Origin: a virus
Length of the DNA: 64,000 bases
Strand: one strand, 5' to 3'
Virus record (IMG/VR): IMGVR_UViG_3300038466_000014
Program-made: the position numbers and the translations under genes
Shown: one piece after another, positions 1 to 64,000 of the stretch
How positions within the stretch are numbered: position 1 is the stretch's first letter
How the letters are laid out: the number at the start of each line of letters is the position of its first letter
The notes under the pieces: model-generated
Seen by the model: only the letters and a program-made list of their open reading frames with translations
The model's database searches: none
Told to the model about the DNA's origin: nothing

Positions 1-496
1 TATCACAGCCCAATTGATATTTGGATTGACCAACAGGGCGTGTCTGATCGGATGTAGACACTTCGGGAAATATCCTAATTCTACCATAGGAACCGTCTAT
101 ATTGATCTTCATAGAACAATTTTGAAATATATCATCTTCGTCTCTACAATCAATTATCATGGTATCTTTAGGAATGAGATTGTTTATTGCCGGATTTGGA
201 TACCTTCCATATGACGCTTCTACCAAATATAGATTTTCATTTGTTCTTGTCAGATGTCTGCAAACAGATACTTTTGTTTTCCCTACGTTGTCTTCTTTTT
301 TAAAGCATCCGCAGTATGGGAAATTCTTTGGTTCGAGATAATCAAAATCGATAATAAAAATCTTTGATAATGTAGGATTTTCTATTTCATGCAAACATAA
401 TTTAAAAACAAGAGCTGCGCCTACTGTTCCGCAGCCAACTATAAGCAAATGTTTAGGAGTTGTAAAGGATAACTTCGGAGTATTAAAGAGGTCCAT
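1..496 (-). CDS. ThiF/E1-like protein with degenerate adenylation motif (3' end beyond window)
   Basis: Hand-translated, not in the ORF track: MDLFNTPKLSFTTPKHLLIVGCGTVGAALV...IIDFDYLEPKNFPYC...VGKTKV...IIDCRD. GxGxxG Rossmann motif, GGAG SD upstream, open to base 1. Confidence 0.75.
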   Translation of the reverse strand, partial: MDLFNTPKLSFTTPKHLLIVGCGTVGAALVFKLCLHEIENPTLSKIFIIDFDYLEPKNFPYCGCFKKEDNVGKTKVSVCRHLTRTNENLYLVEASYGRYPNPAINNLIPKDTMIIDCRDEDDIFQNCSMKINIDGSYGRIRIFPEVSTSDQTRPVGQSKYQLGCD

Positions 497-555
497 TGAT
501 TATTCTCCGTGATAAGGAGGAGGGGTTCAGTTCCCTCCTCCTTATATAATTTGTT

Positions 556-1293
556 CTAAGATGTTAACCCAAAAGATTCCATCTCTTCCATAATCTGTTG
601 ATTTCTTGCATAGAACTCTCTATCCAAATAATATTCTGCAAAATCGTCTTTGGAAGGGATATTGGCTTCACCAGGGACCGGAATCGTAATATGTTTTGAA
701 ATGGTATTGGAAAGCGGGATGGTAAAAACTTTGGGAATAATGTTTTCTTTGGCCATTTTGACGACTGCATCATTATAAATAAATGTTTTAACGATATCTA
801 CTTTTAGTTGTAATCTTCCGACTACGGTATCCACATTCACGATACCATCTACGAACTGTCCATCACACCACAACAAACTTGCCATGCAATTTTGATTTAC
901 CCATTCTTTATCCGTATGAGAAAATACTTTAAACCCTTCTGGATGTTTGTGTACTATAATATTGTATTCTCCTGAATCGGCCATGTCATCTACAGATGTG
1001 ACTGTAACCGTTTGTTTTGGGATAAACCAGTCATCCCAATCCACATCCAGACTTTTAGTTTCGGGATTAATTTTTCCTTTGAATTGTACGGAAAATTCAT
1101 ATTCTGGGAACAAATCTGAAACTGTCATCATCATATCGTATACGAATCCTGGAATTTCACATTTTATGCTTGTGGTAATTTTGTTTTTATTGCATGTAAA
1201 TACTTGTACCTTTGACCCGTCGGAATATCCGAATTTCTTTGCATAAGCGGGGGCACCAATTTTTCGCATAAATTTCTTTACAGTATTAAACAA
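556..1293 (-). CDS. JAB/MPN+ metallo-isopeptidase
   Basis: HKHPEGFKVFSHTD matches JAMM HxH-x7-S-xx-D; upstream E in PEYEF; adjacent to ThiF and E2. Confidence 0.8.
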   Translation of the reverse strand: MFNTVKKFMRKIGAPAYAKKFGYSDGSKVQVFTCNKNKITTSIKCEIPGFVYDMMMTVSDLFPEYEFSVQFKGKINPETKSLDVDWDDWFIPKQTVTVTSVDDMADSGEYNIIVHKHPEGFKVFSHTDKEWVNQNCMASLLWCDGQFVDGIVNVDTVVGRLQLKVDIVKTFIYNDAVVKMAKENIIPKVFTIPLSNTISKHITIPVPGEANIPSKDDFAEYYLDREFYARNQQIMEEMESFGLTS

Positions 1294-2158
1294 GTGGATT
1301 CAGAAGGGCTATTCCACTGCCTGGATCAGTCATCATATAAAACAAAGCCTTAATAATGGTATCATATATATACGGGTTATGTTTTCTAATTCTATCAATC
1401 ATATTTCCGAAGAATGCATATCTTATGATTTGTCTTGTATCCATACTTATATAATATTCCGGGTAAAACATAATTTTATTGAATTCCGAACTATGCTGGG
1501 AATCAATCATATTGTATTTATTGTTTTCTATATAGTGATGTACAACATTTAAATCATCAAACATCATTATACACACCATAAGAGCGGATAACCGGCTTGA
1601 TATAGAAAAACTTGGATTAGTGTATCCGTCTCTACCCATAACCGGATGATTCTCAGGATTCCCATCTACGGTAATAGATAGTTCATTATATGCGGATCTA
1701 TAAAATGAAATGTTATCAGTAAATTTTTTCATGCTTGATTTTATCGCTACTTGATCTCTAAAGTCAGAATCTCTACAATCGAAAATTACTACTTTTATTC
1801 GACTTGGGAACATATACGGGGCGATGTTATATTTGCTTAATAGTTCTCCTACGTCATCCTGTATTCTTTCCGGAATGGGGTATACCTGCATCGCAGGATT
1901 TCTTGTCGATATAATGGATGCGCAGCACTCACACTTATTTAATCCAACGTGCTCCAGTGTAAACGCGGATCTTCCTATGTTTGACAATTCGACTTTATCA
2001 TCATCAACCATAACAATTGTTTTAATATACGATTGGGAACTTAGAATATCTGCGACGTGGCTGCCAATCCCTCCAAGTCCTATTATTACCGCTAATACAT
2101 ATATATCACAATTAGTATCCCCCTCTCTACCAAATATTTCTTCCTCGACCGAAGGCAT
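1286..2158 (-). CDS. ThiF/MoeB/E1-family adenylyltransferase
   Basis: IIGLGGIGS, VDDDKVELSNIGRS, GLNKCE and FDCRD motifs. Confidence 0.9.
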   Translation of the reverse strand: MPSVEEEIFGREGDTNCDIYVLAVIIGLGGIGSHVADILSSQSYIKTIVMVDDDKVELSNIGRSAFTLEHVGLNKCECCASIISTRNPAMQVYPIPERIQDDVGELLSKYNIAPYMFPSRIKVVIFDCRDSDFRDQVAIKSSMKKFTDNISFYRSAYNELSITVDGNPENHPVMGRDGYTNPSFSISSRLSALMVCIMMFDDLNVVHHYIENNKYNMIDSQHSSEFNKIMFYPEYYISMDTRQIIRYAFFGNMIDRIRKHNPYIYDTIIKALFYMMTDPGSGIALLNPLV

Positions 2159-3582
2159 CAGATCCTCCTAACGGGCTTAGTACGTAAACACGATTTTTGA
2201 CTCTGCATAATATCAGCATGATCAATATTATCAACTCTACGTAGGTTTTTGGTATCCTTCATCCAAGTATTATGCCAGTACGAACTATCCAAGTTCATAA
2301 CCAATAATGATTTTTCAATATATTCCAACCCTTTAATCAATGCATTTATATCGAAACTATTCCATGAATCTCTAATGTAGTCTTCATTATCTCCGAGACA
2401 TACTTTACCAGACGAACGGCATATATTTGGATGAGATGCGTTTTCGGAGACAAACCGGATATTCGAGTTACTATCAAATCGTATAGACATATCTTTCACA
2501 TAACATTCGTTTGCGACTTCTTCAGGAATTAAAAACAACGTATTTTTAGAAATAATATATTTTGGAACTATGTTTACTTCTTTATAAAAATACCCGTTTT
2601 CATCTGGATTATATCCAAATGCTTTTAGTTTGGATATTGCCGAAATGGTTCTACTTAAAGTGTCTTTTAAATTGGATGCATTGTTAATATAAGCCGAATG
2701 TATTATCCGTTCCAATTTTACTCTATAAATCTTATTAAGGACCGATAGACCGATACCCGTAGTCTCCAATAGTTTGTCCAAGTGCTCGAATGCGCAATAA
2801 TTCCTTAAATTACATTCTTTTAATAAATAATTACTAATTTTTAAATTCATTTTATTTAAATGGATATTAATACCTTCCAGATAATTAATAATACATGATG
2901 AGTAATAAAAAACTGTTGATAAAATAGACAAGAGAGACTTTATCATATTTTTGTTTTTATGCTTTGTGTTTGTACAGGATACATTCCCTATCTGTGAGAG
3001 TAAGGACTGAATAACCGATGCGATGTTTAAAGTCAGCTTTAATGATATTATACCATCAGAATTAACGAATATACCTCCAATCGTGGTAGCATAATCCAAA
3101 CTAAAACATGTTAATAAATCATCATATGTTGGCAAGGATTCATTAACAAAATTGTTATCAAAATAAAACACTCGGATTTCTGGCGCCGCTAATGAACTCA
3201 TATTTATTTTTAGATGCGGAGATTCAACCGCTCTTGAATTTATATATGTAGAACCCGAGTCTTTTAATATGCTGGATATAACCAATCTATTTTTTTCGGT
3301 TATCTTTAAATTATTAGTTGCTTTTTCCGTTATATTTTTTATAGTCGAGTCACAACGGTCTGCTAATGCTGAATTATTGACAAAAAACGGCATCCAGCAT
3401 GTATAGTTATTTAACATGACATTTACGGTGTCTTCTAAATCTATAGGTGTAAACAAAATAAAGTCTATGATTTTTGTTATATCTTCTTGTGTTATATTTT
3501 CTACTTCGGTTATCATTTTGATGGTGTTTAAATGTTTATCATGATATTGCTTATTATATTCTTTGTTAATTAAAATGTTCAT
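2158..3582 (-). CDS. Protein with C-terminal prokaryotic E2 (UBC-like) domain
   Basis: SHPNICRSSGKVCLGD resembles the E2 HPN...G.(I/V)C catalytic motif; long N-terminal region unassigned; start overlaps the E1 gene junction. Confidence 0.7.
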   Translation of the reverse strand: MNILINKEYNKQYHDKHLNTIKMITEVENITQEDITKIIDFILFTPIDLEDTVNVMLNNYTCWMPFFVNNSALADRCDSTIKNITEKATNNLKITEKNRLVISSILKDSGSTYINSRAVESPHLKINMSSLAAPEIRVFYFDNNFVNESLPTYDDLLTCFSLDYATTIGGIFVNSDGIISLKLTLNIASVIQSLLSQIGNVSCTNTKHKNKNMIKSLLSILSTVFYYSSCIINYLEGINIHLNKMNLKISNYLLKECNLRNYCAFEHLDKLLETTGIGLSVLNKIYRVKLERIIHSAYINNASNLKDTLSRTISAISKLKAFGYNPDENGYFYKEVNIVPKYIISKNTLFLIPEEVANECYVKDMSIRFDSNSNIRFVSENASHPNICRSSGKVCLGDNEDYIRDSWNSFDINALIKGLEYIEKSLLVMNLDSSYWHNTWMKDTKNLRRVDNIDHADIMQSQKSCLRTKPVRRI

Positions 3583-3639
3583 GGCTCCTTCGGGTTGCGG
3601 GGGTGGCTGGGTATAAGGTCGGCCACCCCCGCAATAATA

Positions 3640-4290
3640 TTAGCAACCGGCCTTGTTGAACCTTTCGACCGTAAGTTCGATCAAAATAGAACTTCCGATC
3701 ACGTCTTCGGTAAGGCTGCTTACACACATTCCGCCGCGCGTTTTCGCAACGTAGTGAACAAATCCTTTATTAGCCGCAAACTCATCGATCGCATAAATGA
3801 TATCTTTTATATCCTCGACGACAAAGTTCTCGCCATTGATGGAAAGTACACGTTCTCCCGGACAAAGAACCGTTTCCTTTCCATCGATAATCACCTTATA
3901 AGTTGTATTGTCGATTGGAATGAATTGATACTTTGGGTTATTCGGAATAGTATATGTGGGAATCGAAGCGGTTTCGACTTCGGGAGGAGTTTCGACCGGA
4001 GGCGTAACGGTATTTTGCACAGTTGTATTGAGTGTATAAGCAAAATAAGAGCCATTAACAGTCTTTCTATGCAGAATCTTTTTATCGTACATATCGTTGA
4101 TCAGTTTCTTGAGGGGATCGCGAAGTTTCGTTTTGCCGAGTTTGTGTGCAATCATAGTAGCGGAAAGCGGCTGATTGTCGTTGCCTTCGAAAATGTCGAT
4201 AACGTCTTGTTCTTTAACCACATTCAGAGTGTCCACCATGAGTCGTTTTAACCTTTCTATGTTTGGTTTTTTACTAAGGATGAGAGTCAT
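3640..4290 (-). CDS. Winged-helix protein fused to a C-terminal ubiquitin-like domain (ends NKAGC)
   Basis: N-terminal LSATMIAHKLGKTK...LINDMYDKKILHR helix-turn-helix/wing pattern, P/T/E-rich linker, beta-rich C-terminus ending KAG-C; first gene of the E2-E1-JAB operon. Confidence 0.6.
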   Translation of the reverse strand: MTLILSKKPNIERLKRLMVDTLNVVKEQDVIDIFEGNDNQPLSATMIAHKLGKTKLRDPLKKLINDMYDKKILHRKTVNGSYFAYTLNTTVQNTVTPPVETPPEVETASIPTYTIPNNPKYQFIPIDNTTYKVIIDGKETVLCPGERVLSINGENFVVEDIKDIIYAIDEFAANKGFVHYVAKTRGGMCVSSLTEDVIGSSILIELTVERFNKAGC

Positions 4291-4321
4291 TGTATTAAAA
4301 ACGGTTTGTTGCAGTTTTAAA

Positions 4322-5491
4322 TTATTTATTCAACTTTGTGTTTATATAACTCTCGATAATTGTTAACGATTTAAACAGGTCTGTCAAATATTCTTTAGAT
4401 ATATGTTCCCTTGTGATAATATAACGATCCAATGCAAACGACATTCCGAGGCAGAAGTAGTATAGATTTTTAAGGGGGTCTGGTAGTTGAATCCACATTT
4501 TCGTAATAAATTCGCTAATAGATTTTGAAAAATATTGTTTAATCTTTTTGAAAATAATGTCATCGTGGGTAATTTCAATCTCGGATAAGGTTTGAATATT
4601 TGCATGAATATCAAATTCAAGATTTTTAATGTTATCATTTAATCCGAAAATTTTAGATCTGTGAGTGAAATTAACGGCTTTTGCGATCATGCTAAAATAA
4701 TCGGTAAACGAAGAAGTAGTTCCACCATGATTAAAATTGTTATATAATACATAATACATCTTTAGTTTACCTTTTCCATCATATGAATTTACGAACATTG
4801 TATTTACAGATGTGGTCATAGAATCGGTTTGTTCGAATGGAACACCCATAAATAAATTCGCAACGACCTTGGATGATTCGTTATCAGACCAGATGTCCAC
4901 ATCATCCATAATTTTATTTGTCCAAATCGATTTAAATGGAGCCGTTACGATTTTTGGGGCGGAAGTATATTCCGGTAAAACTTTTTGCATCTCGGATATG
5001 AATGTTTTAAGATTGGCAATCTTATAGTGTTTAGAGACTATACCCGGAGAGATATTCCACACTGCCGGTATTTTATCGGAGTAGAAAACCGCAAACCGGG
5101 AGGTCTTTTTACCATCGGGATCATAGATACGTGTAAATGCGTATTTAACACCGTTAAACTCTTCGAAATCGATAACGTCTGTGGTTTCATCCATAAGTGT
5201 AAGAACCCAATCCGAACTCATATCCGGTTGACCAGTTACCTCGGAATTATCTGGTGTGTCTATTGAACGTAGAGGGGCTGGGGCTGGGTACTTGGTCGTT
5301 AAATCTTCCGTATGCATAAGCGTATTTACTTCTCCGTCATTTAATGCCGTTTCGATATCCACCATAGTGTCGGTCGGATCCGATTCCATTGCGGGGGGAG
5401 TCATGTGTCCAAAAAGTGTTAAGAAATCCCGATTCGGTGTTTGGGACAGCGTTTCCATTATTTTCCGTCCTTGTTGAAAAGATGGTTCCAT
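4322..5491 (-). CDS. DUF932/DUF945-like phage protein
   Basis: GIVSKHYKIAN and FVNSYDGKG recall the VS..Y...N and NS(H/Y)DG motifs of this family. Confidence 0.45.
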   Translation of the reverse strand: MEPSFQQGRKIMETLSQTPNRDFLTLFGHMTPPAMESDPTDTMVDIETALNDGEVNTLMHTEDLTTKYPAPAPLRSIDTPDNSEVTGQPDMSSDWVLTLMDETTDVIDFEEFNGVKYAFTRIYDPDGKKTSRFAVFYSDKIPAVWNISPGIVSKHYKIANLKTFISEMQKVLPEYTSAPKIVTAPFKSIWTNKIMDDVDIWSDNESSKVVANLFMGVPFEQTDSMTTSVNTMFVNSYDGKGKLKMYYVLYNNFNHGGTTSSFTDYFSMIAKAVNFTHRSKIFGLNDNIKNLEFDIHANIQTLSEIEITHDDIIFKKIKQYFSKSISEFITKMWIQLPDPLKNLYYFCLGMSFALDRYIITREHISKEYLTDLFKSLTIIESYINTKLNK

Positions 5492-5841
5492 GCTATTATA
5501 GTTTTATTTAACATTTCCAGAAGTTTTATCTTCTGAGGGTGATCTGAATTCCAAATATTAAGTATTTTTTGGATTGTATCGTTGAACAGTTTTGCGTTTT
5601 TTCTATCTTCTATTTTTTTTGGATCTATATCATCTTTGTTAAACTTGGGAGGTTTGGCATTTTGACGCAGAGCCTGCTTTACTGGCGATGGGGGTATATT
5701 TTCAGATGGGGGTGTGCATTTTCCAGCATGTATATAACCACAATCAGGACATACTCGATTAGTAGTTGGTATTGGAGTAAAAGGAGCAGGCGCCGCAAAC
5801 TGACTTAGGTCTACTTTGGTTGGATCTATTGTTTTTGCCAT
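5458..5841 (-). CDS. hypothetical protein (CPDCGYIH metal-binding motif)
   Basis: Fits the minus-strand gene train. Confidence 0.65.
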   Translation of the reverse strand: MAKTIDPTKVDLSQFAAPAPFTPIPTTNRVCPDCGYIHAGKCTPPSENIPPSPVKQALRQNAKPPKFNKDDIDPKKIEDRKNAKLFNDTIQKILNIWNSDHPQKIKLLEMLNKTIIAWNHLFNKDGK

Positions 5842-5845
5842 TATT

Positions 5846-6151
5846 TTATCCTTTAATTAACAGTTCTCTAACGGTTCTTATTTCGTCTGGATATGATTGT
5901 CCGGCATTATAATGTTGCTTAGGAGATACTATTAGTCTACCAAATATTCCATAGTTTGATAACATTGAAATAGATTTTAGTCTGCGTTCCAAAATGTCTT
6001 TTGTTTTTAACGAACATCTAAAACCTATTAATCCTACAACACCAGCGATCTCTTCATCTGTTAACAGTTTTTGGTTTCTTATTCTGTAGGAAAGGCTTTC
6101 TTCGTCCACAAAACTCCATTCTTCAAATGAGTAAACGATTTGATATTGCAA
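5846..6151 (-). CDS. hypothetical protein
   Basis: Minus-strand ORF filling the gap; overlaps the upstream gene. Confidence 0.55.
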   Translation of the reverse strand: MQYQIVYSFEEWSFVDEESLSYRIRNQKLLTDEEIAGVVGLIGFRCSLKTKDILERRLKSISMLSNYGIFGRLIVSPKQHYNAGQSYPDEIRTVRELLIKG

Positions 6152-6528
6152 AGGGTTAGTTTTGGATTATTAAACATTTTTGAAAGTACACGGATATTAT
6201 CATCGATATAATATATATGAAAATATTCATCCGAATTCAAGTATTTATATAATAAATCAAACTTAATGGATGCCTCGTTGGTCTCTGATCTGCTACGCGA
6301 TAATTTATATTTTATTAGAATCTTTTTTGGGGATAATGAATTTAAGTACAAAAATATTTTTATAAATGGATAATGATAAACTGGACGCTCTGTAATGAGC
6401 ATCCAATCATAGCTTGGGCTGTGTTCAAACGCGGTGTTTATAATTCTACATAAATCAGTAATAGTGTTATATGTTGATTGTATAAGAGTATTATCCAGAT
6501 CTATACAAACTAAAAACTTGTTGTTCAT
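6079..6528 (-). CDS. HAD-superfamily phosphatase (PNKP 3'-phosphatase-like)
   Basis: CIDLDNTL (motif I), LITER (II), K (III), YYIDDN (IV). Confidence 0.75.
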   Translation of the reverse strand: MNNKFLVCIDLDNTLIQSTYNTITDLCRIINTAFEHSPSYDWMLITERPVYHYPFIKIFLYLNSLSPKKILIKYKLSRSRSETNEASIKFDLLYKYLNSDEYFHIYYIDDNIRVLSKMFNNPKLTLCNIKSFTHLKNGVLWTKKAFPTE

Positions 6529-6573
6529 ATTTACCTAAAAAACTTTTCGGCGTTACTCCGTTAGAGTATATGA

Positions 6574-6593
6574 TATTTAATATATATAATAAA
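6574..6593 (-). promoter_or_regulatory. Conserved 20-bp motif TTTATTATATATATTAAATA, copy 1
   Basis: Exact copy, about 45 bp upstream of the 6528 start. Confidence 0.6.
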
Positions 6594-6594
6594 T

Positions 6595-8973
6595 CTACAT
6601 TTCTAAATGTTCGTCACAGTCTATAACATCACGTAATGTATGGGAGATTAAAAATACAGAATATTGTTTGGCTAATTGTCTAAGAATATTTATTACAACC
6701 TCTGAATTTGGGATATCCAGGCTATCAAGAATTTCATCGAGGAAAAATATATTATATGATGTATCGTTTATCTTTTCTGTGGCATATCTTAAAGACAACA
6801 AAGTAATAATATCTATTAGACATCTTTCACCGGCAGAAAAATCGTCGATTTCATCTGTTAGATTGGAGGTCTGTACAGCACTGACCACAAACTCGTTTTT
6901 TGTTTTTCCAGACTTTGTTTCTTTTTGGGAATCGAAATATATTTTCAGTTTTCCTGTCGCGTTGGATAGTTCGCGTGCCCTAATATTCATAAGGGGAACT
7001 ATTTCATCCAATAAGATGGCTTTTATACCGGAATCGGAAAACGCTTTAATCCAATATGTACAAATTTCTTTTTCGGCTGATAATACACTCATTAGCTTAT
7101 TAAATTCTATAATCGATGTGTCTACATTATCGAGTTTGGATTTCCATCCGTCGGCGTCTTTTTGTAGAGAGTTTATAGAAGATTCAAAATGCTGTTTTTT
7201 AGTCACCAACTCTTTTTGTACAGAGTCCAAATTTTTCTTGTCCGCATCTATAATCGTATTGATTGCCTGAATCTCTTTTATCCTATCGGTTACCTTTACA
7301 ATATGATCTCTGAGGATGGGTATCTTTTTGCGGTAATTCTGTGCCTTGGTTTCAAACTCAATCTTTATGTTATTTGTATTCTTATCTGCTTGTACTCGCG
7401 CATCACTGATTTTATCATTATATGACTTTTCTATGGTTGATATTTTGATTTGTATGTTTTTGTTAATTGTTGTGTGCAGCTGCTTTTTCTCGTTTATAAT
7501 TTTATCAACATCTACTTTATATTTATTAACCTGCTCTACAACAGCCTCTTTGATTTTTAATAAATGATCTTCTTTATTTTTTCGGAACCCATCAATCTCT
7601 TTTTCTTTTTCATTAAATGCAACAGACAGGGTTTTATATTTTTGTTCAAGGTCGCTAATCTGAAGGGATAGTTTATCATATTCTTCGATCCGGGATTTCA
7701 GATTCGACCGCATTGTACACATAGCTCCTTCATCTACAATCTTTTGTCCGCACATATAACATATAGGAATTTCATCCTGCAATTTTAGTTTAACAGCATC
7801 TATTTCCTGTGATTTAGTGGTTTGAGTTTTCCGAAGGTCTTTTCCAGTTATAAGAATATTGTTCAGTTCGGATTTTATATTATTTAATTCAATATCTTTT
7901 TGATTTATCATAATATCATATTTCTGAGACGTATTTGATATACTATTGGTAAGAGCATTTCTCTGGTTACTTAAATAAATATCTTTCTGATTTTTTAATT
8001 GACTGATTTCTATAGATAAATTGTTCAACTTATCTTGTTCTGCGGATAAATGTTTTTGTTTATCCGCCGTCATATCTTTAATAAATATTGAGGTGTTGAG
8101 TTTTAAATTTTCTTCAATACCGCCTATTTGTTGTTTCATTAGATTATCTAAATTCGACAGTTCTATATTATAATTAGATATTTTTGTCGTTGAATTGTTT
8201 TTTATTTCCGACAGATGATCTATAGATTCTTCCGGGTTTAAACGTTTCTGATTAATAAGTATAGAAGCGCTTAGACTTGCAATGTTGGAATTCATCTCAT
8301 ATACATTTTTTTCATATTGATCGGTCAGCATCGTAAACTGTGTTTCTATTTCTTTTAATTTATCTTTAGATACACTTTCCAAAGTTCTTACCTTGGTTAA
8401 TTCGGTTTCGATCTTTGTAACGTTCTCGTCGATAACGGTTAGCTGCGCTACGAATTTCTTTCTGTATTCCTCGTATTGTCCCGTATTTAAAATTTGCTCT
8501 ATAATATCGGCTTTTCCGGAATACGTTAACTGGGTAAAAGATTTATCTATGAATTTAGAAAACATGATACAATTTGTAAATATGGAATACGGTAAGACGA
8601 GATTCTTAATTACTAAGTTTGTATCTTTTGTAGTCGCTCCGGATATATTTTCTCCATTTTTAAATAAATGTTTAGAATCTCCGAACTCTTTATGTTTTCT
8701 ATAATTACGGATTTCATACTGGTCATCATCTATATCAAAGGTGAGAACGACAGATGTGTTTTTTCCATCGCGTTTGCGTACTACAGAATCGGCTTTTCTT
8801 CCTCTCGGAGTAATATCATAGAGACACCAGCAGATGGCATCGAATATACTTGATTTGCCGGATCCGTTAGGCCCTGTTATCGCTACAAGACGGTTGGTGG
8901 AAAAATCTACTCCGAGTTCGGAATGACATTTAAAATTTTTTAATTCGAGCGATTTAAACTTAACCTTTCTCAT
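6595..8973 (-). CDS. SbcC/Rad50/gp46-like SMC ATPase
   Basis: GPNGSGKSS Walker A, coiled coil with CYMC hook, FSAGE signature, FFLDE Walker B, LISH. Confidence 0.95.
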   Translation of the reverse strand: MRKVKFKSLELKNFKCHSELGVDFSTNRLVAITGPNGSGKSSIFDAICWCLYDITPRGRKADSVVRKRDGKNTSVVLTFDIDDDQYEIRNYRKHKEFGDSKHLFKNGENISGATTKDTNLVIKNLVLPYSIFTNCIMFSKFIDKSFTQLTYSGKADIIEQILNTGQYEEYRKKFVAQLTVIDENVTKIETELTKVRTLESVSKDKLKEIETQFTMLTDQYEKNVYEMNSNIASLSASILINQKRLNPEESIDHLSEIKNNSTTKISNYNIELSNLDNLMKQQIGGIEENLKLNTSIFIKDMTADKQKHLSAEQDKLNNLSIEISQLKNQKDIYLSNQRNALTNSISNTSQKYDIMINQKDIELNNIKSELNNILITGKDLRKTQTTKSQEIDAVKLKLQDEIPICYMCGQKIVDEGAMCTMRSNLKSRIEEYDKLSLQISDLEQKYKTLSVAFNEKEKEIDGFRKNKEDHLLKIKEAVVEQVNKYKVDVDKIINEKKQLHTTINKNIQIKISTIEKSYNDKISDARVQADKNTNNIKIEFETKAQNYRKKIPILRDHIVKVTDRIKEIQAINTIIDADKKNLDSVQKELVTKKQHFESSINSLQKDADGWKSKLDNVDTSIIEFNKLMSVLSAEKEICTYWIKAFSDSGIKAILLDEIVPLMNIRARELSNATGKLKIYFDSQKETKSGKTKNEFVVSAVQTSNLTDEIDDFSAGERCLIDIITLLSLRYATEKINDTSYNIFFLDEILDSLDIPNSEVVINILRQLAKQYSVFLISHTLRDVIDCDEHLEM

Positions 8974-9181
8974 ATATGTCTATTCCCAGGGCTGGGGGTT
9001 CTTTTTCATACAATTTACTATAAAAACTTAGAACTTTTTTAGCAAAATCTCTTGGGTGGCCTTGACCGGTCAGATCTCGTTCTCTTATTCCATCCAGAAG
9101 ATCAAACAACAAGAACTTTAGAAAATTATTTCTTTCTTCAATATTCATATCTTTATAAGCAGAATACAAGTCATTCTCCAT
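8960..9181 (-). CDS. hypothetical protein
   Basis: Translationally coupled between the sbcD-like and sbcC-like genes. Confidence 0.65.
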   Translation of the reverse strand: MENDLYSAYKDMNIEERNNFLKFLLFDLLDGIRERDLTGQGHPRDFAKKVLSFYSKLYEKEPPALGIDIYEKG

Positions 9182-10190
9182 TCGTCTGTTCCTCTTTGTT
9201 TAAAATGGACAAGGCATAGTTTATATATAGTGGTTTGTTAGCATCATCCATTTTTGTTATATCCGCCCATTTCGACAATTGTTCGTCTATAGTCATCCCG
9301 CAATTAATTCCTCTCATTTCATATTGTTCTATAGAGGTGTCGATTACAATAATATCATTTTTATATTGATCTGGAATTTTTAGTTTTTTCGACGAGGTGT
9401 TTTTGATATAAACATAATGACCTTCGTTTCTAAGAAGATCGGCCTCTTTTAAAACAGTGTCAATATCAGAATCGTCTGAAACTTCTATCTCAACATATTT
9501 TCTATATCCTGTGGTTAGTACAGAGTCTACAGAAAAAGTATTTGTATCCACTACTAAAAACCTTTTATCTTCATTCTTTTCATCTCTTCTTAACTGGATA
9601 ATAGATCCACAATAGTATACGTTACCTAAATTCTGTGGTTTGTGGTAATGGCCGAGAAGGACAAGTTTGAATTTACTCAATTCTTTTAATCCTACCGGAG
9701 ATGAAATGGATATACCGGATGATAGTTGAGCATCGTTTACACCGAAATGGCTAATCAATATATCGTGTGACGGTAGGGCATTAACCACATCGTATATCTC
9801 ATGTGAAAAAGGAACCATTATAATATTATCCAAAACAAAATTTTCCGTTGTTACACATCTAACATTATTCGTACCATTTAAAAGTTCTATGGCTGAATAT
9901 TTATCTACTTTTTGAGTTGAGTCGTGATTTCCGTGAATGAAATAAAAATTTATATTATTATATTTTTCGATTATCTTCTTAAGTAGAACAAAACCTATAG
10001 TATATACTACATTCTTTGTATCGTTTGTATCTCCGGCGATAATAATCGTATTTATATTATTGGATGTGGCATACTCGCACATCTGATTAAAACACATGAG
10101 AATATCATTTAATTTTCTGGGTAGATTATTGATATAATGTTTATCATCCCATGATTTTAAATGAAGATCTCCACTAACAATTACCCGCAT
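9171..10190 (-). CDS. SbcD/Mre11/gp47-like nuclease
   Basis: GDLH, AGD, HGNHD, SHFG and GHYH metallophosphoesterase motifs; next to SbcC. Confidence 0.92.
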   Translation of the reverse strand: MRVIVSGDLHLKSWDDKHYINNLPRKLNDILMCFNQMCEYATSNNINTIIIAGDTNDTKNVVYTIGFVLLKKIIEKYNNINFYFIHGNHDSTQKVDKYSAIELLNGTNNVRCVTTENFVLDNIIMVPFSHEIYDVVNALPSHDILISHFGVNDAQLSSGISISSPVGLKELSKFKLVLLGHYHKPQNLGNVYYCGSIIQLRRDEKNEDKRFLVVDTNTFSVDSVLTTGYRKYVEIEVSDDSDIDTVLKEADLLRNEGHYVYIKNTSSKKLKIPDQYKNDIIVIDTSIEQYEMRGINCGMTIDEQLSKWADITKMDDANKPLYINYALSILNKEEQTNGE

Positions 10191-10214
10191 TGATAAACTC
10201 CTCTTGTGAAAATT

Positions 10215-10721
10215 TTATTCATCATGACCAGCTACACTGAAATTTGGAAATCTTTTTAATATGTATTGCCTAAAAAACAAAGAATATATTGTATTTGGAA
10301 GTACATAAGAAAGTATGTGTAGATTCGATGATGGATCTAAGTTATGTGCTTTTTTCCATTCCAATATATATTGTTTGCATAACCGGATAAAAAACTCCGG
10401 GGTATATTCAATATCTAAATATTCTACACTCATTAACTGAAGTGGATTGGGATATGGAGCGGTTAGAAAAGAATTATTAATAAATTTGTATTTAATCCAT
10501 GGGGTATACATCAAATTATGACTTTTAATGATATTTGACAAAATATCGAAATGTATATTTTTATAACCGTTATATGTATTTTCAACCTTTCCTGCTCGTT
10601 TGATCCACGAAATAAAAATTGATTTTTCATCATTCTCCATAGCAGATAAATCGAAATATTGTTCCGGATCATTTATAATGTTGTCATTTTCAAACCCAAC
10701 GTATATTAGTTTGGTAACCAT
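10215..10721 (-). CDS. hypothetical protein
   Basis: Minus-strand ORF in the gene train. Confidence 0.65.
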   Translation of the reverse strand: MVTKLIYVGFENDNIINDPEQYFDLSAMENDEKSIFISWIKRAGKVENTYNGYKNIHFDILSNIIKSHNLMYTPWIKYKFINNSFLTAPYPNPLQLMSVEYLDIEYTPEFFIRLCKQYILEWKKAHNLDPSSNLHILSYVLPNTIYSLFFRQYILKRFPNFSVAGHDE

Positions 10722-10758
10722 AGTTGTTGGCGGGGGATTACTCCCCCGCCTGTATTAT

Positions 10759-11373
10759 TTAACCAGTTGTCCGGGAACGCCGTGTTTTCGGCGCAATGTC
10801 GGCTGGTGTTTGTTTCTTTACGTATGATTTTCCACGGGTTGTATATGTTTTTTTAATCTTGTCATTCTCTTTTTTCATCCTACTCACCTCTTCCATCAAA
10901 ATTTCTTTCTGACGCTTCATTTCTTCATATTTTGCAAAATCTTTATGATTTCCAGTTCCGAACGTTAGACTATTCAAATAATTGGTTTTATTAACCCTCT
11001 GGCGCCGAGTCAAGAGCTTATACTGAGCGCAATTTAACTCATCATCACACCGTTTGGCCATATTGTGTACTTTGGCAATTTCAGGCGGAGCAAAATCCAC
11101 AATATCTCCAGATGTGAACTTTCGAAATCCGAATCCGCGTTCGCACCGGATAACAATATTGTACTCGTCCCGAAGGATTTTTTGTGCCCGTTTAACGATC
11201 TGATAACCTGTAGCGTCATGTACCCCGGAGGATACACAAATCTGCTGTGGGTTATACCCAATACAATCCCGGATATCACTATAAGTCATATAAGATCCAA
11301 ATTCTTTCGCGCGGAACGCTTCCACCAGTTTCAACGTAGAGTCCAAATGCTTGGTGTTTTTAAACCGAGGCAT
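10759..11373 (-). CDS. hypothetical basic protein
   Basis: Minus-strand ORF with a K/R-rich C-terminus. Confidence 0.7.
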   Translation of the reverse strand: MPRFKNTKHLDSTLKLVEAFRAKEFGSYMTYSDIRDCIGYNPQQICVSSGVHDATGYQIVKRAQKILRDEYNIVIRCERGFGFRKFTSGDIVDFAPPEIAKVHNMAKRCDDELNCAQYKLLTRRQRVNKTNYLNSLTFGTGNHKDFAKYEEMKRQKEILMEEVSRMKKENDKIKKTYTTRGKSYVKKQTPADIAPKTRRSRTTG

Positions 11374-11402
11374 AGTTTACCCTATGAGGGTATTAAACGT
11401 TT

Positions 11403-12119
11403 TTATGCAAACATGTACAGACCCGCTTCGATAAATTTCTCTTTTACCTTTTCCATTAATATCCGAATGTCGGGATGTGCCCTCTGTGAGCGACGTTCTT
11501 TGAAAATATGCATCCATTCACGAATATTAGCACTCATAACAATTTCGGCTTTAAGACATGTTGGTAATATATGTCTTGCAAATTGTGGGGATTTCCCTTT
11601 TGTAATTGAATCGAAATATGCTTCTTCTGCCGTTAATAACGAATTTATATTCATATACATATTATGACTATTTTCTACAGTATCTTTAATTTCCGAACCT
11701 GATACGATGATAATTCTATCGCTTTCAGGATCTTTTATATACATACCCTCAATCAAATGGTCGTCACTGGTCCAGTCTCTGCAACTCCATGGTAATATTA
11801 CGGTGATTGATTTTGAAAATTTATCTTTGCTGTAATTGCAATATCGGGTACTTTCCTGTGAATATGATACCAGTCTATGTCGTACAAGTTCATGGGTTAT
11901 CCCACGATCTGTTTTTATTTTTACCGTAATCGTATTATGCTCTACAACACTTAGATGCCCGGACGCAATAATCTTGTTTATAAAATCTTTATTAACATCT
12001 GTTCCAGTTCTATCTTCGGATCGATAACACGTTCTTCCGGCAATTTCGATAATTCGTAGAAATTCTTGAATCATAGATGGGGTTGTCAATAACTCCACAG
12101 ATGGGTATTCTACAAACAC
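11403..12119 (-). CDS. thyX: Flavin-dependent thymidylate synthase
   Basis: GHLSVVEH, RGITHELVRHRLVSYSQESTRY, and ARHILP motifs. Confidence 0.97.
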   Translation of the reverse strand: MFVEYPSVELLTTPSMIQEFLRIIEIAGRTCYRSEDRTGTDVNKDFINKIIASGHLSVVEHNTITVKIKTDRGITHELVRHRLVSYSQESTRYCNYSKDKFSKSITVILPWSCRDWTSDDHLIEGMYIKDPESDRIIIVSGSEIKDTVENSHNMYMNINSLLTAEEAYFDSITKGKSPQFARHILPTCLKAEIVMSANIREWMHIFKERRSQRAHPDIRILMEKVKEKFIEAGLYMFA

Positions 12120-12679
12120 GGAGTTTCCAGTATATTAATAAGGCGATTGTAAGTATTTGATTTTAATACTTCAAACGTATTATGAGAAAGAACTATTTCG
12201 ATCGGTGTATCAAACCCGAGCAGTTGTTTAAATCTATAAGATTCGGATTTTTCGAATCCAAAATCACAAATATGCTGATGCAACTCCCCCGTTCTCGGAA
12301 ACCTATATGCCAAAGATATAATAATATAATTTGATATGATTTTGGTTATTGTTTTAGAATAATTGAATTTATATCTAAAATCATTTAAGAATCTCTGTGT
12401 TCCGTAGTTTTGTATTAAAACTTCTACCGAGACAGGGCCTGGTTTCTTATAATTGGGAAAATATTTTTTCTTAAAACACCCAATACAATAATTTTTTTTA
12501 TCTTTTTTAATACACCCTTCTTCGTAGATTTCGTGGCCACATTCTGAACATACCATATCATAAGGCTTATATCTATCAGGAGTATCACTTTGTATTTCTA
12601 TTAAATGGTACAATTTTTTTCCTATCCTTATTCTTTGGCGGGTCTTCGTTTTCTTGAGAGACATCAGAGTAAAACTCAA
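12110..12679 (-). CDS. hypothetical protein with CxxC...CxxC zinc motif
   Basis: CSECG...CIGC; true start is probably downstream of the track start. Confidence 0.6.
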   Translation of the reverse strand: MSFTLMSLKKTKTRQRIRIGKKLYHLIEIQSDTPDRYKPYDMVCSECGHEIYEEGCIKKDKKNYCIGCFKKKYFPNYKKPGPVSVEVLIQNYGTQRFLNDFRYKFNYSKTITKIISNYIIISLAYRFPRTGELHQHICDFGFEKSESYRFKQLLGFDTPIEIVLSHNTFEVLKSNTYNRLINILETPCL

Positions 12680-12881
12680 TTATTCCGGAAGAGTACAATT
12701 TTGTTTTAGATACTAAAACGGTGCAATCCGGATCGGCGCTCTTGAAATGCCAGAACTCTTCTTTATCATCTTCAAGTATTTTTTTAATCGTGTTTACAAC
12801 TAAATTCATTGGTTCTTTAAATGTTAATACATATATAATATCATCGATATACACATACATAGTGGTAGTTTCTACCGACAT
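12585..12881 (-). CDS. hypothetical protein
   Basis: Minus-strand ORF. Confidence 0.55.
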   Translation of the reverse strand: MSVETTTMYVYIDDIIYVLTFKEPMNLVVNTIKKILEDDKEEFWHFKSADPDCTVLVSKTKLYSSGIIEFYSDVSQENEDPPKNKDRKKIVPFNRNTK

Positions 12882-12968
12882 AACAATTATTTTCCTCGCG
12901 GTTGATTGTTTAATGAAAAATATAAATATCTATATAATATCATATATAAACTAACCAACTAAAAAGTT

Positions 12969-13493
12969 TTAGTATGTCTTTTCATCGAGATTATGTTCCT
13001 TCTTTACCTGTTCCATCCACAAAGGGTATGAACATCCGGAATTTCTGTAATACTTCATGCATCTGGTCATAAAGTTAAGAACTGCCGTAAACGGAGTCAC
13101 CTCGGAATAGAACATATTCATATACTTTTCTTTTTCGTCGGATCCAGATCCGATATTATTAAGAATCTCTTCCTTCTTTAAAGCGCTCTTTTTTGACTTC
13201 GGATTCCGCAGATATACTTTTTTGTATACCGGAAGTCTTTCGTAAATCCTATCGATGTCCTGATAAATCATTTTTTCCACCCTCTGCAAGGCAATGTCGA
13301 AAGCTTTGTCCGGGTCATATTTATCTTTTTTATTCCAAAACGAAAATCCGATGCCCACAAAATCTTTTTTCCCGCCCTCGACTTTACTGGCTACCAAAAC
13401 ACCGACCTTTTTCCCTTGTTTATCATACAACCACTTGGAAATAAAATCCGGAGAATTGCTATTGTCTTTTTCGTTGTTTTCACGGATTGTCAT
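12969..13493 (-). CDS. hypothetical phage protein
   Basis: Minus-strand ORF with a GFSFWNKKDKYDPDKAFDIALQR segment. Confidence 0.7.
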   Translation of the reverse strand: MTIRENNEKDNSNSPDFISKWLYDKQGKKVGVLVASKVEGGKKDFVGIGFSFWNKKDKYDPDKAFDIALQRVEKMIYQDIDRIYERLPVYKKVYLRNPKSKKSALKKEEILNNIGSGSDEKEKYMNMFYSEVTPFTAVLNFMTRCMKYYRNSGCSYPLWMEQVKKEHNLDEKTY

Positions 13494-13509
13494 TTTCTAC
13501 CTCATTATA

Positions 13510-14259
13510 CTAAGGACGTTCCAGTTTTACACCTGCCCAAACACTAATCGGAATTATATTTGTAACTCCTATATTTGTCCCTAACTTAATGAACAATATC
13601 TCTTTTTCAGCATTATACCAAAATTCCATATCAAAGTTGTTCGTGTCGATATTAAAGGGTGCTATTGGAAAACTACAGTCTCCTTTAAGTTCGTTATAGT
13701 CCAGAGTGTTGATGGTTAGTAATGTACCGACTACCGATTGCACTTTTTCTTTCATCTCCAATTTTACAGATATTTTATCTTTTTCAAAAACGACTTTAAG
13801 ATATTCTGATTCCAGCCCGATCGACCAATTATTAATCCTTTCCAGTAATTGTTTTGAAACACTATATTTTGATACTCTTATACATTGTGTGGGATTGATT
13901 ATCTCATCAAGTTCTGTCTCTGTTATAAAATCGTTTATTACTTTATATGGTTTCTTAAACGATAATGCCGATGTGCCATCTGTAAAGATATACTCATCTT
14001 TGTCGATGTAAATATCAACATCCACCATTTGCTTTTTAAAAATAGTTAATAATTTTTCTTTAGACCCTATATTTGTCATTTTTATATTTGCGTCTCCGAG
14101 AACGCTTGTACAATCAATATCGAATACAGAATGTATCGTATTTGATCGTTGTCTGATATGACCGTTTTCTATTGATACATCTTTATTAGTTTTTGATAAA
14201 TAATTTAATACCTGAAGGAAAGTTTTTAATGATTCTTTCGTAAGTGGTATTTTTTTCAC
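13510..14259 (-). CDS. Probable sliding clamp (T4 gp45-like)
   Basis: Length 249 aa, N-terminus (LTKESLKTFLQVLNYLSKTNKDVSIENGHIRQRS) patterned like gp45, replication-gene context. Confidence 0.5.
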   Translation of the reverse strand: MKKIPLTKESLKTFLQVLNYLSKTNKDVSIENGHIRQRSNTIHSVFDIDCTSVLGDANIKMTNIGSKEKLLTIFKKQMVDVDIYIDKDEYIFTDGTSALSFKKPYKVINDFITETELDEIINPTQCIRVSKYSVSKQLLERINNWSIGLESEYLKVVFEKDKISVKLEMKEKVQSVVGTLLTINTLDYNELKGDCSFPIAPFNIDTNNFDMEFWYNAEKEILFIKLGTNIGVTNIIPISVWAGVKLERP

Positions 14260-14262
14260 AAT

Positions 14263-15693
14263 TTATCCCTCAAACCTAAATTCTTTTACTTCCCATTTTT
14301 TCTCTTGATAAAACAATTTTCTCTTAACTGCCATTCGATCGAATATAGATACTTTATAACCAAGATCTTTCGAATATACCAGTGGTCCGTCTGTATCTAC
14401 TATATCTAAAACATAGGGACATTTTTTATCCGAAAGCTCTCTAAGTATTCTTCCTATAGCCTGTTCTATATTTTTTGTTGGTGTAGTCATAATCAGAGTA
14501 TCTAATGTTTTTCTGTTGTTTCCATCTCTACAAGCATTATATGTAGACAAGACTATTCTGCGGTTTTTAAATGCGTCATCTAATCCATTATAATCAATAA
14601 ATTCGGATATTTCTTCCTTAATAGATTTTTTCCCTTTTTGTTTCTTTTCTACTGAAGGGATAAAAAATCCTATTTCATCCTTTGGTATTTCAAGAAGCCG
14701 TAACATTTCTATAAATGGTTTTATACGTATACCCAATAATAAAATATTTCTGTCTTTATCGTACAATTGTTTTGTATAATGAGCTATTCTTTTTAAATAA
14801 AGTTCAGATTTGTATAATTGTTGATAATATTTACCGTAACTAAATTGTCCACCATACGATAAATATTTTTTATGTGCGGAATATACCCCGAATGGAAAAT
14901 AGATCATGTATACTACTGGAGCCATTAATTCCCCCACTTCTGGAAGAAAGTATCTTATTTCCCCAAGATGATAGTTTAGTATATCAGTAGTTCCATCATC
15001 CCTATACGGGGTCGCACTTAACCCAAAAACCCGTTTAATCGGAATGTGCAATGAACAGTTACTAAACTTCTTAGATCCTACGGTTGCGTGGGCTTCATCG
15101 AAAAATGCAATTCCGATGTTTGCAGAATCCACACATTCTTTAAATCCCGGAACCGTTTTTAAAAAGCTACTGAACCCCTGAACCGTAGAAATTATGATCG
15201 GTTTATCTAATTGTTTTTTATAATGCTTCCTGGTCAGAAAGGGGATGTCTTCATCTTTAAGATTGGTAAACGTTAAAATCTCTTCTTTCCATTGTCTCCG
15301 CAGCTTATCTTTGTGAACAAAAATGATAGTCTTTTTCTTTAGTTTGGATATAGTGGCAATTGCGACAACCGTTTTTCCAGATCCTGGTTCTAATTTCAAA
15401 ATACCTGAATTGGACATCGTTAAAAAATCAATTGCGTTTTGTTGCCTTTCATTCTTAGGAACAATATGCGATTCAATATCTATATCCGCTCCATCTTCAC
15501 ACTTATCTATAACCATATCTCCTATAGGATAATTTCTTGGAATAAGAACGTCTCCGTTAGGCAGATCCTCATAATATTGTATCTGTATCATAGCGCCAGT
15601 AAAGGTTTTAATATTTTTATCCAAATGGCTTTTAATAATTTCTATATTTTCGTAATCTTTAGGAATAATTATTCCTGATGTTCTGATTAACAT
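14263..15693 (-). CDS. SF2 helicase, UvsW-like
   Basis: PGSGKT, FFDEAH, GLSATPYR and QAIGRILR motifs. Confidence 0.92.
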   Translation of the reverse strand: MLIRTSGIIIPKDYENIEIIKSHLDKNIKTFTGAMIQIQYYEDLPNGDVLIPRNYPIGDMVIDKCEDGADIDIESHIVPKNERQQNAIDFLTMSNSGILKLEPGSGKTVVAIATISKLKKKTIIFVHKDKLRRQWKEEILTFTNLKDEDIPFLTRKHYKKQLDKPIIISTVQGFSSFLKTVPGFKECVDSANIGIAFFDEAHATVGSKKFSNCSLHIPIKRVFGLSATPYRDDGTTDILNYHLGEIRYFLPEVGELMAPVVYMIYFPFGVYSAHKKYLSYGGQFSYGKYYQQLYKSELYLKRIAHYTKQLYDKDRNILLLGIRIKPFIEMLRLLEIPKDEIGFFIPSVEKKQKGKKSIKEEISEFIDYNGLDDAFKNRRIVLSTYNACRDGNNRKTLDTLIMTTPTKNIEQAIGRILRELSDKKCPYVLDIVDTDGPLVYSKDLGYKVSIFDRMAVKRKLFYQEKKWEVKEFRFEG

Positions 15694-15698
15694 AATGA

Positions 15699-15902
15699 TT
15701 ATTCCTTGAAAGGGATACCTAATTTTTCCGCTATTTGTTTAAGTGAAAAGTATGCGTATTCTCCATCTCTTCCAATTCTAACTTCTCCTCCTCTTACATG
15801 ATGTGGCCGAAACTTCTCTATAACCCTTGAGAATTTGAACATTTTATAATGTTCCTTCTCACCTTTCGTTCCCTTTCGTCTCCGGCTACGGTTTTTGTTC
15901 AT
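15699..15902 (-). CDS. small basic hypothetical protein
   Basis: Coupled between the topoisomerase A and helicase genes. Confidence 0.6.
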   Translation of the reverse strand: MNKNRSRRRKGTKGEKEHYKMFKFSRVIEKFRPHHVRGGEVRIGRDGEYAYFSLKQIAEKLGIPFKE

Positions 15903-17340
15903 TAGTATTCTTTGTTATAAATTTAAAAATTGTTTGATAGTCCGTAATACATTTATTCGTCATGGACACATCCGATTCTACTATTTGTTCTAATCTGGAT
16001 ACCTCATTGATGATATCGTTGGTATCTGTCCCTATAGACAATAATTGCTTTATACTATATTTTGCGCAAATTGTTTCAATTCTTTTTGGATCTATATTTG
16101 TTTTTTTACTCAATATATCTACTTTTTCCGAGAATGATAACTCCAATGTTAACGTTGATATATGAGGAATAATTAATCTAATTACCGCTATCTCATCTAT
16201 TTTCTTTTTAAATTCGTCTATTTTTTTAATAATATTAACCTTTTGAGCCTCTTTAAATTTAGAATACGCATTCATAAGCATTGTGTCCACTGGAGTTATC
16301 TCAACATTACTACTCTCGTTTACAGCATATATGTTATACAATAAAACAGATTCCAGAGAAGAAATGATAGCATTTTTCATCTTTGTGAATATCTCGTCAG
16401 TATTTCTCTGTTTCGCTACGGAAAATACAACTACAGTTTCGTCTATTCCGTTTCCGGTCCTATCTGCATAACCTATTTCATTATTACTCAATAAATTATA
16501 ATCGTTATATTTGTCTATTCTGGATAATAAAGTTTCGAACGTAAACCTCGGAGACCATCCATTAACTATTATTGTCTTATTATCTTCATCTATTGTATAT
16601 CTACCTCTTATCTTTATTTCGCCGGTTCCTTTCGTCAAAATCTTTTCAAATTCCCCATCTATAACATTACATCCAAAAACCATTGGTTTGATAATATATC
16701 CTTTATCTTTTCCTTTCAAAAGACTCATAAGCCGTATAATAAGATCTTTATGGGTATAACACGGGATGACAGATTTTATTCCGAATGCCGGTTTCGATTT
16801 CTCAAATTTGGATATTAGACAAAAAGGAATCATAGTTGGTAAATATATTGGCTCCTCTTTCATATTGTTATCTCCAGAATACCACGGAACGTCATTGATA
16901 TACTCCATGGATATTCTTTCGATAAATTCATTAGCTTTAACTTTGGTATATCTCATAGCAGCACATCCGGATGGGTTAGTACCTATACCGCTCCCCCAAA
17001 GTCCTGATCCATCTACAAAATTGTTCATTACCAGAGTATTAACAGTATCTTCAGATAATTGATGCGGATGCCATTTTGCCATTGTATCTCCAATAATAGC
17101 CGCAGTTCTTATATATTCGTTTTTACAATTATAATGACACGAAAGAAGCAGTCTCCTCTGAACGGGAATGAGACCATCCAAAGCGCTCGGGATCATCTTG
17201 GAGGTAATAACATACATTCCATATCCTTTATACTGCGATACAGCAAGGTCGATCATATTTATATCGTCAATCGATCCGGGAATCAAAGATAAGTTGTTTC
17301 CGTTCGTCTGATTTTTTGAAGAGTTGGATAAGTTTTCCAT
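15886..17340 (-). CDS. Type IIA topoisomerase, GyrA/ParC-like subunit (no CTD)
   Basis: DGLIPVQRRLL, WHPH and AAMRYT (catalytic RY). Confidence 0.92.
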   Translation of the reverse strand: MENLSNSSKNQTNGNNLSLIPGSIDDINMIDLAVSQYKGYGMYVITSKMIPSALDGLIPVQRRLLLSCHYNCKNEYIRTAAIIGDTMAKWHPHQLSEDTVNTLVMNNFVDGSGLWGSGIGTNPSGCAAMRYTKVKANEFIERISMEYINDVPWYSGDNNMKEEPIYLPTMIPFCLISKFEKSKPAFGIKSVIPCYTHKDLIIRLMSLLKGKDKGYIIKPMVFGCNVIDGEFEKILTKGTGEIKIRGRYTIDEDNKTIIVNGWSPRFTFETLLSRIDKYNDYNLLSNNEIGYADRTGNGIDETVVVFSVAKQRNTDEIFTKMKNAIISSLESVLLYNIYAVNESSNVEITPVDTMLMNAYSKFKEAQKVNIIKKIDEFKKKIDEIAVIRLIIPHISTLTLELSFSEKVDILSKKTNIDPKRIETICAKYSIKQLLSIGTDTNDIINEVSRLEQIVESDVSMTNKCITDYQTIFKFITKNTNEQKP

Positions 17341-19075
17341 AGTCTTCTGACCAACCTATTCTTTGAAGGATTCGTGACTTCTCGTCCAGAATGAAAGTTT
17401 TTAAATCTTTTGGATCGAACTCGCCTAATCCTTTAAACCTCAGAATTTTATATTTTGATTTAACCTTAAGAATTTCTTCTTCGTTCCATAGCGGTATAAA
17501 TTTTCCAGTTTTGTCTTTGTATCCGAAAAGAGGCGTTTTACATACATATATTTTTTTATGTTTAATGAGTTCTGGTAAAACAGTTACAAAAAACACTATT
17601 AGCAGCGATGAGATTAACCATCCTGCCGGATCCGCGTCTGTGGCTATAATGATTTTATCGTATCTAAGTTTGGATATATTGAACTCACTGCCAATACCTG
17701 TACCAATCGCGGCAATAAGATCTTTCACTTCTGTATTATTTAATAAATCCTGTCTCTTAGTCGCCGCCGCATTTGGAACAACTCCTCTTAACGGAAGTGC
17801 CGCGTGTTTTTTAGAATCTCTTTCATTTATCAGTCCGTTTATAGCCGAGTCACCTTCTCCTATAATGAGTTCTCCCCCCTCGCATTCACAATCCACAAGT
17901 TTTGTAAATTTGTTAAATAGGCGTTTCGAACTTCTTTTACCTGTGATCTTTTTCGAATCTTTTCCGGATTTATAAGCCTCTATATCAGTACATATTTTAT
18001 ATAACATTTCTTTATCATTTGCAAAATATTTTTTTATTTGTATTTCAACAACATTGAAAACAGAAAGGTCTGTTTTATTTCCCAAAGTAGTTTTGACCTG
18101 GGCTTTAAATGATGTATCTGTCAGCCTAAGATCCATGTAGCATCTAAGATGTGGAATTACGTCTTTACCTTCAAATGTGAATCCGAGTTTTTTAGAAGCA
18201 GATTCAAAATAATCTTTTATAATATTTATAAATTTTGTAATATGCGAACCCGATGATACAGAAATCATATTGACTATGGTTAAAAATTTAGGAGTGGGGG
18301 AAGACTCGTAGTCCCAAAAGAATTTTACCAATCCATAATCCGATTCGTAATTTGCGGAAATTCCTATACACCGATCTATTTCTTTTGAATCGTTTAAATT
18401 ATCCGCTAAAAAAGAATTTATGTTTCCACTAATCTCTTCGACACGGTTATCTATGATCAAATGTATATTCAAAGTAGGAAAATGCATTTTGAGTATAGTC
18501 AATCTGTTTTTAATGGAATCTACATTTACTTTTACATCATCGAATATAGACGGATCTGGAACTATAGTGATTCTGGTTGAGAATTTGTTATTTTGGTTTT
18601 TCTCATAGGCACGGCCTTCAAAATGTCCGTTTACAAATTTATATACGGCGGTCTTGGTTTTTTTCTGAATTTCTATCGATAAAAAAGTTGATAAAAAATT
18701 AACAACTGTTAGACCAACACCATGTTTTCCGGCAGCTATCTTATATGGACTATCATCAGATTTTTTATTAAATTTCCCAGATGTGTGCAATTCAGTACAT
18801 ACCAACACCGGAGAATCTTTTTCCGGCGGAAGTTTCATATTGTAAGGAAATCCCCTGGCGTTATCCGATACTGAATAAACACCATCTATAGTATTTAAGT
18901 TTATACACAGTTCTGTAGCGTATCCAGCCAATACTTCATCTATAGCATTATCCAATAATTCATCTATTAACTGTGTAGGATTTTCTATAGAACCTATATA
19001 CATCTCCGGATTTTTTCGTACTGTCTCGTACTCTGACAGTTTTATAATCTTATCGGTAGTATATTCGTTTGACAT
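17267..19075 (-). CDS. Type IIA topoisomerase, GyrB/ParE-like subunit
   Basis: ELLDNAIDE, DNARG, GKHGVG, EGDSA, PLRG, TDAD and RFKGLGE motifs. Confidence 0.95.
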   Translation of the reverse strand: MSNEYTTDKIIKLSEYETVRKNPEMYIGSIENPTQLIDELLDNAIDEVLAGYATELCINLNTIDGVYSVSDNARGFPYNMKLPPEKDSPVLVCTELHTSGKFNKKSDDSPYKIAAGKHGVGLTVVNFLSTFLSIEIQKKTKTAVYKFVNGHFEGRAYEKNQNNKFSTRITIVPDPSIFDDVKVNVDSIKNRLTILKMHFPTLNIHLIIDNRVEEISGNINSFLADNLNDSKEIDRCIGISANYESDYGLVKFFWDYESSPTPKFLTIVNMISVSSGSHITKFINIIKDYFESASKKLGFTFEGKDVIPHLRCYMDLRLTDTSFKAQVKTTLGNKTDLSVFNVVEIQIKKYFANDKEMLYKICTDIEAYKSGKDSKKITGKRSSKRLFNKFTKLVDCECEGGELIIGEGDSAINGLINERDSKKHAALPLRGVVPNAAATKRQDLLNNTEVKDLIAAIGTGIGSEFNISKLRYDKIIIATDADPAGWLISSLLIVFFVTVLPELIKHKKIYVCKTPLFGYKDKTGKFIPLWNEEEILKVKSKYKILRFKGLGEFDPKDLKTFILDEKSRILQRIGWSEDYGKLIQLFKKSDERKQLIFDSRID

Positions 19076-19118
19076 TTATTACACCCATAAAAACATTTGG
19101 GGTTGTATAAACAGACGA

Positions 19119-19163
19119 AAAGGCCGGGAGAGGTATCTTAATGACACCAGCCTCCCGGCCTTT
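19119..19163 (-). terminator. Intrinsic terminator
   Basis: AAAGGCCGGGAG...CTCCCGGCCTTTT stem followed by a U run on the minus strand. Confidence 0.65.
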
Positions 19164-19178
19164 ATTCTCCCGGAAATA

Positions 19179-19346
19179 TTATTTCTTCCGGGTGAGTTTC
19201 CTTATAATCGTATCGATGGCTTTTCCAGGCGTGTAAATCTCAATACCCGCCTTTTCCAGCATGGACACCGTACAGGGGCAATCAATTCCTCCACATCCAA
19301 GTCTGGACACAATCGCATACTCTTGCATAGACCGTGATAAGCTCAA
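19179..19346 (-). CDS. small Cys-containing protein (55 aa, TTG start)
   Basis: AAGGAGGTGA SD then TTG; MSLSRSMQEYAIVSRLGCGGIDCPCTVSMLEKAGIEIYTPGKAIDTIIRKLTRKK; not in the ORF track. Confidence 0.55.
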   Translation of the reverse strand: MSLSRSMQEYAIVSRLGCGGIDCPCTVSMLEKAGIEIYTPGKAIDTIIRKLTRKK

Positions 19347-19365
19347 CGCGAATCACCTCCTTCCT

Positions 19366-19617
19366 TTAAAGAATAATGGAAGTCTTTGCATCCTCGATTT
19401 CCGACAGTGTTTTCATGAGGGGTTTCCCGCATTTCATACAAATCAAATCCGCCGGAAGAGTCGCAAGTCTTTCATGCCCTTCGGACATCGGATGTGTTGC
19501 CGGAACTTTCTTGACGACAACCCCCTGTGCAAAAAGCTTACACCCACACCCACACCCAACATCTTCAAGATCGTCAGGATTTACAGAGATGCTCTGCTGC
19601 TGCACACGACCAGTCAT
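19366..19617 (-). CDS. small zinc-ribbon protein
   Basis: CGCG...CMKCG; GGAGG SD. Confidence 0.7.
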   Translation of the reverse strand: MTGRVQQQSISVNPDDLEDVGCGCGCKLFAQGVVVKKVPATHPMSEGHERLATLPADLICMKCGKPLMKTLSEIEDAKTSIIL

Positions 19618-19635
19618 TTATACCCCTCCCTGCGT

Positions 19636-20247
19636 TTAGAAAGGAATGTCGTCGCCCATGAAACTCGGCGGACCTGTTTCTGAGTTGGAGTTGTGTGTGT
19701 TTTTATTGAGATTAGATTTATATCCCCCGCTATTATTTTTATTTCCATCTTTGTTTTTATTGTTTGTAAAAGTTTCGTATCTCTTCATCGACTGGATAAG
19801 TAACGCTTCAGAAGGCAGTTGTTCACAACCAAACTTCAACAAATTATAAAACAGGTAAGACTGTTCCGAAGTGAATATATATGAAGTTTGGGCGATCGAT
19901 ATACCAAGTCTTCCGTCGCGATCAGATTTGAATAATCTCATGTGATTCGGAATATTTTCTTTGAAGTGCGTAACTGTATAAATATTTTTATATTTATCGT
20001 CAGTAGCTTTAGGGTTCACATAGGAACCCTCGCTAATTTGTTTCCACTTCAGAACTATCGCGGCACACTCTTCCGGAGATAGAGAAAAGAATACAGCGTT
20101 ATCCCAATCGAACAGTTTTACTCCATTTCTGGCGTCTTTTACCGATGCGTTTGGATTCAGAGTTTTCGCGATTTTTAACTGAATGGTTTCTTTAACCAGC
20201 GAGATGTCAAATGTTATCGCACTCAATTTAGGATTAAAAAACTTCAC
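19636..20247 (-). CDS. Probable single-stranded DNA-binding protein
   Basis: Flexible N/K/G-rich tail ending DDIPF, the SSB C-terminal tip. Confidence 0.55.
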   Translation of the reverse strand: MKFFNPKLSAITFDISLVKETIQLKIAKTLNPNASVKDARNGVKLFDWDNAVFFSLSPEECAAIVLKWKQISEGSYVNPKATDDKYKNIYTVTHFKENIPNHMRLFKSDRDGRLGISIAQTSYIFTSEQSYLFYNLLKFGCEQLPSEALLIQSMKRYETFTNNKNKDGNKNNSGGYKSNLNKNTHNSNSETGPPSFMGDDIPF

Positions 20248-20314
20248 GAATTCCTCCTGATGTTTGAGGCAGACACCGGAGATGATTTTCCGGTGTCTGC
20301 CTCTTAGGGGTTAC

Positions 20315-21031
20315 CTATTTCTTGTCTTTCCGGGGGAAAGTCCTGGTGGACCACGTAAGATTCAGATCCGCTCCCCGGTTGCTCATCTGTTTGATGATGA
20401 GCTGTGAACGGTCTCCCTCTTTTCCGAACGGGGGGTTGAGGACGAAGGAAACCGAACCGGCGTCCCTCATGGACGTGAACAGGTCAATGTCCGGCTCCAC
20501 GAGTTCAATGCCCTTCTTGTCCGGGCGGAAGAAGTCCCCGACCGTGAACGGCGTGAACTTCTTAACGCCTTCGTCAGTCAGAGGGTATTCCGCCGTAGGC
20601 GTAAACAGCGGCGGGCAGTCCAGGAGGAGCATCGGAATTCCGGTTCCGCAGAATCCGGGTTCGGTGATGTCCACCTCCGGCATGAACACGAACAGGTCCG
20701 AGCGCGCCATATAGACGACCGGAGCCTCATCGAACCCGTCAACGTTCAGATAGACCCGACGGGCGCTCTCAAGGTTTTCCAGGCGATGGAGAGCCTTGTG
20801 CTTCTTGCACAGACTATCGCCTGTGCATTCCCGGCATTCGCGCTTCTGCCATCCTGAAAATTCTGTATTGTAAAACTGTTCTACAAGATCCGCAATCCAC
20901 GACCAATTTAAAATCAGTTTGATCATGGCGTTCGGGAAAATACCTTTCCCGAACACATCTTGTGCCTTCTGATGCGCGTCGCGTCCCGTCATGCTTTCCT
21001 CCAATGTATTTTTTGCTACGAAAAAAACCAA
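20315..21031 (-). CDS. hypothetical protein (GC-rich codon usage)
   Basis: Directly downstream of motif copy 2; CRECTGDSLCKKH motif. Confidence 0.7.
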   Translation of the reverse strand: MVFFVAKNTLEESMTGRDAHQKAQDVFGKGIFPNAMIKLILNWSWIADLVEQFYNTEFSGWQKRECRECTGDSLCKKHKALHRLENLESARRVYLNVDGFDEAPVVYMARSDLFVFMPEVDITEPGFCGTGIPMLLLDCPPLFTPTAEYPLTDEGVKKFTPFTVGDFFRPDKKGIELVEPDIDLFTSMRDAGSVSFVLNPPFGKEGDRSQLIIKQMSNRGADLNLTWSTRTFPRKDKK

Positions 21032-21077
21032 ATATTATAGGATTAATCTTCAAGCATCTGTATAAGATGCTTACCTA

Positions 21078-21347
21078 TTATTTAATATATATAATAAAAT
21101 CATATTTTTCCAGACATATTATATTTTTATATCCTTTTCTTTGAAATTCTAAAAGATTCTCTTTTAAATACGGTTCATATCCTTTCCACATTTTAACGGC
21201 AGGATGATTTTTATATCCGGTCTTATTGGTTAATTCCAATAAAATGGATAGTATCTGAATTGTTTCCTTTCTTTGGCTTCAGAGTCGTTTATTATAAAGA
21301 ATATCAAATGTTTCTTTAGGGCTACCGGATATAAGAAAAGTCTGCAT
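21078..21347 (-). pseudogene. Pyrimidine-dimer DNA glycosylase/DenV-like pseudogene
   Basis: MQTFL...KRL*SQRKETIQIL...YKNHPAVKMWKGYE; in-frame TGA at 21279-21281 and the C-terminal half is missing. Confidence 0.7.
21079..21098 (-). promoter_or_regulatory. Conserved 20-bp motif, copy 2
   Basis: Exact copy, about 48 bp upstream of the 21031 start. Confidence 0.6.
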
Positions 21348-21366
21348 GGCGATATCCGGGGCGATA

Positions 21367-21657
21367 TTAAGTCAAACCGATATTTTTCTTATTATTTAAG
21401 TCGGTTAAGACCTTATTAAAAATGATGTTTAACACAGTCTCTTCTGATTGATCCTGACATATCTTTATAAAATATTCGAATGAAATATCGGCATCCAAAT
21501 AAACCGGTTCTGGTAAGGATCCTTCTTTATGTTTCATCATTTCCATACATAATTTTGTTCCATCCTCATTCAATCTATAAACAACTCTGTCGTGTTCTAT
21601 ACTATTACCATTATATAAATGTTTATATACTTGGCTCACGCGAACGTCCAGATGCAC
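21367..21657 (-). CDS. hypothetical protein
   Basis: Minus-strand ORF. Confidence 0.6.
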   Translation of the reverse strand: MHLDVRVSQVYKHLYNGNSIEHDRVVYRLNEDGTKLCMEMMKHKEGSLPEPVYLDADISFEYFIKICQDQSEETVLNIIFNKVLTDLNNKKNIGLT

Positions 21658-21829
21658 CGATGTTCCTTTTTCGTAAACTATTGACCGTTTTTTCTATAAG
21701 ATGTATACACATTGATTTAGGCATATTGAATTCATTTTCATATCTATCTATAACCGGCAATATAACCGACGATACCTCTTCTGTAAAATCACGCATAATT
21801 TTTTCCAGTTTTTCGTTTTCTATATCCAT
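21623..21829 (-). CDS. hypothetical protein
   Basis: Minus-strand ORF. Confidence 0.6.
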   Translation of the reverse strand: MDIENEKLEKIMRDFTEEVSSVILPVIDRYENEFNMPKSMCIHLIEKTVNSLRKRNIGASGRSREPSI

Positions 21830-21832
21830 AGC

Positions 21833-22024
21833 TTACGCCCTCGCTTTTGCGGAATGGGTTTCTGAGTTTGTTACAAAAACCCCGTTACAGTTTGGGCATC
21901 TTTTAATATTTGATGGGACTACCCATTCTGATAAACAAATGCTGCATGTTACGTCTTTTAGTAATGGTGTTTCATTAAAATATATTACAGGTTTATTTTT
22001 ATACCTAACGGTTTCGAACTGCAT
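21833..22024 (-). CDS. small zinc-ribbon protein
   Basis: CSIC...CPNC. Confidence 0.65.
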   Translation of the reverse strand: MQFETVRYKNKPVIYFNETPLLKDVTCSICLSEWVVPSNIKRCPNCNGVFVTNSETHSAKARA

Positions 22025-22073
22025 TGTATTATGAGGTTCCTTTCTCCAAGAGGGGATTGATCTGAATATCGGG

Positions 22074-23024
22074 TTACAATAACATATTTAGTTTCGATAT
22101 CATTTCGTCTTGAGTGACTTTAACCAAACGTTTTGTTATTTCCAACCCAACCATAATCAAAATTACTTTTTGCAGAGTAGTATTACATCCTGCCGCATTA
22201 CATTTTTGAATAATATTATTAAATTCCAGATCTTGTGAATTGGTAACAGAAATATCTTTCCATAGTTTTTGATTTTTATTAAGGATATTTAAACCTTGTT
22301 TTATCATAGGAGCGGCATGTAATTTATTCATATCGGCAAAATCTAAAATCCTTTCACACCATTGAATTATATCGGCATTTTTAACGATACATTTTGTACC
22401 CATTTCGACTCGGTTGAACCATCCTATAAATCGTTCCTGTGTCTTATTGTTAGTCATGATCTCTATATATCGAGACCCTTGTTGTATATTGAGAAACAAC
22501 CATAAATACTTATCTCCTATATTTTTGTTTATAAAATTAATAACATTAATGCTTTTTGTACCGAGGTTTCCATCAATGGTCAGTGGATAATTTGAATGTT
22601 TAGATTTCATATTATCCATCAGCCGGTTACAAGAAGCCTGTGCCCATCTACATACAGATGTTGGGTGAAAATTAACTCCGGAATCAAATATTTCATTTGC
22701 CACTATCTGTGATTCAATCGAATCACCATTAAACACATCCCAATAATTCTTTTTATACCTGTCTTGTTTTAAGGATTCCAGTTTTGCGTTGTGGTTGGTA
22801 AGATTTTTCGGAAATCCTGTTTTTTTCTTACTTTCATCAATTATTTTCCATCCGGGCCAGTCTGGGTTAGCCTTTCTGGATATTCCTCCATATGTTTCTC
22901 CGCCGTTATCACCCGGATTGCATGACCAGTCATTTTTTCCCTCGTGACCCATTGTTCTATCATATGCGGTCTTGAAGATAGCCATTAGACATTCCTTTTT
23001 GAAATTAATGGTTTTAAAAAACAA
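22074..23024 (-). CDS. Glycoside hydrolase family 108 endolysin
   Basis: GHEG...DNGGETYGGIS catalytic motif, FDSGVN, and a PG-binding-like segment ending FIGWFNR. Confidence 0.88.
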   Translation of the reverse strand: MFFKTINFKKECLMAIFKTAYDRTMGHEGKNDWSCNPGDNGGETYGGISRKANPDWPGWKIIDESKKKTGFPKNLTNHNAKLESLKQDRYKKNYWDVFNGDSIESQIVANEIFDSGVNFHPTSVCRWAQASCNRLMDNMKSKHSNYPLTIDGNLGTKSINVINFINKNIGDKYLWLFLNIQQGSRYIEIMTNNKTQERFIGWFNRVEMGTKCIVKNADIIQWCERILDFADMNKLHAAPMIKQGLNILNKNQKLWKDISVTNSQDLEFNNIIQKCNAAGCNTTLQKVILIMVGLEITKRLVKVTQDEMISKLNMLL

Positions 23025-23042
23025 ATCTGTATAAATGTGTTA

Positions 23043-23355
23043 TTACACTCCCGAATGTTTTTCGTTTATACAGGTTATATATTCTGGAAGATTCCGTATA
23101 AAATCCATCTTGAACATTATGTTTTTTATTATTAAATCAATAGTTATTTCTGATACCGGAAAGAAATCCCACACATCCACTCCCACATTAATACAATTTT
23201 GACATACCAAACAAAAACAGATCGTGAATATGACCTACAATGCAAGGATGTTGTTTTACTACCGTGGCAATAACAGGATCATGAAACAAACAACATTTAA
23301 AATAAAATAATTAATTCGAGAGATGCGTGTACAGACGTGAATCCGATGTCCACAT
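23043..23355 (-). pseudogene. Calcineurin-like metallophosphoesterase remnant
   Basis: Fragments in different frames: MWTSD...; LFHDP...GHIHDLF; NCINVGVDVWDFFPVSE. Large internal deletion plus frameshifts. Confidence 0.65.
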
Positions 23356-23374
23356 AATTAAACGGAGATACTGT

Positions 23375-23824
23375 TCATTGTTCTCCCGCTCCAGGATCCT
23401 CGTCCAATTCTCTACAAGTCTCATCCGGATATCTGGTCTCACCTACTACGTATAATGGGTTCAAATGCATTGCTGTCACTCTTCCCTCTTCGTTTTTAAT
23501 CTCTACAAGTTCAAAAACATAATAGGTATCGGGCATTTCTTCGGTCGAACGTGTATCGTAATCTTTACGATTCCTACAAACAATTCTACGGTGTTCGTAG
23601 TCATATATCATAAGTCGTAGTCCGCCCGGAAGTTTAATATGTCGTTTCTGATCTCCCATAATATCATCAAGAGATTCGGATGTGACAATATTGCGCGTTG
23701 TTAAACTTTCTGATACAAATAAGTGTGTAATTTTAAGCAAAGAATACGATCCAACCGAAGTGAAAACAATCACGAGCATGTACAGCAACACAAACCCTGC
23801 ATTAGAGATTTTCTCTACAAACAT
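23375..23824 (-). CDS. hypothetical membrane-anchored protein
   Basis: N-terminal hydrophobic helix. Confidence 0.65.
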   Translation of the reverse strand: MFVEKISNAGFVLLYMLVIVFTSVGSYSLLKITHLFVSESLTTRNIVTSESLDDIMGDQKRHIKLPGGLRLMIYDYEHRRIVCRNRKDYDTRSTEEMPDTYYVFELVEIKNEEGRVTAMHLNPLYVVGETRYPDETCRELDEDPGAGEQ

Positions 23825-23839
23825 TAGTTACCTCATGGT

Positions 23840-25138
23840 TTAAACATGTTTTGAATTGAGAACAGCCTTGATACACCGTTCTTTTACTTCTGCTATAGTA
23901 TATTTGTTTTCTCTGGATTCTTCACGTATAGCCTGTTTTACGTCGCCTGGAAGATCGTATGCTATTTTGTTGATCATAAATTCTATACCCTTTTCATCGG
24001 AAGAATGAAATTCGAATACGGAATCAATCCTTCCGGGTCTGGTTACGTGACCGTTTCCACAAAGAGCAGGATCGATAGAATCTGGATTGTTTGTCGTGAT
24101 AAACAAATAATAAGGACTATTATTATTCGCCCCATCGAGACAATTTAAAATACAATCAAATGTCAATGGTATTTTATCGTTTACAGGGTTAGATCCTGAA
24201 AATACCCTGTCAAAATCTTCGAATAATATAATATGGGGAATATCCGTAAACACCTCTGTAAACGCGGTTTTAAATTGGGTATTGTTTAATTTAGACAAAT
24301 CAAATACTATAATTGGAATCTTGTATTTTATAGACAGATAAGTAATGGAATGTGTTTTCCCTGTACCTGGACTTCCATATAGGAGTGAACCGCGTTTCCA
24401 GTTTAATCCATGTGATATATACCAATCCTTATTGTTCAGCCAGAAACTAAAATCATGTTCAACTTCCGCAATTGTATCAGTAACATATATATCTTTTGCG
24501 ATATTTATTTGATCGTATATTTTCATACCTTCGAAAATATCTGTTTTTTTATCACAAAATATAAACTCATCTGAACTACCTAAAGATATAGTCTGTACAT
24601 CATAATCATCATCACCGGATGGCGCAACATATTTTATATATGGAGAAGTCTGTGTAATATGTTCTGATAAAATATGATCATTAATCTCGTTTAACCATCT
24701 GGCAAAAATTTTTTTAACATTTATAGTATATCGGATATAGTATATTTCCAAATCCGCGCTATCATATTCTTCTGATGTGGTGATAATAATCGGAACCTTA
24801 TCTATAAAAAACAGAAGGACCGCTTTTTCTTCTGTTGATAAAGCATAGTATAATTGATTGTATTGATAAAATCCGGATATTATGTTATATGTGGGATTCT
24901 TTAAATCGATATATGTATATCTTTCTTTTAACAGTTTTATAAGCTTATAAATCACAATATTTCTACCAAAAACCGAAAATACGGCGTTCTTTACGAAAAA
25001 TCCAAACATTAATGATAAATATTTTTTATTTTTTACATTTCTGATCGTATCAAAAAGTTCATCGCCAATATATGTAGACGGTACATCATTTCGACTGGAA
25101 GAGGTTACAGGTATTTGTTTCCTGTGGGTTGGCATCAT
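23840..25138 (-). CDS. BCS1-like AAA+ ATPase
   Basis: WKRGSLLYGSPGTGKT, ILFEDFD, LNCLDG and RPGRID motifs. Confidence 0.88.
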   Translation of the reverse strand: MMPTHRKQIPVTSSSRNDVPSTYIGDELFDTIRNVKNKKYLSLMFGFFVKNAVFSVFGRNIVIYKLIKLLKERYTYIDLKNPTYNIISGFYQYNQLYYALSTEEKAVLLFFIDKVPIIITTSEEYDSADLEIYYIRYTINVKKIFARWLNEINDHILSEHITQTSPYIKYVAPSGDDDYDVQTISLGSSDEFIFCDKKTDIFEGMKIYDQINIAKDIYVTDTIAEVEHDFSFWLNNKDWYISHGLNWKRGSLLYGSPGTGKTHSITYLSIKYKIPIIVFDLSKLNNTQFKTAFTEVFTDIPHIILFEDFDRVFSGSNPVNDKIPLTFDCILNCLDGANNNSPYYLFITTNNPDSIDPALCGNGHVTRPGRIDSVFEFHSSDEKGIEFMINKIAYDLPGDVKQAIREESRENKYTIAEVKERCIKAVLNSKHV

Positions 25139-25472
25139 TCCCCTCCTGTATTATAGAACAATTGTAGTCAATTTTATATTTGCATATAAACTGTATTTCG
25201 CGGTTTTTTATATTATCTCTTACAACTACGTTTATACCCGAATCTGTAGACCTAAGCGAACTCAGCATATTTTGTCCGCGTTTGGATTTTAAAAGATTCT
25301 TAGACGCTATATCCACTATAGCCCTCATCATTTCATCGTCATTTAATTTATCATTGTTAAATGGAAAATCCTCAAATTCACACAAACCATCGATACGCAC
25401 AGAAAATCTATGTTTTTTATCTTTATCTATCTTATCTATAACCATCGGAAGATTATTTGGGTTTTTTTCCAT
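25086..25472 (-). CDS. hypothetical protein
   Basis: Minus-strand ORF abutting the RNA ligase gene. Confidence 0.65.
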   Translation of the reverse strand: MEKNPNNLPMVIDKIDKDKKHRFSVRIDGLCEFEDFPFNNDKLNDDEMMRAIVDIASKNLLKSKRGQNMLSSLRSTDSGINVVVRDNIKNREIQFICKYKIDYNCSIIQEGNDANPQETNTCNLFQSK

Positions 25473-26567
25473 TTATTCCTTCGTAAGATATTGTTTTATT
25501 ATTTGCTGCCTTTTGGGGTTTAGTGCCCTCGGACCATTGTAACGGTCTTTTCCATACAGTTTCTGAATGATATAATGACGCAGTGGATTATCCTTCAACA
25601 CCACATTATAAATATTATTTTTATCATCTAAATTATAGTTTTTCTCCACATAATCAGCATTTGTGATTATATCGGATACAAATTTACTATATGCGTCTAT
25701 TATAGGTTGAAATAAATGTATTTTTTCCGGAAAAGTTGCAAGATACTCATCTTGCTCACAGTCCCATACCAAATTGATTATCTTTTTAAATGATAAATTA
25801 TTTCCTACCATTCGATGAAGAATCAAATATTCCGGATTTTTTACTTTGATTCTTAGCTGGGTTTTAGTATTCCATAAGACATATCCCTCGTCTCTTGGAG
25901 CAAGATCAACAAACGACTCTATCAGATTTTCGATAGTGTCAAAATTGTAAATCTTTGGCATTTCTATACCTATGGATTTGGCCGCTTCAAACATCCTATC
26001 TAAAGAATAATAATCGCCCGTATACGTGTGACGTACTCCAAGAAGTACGATTCTTGGGCGATCATAAATAGTCACATTCTGATTTTCTTTAAACGCGCCT
26101 TCCATAATGTATGTGTATGATTTATTCATATTTTTCATCTTATCGTTTATATCACCAAAGTATTTCTCAAATAGTTCTTTCCAAGTAAGCCGATCTCCAT
26201 CGAGATTTTGTTCCGCTTCGATCTGCCTTCTGGTCGAAACATACCAACTATTCTGATTGTTATCGAAATATACATTAAACATTGTACCATCTACTTTTTC
26301 CAATATCACGCTATTATCTAAATCTACAGAATCAACATCGTTTTCACCGAGGTTAAAAAATCGATCGAACGTTCTGCATACAGGATTATGATTTAGATCA
26401 AGAATTAACCCCCTGCACTCTACTACAATAGGATGCGTTTTAAACGGCCAACTATTAATCTGGTCATAATCCAGTCCTATTTTATGATTATAAAAATTAA
26501 TATGAATACCCAAATCTCTTAATGATTGCATGGATGGATCTTGTTCGAAAAGTTTTTGAACTTCCAT
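25473..26567 (-). CDS. RNA ligase, T4 Rnl1-like
   Basis: ECRGLIL, TFDRFFNLGE, EKVDGT (motif I), EGYV and KVKNPEY. Confidence 0.88.
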   Translation of the reverse strand: MEVQKLFEQDPSMQSLRDLGIHINFYNHKIGLDYDQINSWPFKTHPIVVECRGLILDLNHNPVCRTFDRFFNLGENDVDSVDLDNSVILEKVDGTMFNVYFDNNQNSWYVSTRRQIEAEQNLDGDRLTWKELFEKYFGDINDKMKNMNKSYTYIMEGAFKENQNVTIYDRPRIVLLGVRHTYTGDYYSLDRMFEAAKSIGIEMPKIYNFDTIENLIESFVDLAPRDEGYVLWNTKTQLRIKVKNPEYLILHRMVGNNLSFKKIINLVWDCEQDEYLATFPEKIHLFQPIIDAYSKFVSDIITNADYVEKNYNLDDKNNIYNVVLKDNPLRHYIIQKLYGKDRYNGPRALNPKRQQIIKQYLTKE

Positions 26568-26640
26568 GTATACCCCTATTAATAAAATGGCAGATTAAAT
26601 ATATTAAATAACATATATTCTTGTTAAATGGTATATATAC

Positions 26641-26660
26641 TATTTAATATATTTAATAAA
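26641..26660 (-). promoter_or_regulatory. Conserved 20-bp motif, copy 3 (1 mismatch)
   Basis: tatttaatatatttaataaa, upstream of the Rnl1-like gene. Confidence 0.5.
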
Positions 26661-26691
26661 AAAATAAAAATCATTATCCATTACTTAAAAA

Positions 26692-26767
26692 TGAAGCCCC
26701 ATAAGGGAGTCGAACCCTTAACATCCTGATTACAAATCAGGTGCTCTGCCAATTGAGCTAACGGGGC
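26692..26767 (-). tRNA. tRNA-Thr(UGU)
   Basis: Cloverleaf with CCTGA-TT-TGT-AA-TCAGG; 3' end reads TCA, not CCA. Confidence 0.93.
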
Positions 26768-26779
26768 TTTACTTTTAAG

Positions 26780-27094
26780 TGGTGGGCGAGGGAGGAATCG
26801 AACCCCCAACATTTCGGTTCCCGTTTGTGTAGCTTTCGCTACTCCGTGGACTATTTCTTCACCCTCGATACACTGTAGGGTGTCGGGCGCTCTTGCCGGT
26901 CATTAAGGGGACTATACCCCTCCGGTAGTCTCTAAACGTTCCATAGGTGTACCTATGGCTTCGCTCGGAGTTGTCATGGGTAAAATTAATTTACCTTTAG
27001 ATTTCTCCGAATTCACCCAATCCACTCTATGTATTACTACATAGAGGCACAGTTGTCTATGAGCCGAAGGTTCTAACCGTTGAACTACTCGCCC
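26780..27094 (-). tRNA. tRNA(CAU), Ile2 or Met, split by a group I intron (exons 27059-27094 and 26780-26819)
   Basis: Spliced anticodon arm TTCGG-CT-CAT/AA-CCGAA; ends in CCA. Confidence 0.9.
26820..27058 (-). mobile_element. Group I intron (IC3, Azoarcus tRNA-Ile-like), ORF-less, 239 nt
   Basis: P1 guide GTG pairs exon CAU; GAATTCGGAGAAA, TAGAGACTA and ATAGTCCA core; ends GCGAAAGCTACACAAACGGG with terminal G. Confidence 0.9.
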
Positions 27095-27153
27095 GTTACA
27101 AACCAGATTCCGGCGGATAACGTGATGGTTTACGTTATCCGCCGGAGGTTCAA

Positions 27154-27435
27154 TCAGTTTGCAAGCCCCGACATCTTGAATTTGTACGCAGATCCTTTCT
27201 TAAGCATATATTTGGAGTGCTGCCGGGGCGTTGCTTCCACCCCCGCGTTGTCGCACATCTCAATAAAAAACGTATCATTCTTTGAATACCACCGGTGCGT
27301 GGTTTCCGGCTCCGGATATCTGTAGGTGGACGGTTCCGGCTTGTTCTTGAAGTCCGCCCTGTGAACTTTTTTCTTTTTCCCGCCCGCTTTTACGGCGATG
27401 ACCTTCACCTTCGACTTTGCTTTGCCCATAATCAA
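27154..27435 (-). CDS. small basic hypothetical protein
   Basis: GAGAGG SD; GC-rich codons; CDNAGVEATPRQHSKY segment. Confidence 0.65.
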   Translation of the reverse strand: MIMGKAKSKVKVIAVKAGGKKKKVHRADFKNKPEPSTYRYPEPETTHRWYSKNDTFFIEMCDNAGVEATPRQHSKYMLKKGSAYKFKMSGLAN

Positions 27436-27468
27436 CCTCTCGTCTATTAGTTTACATCGACTTCGACA

Positions 27469-27550
27469 TGGTGCCCGGAAGAGGACTCGAACCTCTACGC
27501 TTTCGCACGGGGCCTAAACCCGTTGGCTATGCCAATTCGCCTATCCGGGC
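27469..27550 (-). tRNA. tRNA-Leu(UAG)
   Basis: ACGGG-TT-TAG-GC-CCCGT; variable arm; CCA. Confidence 0.93.
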
Positions 27551-27554
27551 GGGC

Positions 27555-27803
27555 CTACTGTTTAAGAGACTTCTGCAAATTCTTCCAAAAAGTTACTGAT
27601 GTTCCAAACAATCCCGCAAGATTTGCGGATATTTCGCTGGTCAACTTTCCATCATTATACAGGATATCCCTCATCTTAGATTTGGGAATTCCCGTATATA
27701 ATACCATATCCGCAAAGGTAATATTATATGGTTTCATAAAATCGAGTAGAATAATTTCCCCAACCGTAATCGGTGAATTATCGTGTTCGTAGGAATTGTT
27801 CAT
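27555..27803 (-). CDS. HigA-like HTH antitoxin (orphan)
   Basis: TVGEIILLDFMKP...LTSEISANLAGLFGTSVTFWKNLQ; start reassigned to ATG 27803 because the longer track ORF overlaps tRNA-Leu. Confidence 0.75.
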   Translation of the reverse strand: MNNSYEHDNSPITVGEIILLDFMKPYNITFADMVLYTGIPKSKMRDILYNDGKLTSEISANLAGLFGTSVTFWKNLQKSLKQ

Positions 27804-27881
27804 ACGGTTCCTTTGCGTATAAAATGTTTTGGTGCCCGGAGCGGGATTTGAACCCGCATGATCTGTCGATCGGGGGATTTT

Positions 27882-28554
27882 CTTACCACTTCGGCTTTCG
27901 CCGCCCATCTTACGATGGTTCGTGGTCTGGACTTTCTCTTCACCCGCAGCATAAGCTGTTAGGGTGCGCCGTGTAAAGTCTCTACACTCTGTTCGTTTCG
28001 AACATAGCACGGGATTACCATAGAGGTTAAGGTTTCCCCGTTTTAGCGGCGTCCACTTCAAGAGTTTCTTCTTGAAGGCCCAGTTTTAAAGTAGTGTATG
28101 TCGGGTTTATTGGTGTAATTTCTATCACCAGCCCGCCGTGTTGAATCATGGCCCCATATTTCCCAGAACAACGTTTGCTACAGAATATGCCGGTTTTTCC
28201 TCTTTTTCGATTACCAATCGCCGTAGAAAGTTTTTTACCGTCCAATGTAAAAATATATCCGCACCACGGGCACACAAACTGTTTTTTCTGTAGCCTTACA
28301 ACATCCAGGATAGAGTGTTCTACCCTATCAACAATTTGGATATTTTCTGGGGAGTTATCTGTAAAATCTCCATTTATGTGGTCAACCGTTTCGTTTTCCA
28401 TTAAATATCTTCCAATTCTTATTTCAGTTAAATACTTTGGATAAGAAACAGATGCCCTTTTTCCGTTCGGGTAAATTATAATAATAATTTATCTTTTATC
28501 CGTTCTTTGATATGGACCATAAATTCTACAATTTTCGTACACCACTTTTCACCT
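27882..28554 (-). mobile_element. Group I intron (trnL-UAA type) with HNH ORF in the P1 loop
   Basis: GGGCCTTCAAGAAGAAACTCTTGAAGTGGA...GGGGAAACCTTAA...GGTAATCCCGTGC...GTAGAGACT...AAGTCCA core; terminal G. Confidence 0.88.
28027..28542 (-). pseudogene. Intron-encoded HNH endonuclease with in-frame TAA
   Basis: GTG start; YENCRIYGPYQRTDKR*IIII...SYPKYL...ETVDHINGDFTDN; stop at 28489-28491. Confidence 0.75.
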
Positions 28555-28602
28555 AAGTCCCCGCCGTCTACCAATTCCGGCATCCGGGCAAGTATTTTCT
28601 AA

Positions 28603-28677
28603 TGGTGGGATCGGAAAGAATCGAACTTTCGTTTTCCCGCTTAAAAGGCGGGTGCCAAACCAATAGGCGACGATCCC
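28603..28677 (-). tRNA. tRNA-Lys(UUU)
   Basis: CCCGC-CT-TTT-AA-GCGGG; CCA. Confidence 0.92.
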
Positions 28678-28685
28678 TAAAGAAA

Positions 28686-28810
28686 TAGAGGACTGCTCCG
28701 TTAAACACTTTTTTTCTTTTGCTCTACCGTTGAGCTACACCCCGAAGTCGGGGTGAATGGAGTCGAACCATTACCCAAAGTTCCACGTTGAATGTTTAAC
28801 AGCACCTCTA
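28686..28810 (-). ncRNA. YrlA-like Y RNA 1 (permuted tRNA-like domain)
   Basis: Terminal stem TAGAGGTGC...GCAGTCCTCTA. The T-arm (GGTTCGACTCC) precedes the D-arm (TAGCTCAACGGTAGAGC) and the acceptor-like stem is closed by a loop. Confidence 0.8.
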
Positions 28811-28825
28811 TTAAACTGAAATGAA

Positions 28826-28898
28826 TGGGCGCTACAGGACTTGAACCTGTGACTTCCACCTTGTAAGGGTGGCACTCTCCCAACTGAGTTAAGCGCCC
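28826..28898 (-). tRNA. tRNA-Val(UAC)
   Basis: CCACC-CT-TAC-AA-GGTGG; no encoded CCA. Confidence 0.93.
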
Positions 28899-28907
28899 GG
28901 ATTCAAT

Positions 28908-28976
28908 ATGCGGGGACTAATGTTATGACGTATAGCGTCGTGAAAGGTCGTTGAACGTCACAACGACACCCCGCAT
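28908..28976 (-). ncRNA. Short Y-RNA-like element 2
   Basis: ATGCGGGGTGTCGTTGTGACGTTCAACG...ACGTCATAACATTAGTCCCCGCAT. Confidence 0.65.
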
Positions 28977-29029
28977 TAAACGTAAAAATTGGCGCGCCCG
29001 GCAGGAATCGAACCTGCGGCCTACGGATT

Positions 29030-29890
29030 CAGGTTTGTGTTACTTTCGTAACTTCCTGGACTTTCTCTTCACCGTGCGAAATATATCCTCCGTTTAGGTG
29101 GTGGCCGTCATTCATGTAGAAAGGGTTGAAGAACTATGCGCTTGGGTATTTCGATCTTATACTGCATTGATGGAATTATATATTCACCAAATAGATCTAC
29201 AAAACTTCGGGCTTGTTTGGTGCCACAACGTACACTAAACCTGCCTTTATTTCTTTTTTTGGTGAATGTTATTCCCCAAACTTCCGAAAAATAAGCAATG
29301 ATGATATCTACCTCTATTTCGGAGCAGTAAGTCGAAATAGACAAATCATAGGCATGAATTTGTCCATTACGTTTTTTGGCGCTAAGTCCTCCATCATCCA
29401 TATACCATATAGCAATGGCTTTCGGAGTTAACTTATCCAGAATTTTCCTGGATATAGTTTTTTTACCATCTTTATATAACCATTTATGCACGATTCTGAT
29501 ATAAGGAATACTTTTTTCGAATCCACAAGCTGGTAATAATCCGCTGAAAAATGGGTTCACCTTCGTCAGTTTACCTGTAATTTTCTCAATGAGACTGGCT
29601 TTATACTGTATGTATTCCTTTTGTTTTTCAGAATGTCGAATACACAAATGGGTATTTTTGTTGCGTCTAATGTGCCCATCTCCAATTGCCATTGCCATGA
29701 GTATACTCTTGTCATCCCTTGTCATTTTTCACACTCCTGTGTGATTTTTTGTTTTTCTACACGACAGTCTCTACACCTTCCTTATTTCTAAGGCTTGGCT
29801 CGGGATTACCACCGGCATTACCCGCTGAGGCTTCCCCGAATTTGACCACTTACACTCATAGGATTTCTCCTATGAGGCCCGTTTTTAAAC
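29030..29890 (-). mobile_element. Group I intron (IC3) carrying a LAGLIDADG ORF
   Basis: CAAATTCGGGGAAGCC, GGTAATCCCGAGCC, GTAGAGACT and AAAGTCCAGG...ACACAAACCTG core. Confidence 0.9.
29108..29725 (-). CDS. LAGLIDADG homing endonuclease (two-motif, I-SceI-like)
   Basis: LMAMAIGDGHI and IAIWYMDDGGL motifs; lies inside the intron. Confidence 0.88.
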   Translation of the reverse strand: MTRDDKSILMAMAIGDGHIRRNKNTHLCIRHSEKQKEYIQYKASLIEKITGKLTKVNPFFSGLLPACGFEKSIPYIRIVHKWLYKDGKKTISRKILDKLTPKAIAIWYMDDGGLSAKKRNGQIHAYDLSISTYCSEIEVDIIIAYFSEVWGITFTKKRNKGRFSVRCGTKQARSFVDLFGEYIIPSMQYKIEIPKRIVLQPFLHE

Positions 29891-30017
29891 AGAAGTCCGT
29901 CTCTCTTTCCAACTGAGATACGGGCGCAGTATATTATCTATTCGAACCGAAGACAAATTATAAAACACCTACGTAATCAGTTCGAACAATTCTTTATACA
30001 AATAAAGGAAATACACC

Positions 30018-30509
30018 ATGAACAACTGTAAGAAATGCGGGAAAGAAACCACTAATCCACATTTTTGTAGTAAATCCTGTTCTACGTCATACAATAATAG
30101 CATATGCTACAAAAGAACAAGAATACTTCGTCTATGTAAAAAATGTGGAAAAGATATTACATGTCTACATAAAATAAATGGGCATCCGCGTCGATTATGT
30201 GATGATTGTTTACCAACAATAAATCAAAATGTCACTTTAGGAGAACTTAGAGGTAGAAGGAAATATCAAAAAAGCTCGGTTGTTCGAGATATGGCACGAA
30301 GAGCTTGTTTTTCCCTTCTACAAGAACCTAAATGTGAAAACTGCGGATACAGAAAGCATGTAGAAGTGTGTCATATACGCCCTATTAAATCTTTCGATGA
30401 TTCAACCCCAATCGGAGTAGTTAACGCCAAAGACAATTTAGTTGTGCTATGTCCGAACTGTCATTGGGAATTAGATAATAGTATACTTTGTTTGTCTGAT
30501 TTTCGTTAA
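30018..30509 (+). CDS. Free-standing HNH endonuclease with zinc fingers
   Basis: CENCGY...VCHIRPI...NLVVLCPNCHWELD; AAGGA SD; one of very few plus-strand genes. Confidence 0.85.
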   Translation: MNNCKKCGKETTNPHFCSKSCSTSYNNSICYKRTRILRLCKKCGKDITCLHKINGHPRRLCDDCLPTINQNVTLGELRGRRKYQKSSVVRDMARRACFSLLQEPKCENCGYRKHVEVCHIRPIKSFDDSTPIGVVNAKDNLVVLCPNCHWELDNSILCLSDFR

Positions 30510-30521
30510 CAGTCAGAATAT

Positions 30522-30656
30522 ATTGTCAAGGACTTATTCCGGAACATTTTTTTACCGCTTTGCCGATTAAGCTACACCTCCATACGGAAGTGACGGGCCT
30601 CGAACCCGCAACAGTCGATTAAATGTCGTTGAATGTTCCAGGTTTACCTCGACAAT
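30522..30656 (-). ncRNA. YrlA-like Y RNA 3 (permuted tRNA-like domain)
   Basis: Terminal stem ATTGTCGAGGT...AGTCCTTGACAAT; GCGGGTTCGAGGCCCGT T-arm before the TAGCTTAATCGGCAAAGC D-arm. Confidence 0.78.
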
Positions 30657-30671
30657 TTTAAACCTAATTAA

Positions 30672-30748
30672 TGGTCTGGGTAAGTGGATTCGAACCACCG
30701 ACCCCCGGCTCCCAAAGCCGGTGCTCTACCAGACTGAGCCATACCCAG
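30672..30748 (-). tRNA. tRNA-Pro(UGG)
   Basis: CCGGC-TT-TGG-GA-GCCGG; CCA. Confidence 0.94.
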
Positions 30749-30760
30749 ACAAAAGAAGAA

Positions 30761-30830
30761 ATGCAGGGACTAATGCTATGACGTATTTTAGTTACCAATT
30801 AACGTTGAACGTCACAACGACACCCCGCAT
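30761..30830 (-). ncRNA. Short Y-RNA-like element 4
   Basis: Both stem arms nearly identical to element 2. Confidence 0.65.
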
Positions 30831-30929
30831 TATTTTAACAACGAAAAAATCAATCTTTGACCATTTGAGAAATATGTCATAAAATTCTTATAACATATTC
30901 CTCTTAATATTCAATATATACAATAAATC

Positions 30930-32453
30930 TTAATTTCTGTTTTGACGAATGGTTTCCATACATCTGATAACATCTATCACACTGTCATTCCATCCAAAAA
31001 TTTGAGTTACATTATATCTTTTAGCATCCTCATTGGAAATGGGACGGTGCGGATATGGATCAACTCGAATCATGTAAGCTCGGGCATTTGGATAAGCGGA
31101 ATGATATCGTTTCCACTCATTAGTAAATCCTTCGCCGAATTCCTCATTGTCTGTTATCAAAATAAATATATCTGTTTCGATTTTATTCTGGAGAAGGTAT
31201 CTTACAGGAAGCTCCATATAGGTTCCACCGCCGTTTGACGCTCTAATCTTTTCGATGTGTGTAAACACGGAATCTGTTTTTGGTACTGTGTATTTATGTA
31301 CCTCGGTATCCCATGGAACAACCATCGAATTCTGTAATCCTTTATATAGAAATCCTGTAAACATTCCGGCAATAAGAGATGGATATATTAAAGATTTTCC
31401 GTTCTTAATACCAGTAGTCATAGATCCAGAAACATCCGGAGCAATAACCACTTTTTTATCTTTGAACACTTCCCAATCAGCAATAGTTACATATTGGTCT
31501 AACACTTCGCGAATATGACCGGAAACATCTTTATCAAAACTTTTCTCGTTTAAATTTTCAAGCAGTGTAAACAACCGGAACGGGAGAACTTTTGCCCGTT
31601 TAAGATTTTCAGCGGTAATTTTCTTCCTCATAGTGTCTTTATCCAGCGCGTCCTCTCTGATCAATTTATTCATATATTTGATGTATGCCATTACGCCCAT
31701 CTGATTACCCAACTCTTTCCAAATCGCCGAATTGAGGTCGGGCATACCTGTAAATGAAATTGGATCAAGTCTATGTTCTTTAATCAGGTTAACAGCGTTT
31801 TTCGTTTTCTTATTTTGAATCTCAATTTTAGCTTGTTCAAAAGCATTTAACATCGGATATTTTTCAAGGGATTCTCCGAACTTCGGAGATGTACGTCCAT
31901 GATATTTCAAAATATAATCATAAATACAGTCTTCCGTTTTAAATCTTGCAAGTCTTACCATATTCCCAATCTGTTTTGTATATTTTAAAGCATAGAACGG
32001 AGTAACCCGTTCTTTTGCCCATCGTTCCATTGCTGATTTTATACCTCTTCCAAATCCACGATTATTCGCTCTGACAAGCGAAATAAAATCTTCCATATCG
32101 TTTCCGGTAATAATAACGGAATTGAAAATCCTTTGAAATTCTCTGATATTATATTTAGAAAGAATAACCAGCCCAAGGATAGGGGCTGTGCGGATGAATC
32201 CTTCAGTCCTTCCTTTTACAATCGCATTCGCCAGTGTATATGGTTCTCTTTGAGCAACCTCATTTATAAATCCGACAAATTCATTAATCTGATCTTTTCT
32301 TGACATATAAAATGTTGGATTCATTGTTCCGGTCATCATCAATTGTTCGAGTCTGTTAACATCATTGGGGATGTATGATTTACCCCCTTCGAAATTAACT
32401 GTTTCGGTTTTCTCTGTGGTCACTCGTTTTACAGTAGCCGCGATTTTTCTCAT
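30930..32453 (-). CDS. TROVE-domain Ro60/Rsr RNA-binding protein
   Basis: NFEGGKSY, RGFGRG, VLPFRLF and vWA MIDAS APDVSGSM...LITDNE. Confidence 0.92.
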   Translation of the reverse strand: MRKIAATVKRVTTEKTETVNFEGGKSYIPNDVNRLEQLMMTGTMNPTFYMSRKDQINEFVGFINEVAQREPYTLANAIVKGRTEGFIRTAPILGLVILSKYNIREFQRIFNSVIITGNDMEDFISLVRANNRGFGRGIKSAMERWAKERVTPFYALKYTKQIGNMVRLARFKTEDCIYDYILKYHGRTSPKFGESLEKYPMLNAFEQAKIEIQNKKTKNAVNLIKEHRLDPISFTGMPDLNSAIWKELGNQMGVMAYIKYMNKLIREDALDKDTMRKKITAENLKRAKVLPFRLFTLLENLNEKSFDKDVSGHIREVLDQYVTIADWEVFKDKKVVIAPDVSGSMTTGIKNGKSLIYPSLIAGMFTGFLYKGLQNSMVVPWDTEVHKYTVPKTDSVFTHIEKIRASNGGGTYMELPVRYLLQNKIETDIFILITDNEEFGEGFTNEWKRYHSAYPNARAYMIRVDPYPHRPISNEDAKRYNVTQIFGWNDSVIDVIRCMETIRQNRN

Positions 32454-32472
32454 TGTCTCTCCATTTTCGTAC

Positions 32473-32496
32473 TAAGGGACTTTTTAACAACCCCTA
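32473..32496 (-). promoter_or_regulatory. Mini Y-stem hairpin in the Ro60 leader
   Basis: TAGGGGTTGTTAAAAAGTCCCTTA reproduces the GGT.../...AGTCC terminal motif of the Y-like RNAs, about 20 nt before the start. Confidence 0.45.
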
Positions 32497-32512
32497 CAGG
32501 CTGAGACTAAAA

Positions 32513-32581
32513 TTCAGGAACTAATGTCGTAACGTATGTTTCGTTTCCAATTAACGTTGAACGTCACGACGACACCCCGAA
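32513..32581 (-). ncRNA. Short Y-RNA-like element 5
   Basis: TTCGGGGTGTCGTCGTGACGTTCAACG...ACGTTACGACATTAGTTCCTGAA. Confidence 0.65.
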
Positions 32582-32586
32582 AAAAG

Positions 32587-32664
32587 TTAGAGGACTATAT
32601 CAAAGGCATCAAGACCGATTATTTTTGAAATTAATTGTTGTTGAATGCCTTTGGCCACCTCTAA
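32587..32664 (-). ncRNA. Short Y-RNA-like element 6
   Basis: TTAGAGGTGGCCAAAGGCATTCAAC...ATGCCTTTGATATAGTCCTCTAA. Confidence 0.6.
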
Positions 32665-32674
32665 TTCAAAAATA

Positions 32675-32757
32675 TTTACGAGGACTACAATGAAGCATTT
32701 TGTTCACGTAGGACATTTTTGGGATGTTTCGTTGAATGCCTCAAAACACCTCGTAAA
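32675..32757 (-). ncRNA. Short Y-RNA-like element 7
   Basis: TTTACGAGGTGTTTTGAGGCATTCAACG...ATGCTTCATTGTAGTCCTCGTAAA. Confidence 0.6.
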
Positions 32758-32771
32758 GTCATAAGTCTATA

Positions 32772-32844
32772 TACTCCTGACGTGGTTCGAACCCGTAATT
32801 CCGGCTTGAAGGGCCAGGATCTTAGCCGATTAGACGACAGGAGC
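32772..32844 (-). tRNA. tRNA-Glu(UUC)
   Basis: CTGGC-CC-TTC-AA-GCCGG; one T-stem mismatch; no CCA. Confidence 0.82.
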
Positions 32845-32847
32845 TTT

Positions 32848-32922
32848 TGGAGCTGGTAACGGGAATTGAACCCGTACATCCAGATTGGAAGTCTGGAACT
32901 CTGCCAGTTGAGTTATACCCGC
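32848..32922 (-). tRNA. tRNA-Gly(UCC)
   Basis: CCAGA-CT-TCC-AA-TCTGG; one acceptor mismatch; CCA. Confidence 0.88.
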
Positions 32923-32930
32923 CATTGTAT

Positions 32931-33125
32931 TCATTTAAAATGCTTTATCACATCAGACATGACTTCGAGCCGAACTTCATTACATAGATCGTTAATCATA
33001 TCGCGTAATTTATCCTCTGGATGTATTTGATCTTCGGGGTGCTCAGTCCATCCTATTTTTTCCAGATATATAAATCCCATTACATATTCTATAAGTGTTT
33101 CTTTAGCCTTATCGGTTTTTCCCAT
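32931..33125 (-). CDS. hypothetical protein
   Basis: GAGG SD; lies between tRNAs. Confidence 0.6.
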   Translation of the reverse strand: MGKTDKAKETLIEYVMGFIYLEKIGWTEHPEDQIHPEDKLRDMINDLCNEVRLEVMSDVIKHFK

Positions 33126-33152
33126 AATGAACCTCTAAAGTTAAATTAAAAG

Positions 33153-33227
33153 GGTGAATGGTGGGATTTGAACCCACAACCTCCGAGGCCACAACCCGGC
33201 GCTCTAACCAATTGAGCTACATCCACC
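33153..33227 (-). tRNA. tRNA-His(GUG)
   Basis: G-1:C73; CCGGG-TT-GTG-GC-CTCGG. Confidence 0.9.
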
Positions 33228-33240
33228 AAAACAGAATAAC

Positions 33241-33510
33241 GGAACCAAACAACAGCCGGAAGTGCGGTTGAGGTAAAAGGATCCTCAGCACTTAAGTCCG
33301 GATTTAATGAGACTTGAATCATAAATTCTTAATCTTAAAATTCTGAGGCTTGATTTCTGAACCTTGAATCTTTAAGTTTATAATTAGGTTCCGATTGTAA
33401 GTCGGAGTCGTCCCATTTATTTGTCGTGCCTAACGGGGTCACGCCGCCTTTTATTTCTACCTGTTTACGCTGCCGATTCCGTTTTGTAATCCGTTTATCC
33501 GTAGACCCGT
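33241..33510 (-). ncRNA. Candidate structured RNA with imperfect heptamer repeats
   Basis: Non-coding. CGGAACC...GGTTCCG closing helix, about 9 (A/C)TT(C/T)AAG-like units, nested CCGG/AAGTGC/TGAGG hairpin. Confidence 0.4.
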
Positions 33511-33514
33511 GTTT

Positions 33515-34051
33515 CTAAACCACGGGCGGGATTTTCAGTGTTGTTGTCGCGTTGACGGTTTCCAATACTATATCAATCTCATTGTAGAAATCCTGCGACT
33601 CTCGCAGTTTTTCCTGCTTCCATCCCTCATCATAATATCTTTCTATTTTTTCTCCTGCTCCCGTTCCCCGACCAGATTTACTTGAAAAGTTCATATCGTT
33701 CATTGCCGTAAGCGTACCATGTTTAAGCGGATGAAGCATCCTTTTATATTGGATCAGTTGGGCGATGGTATACTCCCGTTTTCCGATCGTGACCGGAGTG
33801 ATAATATTCGTATATTCAAGACACGCCTTAATATCCATGAATCTTTGGACCAGATCGTCGTTGGCTTGTACAAGCTCTCTAATCTTATTTTTCTGTGTCT
33901 CCGCATCTCCAAGAAGAGGTTTCTCATTATCTCCTTGCGATGCGTATGTCTGAATCAGCCTAATGTTTTCCCGGATTCTCTCGGGAATAATCTTCCTCTG
34001 CTTAAGTGCCGCAGAGAGCGTCACGTTTTCCAGTGTTTGGTCGTAATGCAT
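33515..34051 (-). CDS. Coiled-coil protein, DIP1984-like
   Basis: TLSAALKQRK...LEYTN...YTIAQLI...YD...IDIVLETVNATT pattern. Confidence 0.55.
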   Translation of the reverse strand: MHYDQTLENVTLSAALKQRKIIPERIRENIRLIQTYASQGDNEKPLLGDAETQKNKIRELVQANDDLVQRFMDIKACLEYTNIITPVTIGKREYTIAQLIQYKRMLHPLKHGTLTAMNDMNFSSKSGRGTGAGEKIERYYDEGWKQEKLRESQDFYNEIDIVLETVNATTTLKIPPVV

Positions 34052-34156
34052 TTTCCCCTCTATACTTTAACCTTAAAGTTTAAAGAAAAACGACAGTGTT
34101 CCAAGTTAAACCTAACCATTCGGACATAAAACTGTCCAAATGGTTTCTTATTCTAA

Positions 34157-34176
34157 TATTTAATATATATAATAAA
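34157..34176 (-). promoter_or_regulatory. Conserved 20-bp motif, copy 4
   Basis: Exact copy, heading the DIP1984-like/tRNA/Y-RNA unit. Confidence 0.6.
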
Positions 34177-34185
34177 ATCAGATTT

Positions 34186-35193
34186 TTACAGATTATACAT
34201 ACTTGATAGTATTGATGCTGCATATCTGCCTTGTTTGAATATCATTCGATTTTGATGTTGTTCGGTAATCCTCTCCAACTCATCCGCATAATCACTTCTA
34301 AAATCTTTTTCCGCATCCTCTACAATCAACGGAATAAAATATTCAAAATCTTTTTTTGATTTTAATTGTCTTATTTCTTTAGATAGAACATTCTTAATTC
34401 TGTTTTCGTTTATATATCCTGAAAATATATTATAGAGACGGACAGCCCCCTCTCCAACTTCTTTTTTCTCTGACGGAGTGCTTCCTTCGGAGAACTCTAC
34501 GTTTTTAATCTTAAACTTAAATTCGTGAGTACGGTCATTCATCATTCTAATGACACATCCTTCTATCGGTAAATTTTTCTTTGGATTGAGTGGAGAAAGT
34601 TTCGACGGGATTCTAATATCTGTTTTAACAATATTATCAAGACCTTTTTCTATATTTATAACTGGAACATATACAGACATCAAACCTAATTCAATTAGCA
34701 AATCTATTTCCTGATTAACAGACATTCTTTGATCATCCTGAATTATATAAAACAATCTAAAATTCTTTTTGAATTTATTATCTTCTATATATGAAATTTC
34801 GTTCATTACCCCAGATCCAAAATATTCACCATACCAAATCATATTTTTGTTTGTAATTTTTGAATATTCGTCCATTGTTTTCAACATATCAGAACATAGG
34901 ATATAATCACCTTTGACATCAAATATAATTTTCCCTTTTGTGAAATATGACTGATAATCATAGAATTTTTCACTCTGTGCCGAATCAATATATCCAAGAA
35001 ATGCGTTTCTTCTTGCAAACACGGGTTTATCGGAATTAGAGGTATAAATAGAAAAATTGGTTCCGTGAATCTTTTCTGTAGCAACAAATTCTGTTTCTGA
35101 ATCGTATACTTCAGAATTTATATAATTATCAAAAAATCGTTTATTGTGATATCCTTCTATGATACTAAACTTTCGATGGATACGTTTTTCCAT
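34186..35193 (-). CDS. RNA ligase, T4 Rnl2-like
   Basis: ATEKIHGTNFS, YGEYFG, EGCVIR, FKIKNVEFSE and YINENRIKNVLSK motifs. Confidence 0.92.
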   Translation of the reverse strand: MEKRIHRKFSIIEGYHNKRFFDNYINSEVYDSETEFVATEKIHGTNFSIYTSNSDKPVFARRNAFLGYIDSAQSEKFYDYQSYFTKGKIIFDVKGDYILCSDMLKTMDEYSKITNKNMIWYGEYFGSGVMNEISYIEDNKFKKNFRLFYIIQDDQRMSVNQEIDLLIELGLMSVYVPVINIEKGLDNIVKTDIRIPSKLSPLNPKKNLPIEGCVIRMMNDRTHEFKFKIKNVEFSEGSTPSEKKEVGEGAVRLYNIFSGYINENRIKNVLSKEIRQLKSKKDFEYFIPLIVEDAEKDFRSDYADELERITEQHQNRMIFKQGRYAASILSSMYNL

Positions 35194-35274
35194 TTTTTAT
35201 TTCTTGTATTATTCTTCTTTTATTAACATGTTATACATTTTATCCCCGGCCTCTATACCCGCATCTATCATTTC

Positions 35275-35520
35275 CTATGTGTATTTTGGTGTATCGTAGA
35301 AAAATATTTTAGATTTTTCCGACTCATCTTTAGACACCATTATTTCACACCAAAAAGGTTGACCGACCTCTATATCTTTGAATACCTCCGGATCGTTACT
35401 AAACTTTTCAAAAAGAAAGCCTACATATTCGTCGTCGGCGTTGATATCCGGATAAGATATAATCGCATCGAATCCGTCCATATAAACTCTGTCGATTACA
35501 CCTACTATTTTATATTTCAT
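35275..35520 (-). CDS. hypothetical protein
   Basis: GAGG SD. Confidence 0.6.
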   Translation of the reverse strand: MKYKIVGVIDRVYMDGFDAIISYPDINADDEYVGFLFEKFSNDPEVFKDIEVGQPFWCEIMVSKDESEKSKIFFYDTPKYT

Positions 35521-35548
35521 AAACCCTCAGTTACATTGATTTTTATGG

Positions 35549-35633
35549 TGGTGGGAAGGGAAGGACTCGAACCTTCGAAGGCCGAAACCAGCAGATTTAC
35601 AGTCTGCGCCTTTTGCCGCTAAGGAACCCTCCC
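35549..35633 (-). tRNA. tRNA-Tyr(GUA)
   Basis: GCAGA-CT-GTA-AA-TCTGC; variable arm; CCA. Confidence 0.94.
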
Positions 35634-35647
35634 ACGTCCATTATTAT

Positions 35648-35884
35648 TTATGCCGGAACAAAGATCCATGTATTAGGCTGTTGCGGTTCTGGTATTTTAC
35701 CGTCTTTTCGAGAACAGCAAAACCACGGTAAATCTTCGACCTTTCTTCCAGATTCCGCATATTCCGAGAAGGCGTAGAGAAATGCCATATGGAAGGGTTT
35801 ATCCTTCCACTTTTCGATAATCTCAGGATCGTGCAGCATTGTTTTAAAATGATTATTTTCCATGAGTTCTAACTCCTCCACCAC
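35648..35884 (-). CDS. hypothetical protein
   Basis: Overlaps the end of the PurA-like gene. Confidence 0.6.
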   Translation of the reverse strand: MVEELELMENNHFKTMLHDPEIIEKWKDKPFHMAFLYAFSEYAESGRKVEDLPWFCCSRKDGKIPEPQQPNTWIFVPA

Positions 35885-37302
35885 GAATTATTTGTTATAT
35901 TTTTGTCTTTATATGTCGACCCATTTGAAATCAAAACAACCGGAAGCTCTAAATATTTTTCAACGAAACTTACAAATTTGGTTCTCCAATCCTTGCCTGT
36001 AAATTCTTTATATATGGGCTTCGCGTATTGTAAAATAGCCGTTCTGTTTGGGATATGCTCGGAAAAACATTCTATCTTATCGTTATCTGGTTGATAACTA
36101 TCTGGATATATCTCTGTCTTATTGGTTGTTTCATTAAAATGTTCGGAAACAGCATCCCGTCCTACGCGATAAACAACATCATTCAAATTATATTTAACAC
36201 ATACCTTAATACCATCGAGTTTTTGAAGGGTATCATAATGAGTCATAACAATACCTCTTATACCTCCCATATGGGCCGCATAAGAGGTAGCCACTAAATC
36301 CGGCCATCCAGTCCGAAAATCTCCCTGCCATTCGTTCATTATATTGTGTTTTTCATCCATTACTGATTTTAAATCCGGATCTTCTGTTACAAACGGACCA
36401 TTTCCGTGTCTTGTCATCAAAGTGCGCATAACACCCAATACTTTTATATCATCCCAATCGCAATTACCACACGAAGGATACTGATACTCCAAATTATCTG
36501 TTTTTGTAATATACGGAGCAAATCCATAAGACGGATTTAACAATATACCCTGTCCGCTTTCATAAATGGTAATATTGTTATTGTCGATTAAATCAGATAC
36601 ATGAACTTCATTATGAGTATCTATGTTATGTTTTTCTATTATGGTATAGTACGAATCCAAAAGATTCTCAATATATTGTTTCGTACTCATTGAACTCAGC
36701 TTTTGAAAAAATCCATATTGGTGAAGCACTTCTCTGTTCTTATCAGTCACTAATTTTTTAAATTCATCGTTTGTATATTCCATAAGGTCTGCTATAAAAT
36801 CGTGAATTTTAGGTAAATTCAGACTACTTAACCTAATTGAGAGATCATCCTTCACAACGGATTGTCTGTGCGTTTCTCCAACACCGCAACCGACTGTTCC
36901 CAATCTATTATCCAATCTTGCGGTTTCTCTTGCCATGCCGAGAATTACATGATATGGAGTAATAAGTCTGGTTTTATGATCTACGAACAATCTATTATCA
37001 ATGGTGTGTATTTTTTCTTTGATGATGTCTATCTCCCGATCCAGGGTTAAAAGATCCAGATAAGTCTGACACATAACATATCCGGTAGCTTCATCATGAG
37101 ACAGTAAATTGGATGTTAACTGACTAAAACAATGATGTCTTCCATCCGGTCTAACTACGTTGTGGGCACATTGGGATCCGCCATGATATCGGATAACCGC
37201 GCTTTTTCCATATACGCTACCCAAATAGTCAATCGTCGTTCCTTTTCCTTCATCTCCATATCCAAGACCCAGGACTACAATTATATTATTTTGTCCCGCC
37301 AT
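35869..37302 (-). CDS. Divergent adenylosuccinate synthetase (PurA)-like protein
   Basis: GLGYGDEGKG, RYHGGSQCAHNV, GTVGCGVGET, YESGQGILL and TRHGNGPFVTE motifs. Confidence 0.88.
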   Translation of the reverse strand: MAGQNNIIVVLGLGYGDEGKGTTIDYLGSVYGKSAVIRYHGGSQCAHNVVRPDGRHHCFSQLTSNLLSHDEATGYVMCQTYLDLLTLDREIDIIKEKIHTIDNRLFVDHKTRLITPYHVILGMARETARLDNRLGTVGCGVGETHRQSVVKDDLSIRLSSLNLPKIHDFIADLMEYTNDEFKKLVTDKNREVLHQYGFFQKLSSMSTKQYIENLLDSYYTIIEKHNIDTHNEVHVSDLIDNNNITIYESGQGILLNPSYGFAPYITKTDNLEYQYPSCGNCDWDDIKVLGVMRTLMTRHGNGPFVTEDPDLKSVMDEKHNIMNEWQGDFRTGWPDLVATSYAAHMGGIRGIVMTHYDTLQKLDGIKVCVKYNLNDVVYRVGRDAVSEHFNETTNKTEIYPDSYQPDNDKIECFSEHIPNRTAILQYAKPIYKEFTGKDWRTKFVSFVEKYLELPVVLISNGSTYKDKNITNNSWWRS

Positions 37303-38213
37303 CAGGTTATCCCCATTTTATTAAGAATAGTCACCGCATGCGAAAAATGTCGGGTAGAGATGCCGTCACTTAACATAAAACATTTATATCCCATACGTTT
37401 CATGAGTTCTATATCAGACAAATCGGAAACAGAGGGGGTCTCTCCGGAATCAAGACTCGTCAACAACCTTGAGGCTACCATAGCATCAGGATCTGTCATG
37501 ACTATAAGTTGAAGATACGACAGAAAGGCATGATATTTATCGAGTGAATTAATAAATAGATCATCCCGTGCAGCCATTAAACAACAATTGGAGTAACGTA
37601 ATAAATATTCACTAATGGTACTGACAAAATCCAACCCCAATTTTGATTCTATTTTCAGTATTAAATTGGATTCGGGCGACAATTGTTTGACTTTTAAAAC
37701 ATCTTCCCATTTTTCAACAAATGATAACATAAAATTCTTTATATTCAGCTTATTACATGCATTAATATATTCTATATCAGAATCAGTCAAATATCCTTCT
37801 ATCTGTAAATTGTTTCCTATAATATTGACCGCCTGCCCTTCTCCTAAAGCAAATGGCGGGTCCGGAGTAACAAAGATACGATTACCATCTACTATATTTG
37901 TAATTGTACAGGAAGGCGCATCTCCCCTAAAATAAATTTTAGCTGGTAAATCAACTTTAATATTATGGTTTAAAACAATGTCTCCATATGTCGGTACTGC
38001 CCATTTAGTAATCCTTAATTGTCTACCCTTTAAATCAATATATAATAATTTGTGGTTTTTTACGCATAAATCATTAATAATCTCAATCGTAGAGGATGGA
38101 GAATACGGGGATTTACATGCCGTATTATATCTAACGACCCCGATTCTATCATCTTGTAGCATGTTTAGTAAAACATCTTTATGATGTATAGGCGGAAGTG
38201 TTGTTAGAATCAT
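37302..38213 (-). CDS. Divergent pyruvate-kinase-like protein (barrel and B domain only)
   Basis: VRYN, IDLKGRQLRI, LKIES, MAARDDL and FMLSD correspond to PK motifs. Confidence 0.75.
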   Translation of the reverse strand: MILTTLPPIHHKDVLLNMLQDDRIGVVRYNTACKSPYSPSSTIEIINDLCVKNHKLLYIDLKGRQLRITKWAVPTYGDIVLNHNIKVDLPAKIYFRGDAPSCTITNIVDGNRIFVTPDPPFALGEGQAVNIIGNNLQIEGYLTDSDIEYINACNKLNIKNFMLSFVEKWEDVLKVKQLSPESNLILKIESKLGLDFVSTISEYLLRYSNCCLMAARDDLFINSLDKYHAFLSYLQLIVMTDPDAMVASRLLTSLDSGETPSVSDLSDIELMKRMGYKCFMLSDGISTRHFSHAVTILNKMGIT

Positions 38214-39175
38214 AACTTCCGCATGGAGCTATTACGATTTATTTTGCTGGATTTTTCGGGTAGTGTTCCCATGTCTACAATCGTGGTCAAAGCCGTAGTA
38301 TAATTCTGGAGCGATGATTTAACACTGCTAATCCGTTCATCGTTCTGCCCTCTAACAACAAGATCTTGTGTGTACTTGTCGAGATCTCTCGTTTTTGTCG
38401 TCATCGCAATAATTCCAAGCATAACATCGATAATCGATTTCTCCTGTTTGAGGCGGATAATCCTCTCTTCCGGAATATATTTTCTCCATTCATCAATAAT
38501 CCAAGGAACCCAATCACCGCCGCAATACTTATTCAGAAGGACAAAGACATTACCATGAAATTTCTTATCAAGCTGTTTAAACACTTTTGAGGATAGAATA
38601 TCGACATTAGTATCTTCATCAAACACTTTTTTGATATTTCTCCGGAATATATCTGCATATGGGGCTTCATCGGCGATAAAGAAAAAGAACGGCACTATGG
38701 CTTTATCGATGTTGCATTTATTATTGTAGTAATACGCAGCCAACTCATAAGTTTCATGCAGTTGTCCACCACCACCGCCTTCCAGATAGATTTTCTTAAT
38801 CCAATTATCGAGTTCAATTCCATAAGCAAAATCACCGATTTGCAGTGGGGCCGAATCACAATATGCGTCACCACACGCGGAAAACGAAATTTCGAATTCG
38901 TTTGCCGGAAGATATCCTTGTTGCTCGATTTGTCCGTGCATCATCGGAGCTTTGTCATAACAAACCTTGGCGAGATTTGTATTCGAGCCAGTAACATCCA
39001 ACATTACAACAATTGGATACTTAACGTTCGACGAAACTGTTTTTTTAGGTGTCATGTATACTGACATATCATCAGCATTCATTTCCTGAGTCGCCGTGTT
39101 CGATGTCATCCCAGAACCAAAAGCAGCCGATGACGTGCTTCCATATACAGGTCTTGCGTATGTACTACCACCCAT
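38210..39175 (-). CDS. vWA-domain protein
   Basis: MLDVTGS MIDAS, GDAYCDSAPLQIGDF, EGGGGGQLHETYELA and FFIADE. Confidence 0.8.
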   Translation of the reverse strand: MGGSTYARPVYGSTSSAAFGSGMTSNTATQEMNADDMSVYMTPKKTVSSNVKYPIVVMLDVTGSNTNLAKVCYDKAPMMHGQIEQQGYLPANEFEISFSACGDAYCDSAPLQIGDFAYGIELDNWIKKIYLEGGGGGQLHETYELAAYYYNNKCNIDKAIVPFFFFIADEAPYADIFRRNIKKVFDEDTNVDILSSKVFKQLDKKFHGNVFVLLNKYCGGDWVPWIIDEWRKYIPEERIIRLKQEKSIIDVMLGIIAMTTKTRDLDKYTQDLVVRGQNDERISSVKSSLQNYTTALTTIVDMGTLPEKSSKINRNSSMRKL

Positions 39176-39189
39176 GGTGTCCCTCGGTG

Positions 39190-39604
39190 TTATTTTAGTT
39201 TGTCAAAATGATGTGTAAACCGCTCGAACCCAAAATGTTTTGTTCTCATCTCATCTGTCTGAATAAAAACATTATGAATTAAAAAATTACAAAGTACATG
39301 TCTATGGCAAAAATCTCCAGATTTTTCATAACATAACAATATACTACCATTTTGAATAGATTTTACGATGTTTGCCGCCGATAATGGTAAACATTTTATA
39401 TACTCAATAGAATACTCTTCTTCGGATATAATCTTGTTTTTATATCTGTAGGACAATTCTTTTTTTTGGGGCAAGATCTATTCGCCGGTGAACTCCCTGA
39501 AAATCAGGAGGTATAGCACCACTTATACAAATCAGCTTTGATCTGAAATCTGCGTTAGATATATGGGGACGGACCATTGAATAGTATGAGGTGTATATAA
39601 ACAT
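39190..39604 (-). pseudogene. DUF488-like gene with +1 frameshift in an A8 run
   Basis: MFIYTSYY...ICIS...DLAPKK continues into ELSYRYK...LLCYEKSGDFCHRH only if the A8 run at 39460-39467 is read as A7. Confidence 0.7.
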
Positions 39605-39741
39605 AGGATATTATTCCTTTTTTGTCAGATTGGTTAACTATTTAATTTTCCTACTCCGGCAGTAAAGATAACATTTCTCTAACGGTTAATAGTATATACT
39701 TATTATCATCTGTTTCGTACATGCCGATTTGAGTATTTTTA

Positions 39742-39833
39742 TGGAGGAGGGTGTGGGATTCGAACCCACGGAGGCTTTTTACACCCCAACGGTTTTCAAG
39801 ACCGTAGCATTTCATCCGCTCTGCCAACCCTCC
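39742..39833 (-). tRNA. tRNA-Ser(UGA)
   Basis: ACGGT-CT-TGA-AA-ACCGT; long variable arm; CCA. Confidence 0.93.
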
Positions 39834-39893
39834 ATTAAACCCGGAGAGAGATTAAATCCTCTCCCTGGGGTTGCGTCAACTAAGTCCTTCTTG

Positions 39894-39974
39894 TTACTGC
39901 TGATTCGGCCCCGGCTGACCGCCGCCGAAGTTCCCGAACATCCCCTGTCCACCGCCAATCATCATCGTCATCAT
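39894..39974 (-). CDS. Candidate 26-aa Gly/Gln/Met-rich peptide
   Basis: MMTMMIGGGQGMFGNFGGGQPGPNQQ*; AAAGGG upstream and a hairpin downstream. Confidence 0.3.
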   Translation of the reverse strand: MMTMMIGGGQGMFGNFGGGQPGPNQQ

Positions 39975-40014
39975 CGTTACAAATACCCTTTCTAAGAGGG
40001 TTTCCTATATATTA

Positions 40015-40089
40015 TGGCTCCCGGAGCAGGACTTGAACCTGCAACCTATTGATTAACAATCAAACGCTCTGCCATTGAGCTATCCGGGA
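40015..40089 (-). tRNA. tRNA-Asn(GUU)
   Basis: TTGA-TT-GTT-AA-TCAA; CCA. Confidence 0.92.
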
Positions 40090-40123
40090 GTAAATTATTA
40101 CTCAAAAATATATTATACCATTT

Positions 40124-40198
40124 TGGCAGGAGGGGGAGGATTCGAACCTCCAAATACCGGCTCCAAAGACCGGTGTCTTACCATTTGACGACCCCCCT
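40124..40198 (-). tRNA. tRNA-Gln(UUG)
   Basis: CCGGT-CT-TTG-GA-GCCGG; CCA. Confidence 0.92.
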
Positions 40199-40319
40199 GT
40201 AGGGGAATCGAACCCCTTAAAATACGACCCCAGATTTATATTCAAATTCATCATATACGTGACCTTTCAATAAACCCTACAGAATTATATAAAGATAGTT
40301 TACCTTCGTATATCTTGGT

Positions 40320-40604
40320 TTAGACTTTCGCGGATGCCGCCTCTTCAATACGATCCAAACACTCCCGCATTTCCCGGATTGCGTCATCGAGTCTTGGATC
40401 CTGACACGGTTCCTTGTCCTGTTTACGGGCAAGGAAGTAGTCGTTGATGGCTGTCATTATGTTCATGCTTTCCCACTTCAATAGCCCGACATTGGCAGCC
40501 AATATTTTATACCTATCAATCACAACTCCCATTTCCGGAGAAATCTGTCCGACCTTCGAGGTCGCAATCCAGCGAGTATTTTCATCCTCCCTACGATTCG
40601 CCAT
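40320..40604 (-). CDS. hypothetical protein
   Basis: GAAGGA SD; GC-rich codons. Confidence 0.65.
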   Translation of the reverse strand: MANRREDENTRWIATSKVGQISPEMGVVIDRYKILAANVGLLKWESMNIMTAINDYFLARKQDKEPCQDPRLDDAIREMRECLDRIEEAASAKV

Positions 40605-40630
40605 TTAAAACGTCCTTCTTAGAATTAAGT

Positions 40631-40844
40631 TGGTGTGGGCGGCGGGATTCGAACCCGCGAAAACACCATCCGCCGACTTGTCGAGCGGATCGGCATATCC
40701 TTGGAAATGGGCTTCCCTACATGACGTATATCATGACCCGGTGCCATTCGCAACCTTGTGGATAGCCGTCTTTGTGGTGTTTGGCATTTTCATACCTCTC
40801 CCCCTCATTTTGGGGTGCCTTTACCTTTCCTTGGCCACGCCCAC
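40631..40844 (-). ncRNA. 214-nt tRNA-scaffolded structured RNA (tRNA/tmRNA-like, identity unknown)
   Basis: Perfect acceptor GTGGGCG/CGCCCAC plus ACCA, D-arm GCC...GGC and T-arm GCGGG-TTCGAAT-CCCGC, enclosing about 150 nt of nested helices. Confidence 0.75.
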
Positions 40845-40919
40845 ATTGCGTGTTTTGGTAAACCGATTCCCCCCTTATTACTAAAACAGTTACACGGATA
40901 ATAATCATCCATGTCTTAA

Positions 40920-40941
40920 TATTTAATATATATATAATAAA
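40920..40941 (-). promoter_or_regulatory. Conserved motif, copy 5 (extra TA)
   Basis: tatttaatatatatataataaa, about 75 bp upstream of the 214-nt RNA. Confidence 0.55.
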
Positions 40942-41098
40942 AGTAATAATTATTTATCTTTCAATTGACTGTATTGTAACATCTCTGAACTGAAGAGGAT
41001 ATCGTCTTCGATTATTTTAAAATGCTCCCACTCTTCTGGAAGCGCATTATATCGTTCCAGTATACTCCTTGTAAATTCCAATATTTCTTGAATTGGGT

Positions 41099-41341
41099 TC
41101 ATTTTATCCTCTGTACCTCGACAAATATCTCCCCACCAGGAGAAACATATTCATCCGCGCCTTCCACATCTTTCCATACTTTTAATACATCGTTAATTTC
41201 CATTTGAATCGATGGAAATCTCGATTTATCCATGTCTGTGGAATATTCGGTAATATTTTTGGATTTTTTACATCTATAGTATTTTCTATTGAATTCGAAT
41301 ATATATAAAAAACTACCTTTTCCTTCCAATACAACAGCCAT
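41099..41341 (-). CDS. hypothetical protein
   Basis: Minus-strand ORF in a coupled train. Confidence 0.6.
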   Translation of the reverse strand: MAVVLEGKGSFLYIFEFNRKYYRCKKSKNITEYSTDMDKSRFPSIQMEINDVLKVWKDVEGADEYVSPGGEIFVEVQRIK

Positions 41342-41342
41342 A

Positions 41343-41732
41343 TTATAAAGTCTCCAGATATTTTTTTACTTCGTTATTATCGATCTGCCCGGCAAATTTG
41401 ATGCCCACATCTTTCATCATCATCATTTTATTTTTATAACTGGATATATCCAAAGAATTAATAAATTCAATCACTTCTGAGAAGTCGACTTTTTTAGGCA
41501 ATAGATCGTCAATCATCTTAGTTAAATCAGACTCTTCCATGTTCATATATTTCAACCGCTCAATCTCGTTTTTACGCAATACTTTCAATATCTTAATTTC
41601 CATATCGGTCGTAGTGTTTTTATCGGGACTTCTTTCAATTTCTCCAATCATAACTTTCAGAACATTTCTTTTTTCGTAATCATGATAATATTCTTTCAGC
41701 ATATTTTTAAGTTTTGTTTTTACTTCCCCCAA
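41343..41732 (-). CDS. GatB/YqeY-domain protein
   Basis: LKVMIGEIER...KNE...DLLPKKVD...GQIDNNEVKKYL pattern. Confidence 0.7.
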   Translation of the reverse strand: MGEVKTKLKNMLKEYYHDYEKRNVLKVMIGEIERSPDKNTTTDMEIKILKVLRKNEIERLKYMNMEESDLTKMIDDLLPKKVDFSEVIEFINSLDISSYKNKMMMMKDVGIKFAGQIDNNEVKKYLETL

Positions 41733-41798
41733 AATGGATTTTCCCTCTATATTTACGATGTTTAATGTGTGACTATTTAATCACTTGCTTTTAATAAA

Positions 41799-43451
41799 TC
41801 ATTCAATAGAAATAGTTTTACTGTCTTTGCTTGGTGTTCTTAGATACTTATCCAACATTTCATAATCTGTGAACTCATATTGATTCGGAGAAAAAGACGA
41901 CGCCCCGATTTTATTTGATACTAAATCAATATATTTGGAATATATTCCTTCATCTGAATAATATGACTGAGCATCTACCCCAAACTTATCTAATAATTCC
42001 TTCCCAAGTAAATTAACCATAGCTGTATCTACACTAATCCCTTTGCTCTTATTAAGCTCTAAAAAATATTCCTTATCCAATCTATATCTATCACAGTGTT
42101 TACCACGCCCACAATTCTTAAATCCAAGATATAATATGTTTATATACATGGAAGAGCATACTCCGATTATATACGCCAAATCATTTATATCAAACAATTC
42201 GGGTATAATATGTATTTTTATATCATTATGTTTTTTATTAATTTTATTGTCTCTATAAGCATCGCAGAAATTTTTAAATTCTTCTATCGTCGATATCGAT
42301 ATACCAATACCGTCAATACATTTGAAATTATCCATATCATTGAAAATACGCTGATAATTTTTTGTGCTTAGGCCAAGAGACATACCTTTATCTTTTATGT
42401 ATCTGATTATACTTAAGATATTTGGATGTTCAAGCGGATCTCCGCCTCCAGGCGCAATCTCCAACACACCTTTGTTATATAAATAATCAACCATTTTGAA
42501 AATATGTTCAGTATCGGCATGTTTTCCGTCGGAATGGGAGCTTTGATAACAAAAATCGCAATTATAATCACACCGATCTGTTATTTTCAAATCAATCAAC
42601 TCCGGATAATAATTTTCCGGAATCATATATGAGAATGTTTTGTCGCGGTATCTTTTTGGGGGTGTATTAATATAGTTAGAGTTTTCGGAAAAATCGAATC
42701 GTAGCTTGGTTCCTTCATTTTTATGAAACAGTACATACATATTATCTTTTTTAACCGATACCCAATCGGAGTCCGACAATATCTTTCGCAATCTGTCATA
42801 CGGAAATTGGGTATTAAATCTCGCACTATTTATACTTTCATCGCTTCCACCAGTAATAATATAATTATCATTATTTAAAACAGTTTTTATAAAATCACGT
42901 GCAAAATCATAATCTATTTCCTCTCCATTTTCATCTACAGGATATTTTTTCGGAAAAATTATAACTGATTGGTGATCTACATACGGATAAAACTCATATT
43001 CTATCGTCTCATCGATATTCATTTTCTCAATAAACTCATCAATAACTTCCGGAACAAAATCCAAACCATTTTCTCTTATTTTTGTGATTACAGAATACAT
43101 ATATTTCCGAATCGCTTTAGAATGTGTCATACTATCTTTAGTATAGTACATAAACCCAATCATATCGCAGAATAATTGTGTAAATAAATATCTATACTTC
43201 TCTTTCTTAGACACACATACGAAATGATCGTGTCCGTAGGCAAACTTGTAATTAACAACATCAACAATTTCTATCATATTATTGTCGACCGTTTTTACAC
43301 ATTCCGGATTAAATTGAAACATATTCTCCAGGTCGTGTTGATCTCCATTAATATCACTTTTGGTATATACCCAGATAAACGAGTGCAAAGAGGAAGAGTT
43401 TGTGGCAAACCCTTCTCTGATTGAAAGGAGTCTAAACATTCGCGTTTCCAT
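41799..43451 (-). CDS. Radical SAM protein with N-terminal TNSSS domain
   Basis: REGFATNSSSLHS; PELIDLKITDRCDYNCDFCY (CxxxCxxC); GGGDP. Confidence 0.88.
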   Translation of the reverse strand: METRMFRLLSIREGFATNSSSLHSFIWVYTKSDINGDQHDLENMFQFNPECVKTVDNNMIEIVDVVNYKFAYGHDHFVCVSKKEKYRYLFTQLFCDMIGFMYYTKDSMTHSKAIRKYMYSVITKIRENGLDFVPEVIDEFIEKMNIDETIEYEFYPYVDHQSVIIFPKKYPVDENGEEIDYDFARDFIKTVLNNDNYIITGGSDESINSARFNTQFPYDRLRKILSDSDWVSVKKDNMYVLFHKNEGTKLRFDFSENSNYINTPPKRYRDKTFSYMIPENYYPELIDLKITDRCDYNCDFCYQSSHSDGKHADTEHIFKMVDYLYNKGVLEIAPGGGDPLEHPNILSIIRYIKDKGMSLGLSTKNYQRIFNDMDNFKCIDGIGISISTIEEFKNFCDAYRDNKINKKHNDIKIHIIPELFDINDLAYIIGVCSSMYINILYLGFKNCGRGKHCDRYRLDKEYFLELNKSKGISVDTAMVNLLGKELLDKFGVDAQSYYSDEGIYSKYIDLVSNKIGASSFSPNQYEFTDYEMLDKYLRTPSKDSKTISIE

Positions 43452-43458
43452 TTAAAAA

Positions 43459-44214
43459 TTAATGAAGAACAATATCCAGACTATCCTCTATTCTTGCATA
43501 CCGTAACGCATAAATTAAATGATTATTAAATTCCATAACAAATTGGTCTAAATTGGAATTAATCGGTTTATTACAGATTTCACAAAAAGATTCGTATACA
43601 CTATCGAAGCCGGATAAAAAACGATCATCGATATGAAACACTTTATCCGGAATACTGTCCACTTTAAAACTCAAATGTGAATTATACTCATCTACAATGT
43701 ATAAAAAAACAATCCTATCCGAGCACATATTATTATAATATGATTGTATTTCATCTATAATAATATGTTTGTTAACTGGACGTTTAACCTCTTTATGCGC
43801 ATGAAAATACATTTTTATACTATCAACACAATCATATAATTTAAAAAGTATTGTCGTATAATTATGCATTAACCACATATATAATAGTACGCCAGGATAT
43901 ATCAATACAAATACCCAACACGATACGAACCCATTATTAAATCCGGCAGTATAAAATACTCGTTTGATATTCCCGAAACCCGGAGAATATATAAGATGTA
44001 AATACGTCAATATACCCCAAATAAAATATACACTATTGAAATACTCGTAAATGAATGGTGTCATGGTGTCCTTGATTATAAAACACCTACATGTTTTTTC
44101 GATATACCCAATACTGATTAACATTAAATCCACATATAGGTTCTCTGCCTTTATGTGGTAAAACACGACTTGCCAATCTAATATTATATGTAATATTACC
44201 ATTATCCAAAACAT
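43459..44214 (-). CDS. hypothetical membrane protein
   Basis: Several hydrophobic segments. Confidence 0.6.
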   Translation of the reverse strand: MFWIMVILHIILDWQVVFYHIKAENLYVDLMLISIGYIEKTCRCFIIKDTMTPFIYEYFNSVYFIWGILTYLHLIYSPGFGNIKRVFYTAGFNNGFVSCWVFVLIYPGVLLYMWLMHNYTTILFKLYDCVDSIKMYFHAHKEVKRPVNKHIIIDEIQSYYNNMCSDRIVFLYIVDEYNSHLSFKVDSIPDKVFHIDDRFLSGFDSVYESFCEICNKPINSNLDQFVMEFNNHLIYALRYARIEDSLDIVLH

Positions 44215-44692
44215 AAAAATCAGTATCAGTCACATGAATACACGCGAACATATGACCAGATATAATTACCATCCCAAGATAAGAGGGATCAAACCCGGCC
44301 AGTCTTAACTTTTTCCACACCAACATCGCAAAATCATCACAGTCCCCTTTCATCTTAAGTTCTATCTCTGGAGTAGTAGACCACACCTCTGATTGGTTAT
44401 ATTGTTCTATATCTTTAACGTATGTAAACTGTTGCAAACACTCGTTATGTATTTTTTCGGCTACATCGAGATCATAATAATTTTTCAAATATGGTATAAA
44501 TTTACATCCTGTTTGTTCTCTATACTGCCAATTTTCAATTTGTTCCGCCCATGGTTCTTTTGCCCAAAATCCCAAAATGGCACGTTTGAATTTAATTGGC
44601 GATTTTTTAGACAAAAAATCCCATAAAACAATATCGTACATTTTCTTTAATTTAAGTAAAATTACAGAAAAAATATATTTTACCATTACCAT
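44087..44692 (-). CDS. Transglutaminase-like (BTLCP) cysteine protease
   Basis: KGDCDDFA...GHMFAC...YVLDNG Cys-His-Asp triad; start trimmed to the ATG after AAGGAA. Confidence 0.75.
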   Translation of the reverse strand: MVMVKYIFSVILLKLKKMYDIVLWDFLSKKSPIKFKRAILGFWAKEPWAEQIENWQYREQTGCKFIPYLKNYYDLDVAEKIHNECLQQFTYVKDIEQYNQSEVWSTTPEIELKMKGDCDDFAMLVWKKLRLAGFDPSYLGMVIISGHMFACIHVTDTDFYVLDNGNITYNIRLASRVLPHKGREPICGFNVNQYWVYRKNM

Positions 44693-44771
44693 TAAGATTC
44701 CTTTACTTATAAAATGGGCTTGCGAAATCTCCGTTAATGGAAATCCCACAAGCCCATTTTTATGTTTTTGG

Positions 44772-44972
44772 TTAGATAATCCGTACCGCCGGAATTGGCT
44801 CACGGACCAGACTGATTTCACCAGACACGGTTTCGGAAAAATCGTATCCAAACTTTTGAAACTGTGTAATCAACCGGTTTCGTTCCGAGCATACATCCTT
44901 CATCCTTTGAACCATAAATTCGAATTCACGGTTGAACTTTTCAACCTCATACCGGCTTGGCGCATCACTCAT
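44772..44972 (-). CDS. hypothetical protein
   Basis: Coupled ORF. Confidence 0.55.
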   Translation of the reverse strand: MSDAPSRYEVEKFNREFEFMVQRMKDVCSERNRLITQFQKFGYDFSETVSGEISLVREPIPAVRII

Positions 44973-45358
44973 GGAATTTCTCCTTCCCCCTGCGGGTTTA
45001 AAAGTCTGGACAGTTGATCCTGAACATCATCCCAATTATTTGCAACATTTGAGTCTTTGATCGCGGTGGCCGCTTCCTCCGCTTCTTTTATCTTAATTGA
45101 TTCAACCAGTTTATCACACCGTGATTTAAACTGATGGTGATTTGCCGACAGCTTCATCAATATACCGTTTATGGTTGTTTGAATAGACCTGTCCGGGCAC
45201 GTAATTCTTACATCGACTGTGGTGAGTATAGATATCAGCGTTGACGCACACACCCCCATGCCCCACACGGCATCCATAACAGACAAAATTGTATCATAAT
45301 CATCCGTTTTACCAAAATATTTATGAATCAGATAATCTGTAAATTCATTTTTGTCCAT
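44969..45358 (-). CDS. hypothetical protein
   Basis: Coupled ORF. Confidence 0.6.
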   Translation of the reverse strand: MDKNEFTDYLIHKYFGKTDDYDTILSVMDAVWGMGVCASTLISILTTVDVRITCPDRSIQTTINGILMKLSANHHQFKSRCDKLVESIKIKEAEEAATAIKDSNVANNWDDVQDQLSRLLNPQGEGEIP

Positions 45359-45663
45359 TAACCTATTTCCGGTCCTACAAGAGTTGCTCCCGTATTTCGG
45401 TCTTTAATGATAGGGGTTTTTGTCGTAAACGAGGTAAGATCTGGATCTTCTTTGACCGGGCATTCCGGTTTCTGATAATCCGTTTTGTACCATCCTCGAC
45501 CTTTTAGATGGAACGACGACATCGAAATTATCCGTTTACACTCACTTCCACAACCACACTCGATAATCTCGTTATCCGCATCGCTCGCTTTTACATACAA
45601 CCGGGAATAAATTTTGCCACATCCGGTACATTCGTATTCGTACATAGGCATTAAATACCTCAC
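45358..45663 (-). CDS. FmdB-family zinc-ribbon protein
   Basis: MPMYEYECTGCG...CGCG...SFHLKGRGWYKTDY. Confidence 0.85.
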   Translation of the reverse strand: MRYLMPMYEYECTGCGKIYSRLYVKASDADNEIIECGCGSECKRIISMSSFHLKGRGWYKTDYQKPECPVKEDPDLTSFTTKTPIIKDRNTGATLVGPEIG

Positions 45664-45983
45664 ATTTTATAAAAAAAACGCCCAATGTCCGATCTATATA
45701 TATTAATCATATAGGTTTCAATAGATGCTCCAGATTCTACCCCGAATATAGGTACAGGATTTCGAATTTCCCAGAACGAATTCAGAGTTTCGAACCGGGC
45801 ATAATAAAGTAATTTTATATCGGCATAAACCTCTTCTAAATCCCAATCACAAGATTTTAGTCTGAACAATATAGAAACTCTATTTCTTAAATAATATACA
45901 AATGGGGTCGGGTTATCGTCAAAATTCAACCGTATATATCCGTTTTTAGAGGCGTCAATTTCCTCATTAAGATATACCAACAC
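45660..45983 (-). CDS. hypothetical protein
   Basis: Coupled ORF. Confidence 0.55.
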   Translation of the reverse strand: MLVYLNEEIDASKNGYIRLNFDDNPTPFVYYLRNRVSILFRLKSCDWDLEEVYADIKLLYYARFETLNSFWEIRNPVPIFGVESGASIETYMINIYRSDIGRFFYKM

Positions 45984-45993
45984 ACATTACCTA

Positions 45994-46701
45994 TTAAATA
46001 TTAATATGAAATGTATCGATGTCTTTTTTATACGAATCAGGATTTATATGTTCTCCAGAATGTCTACTCGAATCATTTTTACCATGAATAATTTGAATAT
46101 ACATCGGTATTGTATTATTCACGTTTACGACATCGAATGTCTTATGGACGCTTTGGTGGCCTTTTCGATTACCATATACGGTCGTAAACGGAATATTTGG
46201 TTTTCGGTTTTCTATGGAAGACAAAAATCCTGAAATCGAAGGATATGCGTGTTTAGTCCACGAATTAGTAACAGTATTGTATTTAAATCCATTTTTATAA
46301 TGAACCGCCACGTTGTCATTTGATCGGGATAAAAGATACTCCTGCACAGTGGAAATATATTTATCTGACAGACAATCGTCTGAATCGACTCGTGTCGTAA
46401 TCAGATATTCAGTATTCTTACTCACAAGAGAATTTACAAATTCACCAGTTTCAGACGAGCTTTCAAACGTTCTCTTGATATATAATGGAATATATCCCGG
46501 AAGACTTTCGGAAACATTCCTGTCTGTACTATCATCAAAAACAACTATCCATTTAAAATTCTTATTTAATTGGTTCATTATAGATGGATAACAAAACTTC
46601 TTAAATATATCAAACCTGTATAACAACCATTCATGAGACGGAACTTTTTTCTTAAATGCGACATTCATACGGGTCATAATAATGTGTTCAAAATTAGACA
46701 T
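45994..46701 (-). CDS. GT-A glycosyltransferase (putative rhamnosyltransferase-like)
   Basis: HIIMTRMN, FCYPSIMNQ..KNFKWIV and TTRVDSDD motifs. Confidence 0.75.
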   Translation of the reverse strand: MSNFEHIIMTRMNVAFKKKVPSHEWLLYRFDIFKKFCYPSIMNQLNKNFKWIVVFDDSTDRNVSESLPGYIPLYIKRTFESSSETGEFVNSLVSKNTEYLITTRVDSDDCLSDKYISTVQEYLLSRSNDNVAVHYKNGFKYNTVTNSWTKHAYPSISGFLSSIENRKPNIPFTTVYGNRKGHQSVHKTFDVVNVNNTIPMYIQIIHGKNDSSRHSGEHINPDSYKKDIDTFHINI

Positions 46702-46752
46702 TATATTTTCACCCCCCTCTATAAACAGATTTGGCGCATCCCGTTTTACGCG

Positions 46753-47004
46753 CTAATTACCAAGATAGATTCCCGGTTGTTTACGTTTATTGTTGGTTGT
46801 AAAATCAATAATAGCTGTAGAAATACTCTGATATCCGGTAGCCATAACCGCCCGGGCCATCGTGACAGGAACCCTTGGAACAGTAAGAACCCACCCATTC
46901 ATAAATGTGAATGTCAGTTCTGCCATTCCTTCTTCATGAGATGTAGATTCTTCATAGTTCTTTACATCCCCCTCGACAGTGATTCCTTTTGCAATGATTT
47001 TCAT
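46753..47004 (-). CDS. hypothetical protein
   Basis: GGAG SD. Confidence 0.6.
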   Translation of the reverse strand: MKIIAKGITVEGDVKNYEESTSHEEGMAELTFTFMNGWVLTVPRVPVTMARAVMATGYQSISTAIIDFTTNNKRKQPGIYLGN

Positions 47005-47066
47005 ACTTCAGTTCTCCGTGTTTTGTGTTTAACCAACGGAAACACCATGTTTCCGCATTCAAAGTC

Positions 47067-47663
47067 CTATGGTGTTATAAAATATTCTACAAACTTTGAC
47101 AGATCATAATTGTCTATGGTATTAATAGCAAACATTAACCAATGAGGCGCCCCGTATCTGGTTAGAAATCCAACGAGAGCATCTCTGGTAGTAGGAATTT
47201 TTTCATCATAAATATTTATATCGGGAAGTCTGCCTTTAAGATATTTAAGCAATCCGATAACATTAACTATCGATTCAGTATCCAAACTATCATCGAGAAA
47301 ATTCTTAAGAGTATTCAGACTATAAACATTGATAATCTCTTTTAAAACAGTAGACCAAAAAACACCATCAGATCCGTCAACGCTGTCTATTAAAAAATTA
47401 AATTCATATTTTGATATTCTTTTATCTGCTATTTTATCCAGAAGATCCCGCTGATCGTGTTGTAACAATGCTTCCACCATTATATCGTCCTGATCTTCTC
47501 CAGCATCTGAATGTAATAGATAATGACCAAGAATTACAGACTCATCTATCGACAACCTAAATTGCTCCTTTCTTTTAGGTATTATATCCCCTTTAAAATT
47601 TGTCCTGAACCTTATGGTAAAATTGGTTAAAAAATGGTTTGATTTGATTAGCCACTCCCCCAC
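47067..47663 (-). CDS. hypothetical protein
   Basis: Downstream of motif copy 6; start lies within a GC hairpin. Confidence 0.6.
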   Translation of the reverse strand: MGEWLIKSNHFLTNFTIRFRTNFKGDIIPKRKEQFRLSIDESVILGHYLLHSDAGEDQDDIMVEALLQHDQRDLLDKIADKRISKYEFNFLIDSVDGSDGVFWSTVLKEIINVYSLNTLKNFLDDSLDTESIVNVIGLLKYLKGRLPDINIYDEKIPTTRDALVGFLTRYGAPHWLMFAINTIDNYDLSKFVEYFITP

Positions 47664-47788
47664 CGGTATCGTGGCGGCGATTACCAGCAGGGGAGTGGCG
47701 CGGGGTTTACCCTTCAGACATGGATGGGATCGCGAACACCATCAATTTCACGGACCAATTCCGCAAAATCAATAATACTCTATCTTAT

Positions 47789-47808
47789 TATTTAATATAT
47801 ATAATAAA
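47789..47808 (-). promoter_or_regulatory. Conserved 20-bp motif, copy 6
   Basis: Exact copy. Confidence 0.6.
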
Positions 47809-47834
47809 CTTGTATTTTTTAATAAAATTATAAA

Positions 47835-48524
47835 TTATTCCTCGTATATACAGGATTCGATACCACCATCTCCGGAAAATGTCAATTCAGCGTCCCAGGT
47901 GTATTTATTCCATCGAACCACTCTGTTTTTAAGAGCATTGGAGCATCTAAGTTCCGATTCCTTATCTATAATTATATATTCCGGAAATAGTCCGGCTTTA
48001 TCTTTATGTTTAGTCCATTTATATTCAGAGGTTAACCATAAATTTTTATCTTTGTGATGTATATAATAATCAGGCACCCTGATTTCATTATCAACATTTT
48101 CTATATATTCCTCGGAAATTAATCCCTGTTCTCCGGTGGAAGGATCGTAATCCCATGAATTCGATATTCTTATAAGACCACACCTCGGGCAAATTTCTTT
48201 CGAGATGACTCCTCCACCGTTACCCCATGTTCTACAATGAGGACCATCGTCGGCCCATCTATGTCCACGCTCCGAATAACATTTAATTACATCAGGTTCT
48301 ATTTCTATTCTATAACTACCTATATATTTTTTATGATTTGAGTGTAATCCATGCATAATCACATTTTTCTCTTTTCTCCATCCGCCCCATACATAAATAC
48401 GCACCCATGATGTTTTGGTATTTATTCCCCAATCACCACCATCGACATATTTTTCCGCCGCTTCTTTAGGATTTGAAGCCTCGATCATCATACTGTAATT
48501 TCCATCATCAGCCACATAAAACAT
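47835..48524 (-). CDS. hypothetical phage protein
   Basis: Minus-strand ORF with CPRCG. Confidence 0.65.
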   Translation of the reverse strand: MFYVADDGNYSMMIEASNPKEAAEKYVDGGDWGINTKTSWVRIYVWGGWRKEKNVIMHGLHSNHKKYIGSYRIEIEPDVIKCYSERGHRWADDGPHCRTWGNGGGVISKEICPRCGLIRISNSWDYDPSTGEQGLISEEYIENVDNEIRVPDYYIHHKDKNLWLTSEYKWTKHKDKAGLFPEYIIIDKESELRCSNALKNRVVRWNKYTWDAELTFSGDGGIESCIYEE

Positions 48525-48651
48525 GACAAATACCCCCCAATAAAAATGTACTACGGTTATTCATGTAAAACTCCTAAATAAAAAATTTGTTAATGACCTA
48601 ATTGAATCATATGAAAACATATTATTCATCAACCGTTTCATATATCATTGT

Positions 48652-48671
48652 TATTTAATATATATAATAAA
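48652..48671 (-). promoter_or_regulatory. Conserved 20-bp motif, copy 7
   Basis: Exact copy, just after the RNAP beta stop. Confidence 0.6.
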
Positions 48672-48714
48672 ATATACGTGTATACGTATATATTATTATT
48701 TATATAGGAATCCG

Positions 48715-51700
48715 TTATATACTTTCGAGCATAATAGCAATCATATACTGCTGCATCATATCTCTTACCGGATTGGTCTTTGGATACTTAAATTCACAAG
48801 AACCTCGGTTAACTATATCTCCAATTAGTTCGTTTTTAGTGGCATGATCCGAAGATAACGCACCGAAGAACTCCTCAATACATATGGGACAATCCCACGA
48901 CAAAAGACCGTATAAATCCCATTCTCCGACAGCCTGTCCACCCTCTCTCTTTTTGCCCTGGGTAGGAGCCATTGTTCTACTGACGTATTTTCCAGTTGAA
49001 CGGGAAGCCATCTTCTTTTCAGATAGGTGCTCCAGTTTAGTTTCATATAAATATCCAACCAATACTTTCTCTTTCGTCTTTCCATATCCTGGAATATCAA
49101 GTACATATCTTGGGGACAAATCCATTACATTTAAAGCCTTTAAAATATCAGATCTCTTCGGAGTTTTAAACGGTGGAAACACTAATGGGAAAAATTTCTT
49201 TTTATAGATATAATTTTTAATCTTGTCATATTCTTCTTTGGACATAGACTTGAATTTAGAAATCATACTTTTACTCATCTGTTTATTTTGTGTTCCATCC
49301 AATAAAGTAATAACCTTGCTAAATGTGTCCATAAATCGTTCTTTTGTTTCTGTGCCCATCATAATAGACAATTTCCTACCAATCATAGTACAGTGCATCT
49401 CAATCACCTGATTTAGATTCATACGGTTAATAACACCAAGCGGATTCAGAATAAGATCTACTCTGTCTCCCCATGGAAGTTTGGGCATATTTGCGTCTTT
49501 TTCTATAATTGACACTACACCCTTATTGAAAAATCTGTTATTCAATTTATCGCCTTTCATCAACATAAAGTTTTGCTGTATGATAAATTTAACCAAGATA
49601 CCTTCAAATGATTCGTTCTTTTCCTTAAACGATCCTTGTGGATATTTCCCATTAGATTTAACAAATCTCTTTTTAAACCGGTCATATGCCGGAACGAGTT
49701 TTTCAGGTATTTTGTCTATGTTCGCATATATCTCGATATTTAAAATCTTTCCACCTTCTGTTCTTAATCTTTTATAAGACTCAACATCATAGACCGCATT
49801 GGAATAAGATAATATGATATCACCTTTCTTAAATGATTCTCCTTCATCTGCTATAAATACTACATCCTCATCTTCTGCTATGTACACAAACTCTTCGAGG
49901 ATGTGCATAGAGGTATATTTCTTTGCGGCACTTTCAGAAATAACCACCGCATCTTCGTAATTATATCCTTTCCACGGCATAAGAGCAGTAAGCATATGAA
50001 CACCCAGAGCGATCTGTCCATCTCTTACACCACTACCTTCGGCGATCACATCACCCTTCTTTACAATTTGTCCGCTAACTACCGTGGGAGAAAATACGCT
50101 TATTCCGTTTTTTCCCTGTCCGCTCTTTAATAATCGTGGTTTTATATCAACATTAACTATTTTTTTGTCCGGGGTCAATATCGAAATATGATCCTTTGTT
50201 ATATTGGCAACGGTTCCGGAAACCTTTGTTTTCTTTATAAAATCATCACTAAGCAATGGTACGAGAGAGGCATCGAATCCCGTACTTACACAAGGCGGCT
50301 CCGCGTCCAGTAGCGGTATAGCCTGTTTTATCTGTCCAGACGCCATCAGTACCCGGTTTCCGTCACAAGACTCTGCGAAAGGAATCATAGCCGGTGAAGC
50401 ACTTAGCATTCCTACACCCGACACCATATTCGGATCTTTTATAGCAAATTGTCCTCTTTTACTGGCAAGAGATGTTCCAATAGACAAATGCTGAACTATA
50501 CCAATTCCAGGGCCGTCTGGGGTTTCCAACGGATCTATATTTCCAAAATATGTATCGTGAATATTCATAGACTCTTTTGTAATTGCCCGTTTATCCGGAA
50601 TTCCTCCAATACCAACGGGGGTTACTCTGGTCATCATTGATAACTCTTCAACTGGATTGATATTCTCTAATAACTGGACATTCTGTGATGTAATAACCTC
50701 CGAAAACGCTTTAGTAGGATTAAACTGAAATTTAGCGTTTTCGTCTCCACCTAATTTCTTTGCAAGATATTCGTTGTACGCGGCGTTTACCTGTTTTGAA
50801 ATTAATGCGGCGAACACTTCGGCGGTACGTATTCTTTGTTTTTCAAGGGAATTACGATCATCAACCACTCCCTGAACAACCTTGGAAGATATATAGTGGA
50901 TAATACTAACCAGATCTGAAGGATCCCCGTGTGTTTTTAAAACTTCAACTTCTATAGGCGTCAATATATTATTCCAAACCTCATCTAATATATATATTGA
51001 ATTACGTGTACCAGTCATCGATGAAACAACGCTTCTCCAAAATTCATCATCTTTTAAATCCGATTCGGACATATCTTTAGGAATATCCGGCAGAGCATAT
51101 CCAAATGAATTTACAAGCTGTTGTCCTTCTTCATTGTTGAATTGGAATGTAAGATAATTGTCTCCGATCTTAAATGTTTTAGTATTATCCGAGTCTACGG
51201 CGGGTCTTTTATCCCTGAAGTAATATTGAATATTAAACAATTTCAATAGGTTATCAAATCCAATTTTATAAGCACATATTGGAAACATAGGCAGTTTATA
51301 TCCACCGACAAATATCATCAAATACGACCCGGCTTTTACAGCCTTACTCATAATTGTCAATGTAGAATACACGGTGGATAACTGACCATAATATGGTTTA
51401 AAAAAGAATATAGGATATGTTATCATTTGATTAATTAATATCCTTGATCTTCCATTAATTAAAAATGTTCCATTATCAGTAAGATGCGGAAGATCAATAT
51501 AGGTCTCATGAATAATTCCGTCTGGATCTGCTATACGGATATTATATCTGTCCTTAATTGTAGGATTAAGTTCGGAGACCGGAGTCCTCATGACATCTTT
51601 TCGGAGCGATACTACTTTAAAAGGAATCTGTTTCTTCTCAAGAGACGTAAATATATTTGTGATATCCTGTTCCAGTCCTTCGTTAAAATCAAATCGCCTT

Positions 51701-52755
51701 TTTTCATATATATGTTCCGGGGTTTCATTCTCCAACAATTTAGGAATATCATACATTCTTAAAACCGGATTATTTGTATGGACTATAGCATCGTTTTTCT
51801 TAACTATCTGAGCCGAGTATTTCTCAATAACCCGCAAATGTTGATCCCTATTCAGTCTCTCTGAAATTTTTTCGACCTTATCGGTATCTCTTGTCACATG
51901 ATAGAGAACGGCTTTGGAAGAAGATTTAATTGGATCGGTTTTTACAATATTGTCCGGACTTACCCGTGCGTATGCTTTTAACGCGGTGTTTATTTCCGGC
52001 GCGTATCTGGACAGATCTTCATTATGCTTAACGACATTTTTAATAATATCCTTTCGCACTTTTTCTTTTTCCTCATCATCATAGTCCACCAAATCATCGA
52101 AATAATTTAATCTCATAATCATACTCTTCATTCTCGGTAAATCTACTTTCTGTCCTTTTTCATAAAACTTATAATATTTTCCTTCATCCTTATTATAAAG
52201 AAAGATAAACCAATAATCAAATGGAAAAGTACCTTCCATAATAGAATTATAAAAACTGAAAATTCTTTTATAAAAAAATAAGTCGGGAATTGGTTTCTCC
52301 GTATTTATAGCATACATCAACACTCTGCTATGGGTATCGTTTGGAATTCCATTGGCGATCCCGATTGCATTATCCATAAATTTTTTAGCTTTGCCAGTAC
52401 TAAAATTCTCAAGTTTGTATTTAGTAATACCCATTTGAGTATACCAACTCATATCTATATAATAATTAATATTTGTATATTTTTCGTATTCTCCAATCTG
52501 CATCGAAACCGGTCTAAGCATATGAGATTTAATAAGTTTTTTTAGGGAAGGCACCAGTCTGGTAACCGGTTTTTTAGTTATCGGAACCATTAAATAATTA
52601 ACCCACGAAGGTTTAATCTTCATATACTGATACGCATCTAAAAAATATGAATTTTCAGAAAAGTACATAATCGAAAAATGTTTTTTGTTTATACCGGAAG
52701 TTGGTATTTCCAACCGTTTCTGAGGAACAAATAATTTAAACTTGTCTATACGCAT
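48715..52755 (-). CDS. Phage multisubunit RNA polymerase beta subunit (unsplit, N-terminal extension)
   Basis: NGTFLINGRSRILINQ, ETPDGPGIG, DGNRVLM, GYNYEDAVVISE, GDKL...NKGV, NPLGVINRMN and GQAVGEWD motifs. Confidence 0.93.
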   Translation of the reverse strand: MRIDKFKLFVPQKRLEIPTSGINKKHFSIMYFSENSYFLDAYQYMKIKPSWVNYLMVPITKKPVTRLVPSLKKLIKSHMLRPVSMQIGEYEKYTNINYYIDMSWYTQMGITKYKLENFSTGKAKKFMDNAIGIANGIPNDTHSRVLMYAINTEKPIPDLFFYKRIFSFYNSIMEGTFPFDYWFIFLYNKDEGKYYKFYEKGQKVDLPRMKSMIMRLNYFDDLVDYDDEEKEKVRKDIIKNVVKHNEDLSRYAPEINTALKAYARVSPDNIVKTDPIKSSSKAVLYHVTRDTDKVEKISERLNRDQHLRVIEKYSAQIVKKNDAIVHTNNPVLRMYDIPKLLENETPEHIYEKRRFDFNEGLEQDITNIFTSLEKKQIPFKVVSLRKDVMRTPVSELNPTIKDRYNIRIADPDGIIHETYIDLPHLTDNGTFLINGRSRILINQMITYPIFFFKPYYGQLSTVYSTLTIMSKAVKAGSYLMIFVGGYKLPMFPICAYKIGFDNLLKLFNIQYYFRDKRPAVDSDNTKTFKIGDNYLTFQFNNEEGQQLVNSFGYALPDIPKDMSESDLKDDEFWRSVVSSMTGTRNSIYILDEVWNNILTPIEVEVLKTHGDPSDLVSIIHYISSKVVQGVVDDRNSLEKQRIRTAEVFAALISKQVNAAYNEYLAKKLGGDENAKFQFNPTKAFSEVITSQNVQLLENINPVEELSMMTRVTPVGIGGIPDKRAITKESMNIHDTYFGNIDPLETPDGPGIGIVQHLSIGTSLASKRGQFAIKDPNMVSGVGMLSASPAMIPFAESCDGNRVLMASGQIKQAIPLLDAEPPCVSTGFDASLVPLLSDDFIKKTKVSGTVANITKDHISILTPDKKIVNVDIKPRLLKSGQGKNGISVFSPTVVSGQIVKKGDVIAEGSGVRDGQIALGVHMLTALMPWKGYNYEDAVVISESAAKKYTSMHILEEFVYIAEDEDVVFIADEGESFKKGDIILSYSNAVYDVESYKRLRTEGGKILNIEIYANIDKIPEKLVPAYDRFKKRFVKSNGKYPQGSFKEKNESFEGILVKFIIQQNFMLMKGDKLNNRFFNKGVVSIIEKDANMPKLPWGDRVDLILNPLGVINRMNLNQVIEMHCTMIGRKLSIMMGTETKERFMDTFSKVITLLDGTQNKQMSKSMISKFKSMSKEEYDKIKNYIYKKKFFPLVFPPFKTPKRSDILKALNVMDLSPRYVLDIPGYGKTKEKVLVGYLYETKLEHLSEKKMASRSTGKYVSRTMAPTQGKKREGGQAVGEWDLYGLLSWDCPICIEEFFGALSSDHATKNELIGDIVNRGSCEFKYPKTNPVRDMMQQYMIAIMLESI

Positions 52756-52783
52756 AATAAATTTATTCCTTCATTGAGAATAA

Positions 52784-54286
52784 TTATTTCTTAATTTTAC
52801 CGTCTTTGTCAACGTCAAGCAACGGCTCTCCAAAAAACACTTTTTCTATTGGAGAAGACGGCCCGCGATCTGAAATTAATCCGGCTGATATGGCGGCATT
52901 AAAATTCTCAAAGCATATACCAAGGGGCCATGAAATTAAAGACGGGAGAGTTTTAATTGAATGCAATTCATATTCATATGGTTCGACCAACCTTGCCGGT
53001 TTCTGCGGATTCTTCTTATTTCTAAGTATATTGGAAAGAATAACTTCTATATGCACACTATCATAAGGCTCGTCAAACGCATATAAAGATCTCATGAATT
53101 TTAGATATAAACTTGATGGATCGAAAGATGGGCTTTTACCTCCTACCAGACCATCCATTACCTGTGCGAGCTTTGTATAATCTTTAGGAACCGGATATAC
53201 AGTATACATTTTTTCACCATCTCCATAGAGTATATTTATATATCTCGAATCTTCTTCAATATTCTCTTTATCTTTTGGAAGATGAATGATTGTCTCTTGT
53301 TCTATACTTGACCGGATAACAAGATCATTATATTTCAACTCAAAATATCCCACTGGTAATAGTAATTCGCCTTCTTTTCTTGTAATAGGAGAAGATTTTT
53401 TATAAATACTCTTATCAATAGATATGACGATCATTTCGGTCTTGGCGTACAACGAATAGTCTACCTGGGATACTCCCTTCATAACATCTTTTCTTAAATG
53501 CTCATCTGTATTGACCATCAACTCTTCTTTTAAATTAATCGCCCTAAGAGATATACTTCCGCCCAAATGGAAGCTGTTGTGTGTTTGTACTGATCCAATC
53601 ATAAATTCTTCAGAAGATGTCTTTATATCGTATACCGGAAACTTATATTTTTTACATATATTGGTTTTCTTAACAGGAACATATCCCGTTATTTTCGGAA
53701 TACTATTTTCGAGTTTACTGAGCTTATATAAGAACCAGCATCCGCACGGTTTGTCGTGGGAGCATTCTATTTCAAAACTATAATTATCTAATTTGTCACA
53801 AATTGTTTTTAATTGGGATAAGAAATTAATACTACAAATAGAAAACGCCCACGGAGTAAAAAATTTTATAAATTCCTCTAACCAATCATTTTTAAATGAA
53901 TAAAACTGCGGATGTAGTCTGAAATTGCTAAAGTTGCCCTTAATATACTTATCATCCATATTAATGTTTCTATTGGTAGCCACGAGATGTATCTTTTCAA
54001 ACATATCCTCGGGGCTTATATCGGGTACAATTTCTTTTTCAGGAATTGGATAATCATTATTTACATATATAGAATCAAACGAGGTTATTTTACCGGCTTC
54101 TTTAATATGCAGTCCCGCTACTGGATGAACAACTATAACGGGATGATCTGTTTGACAAAATAAAAAGTGTCCAGACTCCAGACCGATTAAAATCATTGGA
54201 GATGATGGATTGTGTTGTTGGATTGTTTTCCCTAATACAAATCCATCTTTACCACAAACATTTAAAGAAATATTTTTAGATTCCAA
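52784..54286 (-). CDS. RNAP beta-prime part 4, preceded by long C-intein 2 (53576-54286)
   Basis: CQTDHP (block B), VYDIKT...VQTHN/SFHLGG; C-terminal HIEVILSNIL and CFENFNAAISAGL. Confidence 0.85.
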   Translation of the reverse strand: MESKNISLNVCGKDGFVLGKTIQQHNPSSPMILIGLESGHFLFCQTDHPVIVVHPVAGLHIKEAGKITSFDSIYVNNDYPIPEKEIVPDISPEDMFEKIHLVATNRNINMDDKYIKGNFSNFRLHPQFYSFKNDWLEEFIKFFTPWAFSICSINFLSQLKTICDKLDNYSFEIECSHDKPCGCWFLYKLSKLENSIPKITGYVPVKKTNICKKYKFPVYDIKTSSEEFMIGSVQTHNSFHLGGSISLRAINLKEELMVNTDEHLRKDVMKGVSQVDYSLYAKTEMIVISIDKSIYKKSSPITRKEGELLLPVGYFELKYNDLVIRSSIEQETIIHLPKDKENIEEDSRYINILYGDGEKMYTVYPVPKDYTKLAQVMDGLVGGKSPSFDPSSLYLKFMRSLYAFDEPYDSVHIEVILSNILRNKKNPQKPARLVEPYEYELHSIKTLPSLISWPLGICFENFNAAISAGLISDRGPSSPIEKVFFGEPLLDVDKDGKIKK

Positions 54287-54409
54287 TTGAAATATACTCT
54301 CCTTTCCGTGAGAAGTATAAATTGATAAAGGGTGAGTAATAAAATCTATATACTTATCTTATAACAAATGCGAATAATAATCCTATTATTAAAGCACATA
54401 AAATATCTT

Positions 54410-55801
54410 CTACAACTCTTCCCATGCTGTGTTTTCCCATACATCATCAAATGTCACAAATCCTTTGGTATCAGAATGGATCATACCTACACTGCATTTC
54501 ATGATCCTCTCCGAGAGGTTTGTTACTGATGACGCAAGAACACCAATGTTTCTTGAACGTACTTGTTGGAACAGATTACCATAACACACAGGACACACAT
54601 CTCTGGTCTTACAGAATACGGGAGATCTTATTTCCACAGTTTTTCCGATCATTTTTTCTGAAATAGGTTCATATTTATCTACACCTGTAATAACATTTCT
54701 TCCTCCCATTTTATCGAATATCTCTTTCGTAAGTTTAACCTTTAATCCTCTTCGCGTTCCACAGTTTTTGACCTCTTTATTCAGCATAACATCGGAAACT
54801 ATATACAAGGTCTTTCTTGCACTATAACCGCCAAATGCAGTATTCAAAGCCCTGTCTATTGTACCTTTTCTTGATCCGGCGGAAGCTTTAAAATACTCTT
54901 CTGGGGTATATCCTTCCGCGAGAGATCTTGTAATAGGAGGTAGAACGTTTCCTTTCGGATCCGATATCAAACCTTTGGCAACCATAATCTGTCTAATCTG
55001 CTCTTTACCCTTGGATGCTCCGGAAGCTACTTGAATATATAGATCAGGATGGGCTATTTTTAGAAAGTCTACAAGTTCATCTTCCATCTCACTAATAATT
55101 TTTGATTGTTTACCAACATCTTTCTCTTTTGCCAGATCCAGTTTTAACTGCTCCAATTTAGGAGAAATAGTCATCATATCCAAAGAAAAAGATAACGGAT
55201 GTTGAGTGGCATACTTAAACGCAAGTCTCATAAGAACATCAATGGTTTTAACAAAATCCGCCTGATTTTTAGATATGACCTGCTGCATAAGTCTTTTCAA
55301 TTGTTTTTTGTCTACTGGATAATCCACGTATGGAAACCACTCGGGCAACGTATTGTTAAATAAAATTTTACCAACAGTTGTTCTTCTTTTAGCTCCTTTA
55401 TAATCAATTATTATATTATGACCAATATCATATTTGGAAATGTCCTGAATCTTGTTAATAGTGGTCGGATGGTTCTTATCGTCATAATATGTCAATGTAA
55501 ACACACCTGTAATCATCTCTTGAGTAAGGCTAAAGTTCATATCGTTTGTATGATTGGCTCCAGTAGCGGAAACCATCTGGGTTTTAATTTCCTGTTGGGC
55601 CTCCTCACTAAGAACAGCGAAGACCGCCATGGTGTCTTCTACAAACACCCCATCGAATGTACTAAATGTAAAATTATTCTTTACAGTCATATCACATCCT
55701 TTAGTCTTATTTTTATCGTATATAATCTCGATCTCAAAAGCTGGAATCAGTTCTATGTTCTTAAAATTATATTTTGATGAATGCATAATAGAAACAATCA
55801 T
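54410..55801 (-). CDS. C-intein 1 (55634-55801) + RNAP beta-prime part 3 + short N-intein 2 (54410-54496)
   Basis: CDMTVKNNFTFSTFDGVFVED/TMAVF; TTVGKILFN, SGASKG, EEYFKASAGSRKGTIDRA, RSPVFC...CPVCYG, SERIMK/CSVG. Confidence 0.88.
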   Translation of the reverse strand: MIVSIMHSSKYNFKNIELIPAFEIEIIYDKNKTKGCDMTVKNNFTFSTFDGVFVEDTMAVFAVLSEEAQQEIKTQMVSATGANHTNDMNFSLTQEMITGVFTLTYYDDKNHPTTINKIQDISKYDIGHNIIIDYKGAKRRTTVGKILFNNTLPEWFPYVDYPVDKKQLKRLMQQVISKNQADFVKTIDVLMRLAFKYATQHPLSFSLDMMTISPKLEQLKLDLAKEKDVGKQSKIISEMEDELVDFLKIAHPDLYIQVASGASKGKEQIRQIMVAKGLISDPKGNVLPPITRSLAEGYTPEEYFKASAGSRKGTIDRALNTAFGGYSARKTLYIVSDVMLNKEVKNCGTRRGLKVKLTKEIFDKMGGRNVITGVDKYEPISEKMIGKTVEIRSPVFCKTRDVCPVCYGNLFQQVRSRNIGVLASSVTNLSERIMKCSVGMIHSDTKGFVTFDDVWENTAWEEL

Positions 55802-55806
55802 CCTCC

Positions 55807-57018
55807 TTATTTTATAATTTTATTTATTTTAAACCCGACATTATTTAATCCGTCTACAACAATTCGACTACGATCTCCGTCATCATTATGTGATTTGTAA
55901 ACACATTTACATATCCAATTTTGATGCTCATCGACAGGCATTACAATGAATAACTCATAGAATTTTTTTGATAAGAATGTATATTCATAATACACCATTA
56001 GTGCAGGTGTGTATCCTTTTACAGCACTTAACTTTTTAATAAGTTCCTCATCTAAAATACAAAAATTATAATGTTTAATCTCACACAACAAGTTTTTAGA
56101 TTTAATTAAGACATCTGGAAACCAAACTCTAAATTTCCCATTGTCATCATATTCTACTTTAATTTTTGGTTGAACATCAACATCTGATATATCATATTTT
56201 GAGAAAATATAATCCAGCCATTTTTTCTCAATTTCACTATCTATTTTTACACTATTTCCATTTGGCAGTAAATAATCTATACCGGACGATTCGAGTATCC
56301 TTTGTCTTATTTCCACATTCTGTGAAACATTAGGAACGCTCCAATTTTGTAAACTTGTTTGCTCTTTTTTATCTTTAACTTCTTGAATCTGAGAAACATT
56401 ATCGACCCCATACTTTTCTTTAACCCCCTGTCTCTGCTCTTCTTTACCTTTTTCAGACTGCCACGGATAATCAGTCCCATAATGTTCCTTTGAAGTAGCT
56501 TTCTTTTTATCTTTTATTTCCTCAAGTTGTGATATATTTTCACATCCATATGTTTCAATAATCGTTTGTTTTTGTTTTTCTTTGACGCTCTCTGCTTGCA
56601 TCGCATTGGTTACTCCATATTTATCTACATTGGTTTGTTCCGCCTTGGATTTAAATTCATCGGTCTGAAATCTATATTTACCGCCATATTTTTCTTTTTC
56701 TTTTTCGACCCGGTTTTTAGCACCACACTTTAATCCACACGAAGGATTATACCCTTTTGAAAAATTCTCAAACGAAGCATAATCACCACATATAACACAT
56801 TTAGGATGATCATCTAAAGAGTTTATATTATTCTGAATGCAATACATTCTTTCGGAAGGAGTTCCTACTTTGGATTGCTTTCGGACATGCCCATCTAAAA
56901 ACGAAGTATAATTACGAACATCGTCTTTATGATAAGCATTCATATGTTTAATAGCTTTAACCGTATCATGTTCCCTCAAGATATTTTCAAACAGGGTAAG
57001 AAGTTCTTCCTTTGTCAT
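55807..57018 (-). CDS. Free-standing PD-(D/E)XK homing endonuclease with KYGxxNxxQ repeats
   Basis: CVIC...CGLKC zinc motif, about six 22-aa repeats, FPDVLIKSKNLLCEIK; sits between the two halves of a split intein. Confidence 0.75.
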   Translation of the reverse strand: MTKEELLTLFENILREHDTVKAIKHMNAYHKDDVRNYTSFLDGHVRKQSKVGTPSERMYCIQNNINSLDDHPKCVICGDYASFENFSKGYNPSCGLKCGAKNRVEKEKEKYGGKYRFQTDEFKSKAEQTNVDKYGVTNAMQAESVKEKQKQTIIETYGCENISQLEEIKDKKKATSKEHYGTDYPWQSEKGKEEQRQGVKEKYGVDNVSQIQEVKDKKEQTSLQNWSVPNVSQNVEIRQRILESSGIDYLLPNGNSVKIDSEIEKKWLDYIFSKYDISDVDVQPKIKVEYDDNGKFRVWFPDVLIKSKNLLCEIKHYNFCILDEELIKKLSAVKGYTPALMVYYEYTFLSKKFYELFIVMPVDEHQNWICKCVYKSHNDDGDRSRIVVDGLNNVGFKINKIIK

Positions 57019-57020
57019 TC

Positions 57021-57731
57021 TTAGTTTTCCTTTTGTTTAAGTAGGTATTTTCCGGCTGGATTTTTCATAAGTTCGATTGGAGAAATCTCGACAATATTAT
57101 CCAATAACGAATCATATACTATTAATGAATGATCAGATGATACCCAAAAATCCTCGAATCTGTTTTGGGAATCGTGCATTTTATACATTTCTAAGTTAGA
57201 GTGTATCGTAAATTCCAAAATCTCTTCATACGATGATTCTCCAGTTTCTTTATTAATGGAATTAATAAATAATTTATATCCTTCTTTTATTCCATAAGTT
57301 TCAACGGTTATATTGGTATCATTCTGTGTAATACCCTTAAAAATCAATGCTTCGGTCTTATCTATCAACTCATCGGAGTTACAAATAATTTCACGTACTT
57401 CATCCGGCAGACCATCATGTAATCGGGTTTCGATGCAACGAAGTCTACCCCAAAGACTGTCTCCGTCGAAGTCGGCTCCGAATGGTGCCGTAGTAGCGGG
57501 GTGCATATCTATTGTATTACCATCGATGATCTTAACGTATCTTCCCTGCATACGACCGCGCTCAATATTAGGATCTCGTTTGATAATCACTACCCGTTCC
57601 TTATTTTCCACCTCTCTTATCGCAGCATTCTTTACTTCTTGGTATAATATTTCCGGCACTTTATATCCTTTGGATATATATTTCAATAGCATCCTAATTT
57701 CTTCAATTGATGATCTTTCTACAACAGCCAT
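57021..57731 (-). CDS. RNAP beta-prime part 2 (catalytic ADFDGD) + N-intein 1 (57021-57458)
   Basis: VIIKRDP...MHPATTAPFGADFDGD/SLWG...VSSDHSLIV; AAGGAG SD. Confidence 0.88.
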   Translation of the reverse strand: MAVVERSSIEEIRMLLKYISKGYKVPEILYQEVKNAAIREVENKERVVIIKRDPNIERGRMQGRYVKIIDGNTIDMHPATTAPFGADFDGDSLWGRLRCIETRLHDGLPDEVREIICNSDELIDKTEALIFKGITQNDTNITVETYGIKEGYKLFINSINKETGESSYEEILEFTIHSNLEMYKMHDSQNRFEDFWVSSDHSLIVYDSLLDNIVEISPIELMKNPAGKYLLKQKEN

Positions 57732-57839
57732 GTCTTCTCCTTATTAAAAAGTAACTTTTTTATTCATATTTTAACCAATGGTTTATTGGCGGATAATTTC
57801 GTTTTTATAATTTGTCGTCAAATGGTCAATCAACTTCAT

Positions 57840-58487
57840 CTAAATAATTTCACCGTTTTTTATAGATTCCTTTTCTTCGTCCGTTAAAATAGAATGTTTT
57901 ATCATCACGTCATAATGTCTTTTATAGAACTCCGAGGATTCTCTTCTCAAATTATAATGGGTGTATTTATCAGCATTAAATAATCTTTCATTATCTATTG
58001 TATTACCATAAAAAAATCCTTTAAAAAACCGGTTATAATTGTTACCTGTACATAAAAGAAGATCAAAAAATATTTCGCCTTTATATTCAATATTTTTCAA
58101 TAATTGTTCAACTTCTTTTCTGTCTACCATAGGGTTAAAATAATTTACCGATAAAATCAGATATGGACCATTTGGAGGATCGATCTGTTTAATCGCATAG
58201 TCTTTAGTATTATCAAAATATATTTTTTCGGTTATAGTATTTCTATACACGATCAAATTAATACTTAATCCGGATTGGGCTTCGATTTCAAATTTTACTT
58301 CATACTCACCATTAGTACATCTATTAGGATCGAGTATATTCAAATCGCGAAGTATCTTAAAATACTGATTTTTTAATTTTATTATAGCGTCTTCTATCGA
58401 GGTGCCGTTAAAAATATGTGTATATGGAAAATCAATCATATGCACAACTTCTTTTTTCGTCTTTGTGTTAAACATGTAATAATACAT
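57840..58487 (-). CDS. hypothetical protein
   Basis: Minus-strand ORF within the beta-prime gap. Confidence 0.65.
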   Translation of the reverse strand: MYYYMFNTKTKKEVVHMIDFPYTHIFNGTSIEDAIIKLKNQYFKILRDLNILDPNRCTNGEYEVKFEIEAQSGLSINLIVYRNTITEKIYFDNTKDYAIKQIDPPNGPYLILSVNYFNPMVDRKEVEQLLKNIEYKGEIFFDLLLCTGNNYNRFFKGFFYGNTIDNERLFNADKYTHYNLRRESSEFYKRHYDVMIKHSILTDEEKESIKNGEII

Positions 58488-58511
58488 TTGGATTAAACCT
58501 TTACTATATTA

Positions 58512-58760
58512 AAAAATGGTGCAGTAATAGTCGCCAACAATAACAGCAGGGTGCTTTGCGGTAGTCATTCTACCGTATCTGTTTACTGCCACAATCAAGT
58601 ATATGCCGGATATAACTCCAAAGTATCCGGACAAACAGGAACCATGTTCACCATAATACACGAAGACGGTAGACCCCGCATTGCCTATGTCGGCGAGAAC
58701 GGAGTCGAGCCGGGTACACTCTACCGGCTCGACGAAAATAGGCAGTCCGTAAAAGCCTGA
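58512..58760 (+). pseudogene. 5'-truncated C-terminal fragment of a phage AGxxS beta-helix repeat protein
   Basis: ...YAGYNSKVSGQTGT...AYVGENGVEPGTLYRLDENRQSVKA; in-frame stop just upstream and no good start. Confidence 0.5.
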
Positions 58761-58820
58761 TAGAACAGTAAACCATAGTGTGGGAGATTATTACTCACAC
58801 CATGGTATGCCTAATGATCT

Positions 58821-58879
58821 AAATTTTATTTTATTATATTTATAAATTTTATTTTATTATATTTATAAATTTTATTTTA
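58821..58879. repeat. Tandem 23-bp AT-only repeat, about 2.6 copies
   Basis: aaattttattttattatatttat x2 plus aaattttatttta. Confidence 0.85.
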
Positions 58880-58966
58880 ATGAAATAAAAAAAGGGGATA
58901 GTTTTACGGCATATCCCCAAGGCCGTTGGAGAACAAACTCAAAATAATAACCATCCCCCTTATCGC

Positions 58967-59427
58967 TTACCCAATAAGAAGTAAATATCGGAACTCTATT
59001 TTTACGGTATGTGAAATGGTGTACCCCGGAGGGGAAAAACGGGGATTCACCATTCCGTGTTTTTGCGCCCAGGAAGAGTAAATCTTATCTTCAATGATTC
59101 GGCATTCATCTGTGACAGGTTGAGTACGCATAATTTCTCTGTCACCCACATAATCAACATGTAAAGCGCCCATCCTCAATCCTTTTTTAAATGAAAAATC
59201 GTGCCACAGCGAAGCAGTATTTGGATGCTCGATTCTTGCTTTAAAATGTTTCAATCCTGCTCCATTAATCATACTGACTAAATCGTTTCCAAGAGAATAA
59301 GCTATCTTAATGTTATTCTAAAGCTGTTGTTTGTTGACTGAAGGGTAATTTGGAGTTTCTTCTTTTACCGGAAGTGGTTGAGTAACCGGTTTTTTGCTTT
59401 GTTAAACATCCATTCAAAAATAAGCAT
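58967..59427 (-). pseudogene. Probable decayed hypothetical gene
   Basis: GGGAG SD and ATG 59427 join the downstream frame only via a frameshift at an A6 run; one in-frame TAG before the 59272 ORF. Confidence 0.4.
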
Positions 59428-59504
59428 TATATGCTCCCTTCCGGCGAAGTCGGGTGTATAATAATAGAGTCTGGCTTTCTATACATAGTTGTACCTTTAC
59501 CTTT

Positions 59505-60599
59505 TTATTTATGAAACTTTTTTAACAGGTTTTTTACCCGTATGTTAGACAATTTTTTAAATAGTTTTTTACGGCTTTCATAAGATTTTTTAACCTTTTC
59601 CGGATCTGAATGTAAATCTATTCCTATTTTTTCTAACGCGGGAACAGAATACATATTCATAGATGCTTGTATAGTCGGTTTTAATAATAGTGGATTTTTT
59701 ATAACCCTTTTCGGATCGTGCCAAATACCTTCTTTTTCAAAATTTCGTATCGATTTTTTGCTTTTATACTGTTTCATATCCGCATCTTCTCCAGTAACAT
59801 CTCTTAATACATCAAGAGTCGGTGTTTTATAGTCTCCATATAAACGCCCCCTGTTTCTAAACTTCTGTTCCTGTGAAAGTATTTCAGGAGATTTATGAGA
59901 AAAATACTGTGCTCCTCCTGCGGTCTTTCTTCTTTTTCTTTTACCTCCAGCATATACACCTAATCGGAATTTCTTATTAAAATCATCTGTATATTTAGCA
60001 TCTTTTTTTAGTTCGTGTGTTTCATGCCTATCTGTAATTGCCTGCTCCAAGTCCGTCAGTTTCTTTTTAACCCCTTCTGGAAAAGTTAATTTCGGAGGAG
60101 TTTCATATCGTATTTTTGTTTTATTTCCTTTTTTGTATGGTTCAACAATCATTTCAGCATCATTTGCAGATGGTGCGTGTGCATCAACTGAACGTAATAC
60201 ACCGGCGAAGCCGTTCCTAAGCTTTTCTCTAATTTTAATATTTTTCATATCTTCAGGAACTATTAAATCAACAACATCTTTATATTTATCAATACTCTTC
60301 ATCCCGGTTTTTTGTACTCCGCCGAGTTCTTGTTGTATATTGTAAGTTCCCTTTCTAATACCTTCTATATAATCTTTTTCTGATTTTACCATTCCTCTTG
60401 GTTTAGCCTTCTCGTATTGTTTTTCAGAAAAGTCTTTTCCTTTGGATATATCTTTTTGTAGCTGTTTCTTCTCTAAAAGATCTTGTTGATTAGTATATTT
60501 ATCTTCTTGCACTTTTTTCAGACCAGGACCACTAATCTCTCCAGATTCTATTTCCCGTTTTAATCTGGATTCTTGTAGTATATATTCAGAAATAAACAT
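59505..60599 (-). CDS. hypothetical basic protein, possibly virion-associated
   Basis: AAGGAG SD before MFISEYILQE; RHETHE motif. Confidence 0.65.
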   Translation of the reverse strand: MFISEYILQESRLKREIESGEISGPGLKKVQEDKYTNQQDLLEKKQLQKDISKGKDFSEKQYEKAKPRGMVKSEKDYIEGIRKGTYNIQQELGGVQKTGMKSIDKYKDVVDLIVPEDMKNIKIREKLRNGFAGVLRSVDAHAPSANDAEMIVEPYKKGNKTKIRYETPPKLTFPEGVKKKLTDLEQAITDRHETHELKKDAKYTDDFNKKFRLGVYAGGKRKRRKTAGGAQYFSHKSPEILSQEQKFRNRGRLYGDYKTPTLDVLRDVTGEDADMKQYKSKKSIRNFEKEGIWHDPKRVIKNPLLLKPTIQASMNMYSVPALEKIGIDLHSDPEKVKKSYESRKKLFKKLSNIRVKNLLKKFHK

Positions 60600-60728
60600 T
60601 ATTTTATTCTCCTTTAGAGTCCACATCCTCATTTTCTTTTTGTGCTTTATTCTTATACTTATCATATAATTTCTTTCCGCCGTATAGACCGGCTGTAGCA
60701 AGAATAGTACCGGCAGCACCAGTCCCTT

Positions 60729-61658
60729 TTAAATTAAAAGTTCGGGGTCCAGTTCCTTGCCAAGGAAATCCTTTAGTGTTTTATGGAACTCAGCAGATAT
60801 ACCTCTGGATTCTGGTGAATTAACCAATCCATATATAATAAATGGCTCAAAAATAGAACACGCCATCGGCATAGGGATACCAACTTCTCCGAGTTTTAGT
60901 TCTGGATTTGGGGTGATAACCGCTCTTGCTGAGAAGTCCACTCTTTTACCAAGCATCAATGATCTAATAACACCGAATTTTTTCGATTCTTTCACCTTTA
61001 CAAATTCATATAAATCTTTTACCAGTTGCTGCATCTTAAATGTTAAAATGTCGTACAGTGTTCCTGAAACGTTTTTAATCTGATTGGACAATAATATAAT
61101 TCTTCTGTATATTTCATTCATTTCATCTATCATGGAATCTTTCTGGGTTTCACCTATAAATACAGGTCTTACATATGGAGATACTACAATAACTTTATCA
61201 ATAAAAAATAAATTTTGTTTTATATTATTTTCTATCATATCTACTATCTTATCTCTTTGTGATTCTTCATCATCTTTGGAATTCTTTCTAAATTTTATTT
61301 TTTTAATGTTATCTTCAAAACTTTTGAATCCGGATATCGGTCCTTCTTCCGATTCTTCCAACTCATTGTTTTTATTTAGTTTAAAACTTTTTTCTCCAGA
61401 TAATACATAGTCTATTTTTCTCTCGATTCTTTTAGTCAATACATCATATATCGTAGGATGAATTACTTTACAATTAAGGTCTATCCACGAAAAAGACGAT
61501 CTCCTCTCAGGAGACCCTTCCATTCCGAATATTTCTTCGGATAACAATCCCTGTGGATGAAAAGAAGTTGTTTTACCAAGAAACATTTGAGGACTGCCTA
61601 CTGGTCCCTTTAAATTGTTTTCCTTGATAAACTTTTTTGTGTCCATAAGAACGATCAT
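60729..61658 (-). CDS. RNAP beta-prime part 1 (clamp region)
   Basis: GLLSEEIFG, IVVSPYVRP, MLGKRVDFSARAVITPNPELKLGEVGIP...FEPF. Confidence 0.9.
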   Translation of the reverse strand: MIVLMDTKKFIKENNLKGPVGSPQMFLGKTTSFHPQGLLSEEIFGMEGSPERRSSFSWIDLNCKVIHPTIYDVLTKRIERKIDYVLSGEKSFKLNKNNELEESEEGPISGFKSFEDNIKKIKFRKNSKDDEESQRDKIVDMIENNIKQNLFFIDKVIVVSPYVRPVFIGETQKDSMIDEMNEIYRRIILLSNQIKNVSGTLYDILTFKMQQLVKDLYEFVKVKESKKFGVIRSLMLGKRVDFSARAVITPNPELKLGEVGIPMPMACSIFEPFIIYGLVNSPESRGISAEFHKTLKDFLGKELDPELLI

Positions 61659-61678
61659 TTAAGTTTAACCTCTTTGCA

Positions 61679-62140
61679 TTACATGGGATTTGTAAGTTTA
61701 GATTGTAAAATTCTTGATAGATCATCCACTATATTCATTCGCAAATCTGCGGTTGGACCAATATTGGTTTTATCGTTCATCATCATTAATTTATCTCTCA
61801 ATTGGTTTATAATATTTAAATATTTTGCATCACCAGTTCTTGAGTACACTTTCTTTGCTAAAAATATACTTTGTCTGATAAGCTCTTTGGAAAGCCCTCC
61901 ATAATTATCTATGTATTTAAAAGTATGGGTTTTCATCATTGAAAAATCAGGATGGTATTTATTAAAAGTATACATATTAGCGGAATAATCCCCTAAGAGA
62001 TTTGATACATCTTCTCTACACTCATGGAGAACTCTATCTTTTATAGTTTTTAATTTAGCTTTGAGTTCAGAAAGTTCTGATTTCTTTCCGGCGCTCATCA
62101 ATATGGATTTAGCTATAGACATTTTATTTAAAACCTCCAA
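61679..62140 (-). CDS. hypothetical helical protein
   Basis: Minus-strand ORF with GGAGG SD near an internal ATG. Confidence 0.65.
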   Translation of the reverse strand: MEVLNKMSIAKSILMSAGKKSELSELKAKLKTIKDRVLHECREDVSNLLGDYSANMYTFNKYHPDFSMMKTHTFKYIDNYGGLSKELIRQSIFLAKKVYSRTGDAKYLNIINQLRDKLMMMNDKTNIGPTADLRMNIVDDLSRILQSKLTNPM

Positions 62141-62228
62141 AAAAATAATTGTGTATTGTATTACCCCGGAGGATCCGTATAAAACAGATCCTCCGGGGTC
62201 GAGTAATTTCTTTTATTATAATAACTGG

Positions 62229-63086
62229 TTATAATAGTTCAACACAAGACGAATTGTTTCCATCATAACATCCGAGACATACTTTATTTCTAATTTTAGG
62301 GGTGGTTACACAATTAAAAACATCTGCCAATCTTGTATACTCAAATATATTTATATTCTCAAATATGTAATTGATTTTATCGCAAAACGAAACTTTTCCG
62401 TCCGGATTAATAAACATTGTGTTACACAATCTATCTGGTTTAATTCCCGATTCTATATTTCTTTTCGTTCGGATACATTTCGCGTATGACGGGTCAATCT
62501 TATTACAAATAGTTTTTTCAACTATTTTTATGTTTGGGGATAATTCTTTTATCTTTTTAATAGTAGGAGTACAATCCTCGTCTATATAATTTTTCATAAT
62601 ATTTATTATAGGATATTTTACTAAATGGTTTGATATTAGATAATAAATCGTATTATATCCTTCAATAGATTTTTTGACTTCATCTATATCATAGTTCATA
62701 TTCATATAATTGTTTTGTATAGAAATTCGTATTGAATTAAACTTATGTATATACTTTAAACACTTAGCCATATTTTGCCGTATAGTGACGGTTCCGTTAG
62801 TATCGATAATATATCTAAAATTATAATCATGTAAATTGTTTATAATTCTAAATAGATTTTCATATAAAAACGGTTCACCGCCGCTAACCACTATTACAAC
62901 ATCAGACCAATTATATTCTTTAAATATCTTATCTAATAAAACAGTCCAATATCCAAAATTTGTTTCGTCTGTGTTTATGTACGGTATACCACAATAACTG
63001 CATCTTAAATTACACTTATATGTAACATTAAATACGAATACACGGTTTACAGCCCGGTCGGGGTTAAACTCCACCATTGTCCCCAT
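62229..63086 (-). CDS. Radical SAM protein with SPASM/twitch-like tail
   Basis: CNLRCSYC, SGGEP, DTNG; C...NPDGKVSFC...CLGC. Confidence 0.88.
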   Translation of the reverse strand: MGTMVEFNPDRAVNRVFVFNVTYKCNLRCSYCGIPYINTDETNFGYWTVLLDKIFKEYNWSDVVIVVSGGEPFLYENLFRIINNLHDYNFRYIIDTNGTVTIRQNMAKCLKYIHKFNSIRISIQNNYMNMNYDIDEVKKSIEGYNTIYYLISNHLVKYPIINIMKNYIDEDCTPTIKKIKELSPNIKIVEKTICNKIDPSYAKCIRTKRNIESGIKPDRLCNTMFINPDGKVSFCDKINYIFENINIFEYTRLADVFNCVTTPKIRNKVCLGCYDGNNSSCVELL

Positions 63087-63113
63087 GTATGATACAAATA
63101 TATGATTACCGTT

Positions 63114-63932
63114 CTAATAAGTTTTTATCGACACTATCTTTTTAGCAGGTTTACCTACCATAAACACTATCTTTAAAATTCCATTGTTTGTATAGCTCGA
63201 AAGGATATTGTTTGGATCTACATCATACGGAAGAGATAGTGTTATATGTATAGTATCATCTTCGGGGGTATTACCAATCACAAGCATTAAAAATTCATTG
63301 GCGTCTTCGCTATAAGACAATTCAAAATGGCTTGCGGCCAACCCCGGCAAAGGAATATATAGAACGCCGACAATATGTTCAGTAGCAGCCATGCACTGAA
63401 CCCCATCTTTACTTACGATAGTATTAATAGGCGGTAAACATTTATCAGAATCTATAGCAAACCTGTGATCGATCGAATCTTCGCAATAATAGAAATGCTT
63501 TACCTTGGGTGTATATAGCGTACACCCAGAGAACGGCTCTATTTTACCGAATGGGGATTCCGGATTAAATGGTACGCGCGCACTATAATTGTTGATATCA
63601 TGTGTCGAACGGTTTCCGTTTTCGGGTTCTACTGGATATGTTTCGTTAGAATTTTTCGGTGTATTATTTTTTTTTATTTCGAGTTTATTACGGGTAAAAT
63701 AATCAAACACAGGATGGTCCAGATTCATCCACGAACACTGCGTTTTCTTGCGGTCTGGTCGTTTATTACCAATCTTTTCAAAATCTCCTATAGTGTAACC
63801 GTTAAACATTTTCTTTCCAGATAGGTAATCATACCCGACCGGCTCTGAAAGGTCAGCGCCGAAAAGTTCTTGTAATGTTTTTACCAAACTATCCAAAACA
63901 TCTTTCCTGTTCTGTTTTTCCTCTGATGTCAT
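63114..63932 (-). CDS. Protein with C-terminal Hsp20/alpha-crystallin domain
   Basis: IPLPGL...LSLPYDVDPNNILSSYTNNGILKI. Confidence 0.65.
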   Translation of the reverse strand: MTSEEKQNRKDVLDSLVKTLQELFGADLSEPVGYDYLSGKKMFNGYTIGDFEKIGNKRPDRKKTQCSWMNLDHPVFDYFTRNKLEIKKNNTPKNSNETYPVEPENGNRSTHDINNYSARVPFNPESPFGKIEPFSGCTLYTPKVKHFYYCEDSIDHRFAIDSDKCLPPINTIVSKDGVQCMAATEHIVGVLYIPLPGLAASHFELSYSEDANEFLMLVIGNTPEDDTIHITLSLPYDVDPNNILSSYTNNGILKIVFMVGKPAKKIVSIKTY

Positions 63933-64000
63933 ACTAAACCCTCTCTTTTTAGGTTGATGTGATTAGACAATTAAAACAACAGACTAACGTCAGTGCCGAA

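Follow-up and report, generated by a model that had tools for sequence, protein, structure and literature searches.

A vWA, pyruvate-kinase-like and PurA-like gene cassette in a large uncultured phage, with a putative re-tooled purine ligase

Organization of the locus

The window analysed here is a stretch of 64,000 nucleotides, part of a 180-kb contig, from a large uncultured phage (IMG/VR virus record IMGVR_UViG_3300038466_000014). On its minus strand, three overlapping ORFs occupy positions 35869-39175, exactly where an earlier note on this DNA had placed three coupled genes (Table 1). The first and second genes (vWA and PK-like) overlap in the sequence ATGA, the second and third (PK-like and PurA-like) in TGATG, and a ribosome-binding site, GAGGGA, lies ahead of the vWA gene. 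The overlapping junctions show translational coupling, in agreement with the earlier note. The arrangement is far beyond chance, since dozens of unrelated contigs share this order of genes. Upstream of the vWA gene is a promoter-like site that matches at 10 of 12 positions; the region is no richer in such sites than shuffled sequences, and nothing but its position is suggestive.

Table 1. Features of the cassette and its upstream border.
Feature	Position	Strand	Remarks
vWA/MIDAS protein (P0001)	38210..39175	-	321 aa; phrog_2971, PHROG match 1.3e-31
Short pyruvate-kinase-like enzyme (P0002)	37302..38213	-	303 aa; PF00224 at 1.4e-10
PurA-superfamily ligase, putative (P0003)	35869..37302	-	477 aa; PF00709 at 3.4e-59
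94-aa ORF directly 5' of vWA gene	39190..39474	-	last 22 residues pseudokinase-like
Promoter-like site TTTACA-16 nt-TAAAAT	39192..39219	-	17 nt 5' of vWA start codon

A DNA-level search of the region against 50,697 phage records returned no matches. The neighbours of the cassette in the window are tRNA and RNA-repair genes. This setting was considered as part of the system and dropped: no homologue of Rnl1, Rnl2 or Ro60 accompanies the cassette in any other locus, and only 21 of 81 viral loci have tRNA genes at a distance of up to 6 kb from it. Among the 20 window ORFs scanned, none next to the cassette is a gene for NAD or the nucleotide pool. The three cassette proteins are small and soluble-looking.

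The PurA-like protein

The Pfam match of P0003 covers model positions 1-411. Its GDEGKG motif forms residues 16-21, GGSQCAHN retains the His equivalent to PurA H41, and residues 319-333, HNIMNEWQGDFRTGW, stand where the TTGRxRR loop would be. All of the motif changes listed in the earlier note (GDEGKG with Asp, TTGRxRR replaced, GHT turned into AHN) were found. Numbered after E. coli PurA, the catalytic residues D13, K16, H41 and Q224 align to D17, K20, H47 and Q251 of P0003. In an alignment of 135 partner-linked sequences, in which three PK-type rows are gapped at D13/K16/H41, these three residues are unchanged in every aligned sequence. Retention is similarly high at Q224 (133/135), T239 (132/135), R306 (129/135) and D333 (134/135), and S414/G416 are also kept. 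Guanine specification by D333 is predicted to be retained, and P0003 probably binds GTP and phosphorylates an oxo group in the same way as PurA (EC 6.3.4.4; E. coli, PDB 1ADE/1KJX/1CG1), with which it shares fold and length class across the full Pfam model.

The differences from PurA lie in the substrate site. The canonical aspartate loop, T300-T301-G-R303-x-R305, is intact in 19 of 19 canonical sequences. All 135 clade members have T300 replaced by W, F or Y, T301 by Q or N and R305 by a hydrophobic residue, with R303 deleted, and the replacement loop of the clade is an invariant W-Q-G-x-F-R. P0003 itself has W325-Q326-G327 and places F329 at the R305 position (T300W, T301Q, R303 deletion, R305F). 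In addition, N38 is Q and V273 is an invariant His throughout the clade (N38Q and V273H in P0003). Of the IMP 5'-phosphate ligands only T239 is retained in P0003, N38 being Q, T129 V and R143 K; at T129 most clade members carry C and others V, and the R143 position is variable. With T129 and R143 lost, the acceptor may be something other than a simple NMP bound in the manner of IMP. Since the aspartate site is gone and the catalytic machinery retained, a non-aspartate nucleophile is the natural inference.

PHROGs files P0003 under phrog_1211, which bears a PurZ-type name. PurZ, the phage 2-aminoadenine (Z-genome) synthetase, resembles P0003 in being a phage-borne PurA-superfamily paralogue of the same PHROG with a changed substrate choice. 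However, PurZ still uses aspartate and depends on PurB, whereas P0003 has no aspartate site and retains D13. At this position PurZ is reported to carry Ser (10.1101/2025.10.22.683976). The Z-cluster partners DatZ and MazZ are absent from the 20 neighbouring ORFs scanned. NCBIfam models score P0003 far below their cut-offs, both for PurA (PRK01117, 171.5 bits against 402; TIGR00184, 140.9 against 395.55) and for PurZ (NF038379, 50.8 against 300), and in the tree P0003 falls within the partner-linked clade, which a branch of 1.27 (support 100) separates from canonical PurA. By all indications P0003 is neither a housekeeping PurA nor a PurZ, as the earlier note had supposed.

The pyruvate-kinase-like protein

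P0002 contains the motifs ARDDL and MLSDG and stops where the C domain of pyruvate kinase would start, at about PykF residue 335 of 470; the altered motifs (ARDDL, LSDG) and the missing domain reported in the earlier note are thus both present. Its AF2 model (pLDDT 94.6) has a TIM-barrel A domain and, at residues 66-132, a six-strand beta insert corresponding to the B (lid) domain, which is placed after the third barrel strand and is shorter than that of PykF. The Foldseek matches listed are all pyruvate kinases, with TM scores up to 0.78 (PKM2, PykF). Residues R28, N30, D60, K62, R67, K187, E189, R216, D218 and S248 align to the RLNFSHG, DTKGPEIR, SKIEN, ARGDLG and ATQ motifs of PykF and are invariant or nearly so (the set from R28 to D218 is invariant or at least 90% conserved in 41 relatives).

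Compared with E. coli PykF and human PKM2/PKLR, P0002 has in common the predicted A barrel with its inserted B domain and the motif residues that bind PEP, Mg2+ and the transferred phosphate. In contrast, it has no C (allosteric/tetramer) domain, with 303 aa against 470, and its family is found almost only inside the cassette. Part of the K+ site of true pyruvate kinases is altered as well (T is replaced by L, and S by A or G), as is the SGET segment, and PEP:NDP transfer is for this reason not assured.

When metagenomes were queried with the PK-like protein, 70 of 80 loci also carried a PurA-like gene of the clade, usually directly downstream. The PK-like gene is a lineage-specific yet recurrent member of the cassette, and because most cassettes work without it, its role is auxiliary. 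The protein could equally recharge GDP to GTP as phosphorylate the product.

The Pfam assignments (PF00709 and PF00224) and the PurZ-type PHROGs label would fit an ordinary pair of purine genes, namely a divergent but functional PurA, or a PurZ serving a diaminopurine genome, beside an ordinary pyruvate kinase. We consider this extremely improbable. The aspartate loop is altered in every clade member, the clade stands apart with Asp rather than the Ser of PurZ at D13 and with scores far short of the purA and PurZ cut-offs, and the PK-like protein, besides lacking the C domain, reaches only 55.4 bits with the best NCBIfam pyruvate kinase model (cut-off 432).

The vWA partner

Pfam detects no family in P0001 up to E = 1, but the predicted fold and the MIDAS residues confirm the vWA identity given in the earlier note. 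The AF2 model (pLDDT 85.9; residues 1-3 and 18-29 are of low confidence) matches only vWA-domain proteins among the approximately 40 Foldseek PDB matches listed (probability 1.0), including VWF A domains, integrin I and beta-I domains and Sec23/24. The MIDAS residues D60, T62, S64 and D169 are invariant in 50 relatives, as are M1, G2, D103 and E141. The protein consists of a flexible N-terminal tail of about 45 residues starting with MGG, a vWA core and a helical C-terminal part. In vWA partners the tail has the motif start-Gly-x-x-x-Trp/Tyr-Ser-x-x-x-Tyr. Three collections together gave 131 non-redundant partners, of which 117 have the MG...aromatic start; in about 6 of the 14 exceptions the same Gly follows a GTG or TTG start codon.

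Of 80 large-phage loci, 75 have the vWA gene directly upstream of the PurA-like gene. Among the five others, four extend less than 1 kb in the upstream direction, and in the fifth (L075) the gene is a canonical PurA. The same linkage occurs in Actinomycetota, Chloroflexota, Planctomycetota and other genomes, while loci of canonical PurA in the same survey have neither vWA nor pseudokinase partners. In the window, as in L002, L017 and most PK-type metagenome loci, only the PK-like gene separates the two. The vWA, PK-like and PurA-like genes are a functional unit.

That the vWA and PurA-like genes are almost never apart might mean that the vWA protein is itself the substrate, the ligase joining a purine nucleotide through C6 to an amine of the flexible tail and so producing a nucleotide-tagged protein. 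The predicted flexibility of the P0001 tail, its invariant M1 and G2, the widespread MG...aromatic start, and the replacement of arginines for an acidic substrate by neutral or aromatic residues are all in keeping with this. On the other hand, four partners (L106, L180, L203 and L214) start with M-R-x-K-G or similar, so that the Gly is not at the free N-terminus, and conservation of the tail would be expected just as well of a docking peptide. Neither a vWA-PurA-like fusion nor any other longer form of the PurA-like protein came out of a search for such proteins, which is weak evidence. Modification of the vWA tail is rather unlikely in our estimate. If true, it would be a new protein modification by a re-purposed purine enzyme, powered by a dedicated PEP-driven kinase, and common to jumbo phages, CPR bacteria and actinomycetes.

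Distribution and gene neighbours of the cassette

The neighbourhood survey proposed in the earlier note was run, and the vWA-PurA-like order recurs across phage and bacterial loci. The window cassette fits the definition used, with a co-directional phrog_2971 vWA gene upstream of a PurA-like gene having the W-Q-G-x-F-R loop. Judged from sequence, the three genes are a copy of a cassette that is widespread in phages and bacteria alike; our literature search found no paper describing it, and none of the vWA, PK-like and PurA-like proteins is covered by a PADLOC model. The earlier note had missed this wide distribution, the near-constant vWA partner, the apparent loss of the usual pseudokinase, the recurrence of the PK-like gene and the NAD-gene context.

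A gene for a J-domain pseudokinase, in which HPD is kept and the HRD Asp is mostly replaced, usually precedes the vWA gene and occurs in 51 of 80 viral loci. Apart from a short likeness in the 94-aa ORF, the window gave no match to an HMM built for this family. BLASTP aligns the end of this ORF with the C-terminal end of the pseudokinase of the closest relative (L002:3007-4098) at 41% identity over 22 aa (pairwise E 6e-4), which is weak evidence that it is possibly what remains of a lost pseudokinase gene.

Some loci also have an AAA ATPase among the cassette partners. An AAA ATPase, a vWA protein and a J-domain pseudokinase are typical of regulatory or assembly machines, and the kinase domain of the pseudokinase resembles defence-system kinases in PADLOC. 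The PurA-like protein might accordingly be a non-metabolic GTP-binding switch or scaffold that acts with the vWA protein and an Hsp70-recruiting pseudokinase in a regulatory or conflict system, like predicted vWA-kinase modules. One such module is the TerY-P triad, predicted by comparative genomics to comprise the vWA protein TerY, a Ser/Thr kinase and a PP2C phosphatase. Both systems have a MIDAS vWA gene beside a eukaryote-like kinase-fold gene. However, the cassette is without a phosphatase, its kinase is without the catalytic Asp and has a J-domain-like HPD segment, and its constant third partner is a PurA-like ligase. Catalysis is favoured over a switch by the invariant acid-base pair D13/H41, by Q224 and by the newly invariant pocket, and metabolism by the tight link to a PK-like enzyme with intact catalytic residues and by the NAD and nucleotide enzymes of CPR loci; moreover, the vWA and PurA-like proteins themselves have no PADLOC match. 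A switch or scaffold is very unlikely.

The NAD context comes from 31 PK-type metagenome loci that extend at least 3 kb upstream of the cassette. In 18 of them a NadE-NMNAT-like fusion and/or a PRK/uridine-kinase-like kinase lies directly before the cassette. The fusion, found in CPR-like loci, combines CN_hydrolase, NAD_synthase and nucleotidyltransferase domains. The uridine-kinase-like kinase stays beside the pseudokinase even where the gene order is permuted. With the same queries, no such neighbours were found in 80 viral or 47 partner-linked genome loci. In two of four jumbo-phage records a nucleotidyltransferase-family gene lies approximately 9-25 kb from the cassette, and may or may not be related to it. 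Pfam searches of the flanks of bacterial loci L112 and L090 gave nothing useful.

These neighbours raise the possibility that NAD-type dinucleotides are made or restored by the cassette, with nicotinamide joined to a phosphorylated ADP-ribose-like acceptor, or a hypoxanthine dinucleotide converted to NAD, and the PK-like enzyme giving NTP. The new pocket, rich in aromatic and amide residues (W, F, Q, N, H), would suit nicotinamide, a neutral aromatic N-nucleophile. There is some likeness to phage NAD+ reconstitution (NARP1, with Adps and Namat, NARP2 and NARP3), in that phage-carried nucleotide enzymes would use an activated phosphate ester and a nitrogen nucleophile, and CPR-like cassettes are co-operonic with NAD synthetase and NMNAT-like genes. 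However, the protein families are unrelated, and PurA-like, vWA and PK-like proteins go unmentioned in the NARP papers checked. The NAD genes are confined to CPR-like metagenome loci, with none beside the cassette in the window or in the viral and genome loci surveyed. In PurA, D13 and Q224 are tuned to the purine lactam, which also speaks against this possibility. We regard it as quite unlikely.

Four larger genomes contain a canonical PurA (540-612 bits) besides the clade paralogue, and in a Saccharibacteria MAG the clade gene is the only PF00709 member and PurB is absent. The latter might suggest a PurB-free direct amination, in which a 6-oxopurine nucleotide such as IMP reacts with free ammonia to give AMP, dAMP or a 2-amino analogue and the PK-like enzyme pushes adenylates to ATP. 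The retained catalytic residues and GTP site, together with the replacement of the carboxylate binders by a closed hydrophobic pocket, would agree with such a reaction. Yet genomes with a full PurA/PurB route keep the cassette as an extra, two IMP 5'-phosphate ligands are lost, and the obligate vWA protein, the pseudokinase and the elaborate invariant H/N/W/Q/F pocket are left unexplained. Direct amination is rather unlikely.

Proposed mechanism

We suggest, with about an even chance of being right, that the locus comprises the core of the cassette, a vWA protein and a re-tooled PurA-family ligase, with the pseudokinase lost and the PK-like enzyme kept, and that the ligase, driven by GTP, couples a nucleotide with a neutral nitrogen nucleophile. 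The PurA-like enzyme would bind GTP by means of the retained P-loop, D333 and S414/G416, and with D13, K16, H41 and Q224 would pass the gamma-phosphate on to an oxo group in a substrate of nucleotide type. A neutral, non-acidic nitrogen nucleophile, held in the invariant His/Asn...Trp-Gln-Gly-x-Phe pocket, would then displace the phosphate. The PK-like enzyme might use PEP to convert NDP to NTP, most simply by recharging the GDP released by the ligase; alternatively, it might raise the product to the triphosphate level. The vWA protein would be an obligate stoichiometric partner that presents the substrate or controls the ligase. The mechanism does not explain the need for a vWA protein or for a pseudokinase that recruits chaperones.

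In an infected cell, the target of the phage cassette would be the pool of nucleotides or of NAD-related compounds and not routine AMP synthesis, since the four larger genomes also have a canonical PurA and the clade gene of the Saccharibacteria MAG occurs without PurB. The earlier note had proposed that a non-aspartate amine is ligated to a nucleotide. The loss of the aspartate site, the retained catalytic residues and the functional unit of three genes bear this out in part, and the ligation itself stays at the strength given above. That the product serves as a signal, an anti-defence agent or a DNA base is conjectural.

Significance

PurZ is the precedent for a phage PurA paralogue in which a small change suffices to alter the chemistry of DNA. 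The PurA-derived clade described here is much larger and more widespread, and in it the whole nucleophile pocket has been swapped and fixed protein partners gained. The cassette is carried by approximately 200 sequenced mycobacteriophages of cluster C, a genetically tractable group, as well as by uncultured large phages in the hundreds, CPR bacteria and actinomycetes. Its product, once found, would bring a new reaction of nucleotide metabolism or protein modification into phage-host biology, and might account for some of the NAD or purine economy in ultrasmall bacteria.

Organization of the three-gene unit

The window is a segment of an uncultured phage that is large and tRNA-rich. Its G+C content is about 35%, nearly all of its genes are on the minus strand, and 12 tRNA genes are present. 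In a protein database record the cassette genes are assigned to a contig of 180,230 bp. An earlier note had read a vWA protein (P0001, 321 aa), a pyruvate kinase-like (PK-like) enzyme (P0002, 303 aa) and a PurA-like ligase (P0003, 477 aa) as coupled genes, and at its coordinates there are indeed three successive minus-strand ORFs with overlapping stop and start codons, in which all of the motifs it quoted are found. The overlaps are ATGA at the junction of genes 1 and 2 and TGATG at that of genes 2 and 3, and a GAGGGA ribosome-binding site precedes gene 1. The three genes form one unit, as had been proposed. Each of the folds named in the note was likewise borne out, by models and Foldseek searches for P0001 and P0002 and by a profile match for P0003.

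Features of the window, in order of position
Feature	Position	Strand	Type
SbcC/Rad50-like, SbcD/Mre11-like, ResIII/SNF2-type helicase, type II topoisomerase (both subunits), GH108 endolysin	6595-10190, 14263-19075, 22074-23024	-	
Classical AAA (PF00004) ATPase, 432 aa	23840-25138	-	
RNA ligases, Rnl1-type and Rnl2-type	25473-26567 and 34186-35193	-	
78-aa protein	35648-35884	-	ORF
Gene 3, P0003, PurA-like	35869-37302	-	ORF
Gene 2, P0002, PK-like	37302-38213	-	ORF
Gene 1, P0001, vWA	38210-39175	-	ORF
94-aa protein	39190-39474	-	ORF
Radical SAM protein (550 aa, PF04055; phrog_16999), then 129-aa phrog_1460 protein	41343-43451	-	

The ORF of 78 aa, which shares 16 nt with the end of the PurA-like gene and matches nothing in PHROG or Pfam, is a possible fourth coupled gene. 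At several other loci, too, the PurA-like gene is followed by small ORFs. The two RNA ligases flank a tRNA/Ro60/Y-RNA island that ends at the cassette. The radical SAM and phrog_1460 proteins (the latter family is labelled tRNA amidotransferase) lie just upstream of a tRNA-like RNA and tRNA genes, and may be an RNA-modification pair. The SbcC/SbcD, helicase, topoisomerase and endolysin genes, the last with a peptidoglycan-binding domain, are ordinary replication and lysis genes of a large phage.

A conserved cassette in phages and bacteria

The nearest annotated relatives of P0003, at 32% identity, are genes named "PurA-like" in about 200 mycobacteriophages of cluster C. In phage Tonenili, a P0001 homologue (30% identity, 4e-32) is directly upstream of this gene and is itself preceded by the gene for a kinase-fold protein that includes a J-domain-like HPD segment. 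Cluster C phages of the Tonenili/Bxz1 type have the three genes as kinase-like, hypothetical and PurA-like. Amongst 80 IMG/VR loci collected with a profile of the clade (the partner-linked PurA-like sequences), 75 have a co-directional P0001 homologue immediately before the PurA-like gene; of the five others, four offer under 1 kb of upstream sequence, and the last, L075, encodes a canonical PurA. One IMG/VR locus, L026, has a 142-aa fragment of the kinase-fold family directly before the PurA-like gene and no vWA gene detected within 990 bases of upstream DNA, and may represent either a rare arrangement that lacks vWA or an effect of the assembly edge. Of the 80 loci, 51 have the kinase-fold gene. 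Its family retains HPD, but in most members the HRD loop has no catalytic Asp, and it is therefore termed a pseudokinase.

A further 80 loci were taken from species-representative genomes. Here, clade-type genes with the same partners occur in Actinomadura, Streptosporangium, Micromonospora, Streptomyces and Nocardia, as well as in Chloroflexota, Planctomycetota and others, and no such partners were found at the canonical PurA loci of this set. The P0003 ligase is a member of a cassette in which vWA is an obligate partner. Four larger genomes encode a canonical PurA together with a clade paralogue, and a Saccharibacteria MAG of 0.7 Mb has the clade gene only, without PurB. Full-text literature searches found no description of the clade or the cassette, and neither is mentioned in the PurZ and NARP papers.

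The PurA-like ligase

P0003 matches the adenylosuccinate synthetase model over its whole length (3.4e-59), but scores only 141-172 bits against purA models, the cut-offs of which are near 400; with the PurZ model it reaches 51 bits (cut-off 300). A residue map was made from 135 partner-linked and 19 canonical PurA sequences aligned to E. coli PurA, the numbering of which is used here. The clade retains G12, D13, K16, H41, Q224, T239, R306, D333 and S414/G416, which we take from PurA structures to be the phosphoryl-transfer machinery and the guanine-specifying Asp. In essentially every member, N38 is replaced by Q, T129 by C or V, V273 by an invariant His, T300 by W (or F/Y), T301 by Q or N, and R305 by F or another hydrophobic residue, while R143 is lost and R303 deleted. 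As judged from this alignment, the ligase retains its catalytic and GTP-binding residues, and what would be its nucleophile pocket is new, conserved and non-basic. Direct amination with ammonia by this enzyme, a specific version of the reaction set out under Proposed activity, appears unlikely, to about the same degree as two other versions (the tail of the vWA protein as acceptor, and a nicotinamide or ADP-ribose chemistry).

In an approximate phylogeny (FastTree), all partner-linked sequences fall in one clade apart from canonical PurA, on a branch of 1.27 with a support of 100. The window groups with its closest relative, L002, and with L236, a pairing that the program flagged as a meeting of long branches.

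The vWA protein

No Pfam match was obtained for P0001, which matches phrog_2971, a PHROG family of unknown function. Its AlphaFold2 model, for which 50 relatives were used, reached a pLDDT of 85.9, and the top PDB matches listed by Foldseek were all vWA-domain proteins, e.g. integrin I and von Willebrand A domains. The MIDAS residues D60, T62, S64 and D169 are invariant in the alignment of relatives. The N-terminal ~45 residues form a low-confidence tail in the model, the start of which is strongly conserved (Met-Gly, then an aromatic-Ser ... Tyr motif). This tail might be the acceptor for the ligase, which we consider improbable; a free Gly alpha-amine as universal nucleophile is opposed by four vWA partners with 3-4 residues before the conserved Gly.

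The PK-like gene and its distribution

P0002 gives a match of 1.4e-10 to the barrel domain of pyruvate kinase, but it scores far under all NCBIfam pyruvate kinase cut-offs. Its model (pLDDT 94.6) shows a TIM barrel into which a beta segment of six strands is inserted, and each of the top Foldseek matches listed was a pyruvate kinase (TM up to 0.78). In an alignment to E. coli PykF, residues of four motifs are retained: Arg and Asn in RLNFSHG, Asp, Lys and Arg in DTKGPEIR, Lys and Glu in SKIEN, and Arg and Asp in ARGDLG. Across 41 relatives these positions vary little or not at all. The protein terminates where the pyruvate kinase C domain would start.

In IMG/VR the PK-like gene was seen only in two relatives of the window. 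For the PK-like protein, at least 879 relatives are recorded in the protein database. Of 80 metagenome loci retrieved with the PK-like profile, 70 also have the clade PurA-like gene, usually in the order pseudokinase, vWA, PK-like, PurA-like; the PK-like gene is also found in two of the species-representative genomes (MAGs of Myxococcales and Saccharibacteria). Since PK-linked sequences are basal and paraphyletic in the FastTree phylogeny of the ligase, the PK-like gene may be an old member of the cassette that was lost from many lineages. Variant arrangements include two vWA paralogues with the PK-like gene between them (L199, L237 and L238, all metagenomic) and the permuted order PK-like, PurA-like, PRK-like kinase, pseudokinase, vWA (L188, L205, L210, L224 and similar loci).

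The upstream side of the cassette

The pseudokinase is missing in the window. The upstream 94-aa ORF, which matches phrog_2450, resembles its C-terminus in the last 22 residues only. This ORF looks chimeric, and its middle part contains a Cys-His-Arg motif (GSILLCYEKSGDFCHRH) that strikes us as reminiscent of DUF488 proteins. Genes for tRNA-Ser, tRNA-Asn and tRNA-Gln follow immediately, as if the pseudokinase gene had been replaced by a tRNA block.

Two genes recur upstream of PK-type cassettes (those with the PK-like gene): a P-loop kinase of the PRK/uridine-kinase family (19 loci by clustering, 23 by tblastn), which adjoins the pseudokinase even in permuted gene orders, and a fusion of CN_hydrolase, NAD synthase and cytidylyltransferase-like domains (14 and 18 loci, respectively) that resembles a NadE-NMNAT fusion. 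Of the 31 loci with 3 kb or more of upstream DNA, 18 have one or both of these genes; neither was found in the viral loci or the window. Nicotinamide or ADP-ribose chemistry by the ligase has, in our estimate, a low probability.

Other recurrent neighbours of PK-type cassettes are an AAA ATPase and a nucleotidyltransferase protein of the Pol-beta type, and the rest are ordinary housekeeping genes. The AAA ATPase of the window lies ~11 kb downstream of the PurA-like end, past the tRNA/Ro60/RNA-ligase island. It is 30% identical (1e-40) to the AAA gene that directly precedes the pseudokinase in L002 (1693-3003) and also in L165. An unrelated AAA protein of 660 aa recurs beside PK-type cassettes in metagenome loci.

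Proposed activity

We suggest that the ligase would use GTP to activate an oxo group on a nucleotide-type acceptor, which a neutral nitrogen nucleophile would then attack. The PK-like enzyme would convert an NDP to the NTP with PEP, and its output might either recharge GTP or raise the product of the ligase to the triphosphate.

Follow-up and report, generated by a model that had tools for sequence, protein, structure and literature searches.

The usual view of tRNA clusters in phages is that they serve codon supply or provide spares against anticodon nucleases. RNAs that retain all the maturation signals of a tRNA and yet are unable to decode suggest that the tRNA shape has a second use, so far unstudied. 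Among bacterial RNAs of related build, tmRNA carries a G3-U70 pair for alanine charging, lacks a D stem and an anticodon arm, and flanks an accessible tag frame with pseudoknots. For phages, the T4 species 1 and species 2 RNAs are to our knowledge the only recorded cases, and what they do has been obscure for fifty years. Two further systems set the terms of comparison: the YrlA Y RNA of M. smegmatis is cleaved by RNase P and has CCA added (PMC4201824), and the engineered tRNA scaffold used for recombinant RNA makes the cell process and stabilise a foreign RNA as a tRNA (PMC3753655).

The locus analysed here belongs to a large, novel phage that has a multisubunit RNA polymerase, and the window, the whole 64,000-nucleotide stretch that was examined, comes from a 180-kb contig. 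No close relative of the phage was found in GenBank phages or IMG/VR. The window encodes on its minus strand a 214-nt RNA that we call X (Table 1). The same strand carries twelve ordinary tRNAs, three group I intron tRNA genes (CAU, Leu UAA and Arg UCU with a LAGLIDADG gene), the RNA ligases Rnl1 and Rnl2, a Ro60 gene, a YrlA-like Y RNA and further Y-like elements. With Ro60, several Y RNAs, two RNA ligases and three intron-bearing tRNAs, the phage is a rich place to search for partners of such an RNA. X itself lies 433 nt upstream of tRNA-Gln, the first gene of a tRNA-Gln/Asn/Ser run. A radical SAM gene, whose relatives are found at no more than 35% identity, and a YqeY-like gene stand upstream of X, and the orphan ORF94 (94 aa) begins 26 nt past its CCA. 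The neighbourhood as a whole is a tRNA and RNA-repair region.

X has the shape of a whole class II tRNA whose anticodon loop is crippled, with 122 nt inserted between the variable and T arms. A preliminary description of this locus called the acceptor, D and T arms canonical, which is accurate for the acceptor and T arms; the D arm, GCC(A)/(A)GGC, belongs to the class II type, having 3 bp and in addition an A13.A22 mismatch, and is followed by A26. The tertiary-core nucleotides are all present (U8, A14, G15-C48, G18G19, A21, U54U55C56, A58 and G53-C61), and in its acceptor, D and T arms with these nucleotides X reads as a canonical tRNA. GAGA links the CCCC/GGGG hairpin to the variable-arm-like hairpin, and UC joins the end of the insert to the T arm. 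With nt 63-184 deleted in silico, the 92 nt that are left pass default ARAGORN as a class II cloverleaf. In its T arm, X agrees with the phage's tRNA-Leu(UAA) at 16 of 17 positions and with its tRNA-Ser at 15 of 17. The D region is nearest to the phage's own tRNA-Ser and to the T4 tRNA-Leu D arm GGUAAAGGC, a GAAA-capped variable arm also occurs in the phage's tRNA-Leu(UAG), and CCA is encoded in 8 of the 12 tRNAs that default ARAGORN calls in the window. The simplest inference from these sequence likenesses is that a resident class II (Leu/Ser-type) tRNA gene probably gave rise to the body of X.

Table 1. Features of X, neighbouring elements in the window and non-decoding tRNA-like RNAs of the closest relative phage
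Feature	Position	Strand	Nucleotides of X	Details
X, whole	40631..40844	(-)	1-214	nt 1 = G at 40844, nt 214 = A at 40631; from sequence reading
Acceptor, 5' strand	40838..40844	(-)	1-7	GUGGGCG; 7/7 Watson-Crick with 40635-40641
D arm, class II type	40817..40835	(-)	10-28	GCC-AAGGAAAGGUAAA-GGC; preceded by U8 G9
Anticodon-arm-like hairpin	40801..40815	(-)	30-44	CCCC-AAAAUGA-GGGG; A33, G37
Variable-arm-like hairpin	40783..40796	(-)	49-62	GGUAU-GAAA-AUGCC
Insert, 122 nt	40661..40782	(-)	63-184	closed by 8-bp helix AAACACCA/UGGUGUUU
T arm	40642..40658	(-)	187-203	GCGGG-UUCGAAU-CCCGC; preceded by U C(48)
Acceptor, 3' strand, A73 and CCA	40631..40641	(-)	204-214	CGCCCAC, A73, encoded CCA
tRNA-Gln	40124-40198	same as X		
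Ro60	30930-32453	same as X		
YrlA-like Y RNA	30523-30652	same as X		37 bits, E 5e-7
RNA 1 of GCA_029935835.1				87 nt; extended hairpin instead of anticodon arm
RNA 2 of GCA_029935835.1				Ser-like; 'anticodon' stem capped by GGGA tetraloop
RNA 3 of GCA_029935835.1				112 nt; loop AAUUACA (A33), long arm

Fold, shuffle and sequence-reading evidence agree that the RNA first reported at this locus is real. The minimum free energy (MFE) fold of X reaches -86.2 kcal/mol (z = -4.06), a stability equalled by 1 of 200 shuffles, and the insert region (nt 29-186) folded alone gives z = -3.66 with none of 200 shuffles as good. Our own scan for a T arm, a perfect 7-bp acceptor and a D arm recovers X together with ordinary tRNAs, and returned zero matches in 100 dinucleotide shuffles of the window. 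The ARAGORN and Rfam check suggested along with the preliminary description was run: no Rfam 15 family reaches its gathering score on X, and ARAGORN misses X at default settings and calls it only with -i. The best Rfam match, a weak one, is tmRNA (RF00023), whose gathering score is 47 and on which X scores 27.8 bits; ARAGORN -m at default settings reports 0 genes for X and recognises neither a pseudoknot nor a resume context. As an RNA gene, X is real and unusual.

All helices listed in the preliminary description are present in the MFE fold. Inside the insert, a 9-bp helix, CGGCUAUCC/GGAUA-U-GCCG with a bulged U, bears three hairpins, and a 21-nt bulged hairpin lies alongside; CAUGA/UCAUG and UCCGC/GCGGA are further helices of the MFE fold. 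The two hairpins and the extra domain were originally described as standing in place of a normal anticodon and variable region; the domain itself is there, and the hairpins resemble an anticodon arm and a variable arm, with the insert placed 3' of them. An upstream motif copy attributed to X does not rise above chance, the TTTWRAGTAATRR-type motif occurring six times in the window against 4.7 expected. The insert has no Rfam match at E up to 10, searches of the window, of some 1 Mb of fetched loci and of GenBank phages turned up nothing similar to it, and within the window it has neither a paralogue nor an antisense target. No protein family was found for the small ORFs that overlap X.

No search for an orthologue succeeded. 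A blastn search of X against GenBank phages returned none, and exact and degenerate X patterns in IMG/VR, JGI metagenomes and GTDB genomes gave only chance matches in coding DNA. X is a singleton: no orthologue was found, and hence there is no covariation for the insert. The RNA polymerase beta subunit places the phage in a clade of metagenomic phages at 48-64% identity, the closest being GCA_029935835.1 (64% identical), of which we walked 42 kb. X is not beside the YqeY gene of this relative, and YqeY homologues elsewhere stand beside RtcB or beside no RNA genes. The 42 kb hold scattered tRNAs, a genuine tmRNA (105.7 bits on RF00023) and three tRNA-like RNAs that are unable to decode, none of them orthologous to X (Table 1).

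The anticodon-like arm of X departs from that of a working tRNA at several points. U33 is near-universal in tRNA anticodon loops, and tRNAs that read codons starting with A carry A37. The stem in X has four C-G pairs and an A.G mismatch, and held against the canonical pattern for decoding, namely a 5-bp stem, U33 and a purine 37 suited to the codon, X fails. Because A33 stands in place of U33, and G37 where tRNAs reading ANN codons have A37, we judge X to be non-decoding; almost certainly, it does not read codons. Conversely, the signals for RNase P and for 3' maturation are intact (acceptor, A73, CCA and elbow), and we therefore read X as matured like a tRNA. Our main reading is that X is a gene for a non-decoding, tRNA-like RNA and not an intron-bearing tRNA, a tmRNA or a Y RNA, to which we assign a probability of about 0.68.

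A function for X can be inferred, and its steps are put forward conditionally. X would be co-transcribed with ORF94 and the tRNA genes nearby. RNase P would cleave it at G1 and the 3' end would be trimmed to the encoded CCA, after which the tRNA top half may shield the ends and confer a tRNA-like stability. The insert would be the working part, most likely docking a phage or host protein, and X may act in an RNA conflict served by the gene neighbourhood (tRNAs, Rnl1, Rnl2, Ro60 and Y RNAs). The preliminary description offered three options, a non-alanine tmRNA variant, a nuclease decoy and a scaffold matured by RNase P and RNase Z, and of these the scaffold fits best. The decoy reading is weakened because the AAAAUGA loop with A33 is unlike a normal anticodon loop.

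A more specific proposal starts from the leucine-like features of the body. E. coli LeuRS depends on A73 and on the D/T tertiary core, and it still charges tRNA-Leu without its anticodon and variable arms; the E. coli tRNA-Leu identity set comprises A73, U8-A14, G18G19, A20a and the A15-U48 Levitt pair (PMC9976931). X has A73, U8-A14, G18G19 and an A after U20; it departs from the E. coli set in that 15-48 is G-C rather than A-U and the alpha region of the D loop has 5 nt rather than 3. Charging by LeuRS is conceivable; against it stand G15-C48 and the longer alpha region, which differ from the A15-U48 geometry that E. coli LeuRS prefers. X could then be a natural tRNA-scaffolded aptamer, matured by RNase P, charged, most plausibly by LeuRS, and docking a specific host defence or RNA-repair protein through its insert. 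Taken in full we regard this proposal as unlikely. If true, a charged or uncharged look-alike could be an anti-defence decoy or an aminoacyl donor outside translation, and the class of function would be new for phage RNAs.

Among the alternatives to a functional non-decoding RNA, decay survives best. X could be a class II tRNA gene that took up foreign or junk DNA, lost its anticodon and became a functionless pseudogene: it is a singleton, the corresponding position of the closest relative holds no orthologue, its anticodon loop is degenerate, and the 8-bp inverted repeat at the ends of the insert could be the trace of an insertion event. One would not expect decay to leave precisely the maturation signals untouched, however, and all seven acceptor pairs, the T arm, the D arm, the tertiary nucleotides and CCA are intact, while the insert is far more stable than its shuffles. 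We consider a pseudogene quite unlikely.

Could X instead be an exotic working decoder, an isoleucine tRNA of class II shape with anticodon AAU (or IAU) and a giant extra arm? After removal of nt 63-184, ARAGORN at default settings reads the loop as anticodon AAU and calls tRNA-Ile(aat), and tRNA-Ile(GAU) is absent from the window, although so are many further tRNA species. Ribosomes tolerate long variable arms, as is established for class II tRNAs, and X might be likened to allo-tRNAs and to tRNAs with giant variable arms. Against this stand the defects of loop and stem described above, and on the ribosome a domain of 122 nt and four helices next to the elbow would probably clash. We know of no class II tRNA-Ile, and we hold a decoding role to be very unlikely.

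A pre-tRNA with an intron was a natural suspicion in a phage that has three group I intron tRNA genes and two RNA ligases; the insert would be removed by self-splicing, or by an endonuclease together with Rnl1 or Rnl2, to give an ordinary tRNA. With -i, ARAGORN indeed models X as tRNA-Arg(ccg) interrupted by a 122-nt intron at position 28/29, but the anticodon stem of this model is mismatched and U33 is missing. When every single excision starting in the anticodon region was enumerated, none yielded a 5-bp stem with a U33 loop. In agreement with the original remark that X lacks a group I core, X has no match to RF00028 at E up to 10; on that family, resident group I introns reach 72.3 and 34.9 bits. 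The insert is also shorter than such a core requires. Local alignment of X with the three resident introns revealed no similarity except in the T arm, and a P9-like kinship of GGUAU-GAAA-AUGCC to those introns was likewise rejected. Inspection by eye found no bulge-helix-bulge at the insert ends. The evidence leaves an intron-bearing pre-tRNA highly improbable.

Equally little speaks for X as a partner or substrate of the phage's Ro60/Y RNA system, that is, as a Y RNA variant with a terminal tRNA module. Ro60 and the YrlA-like RNA lie about 8-10 kb from X, and the RNase P-cut, CCA-bearing YrlA of M. smegmatis has a comparable topology (PMC4201824). Ro60 is not adjacent to X, however; X scores 15.8 bits on RF02553 (YrlA) against 69, through its T arm only; and the UUCAAC and AGUCC motifs common to the Y-like RNAs of the window are both absent from it, which disposes of X as a permuted YrlA. 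A match to the GNCGAA Ro60-binding motif, UGCGAAUG, is a mere hairpin loop that we judge a coincidence. We see only a slim prospect for this explanation.

Least credible, to the point of being scarcely tenable, is a reduced form of tmRNA in which the internal frame AKHHKDGYPQGCEWHRVMIYVM, present in X and closed by a stop as first stated, would serve to tag stalled proteins: a tRNA-like end with a larger domain, a 22-codon frame opening at GCC after AAAAU, the weak RF00023 match and the presence of tmRNA in relatives of the phage speak for it, but the 3-70 pair is G-C, which confirms the noted absence of G3-U70 and removes alanine identity, the full D stem and the anticodon-like hairpin occupy the site that SmpB must take, the score lies below 47 with ARAGORN -m negative, the candidate frame is buried in 8-9-bp helices, the tag would end unlike known degradation tags, and the relative's genuine tmRNA looks wholly different.

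Analogues of X, read as a non-decoding tRNA-like RNA, occur in phages at large. We searched IMG/VR with the pattern GGTARANGC-N{60,90}-GGTTCRANTCC, whose spacing excludes normal and tandem tRNAs, and obtained more than 117 loci. At least 56 of them encode an anticodon-less, tRNA-Leu-like RNA of 108-138 nt with a perfect 7-bp acceptor, and ARAGORN calls none of these 56 a tRNA. Most members share AGUCAGG-UG-GCGGAAU(U)GGUAGACGC ... ACAGGUUCGAAUCCUGU-CCUGACU-A and a T stem ACAGG; deviating acceptor sequences are compensated, and the inserts are not alignable. Within 500 nt of a same-strand tRNA lie 14 of the 47 aligned members. The family has no Rfam family of its own, and some members are matched by RF00005 at 35-40 bits.

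A covariance model (R1) built from the 47 aligned members (alignment A1) matches X along its full length, with model positions 1-120 over 40634-40844, at 26.1 bits (E 1.6e-4), a score that is not specific, as class II tRNAs score alike: the phage's genuine tRNA-Leu(UAG) reaches 28.4 bits and its tRNA-Ser 26.5. On an HMM of the family's 5' chassis, X scores 1.2 bits and the phage's tRNA-Leu(UAA) 13.1, and the acceptor, D and T stems of X all differ from the near-invariant chassis. As far as sequence comparison can tell, the link between X and the family is architectural and not a shown homology, and we regard X as a separate variant of the tRNA-body-plus-insert build, possibly an independent invention. 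The 3' 92 nt of the T4 species 1 RNA match R1 at 21.3 bits. The idea of a new tRNA-mimic class thus stands in one respect, as X is a tRNA mimic outside all Rfam 15 families, and falls in the other: the same general build is common in phages, as the IMG/VR examples and the T4 species 1 precedent illustrate.

The open-access literature that was searched in full text yielded no description of phage tRNA bodies carrying such inserts. Its neighbouring topics are Y RNAs, tmRNA, the B. cereus tRNA-Other, allo-tRNAs and a catalogue of phage structured RNAs, and a 2026 preprint covers three bacterial tRNA-mimic families. X is a variant of a recurring phage theme that is apparently undescribed, and it is among the largest and most elaborate of the tRNA-shaped phage RNAs. 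As a single instance it adds breadth, not proof, to a non-decoding tRNA-like class.

Among the known systems near to X are class II tRNAs (RF00005; the phage's own Leu(UAA), Leu(UAG) and Ser(UGA)), with which it shares the 7-bp acceptor, U8, the 3-bp D stem, the 13.22 mismatch, G18G19, the GAAA-capped variable arm, A73 and encoded CCA; it differs from them by the AAAAUGA loop with A33 and G37, the 4-bp stem and the 122-nt insert. X resembles the IMG/VR family in that a tRNA top half with A73 carries, between the D and T arms, a structured insert that does not decode. The insert of that family replaces the anticodon arm in RNAs of 108-138 nt, whereas X keeps anticodon-like and variable-arm-like hairpins and reaches 214 nt with a unique insert. 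The T4 stable RNA species 1 (rnaC, beside species 2, rnaD) is, like X, encoded in or near phage tRNA genes and has a consensus T arm; at 139 nt it has a tRNA-like 3' domain only, its CCA is not encoded and it shows no sequence similarity to X.

YrlA Y RNAs (RF02553; PMC4201824) are likewise non-coding RNAs with a tRNA-like module and occur in the same phage, but their tRNA module is circularly permuted and loop-closed and their ends form the Ro60-binding stem, whereas X has open acceptor ends and none of the phage's Y RNA motifs. tmRNA (RF00023), which is matured like a tRNA, resembles X in its tRNA-like acceptor and T arm, CCA and large internal domain; the G3-C70 pair, full D stem and anticodon-like hairpin of X set the two apart, and the earlier suggestion of a non-alanine tmRNA variant founders on these features and on the RF00023 and ARAGORN -m results. 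The engineered tRNA scaffold, the approach of Ponchon and Dardel, embeds a structured RNA in a tRNA body just as X does. That construct is man-made and its insert replaces the anticodon stem-loop; X is natural and carries its insert at the junction of the variable and T arms.

The closest relative phage (GCA_029935835.1) encodes a genuine tmRNA, which drew no call from ARAGORN -m, together with three non-decoding tRNA-like RNAs on the same locus. One of the three is the 112-nt RNA that follows the tmRNA. In the second, an extended hairpin of about 29 nt takes the place of the anticodon arm; in the third, which is Ser-like, a GGGA tetraloop caps the 6-bp 'anticodon' stem.

At the locus of another metagenomic phage (L032:3812–5393, + strand), an RtcB RNA ligase gene is directly followed by a YqeY homologue, the closest to the YqeY-like protein of the window (37% identity). 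This adjacency hints that small phage YqeY proteins of this type are part of RNA repair. A suppressor tRNA of canonical form is encoded by a different relative, whose RNAP beta shows 55% identity.

Within the window, group I introns interrupt three tRNA genes. A YrlA-like Y RNA lies just downstream of Ro60 and tRNA-Pro and is accompanied by several further Y-like elements; two Y-like elements contain a permuted tRNA-like module composed of a T arm, a closed acceptor hairpin and a D arm. The T-arm-like element beside tRNA-Gln has no convincing acceptor or D arm, and its region folds no better than shuffled sequences (z = −0.63); it may be a tRNA remnant.

RNA features of the window and of related phage loci (L-numbers; other coordinates refer to the window)
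Feature	Location	Strand	Remarks
tRNA gene with group I intron	26780–27094	−	239-nt intron after CAU
tRNA-Leu UAA with group I intron	27830–28589	−	673-nt intron after U34, ORFs inside
tRNA-Arg UCU with group I intron	28990–29927	−	861-nt intron after UCU
LAGLIDADG endonuclease gene	29108–29725		Inside the 861-nt intron
YrlA-like Y RNA	30523–30652	−	RF02553, 37 bits, E 5e-7
Further Y-like elements	about 28680–28825, 28899–29000, 30749–30860, 32600–32770		UUCAACG and AGUCC in common
T-arm-like element, AGGGGUUCGAUUCCCCU	40199–40222	−	Directly upstream of tRNA-Gln
Non-decoding tRNA-like RNA	L031:11306–11392	+	Encoded ACCA
Non-decoding Ser-like RNA	L031:12059–12151	+	
tmRNA	L031:15320–15751	+	Contig JAPOGW010000002.1; RF00023, 105.7 bits
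112-nt tRNA-like RNA	L031:15757–15868		Directly after tmRNA; 8–9-bp acceptor stem, loop AAUUACA, long arm
Suppressor tRNA	L005:18949–19024	+	Anticodon UUA, reads UAA

A large set of phage RNAs of 108–138 nt, found at IMG/VR loci L040–L155, shares a near-invariant tRNA-Leu-like body with the acceptor stem AGUCAGG and the D arm GCGGAAUUGGUAGACGC, into which inserts that cannot be aligned are set. The acceptor stem is invariant even though the contigs are unrelated, and many of these RNAs are the sole tRNA-type gene of their contig. The 3′ 92 nt of phage T4 species 1 RNA (rnaC; L001:2910–3001, − strand) fit the covariance model of this chassis over its full length (21.3 bits), and T4 species 1 RNA may therefore contain a tRNA-like body of the same kind.

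Follow-up and report, generated by a model that had tools for sequence, protein, structure and literature searches.

A phage RNA polymerase β′ subunit encoded in four pieces, three of them probably joined by two unrelated split inteins

Introduction

Fractured genes are loci in which a free-standing homing-endonuclease gene lies between the halves of a split intein (Dassa et al. 2009, PMC2677866). In these phage loci the N-extein with its IntN, the endonuclease gene and the IntC with its C-extein lie on one strand, the endonuclease is of a Vsr-like (I-Bth0305I type) family and the pieces are set off by a 27-51 nt gap plus an overlap; one gp41 locus is without the endonuclease (PMC2677866). A different kind of split is found in the atypical short-N inteins of terminases, whose IntN measures 25 aa in AceL-TerL, 37 aa in GOS-TerL and 30 aa in Cat-TerL (reviewed in PMC11766414) and whose IntC measures about 104-115 aa. 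The Aes123 PolB1 split intein (PDB 9hth; PMC11923092) lies in a phage polymerase gene, begins with Ser and is cysteine-less; the title of its crystal entry carries N159A, which we take to be the terminal Asn. Inteins with Asp, Gln or Glu as last residue are known to splice, although a Gln or Asp end frequently goes with slow splicing (PMC4031507). Archaeal PolD DP2 (Pol II), a two-barrel polymerase, has contiguous inteins in its acidic catalytic loop, which is homologous to NADFDGD; their insertion point falls between N and CDGD (PMC7708050, PMC4996933), and some of them end in Gln (PMC4031507).

Trans-splicing of three pieces has been engineered with orthogonal split inteins, the middle fragment lying between the IntC of one intein and the IntN of another (Shi and Muir 2005, as cited in PMC11766414; PMC7210297). 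The multisubunit RNA polymerases of jumbo phages (phiKZ, AR9 type) have a plainly split β′ gene and undergo no ligation (PMC7824862), and there are documented cases of phage enzymes whose fragments come together unspliced (PMC3045599; discussed in PMC2677866). Our literature search found no paper describing a phage RNA polymerase whose chains are joined by a pair of split inteins.

Here we analyse a β′ locus on a 64,000-nt stretch of DNA from a large uncultured phage (IMG/VR record IMGVR_UViG_3300038466_000014), hereafter the window. Probably, β′ is made there from four polypeptides, and two unrelated split inteins link parts 2, 3 and 4 after an invasion by mobile elements.

Results and Discussion

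Four open reading frames encode β′

As the initial annotation had claimed, β′ is encoded by four minus-strand ORFs, corresponding to part 1, part 2+IntN1, IntC1+part 3+IntN2 and IntC2+part 4. With their exteins and the neighbouring β gene they are:

60729-61658, minus strand: part 1 ORF, 309 aa; β′ part 1 (Pfam RNA_pol_Rpb1_2 at 1.3e-9), a presumed separate, unspliced N-terminal subunit
57021-57731, minus strand: part 2+IntN1 ORF, 236 aa
57459..57731, minus strand: part 2 extein, 91 aa, ending in GADFDGD (catalytic loop); Pfam Rpb1_2 at 8.5e-12
54410-55801, minus strand: IntC1+part 3+IntN2 ORF, 463 aa
54497..55633, minus strand: part 3 extein, 379 aa, from TMAVF to SERIMK; Pfam Rpb1_3 and Rpb1_5
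52784-54286, minus strand: IntC2+part 4 ORF, 500 aa
52787..53575, minus strand: part 4 extein, 263 aa, beginning at the trigger-loop motif SFHLGG
48715..52755, minus strand: RNA polymerase β subunit, 1346 aa; Pfam Rpb2_6 at 5.6e-36, Rpb2_3

The protein is identified as β′ by the Rpb1_2, Rpb1_3 and Rpb1_5 domains in this order (parts 1 and 2 carry domain 2, and the middle piece carries the other two), by the GADFDGD loop, by matches to phage β′ proteins and by the adjoining β gene. The β gene is uninterrupted and lies 28 nt downstream of β′, a synteny common to the related loci L001 and L005. The part 3 extein is 57-58% identical to the relatives P0002 and P0004, and part 4 is homologous to the C-terminal 260 aa of the intein-free P0004 and P0006. 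A Shine-Dalgarno sequence is present for every piece; that of part 2 (AAGGAG) stands 6 nt ahead of the ATG. In the middle piece it directly adjoins the ATG, which makes the true start of that piece uncertain.

The counterparts of part 1 in relatives are a separate gene of 304-310 aa, which at the clean locus L005 abuts the next piece directly; there the genes of 306 aa and 731 aa and the β gene lie side by side. To judge from these sequences, part 1 is a separate, unligated subunit in all close relatives and would remain so in the window. The break between parts 1 and 2 resembles the plain β′ split of the jumbo-phage polymerases, from which the locus differs in that the β subunit is in one piece and in that β′ is at most 28% identical to any deposited phage β′. 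The initial annotation had read the four ORFs as requiring two trans-splicing events; two such events would still be called for by parts 2-4, where the sequences and models point to splicing, but part 1 is never ligated.

Removal of the intein halves in silico yields a 733-aa chain of parts 2, 3 and 4. The junctions are ...GADFDGD|SLWG... and ...GVFVED|TMAVF... for intein 1 and ...SERIMK|CSVG... and ...VQTHN|SFHLGG for intein 2, and the removal restores DFDGD-TMAVF and IMK-SFHLGG just as had been proposed. At the two sites P0004, an intein-free relative of 731 aa, has ADFDGDTMAVF and SERIMKSFHLGG; it aligns with the product over 724 columns at 63% identity, gap-free at both junctions. In P0004 and others DFDGD runs straight into TMAV, and these are intein-free alleles of the intein 1 site. 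We therefore consider that parts 2, 3 and 4 would form one covalent chain of about 733 aa.

Intein 1 and its endonuclease gene at the metal-binding loop

Intein 1 breaks the Mg-binding loop between ADFDGD and TMAVF as a fractured gene with an intact DUF7487 gene:

57024..57458, minus strand: IntN1, 145 aa, with Ser1 and the block B motif SSDHS
55807..57018, minus strand: free-standing homing-endonuclease gene, 403 aa, between the intein 1 halves; Pfam DUF7487 at 1.6e-39
55634..55801, minus strand: IntC1, 56 aa, with block F CDMTV, block G VFVED, a terminal Asp and Thr at +1

The split coincides with the canonical endonuclease-insertion site of inteins and leaves halves of 145 and 56 aa. The block B His is invariant in an alignment of IntN1 with 23 homologous N-halves and contiguous inteins; in SSDHS, Ser takes the place of the standard Thr of Thr-x-x-His. 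The first residue, Ser in the window, is also Ser in 26 relatives but Thr in 9 others; with Ser1 and Thr+1, intein 1 is without a catalytic cysteine. Within the family the block F Asp and the terminal Asp are each found in 30/30 sequences, and Thr or Ser occupies +1 in 30/30 intein-bearing alleles versus 25/53 intein-free ones (Fisher 1e-7, a test that, here and for intein 2, ignores the relatedness of the sequences). The C-terminus in the window is Glu-Asp, without the canonical penultimate His and terminal Asn; the penultimate residue in the family is Gln, Tyr, Trp, Phe or Glu, the Glu occurring in the window alone (1/30). Since the intein ends in Asp and not in Asn, its final cleavage would proceed via Asp cyclisation.

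A sequence-profile search of the PDB with IntN1 found nothing. A structure model was made of the contiguous relative P0008:88-320, to which the window's halves align; it has a HINT fold (pLDDT 89.8), and, as with the model for intein 2 below, the modelled relative is 27-40% identical to the window's halves. The 50 best PDB matches listed for this model are inteins or related HINT domains, the best being the cysteine-less Aes123 PolB1 split intein (E 1.3e-8). The latter shares Ser1, the lack of cysteine and a phage polymerase host gene with intein 1, but is only 16% identical to the intein 1 family and, if N159A marks a terminal Asn, differs from a family in which all 30 sequences end in Asp. 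The PolD DP2 inteins are comparable in their site and, for some, in their non-Asn terminus, although they are contiguous and archaeal and lie between N and CDGD, whereas intein 1 follows DFDGD.

The 403-aa endonuclease gave a weak TnsA-like N match and a PHROG match to 'homing endonuclease' at 1e-18; neither the PDB, searched by sequence up to E 1, nor the Pfam Vsr family gave a match. Its ESM Atlas clusters are all viral DUF7487, and some DUF7487 clusters in the Atlas also bear Vsr, DUF559 or TnsA-like domains. L001 has an endonuclease at this site too, 42% identical to that of the window. The layout of intein 1 is that of the fractured genes of Dassa et al. (2009), with N-extein+IntN, endonuclease gene and IntC+C-extein on one strand of a phage. 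By contrast with those loci, the host protein is RNA polymerase β′, which PMC2677866 does not mention; two fractures lie in one gene, which gives a middle piece whose IntC and IntN belong to different inteins; the homing gene codes for a DUF7487 protein with a PD...E-x-K-like C-terminal motif; and the gaps flanking its gene measure only 2 and 5 nt.

Intein 2 and the spacer at the trigger loop

Intein 2 breaks the trigger loop between SERIMK and SFHLGG:

54413..54496, minus strand: IntN2, 28 aa, with Cys1; the short N fragment of an atypically split intein
54287..54409, minus strand: 123-nt spacer between IntN2 and IntC2, in frame with both flanking ORFs
53576..54286, minus strand: IntC2, 237 aa, with block B QTDHP, a decayed LAGLIDADG remnant, block F VYDIKT, block G QTHN and Ser at +1

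The residues of intein 2 are canonical (Cys1, TxxH, block F Asp, His-Asn and Ser+1). Its family has a terminal His-Asn or Ser-Asn in 41/41 sequences, and the +1 residue is Ser or Thr in 41/41 intein-bearing versus 36/54 intein-free alleles (Fisher 9e-6). Fragments homologous to IntN2, 22-33 aa long, also end the pieces of relatives. A model of P0086, a contiguous relative, shows a HINT fold (pLDDT 88); its best PDB matches are VMA and PI-SceI inteins, the first being the TliVMA intein (E 1.4e-14), and the best-matching VMA inteins are homing-endonuclease-associated. In this model the region of IntN2 forms two short strands and a helix followed by a low-confidence loop, and it is to this loop that the window's split maps. 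For both inteins, contiguous relatives contain a LAGLIDADG_3 domain that passes the Pfam cut-off; matches to Pfam Intein_splicing are weak, all under the curated cut-off. By its split, intein 2 can be likened to the TerL short-N inteins, with a 28-aa IntN bearing Cys1 and a large IntC bearing blocks B, F and G. It differs in residing in an RNA polymerase and not in a terminase, and in an IntC2 that is longer than the TerL IntCs because a decayed LAGLIDADG remnant is kept.

The spacer lies where L002 has a 610-aa DUF7487 gene and where L001, which is 99.98% identical to L002, has only what a deletion left behind, 326 nt in a different frame; in the P0007 contig each of the three breakpoints holds a DUF7487 gene. 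The free-standing endonuclease gene of intein 2, which is still found in relatives (L002 and the P0007 contig), has probably been deleted in the window, leaving the 123-nt spacer and a state like that of the gp41 locus without endonuclease. An AAGGAG sits 12 nt ahead of the TTG start of IntC2, and this TTG aligns with the ATG start of its homologues.

As the spacer is in frame with both flanking ORFs, joining at the RNA level, recoding (intron, bypass or spacer readthrough) or assembly errors might be invoked. However, the spacer contains five in-frame stops of two kinds (TAA, TAG), the equivalent gap is out of that frame in L001 and holds a whole gene in L002, a search of the region up to E 1 finds no intron family, and the same breaks are seen in independent JGI, ENA and Logan assemblies; RNA joining would moreover leave the intein halves in the protein. 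Such explanations are hardly credible.

Two unrelated inteins meet on the middle polypeptide

The middle polypeptide has the topology IntC1-extein-IntN2. That it holds halves of two different split inteins, as the initial annotation had recognised, is borne out by the motifs, by the alleles and by profile comparison, in which the two intein families are unrelated. IntC1 and IntN2 cannot complement each other because together they are without block B, and the two splicing reactions are structurally orthogonal. As the middle piece holds the IntC of one intein and the IntN of another, two trans-splicing events are needed for the Mg-binding and trigger loops. By their motifs and the predicted fold of their relatives, both would be class 1 HINT-domain inteins, save for the C-terminal His-Asn of intein 1. 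We infer that both splice in trans in this phage, a reading founded on the intein-free, cis-intein and split alleles, on the HINT models of contiguous relatives and on the conservation of catalytic residues. The same topology has been engineered for tandem trans-splicing; that arrangement is man-made, whereas here it occurs naturally and is kept across several phage lineages.

The intein halves could instead act as non-covalent docking domains only, the polymerase being active without ligation. Parts 1 and 2 already function as separate chains, and the endonuclease-split NrdA of phage Aeh1 provides a precedent (PMC3045599). Yet it is only where an allele bears the intein that no variation is seen in the nucleophiles, the block B His, the block F Asp, the last residue (Asp or Asn) and the Ser or Thr at +1, a conservation that docking does not require and that therefore counts against it; furthermore, from RNA polymerase structure, a folded domain of about 200-265 aa would be hard to fit into the Mg-binding and trigger loops. 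We regard docking without ligation as very improbable and retain double trans-splicing.

Distribution of the intein states among relatives

The double-split layout is not unique to the window and recurs in five other metagenomic lineages, which does not bear out its description as exceptional; inteins in the PolD catalytic loop have also been published (PMC7708050). L001 has the same four pieces and an endonuclease gene. Intein 1 alone is split in 6 relatives and intein 2 alone in 10, and about 10 related sequences have neither intein; contiguous inteins occur as LAGLIDADG-bearing forms (P0046, P0069, P0070, P0081) and as a mini-intein (P0008). These states are patchy on the extein tree, clustering no more than with shuffled labels, which fits what is expected for mobile elements.

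One or both inteins might be splice-dead and β′ decaying, in which case the phage would depend on another polymerase. The non-canonical Glu-Asp of block G, with a Glu unique to the window, the decay of the endonuclease and LAGLIDADG domain of intein 2 and the frequent loss and gain of intein states would agree with this. Nevertheless, the four pieces and β are all open, full-length frames, the exteins match the intein-free allele without indels at either junction, the window has every catalytic residue conserved in the families and the layout is kept across lineages at only 41-51% identity. Decay is consequently unlikely.

It had also been suggested that the double trans-splicing may be a post-translational switch, with ordered ligation. 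Since both insertions fall within catalytic elements, the enzyme should lack activity until spliced, and an Asp-ending intein could be slow or condition-dependent (PMC4031507). Against a switch or timer with an obligatory order, close relatives function without either intein, intein states are scattered on the extein tree, and endonuclease genes are gained and lost between genomes as close as L001 and L002; inteins in general target conserved catalytic sites through homing and not for function (PMC4996933; PMC4760082). We found no evidence for ordered ligation or a regulatory switch, and no sequence feature sets an order. Such a role is decidedly unlikely, and the patchy distribution and the presence/absence polymorphism of the endonuclease are better explained by selfish elements: mobile inteins and homing endonucleases would have invaded two highly conserved sites, rather than serving an adaptation.

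The insertion between part 1 and part 2

Outside β′, 3 kb of unrelated sequence separates part 1 from part 2:

57732..60728, minus strand: 3-kb insertion with three unrelated ORFs of 404, 101 and 215 aa
59505-60719, minus strand: ORF404, no family, predicted disordered
58967-59272, minus strand: ORF101
57840-58487, minus strand: ORF215, matching the RnlB_antitoxin Pfam family at 2.9e-17

An Rfam search of the insertion gave no match. The initial annotation had left out both these 3 kb of ORFs and the DUF7487 gene between IntN1 and IntC1. The insertion is missing from L005, and other genes stand in its place in L001 and in the P0007 contig.

Organization of the beta-prime locus

The catalytic beta-prime subunit of the RNA polymerase is encoded in the window by four ORFs, which are interrupted by further reading frames and followed by the beta gene. 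The locus is organized as follows.

60729-61658, minus strand, beta-prime part 1 (309 aa)
59505-60719, minus strand, ORF404
58967-59272, minus strand, ORF101
57840-58487, minus strand, ORF215
57021-57731, minus strand, part 2 + IntN1 (236 aa)
55807-57018, minus strand, 403-aa ORF, endonuclease
54410-55801, minus strand, IntC1 + part 3 + IntN2, the middle piece (463 aa)
54287-54409, minus strand, 123-nt spacer
52784-54286, minus strand, IntC2 + part 4 (500 aa)
48715-52755, minus strand, beta subunit (1346 aa), 28 nt beyond IntC2 + part 4

Pfam places Rpb1 domain 2 on parts 1 and 2, Rpb1 domains 3 and 5 on the middle piece and Rpb2 domains on the beta ORF. The 403-aa protein matches DUF7487 (Pfam, 1.6e-39) and is labelled homing endonuclease in PHROGs; the PDB sequence search returned no match for it. 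Each beta-prime piece is preceded by its own ribosome-binding site, and the TTG start of the IntC2 ORF lines up with the ATG start of its homologues. The true start codon of the middle piece is uncertain: the Shine-Dalgarno AAGGAGG immediately abuts its first ATG (55786-55812, minus strand), and in the public annotation the gene begins five codons further on, giving 458 aa; all conserved IntC1 residues are kept with either start. Other proteins encoded elsewhere in the window are SbcC-like, topoisomerase II, helicase, Ro60 and radical-SAM proteins. The source is a large uncultured phage, with a contig of about 180 kb according to the protein database.

Junctions of the exteins

The polymerase-like sequence of part 2 stops at GADFDGD and continues as SLWGRL. 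In the middle piece, FDGVFVED is followed by TMAVFAV, and at its end SERIMK is followed by CSVGMIH, the first of 28 residues; in the last piece, SVQTHN precedes SFHLGG. A search of 5.8 billion proteins retrieved 44 relatives; the correctness of the assembly was judged through independent relatives. One of the 44, P0004 (731 aa; NCBI metagenome assembly, 335-kb contig), is uninterrupted, with the sequences ADFDGDTMAVF and SERIMKSFHLGG. When the three window exteins were joined in silico by a script, the resulting 733-aa product was 63% identical to P0004 over 724 columns. Since none of the five gaps of this alignment falls at a junction, the junctions proposed by the initial annotation are exact, and its description of a four-ORF beta-prime with two split inteins is confirmed by the ORFs, the motifs and the junctions. 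Cys8 of IntN1 (the C in SLWGRLRC) was considered as the true first intein residue and rejected, as this cysteine is not conserved and as seven extra residues would remain in the catalytic loop; directly after DFDGD, unlike at Cys8, Ser or Thr is conserved.

Identity of the two inteins

Intein 1 (IntN1/IntC1) interrupts the Mg-binding loop at DFDGD|TMAVF. By sequence methods alone its identification would be weak: the window halves gave no Pfam match, and a profile built from 24 IntN1 sequences matched nothing in the PDB. Contiguous alleles exist among the relatives, namely P0008, a 220-aa mini-intein, and P0046 and P0070, in which LAGLIDADG_3 scores above the Pfam cut-off. The AlphaFold model of the P0008 intein, whose input alignment took in the window's halves, reached a pLDDT of 89.8 and a pTM of 0.85. 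When it was compared with the PDB by Foldseek, the 50 best listed matches were inteins or related HINT domains, the best listed one being the cysteine-less Aes123 PolB1 split intein (E 1.3e-8). The sole low-confidence stretch of the model is a linker, where the window intein is split and where the LAGLIDADG domain of P0046 and P0070 is inserted; on this predicted structure, the split site of intein 1 is the canonical one. The block B His is invariant.

Intein 2 (IntN2/IntC2), located in the trigger loop at IMK|SFHLGG, carries the canonical motifs Cys1, QTDHP, VYDIKT and THN|S. It is contiguous in P0069, P0070, P0086 and P0012, with LAGLIDADG_3 above the Pfam cut-off in P0069 and P0070. The model of the P0086 intein (pLDDT 88, pTM 0.88) best matches homing-endonuclease-associated VMA inteins (E 1.4e-14), and PI-SceI was matched as well. 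Its first ~28 residues fold as two short strands plus a helix; a low-confidence loop comes next, and it is there that the window's intein 2 is split. IntC2 has ~120 extra aa, which can be aligned to the latter half of the LAGLIDADG domain and lack its acidic motif, indicating a decayed remnant. Both insertions are therefore inteins, and profile comparison of the two families detected no relatedness between them.

Conservation of the splicing residues

The evidence for retained splicing rests on residue conservation, for which the sequences of the relatives were compared. The last residue of intein 1 and its block F residue are Asp in 30 of 30 sequences each. The first extein residue after the intein (+1) at site 1 is Thr (26) or Ser (4) in intein-bearing proteins, and Thr (23), Gln (21), Ala (5), Ser (2), Glu (1) or Lys (1) in intein-free ones. 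Similarly, intein 2 ends with His-Asn (39) or Ser-Asn (2) and is followed by Ser (35) or Thr (6), non-nucleophiles being found at this position in 18 of 54 intein-free proteins. The +1 bias gave Fisher values of 1e-7 at site 1 and 9e-6 at site 2, both tests ignoring sequence relatedness. The terminal Asp departs from the canonical residue, but splicing is known for inteins ending in Asp, Gln or Glu, which cyclise this last residue and are often slow (PMC4031507). From these patterns, we infer that both inteins probably still splice. The penultimate residue of intein 1, which is Glu in the window alone and Gln, Tyr, Trp or Phe in the rest of the family, is a small reason for caution.

It should also be noted that position 1 of the intein 1 N-half is Thr, not Ser, in nine of about 38 sequences (P0197, P0202, P0207, P0208 and others); reviews give only Cys or Ser as the nucleophile at this position (PMC4031507, PMC11766414).

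Predicted joining at the protein level and proposed mechanism

Joining of the pieces by RNA introns was considered and rejected: an Rfam scan of 47000-64000 with E up to 1 returned a chance snoRNA match only, and no group I or group II intron family was matched. Readthrough of the spacer was also discarded, as the spacer contains multiple stops and as the corresponding gap in L001, a 221-kb JGI contig carrying a relative, is of another frame and length. In two other loci of relatives, L003 and L004, the middle piece comes before the part 2 gene, with part 1 on the opposite strand, a gene order that allows joining only at the protein level. The core interpretation, two predicted trans-splicing events, is well supported.

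The beta-prime pieces would be translated separately, each from its own ribosome-binding site, and IntN1 (145 aa) and IntC1 (56 aa) would associate after translation. An N-O shift by Ser1, transesterification by Thr+1 and cyclisation of the terminal Asp would then yield DFDGD-TMAVF. IntN2 (28 aa) would insert into IntC2 (237 aa), and the canonical reaction involving Cys1, Ser+1 and Asn would yield RIMK-SFHLGG. The resulting 733-aa chain would assemble with part 1, beta and the other subunits. Because the middle piece has an IntC-extein-IntN topology, cross-reaction would circularise it, and the two pairs must therefore be orthogonal in vivo. IntC1 and IntN2 have no block B between them, so that this orthogonality appears to be built in.

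Three proposals of the initial annotation are not supported. Nothing points to an order of the two reactions, which had been described as an ordered ligation. The double split, presented as exceptional, is shared with five relatives (P0003, P0005, P0007, P0013 and P0031), 41-51% identical to the window. As for a regulatory switch, the intein states are patchy on the extein tree, as mobile elements produce. It is very improbable, in our estimation, that intein 1 (slow-looking, cysteine-less and Asp-ended) in the Mg-binding loop and the intein with a 28-aa IntN in the trigger loop now serve the phage as a co-opted timer of maturation or sensor of conditions, delaying or gating the activity of its own RNA polymerase during infection; if so, natural three-piece trans-splicing would be regulatory and more than tolerated.

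Relatives and origin of the splits

Besides the doubly split relatives, about ten carry no intein, six only the start of IntC1 and ten only the short IntN2 end. When the part 3 extein (29 rows) was analysed by maximum likelihood, the window grouped with P0002 (intein 2 only) and P0004 (no intein), inside a well-supported eight-member clade in which all intein states are mixed. The double-split label requires about six changes and clusters no more than shuffled labels. Such patchiness is of the kind that mobile inteins and homing endonucleases give rise to.

The layout of the window recurs on the L001 contig, where a DUF7487 gene 42% identical to that of the window again lies between the intein 1 halves. 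In locus L002, whose flanks are 99.98% identical to those of L001, IntN2 and IntC2 are separated by a DUF7487 gene of 610 aa (9359-11191), whereas L001 retains at this place a 326-nt deletion remnant in a different frame (9369-9694). This difference, the one that sets the two genomes apart, is a homing endonuclease loss caught in the act. On the P0007 contig, DUF7487 genes occupy 3 of 3 breakpoints. A four-step history of the splits is likely: a LAGLIDADG intein would have settled at each of the two sites, its LAGLIDADG domain would have decayed, a free-standing DUF7487 endonuclease gene would have invaded and split the intein coding sequence and, for intein 2 of the window, the endonuclease gene would later have been deleted, leaving the 123-nt spacer with its Shine-Dalgarno. 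At two sites of one gene, the relatives document an unusually full range of states: some are free of inteins, others have a contiguous intein with LAGLIDADG or a mini-intein, and in others the intein is split, with the free-standing endonuclease either present or deleted. This range is of direct relevance to how inteins come to be split.

Two further arrangements were observed in these loci. One ORF of L003 (5112-7448; L004, 4271-6607) encodes part 2 and an entire, Asp-ended LAGLIDADG intein belonging to the intein 1 family; a second IntN1-type half follows directly from the +1 Ser, giving two tandem inteins at one site. In L005, the locus of P0004, an epimerase/dehydratase gene (4428-6623) has a weak Intein_splicing match, pointing to inteins elsewhere in that genome.

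Among deposited phages, megablast found no match to the window and tblastn with beta-prime reached 28% identity at most; IMG/VR searched with the middle piece yielded no relative. In the species-representative genome collection, the only matches were cellular-type beta-prime genes of Patescibacteria bins (28-31% identity), assigned to Nealsonbacteria and Saccharibacteria (L006-L010). The sequencing-run search returned only DNA runs with a small share, from groundwater metagenomes, and no RNA run.

Relation to known split inteins

Intein 1 corresponds to what Dassa et al. 2009 call a fractured gene; they described 26 loci, none of them in RNA polymerase (PMC2677866). Intein 2 groups with the rare natural atypically split inteins, such as AceL-TerL (25-aa IntN) and GOS-TerL (37 aa) (PMC11766414). 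Its 28-residue IntN is short enough for chemical synthesis. Archaeal PolD has published inteins within its homologous acidic catalytic loop (PMC7708050, PMC4996933), so that a location in the catalytic loop is unsurprising by itself. Three-piece tandem trans-splicing has been engineered (PMC7210297; Shi and Muir 2005 cited in PMC11766414). The literature searched on split or atypical inteins and phage RNA polymerase, mostly outside subscription journals, contained no split inteins in a phage RNA polymerase and no natural protein needing two split inteins. To our knowledge, three-fragment trans-splicing is known only as an engineered method, and we know of no split intein that both lacks a catalytic cysteine and ends in Asp. 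If both inteins splice, the locus would provide a natural three-fragment ligation building two key catalytic elements of RNA polymerase. Unless such inteins are recognised, metagenomic phage RNA polymerase genes will be mis-annotated as fragments.

The block between parts 1 and 2

In L005, a 306-aa part 1 gene, the 731-aa gene and beta abut in turn. The break between parts 1 and 2 therefore goes back to a simple gene split that is old in this clade, and part 1 is unligated. Within the 3-kb block inserted at this break in the window, ORF215 carries an RnlB-antitoxin domain (Pfam, 2.9e-17) and belongs to a PHROG of unknown function (4e-18); it may serve as a phage counter-defence against RnlA/LsoA-type RNase toxins. 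ORF404 (59505-60719) is lysine-rich and an orphan, falling in neither a Pfam nor a PHROG family, and its Atlas model has a pLDDT of 0.37. It starts with GTG 9 nt past part 1, with no clear Shine-Dalgarno, and the Atlas record begins at its residue 19. The remaining stretches of the block, 58488-58966 (479 nt) and 59273-59504 (232 nt), contain neither long ORFs nor an Rfam match.
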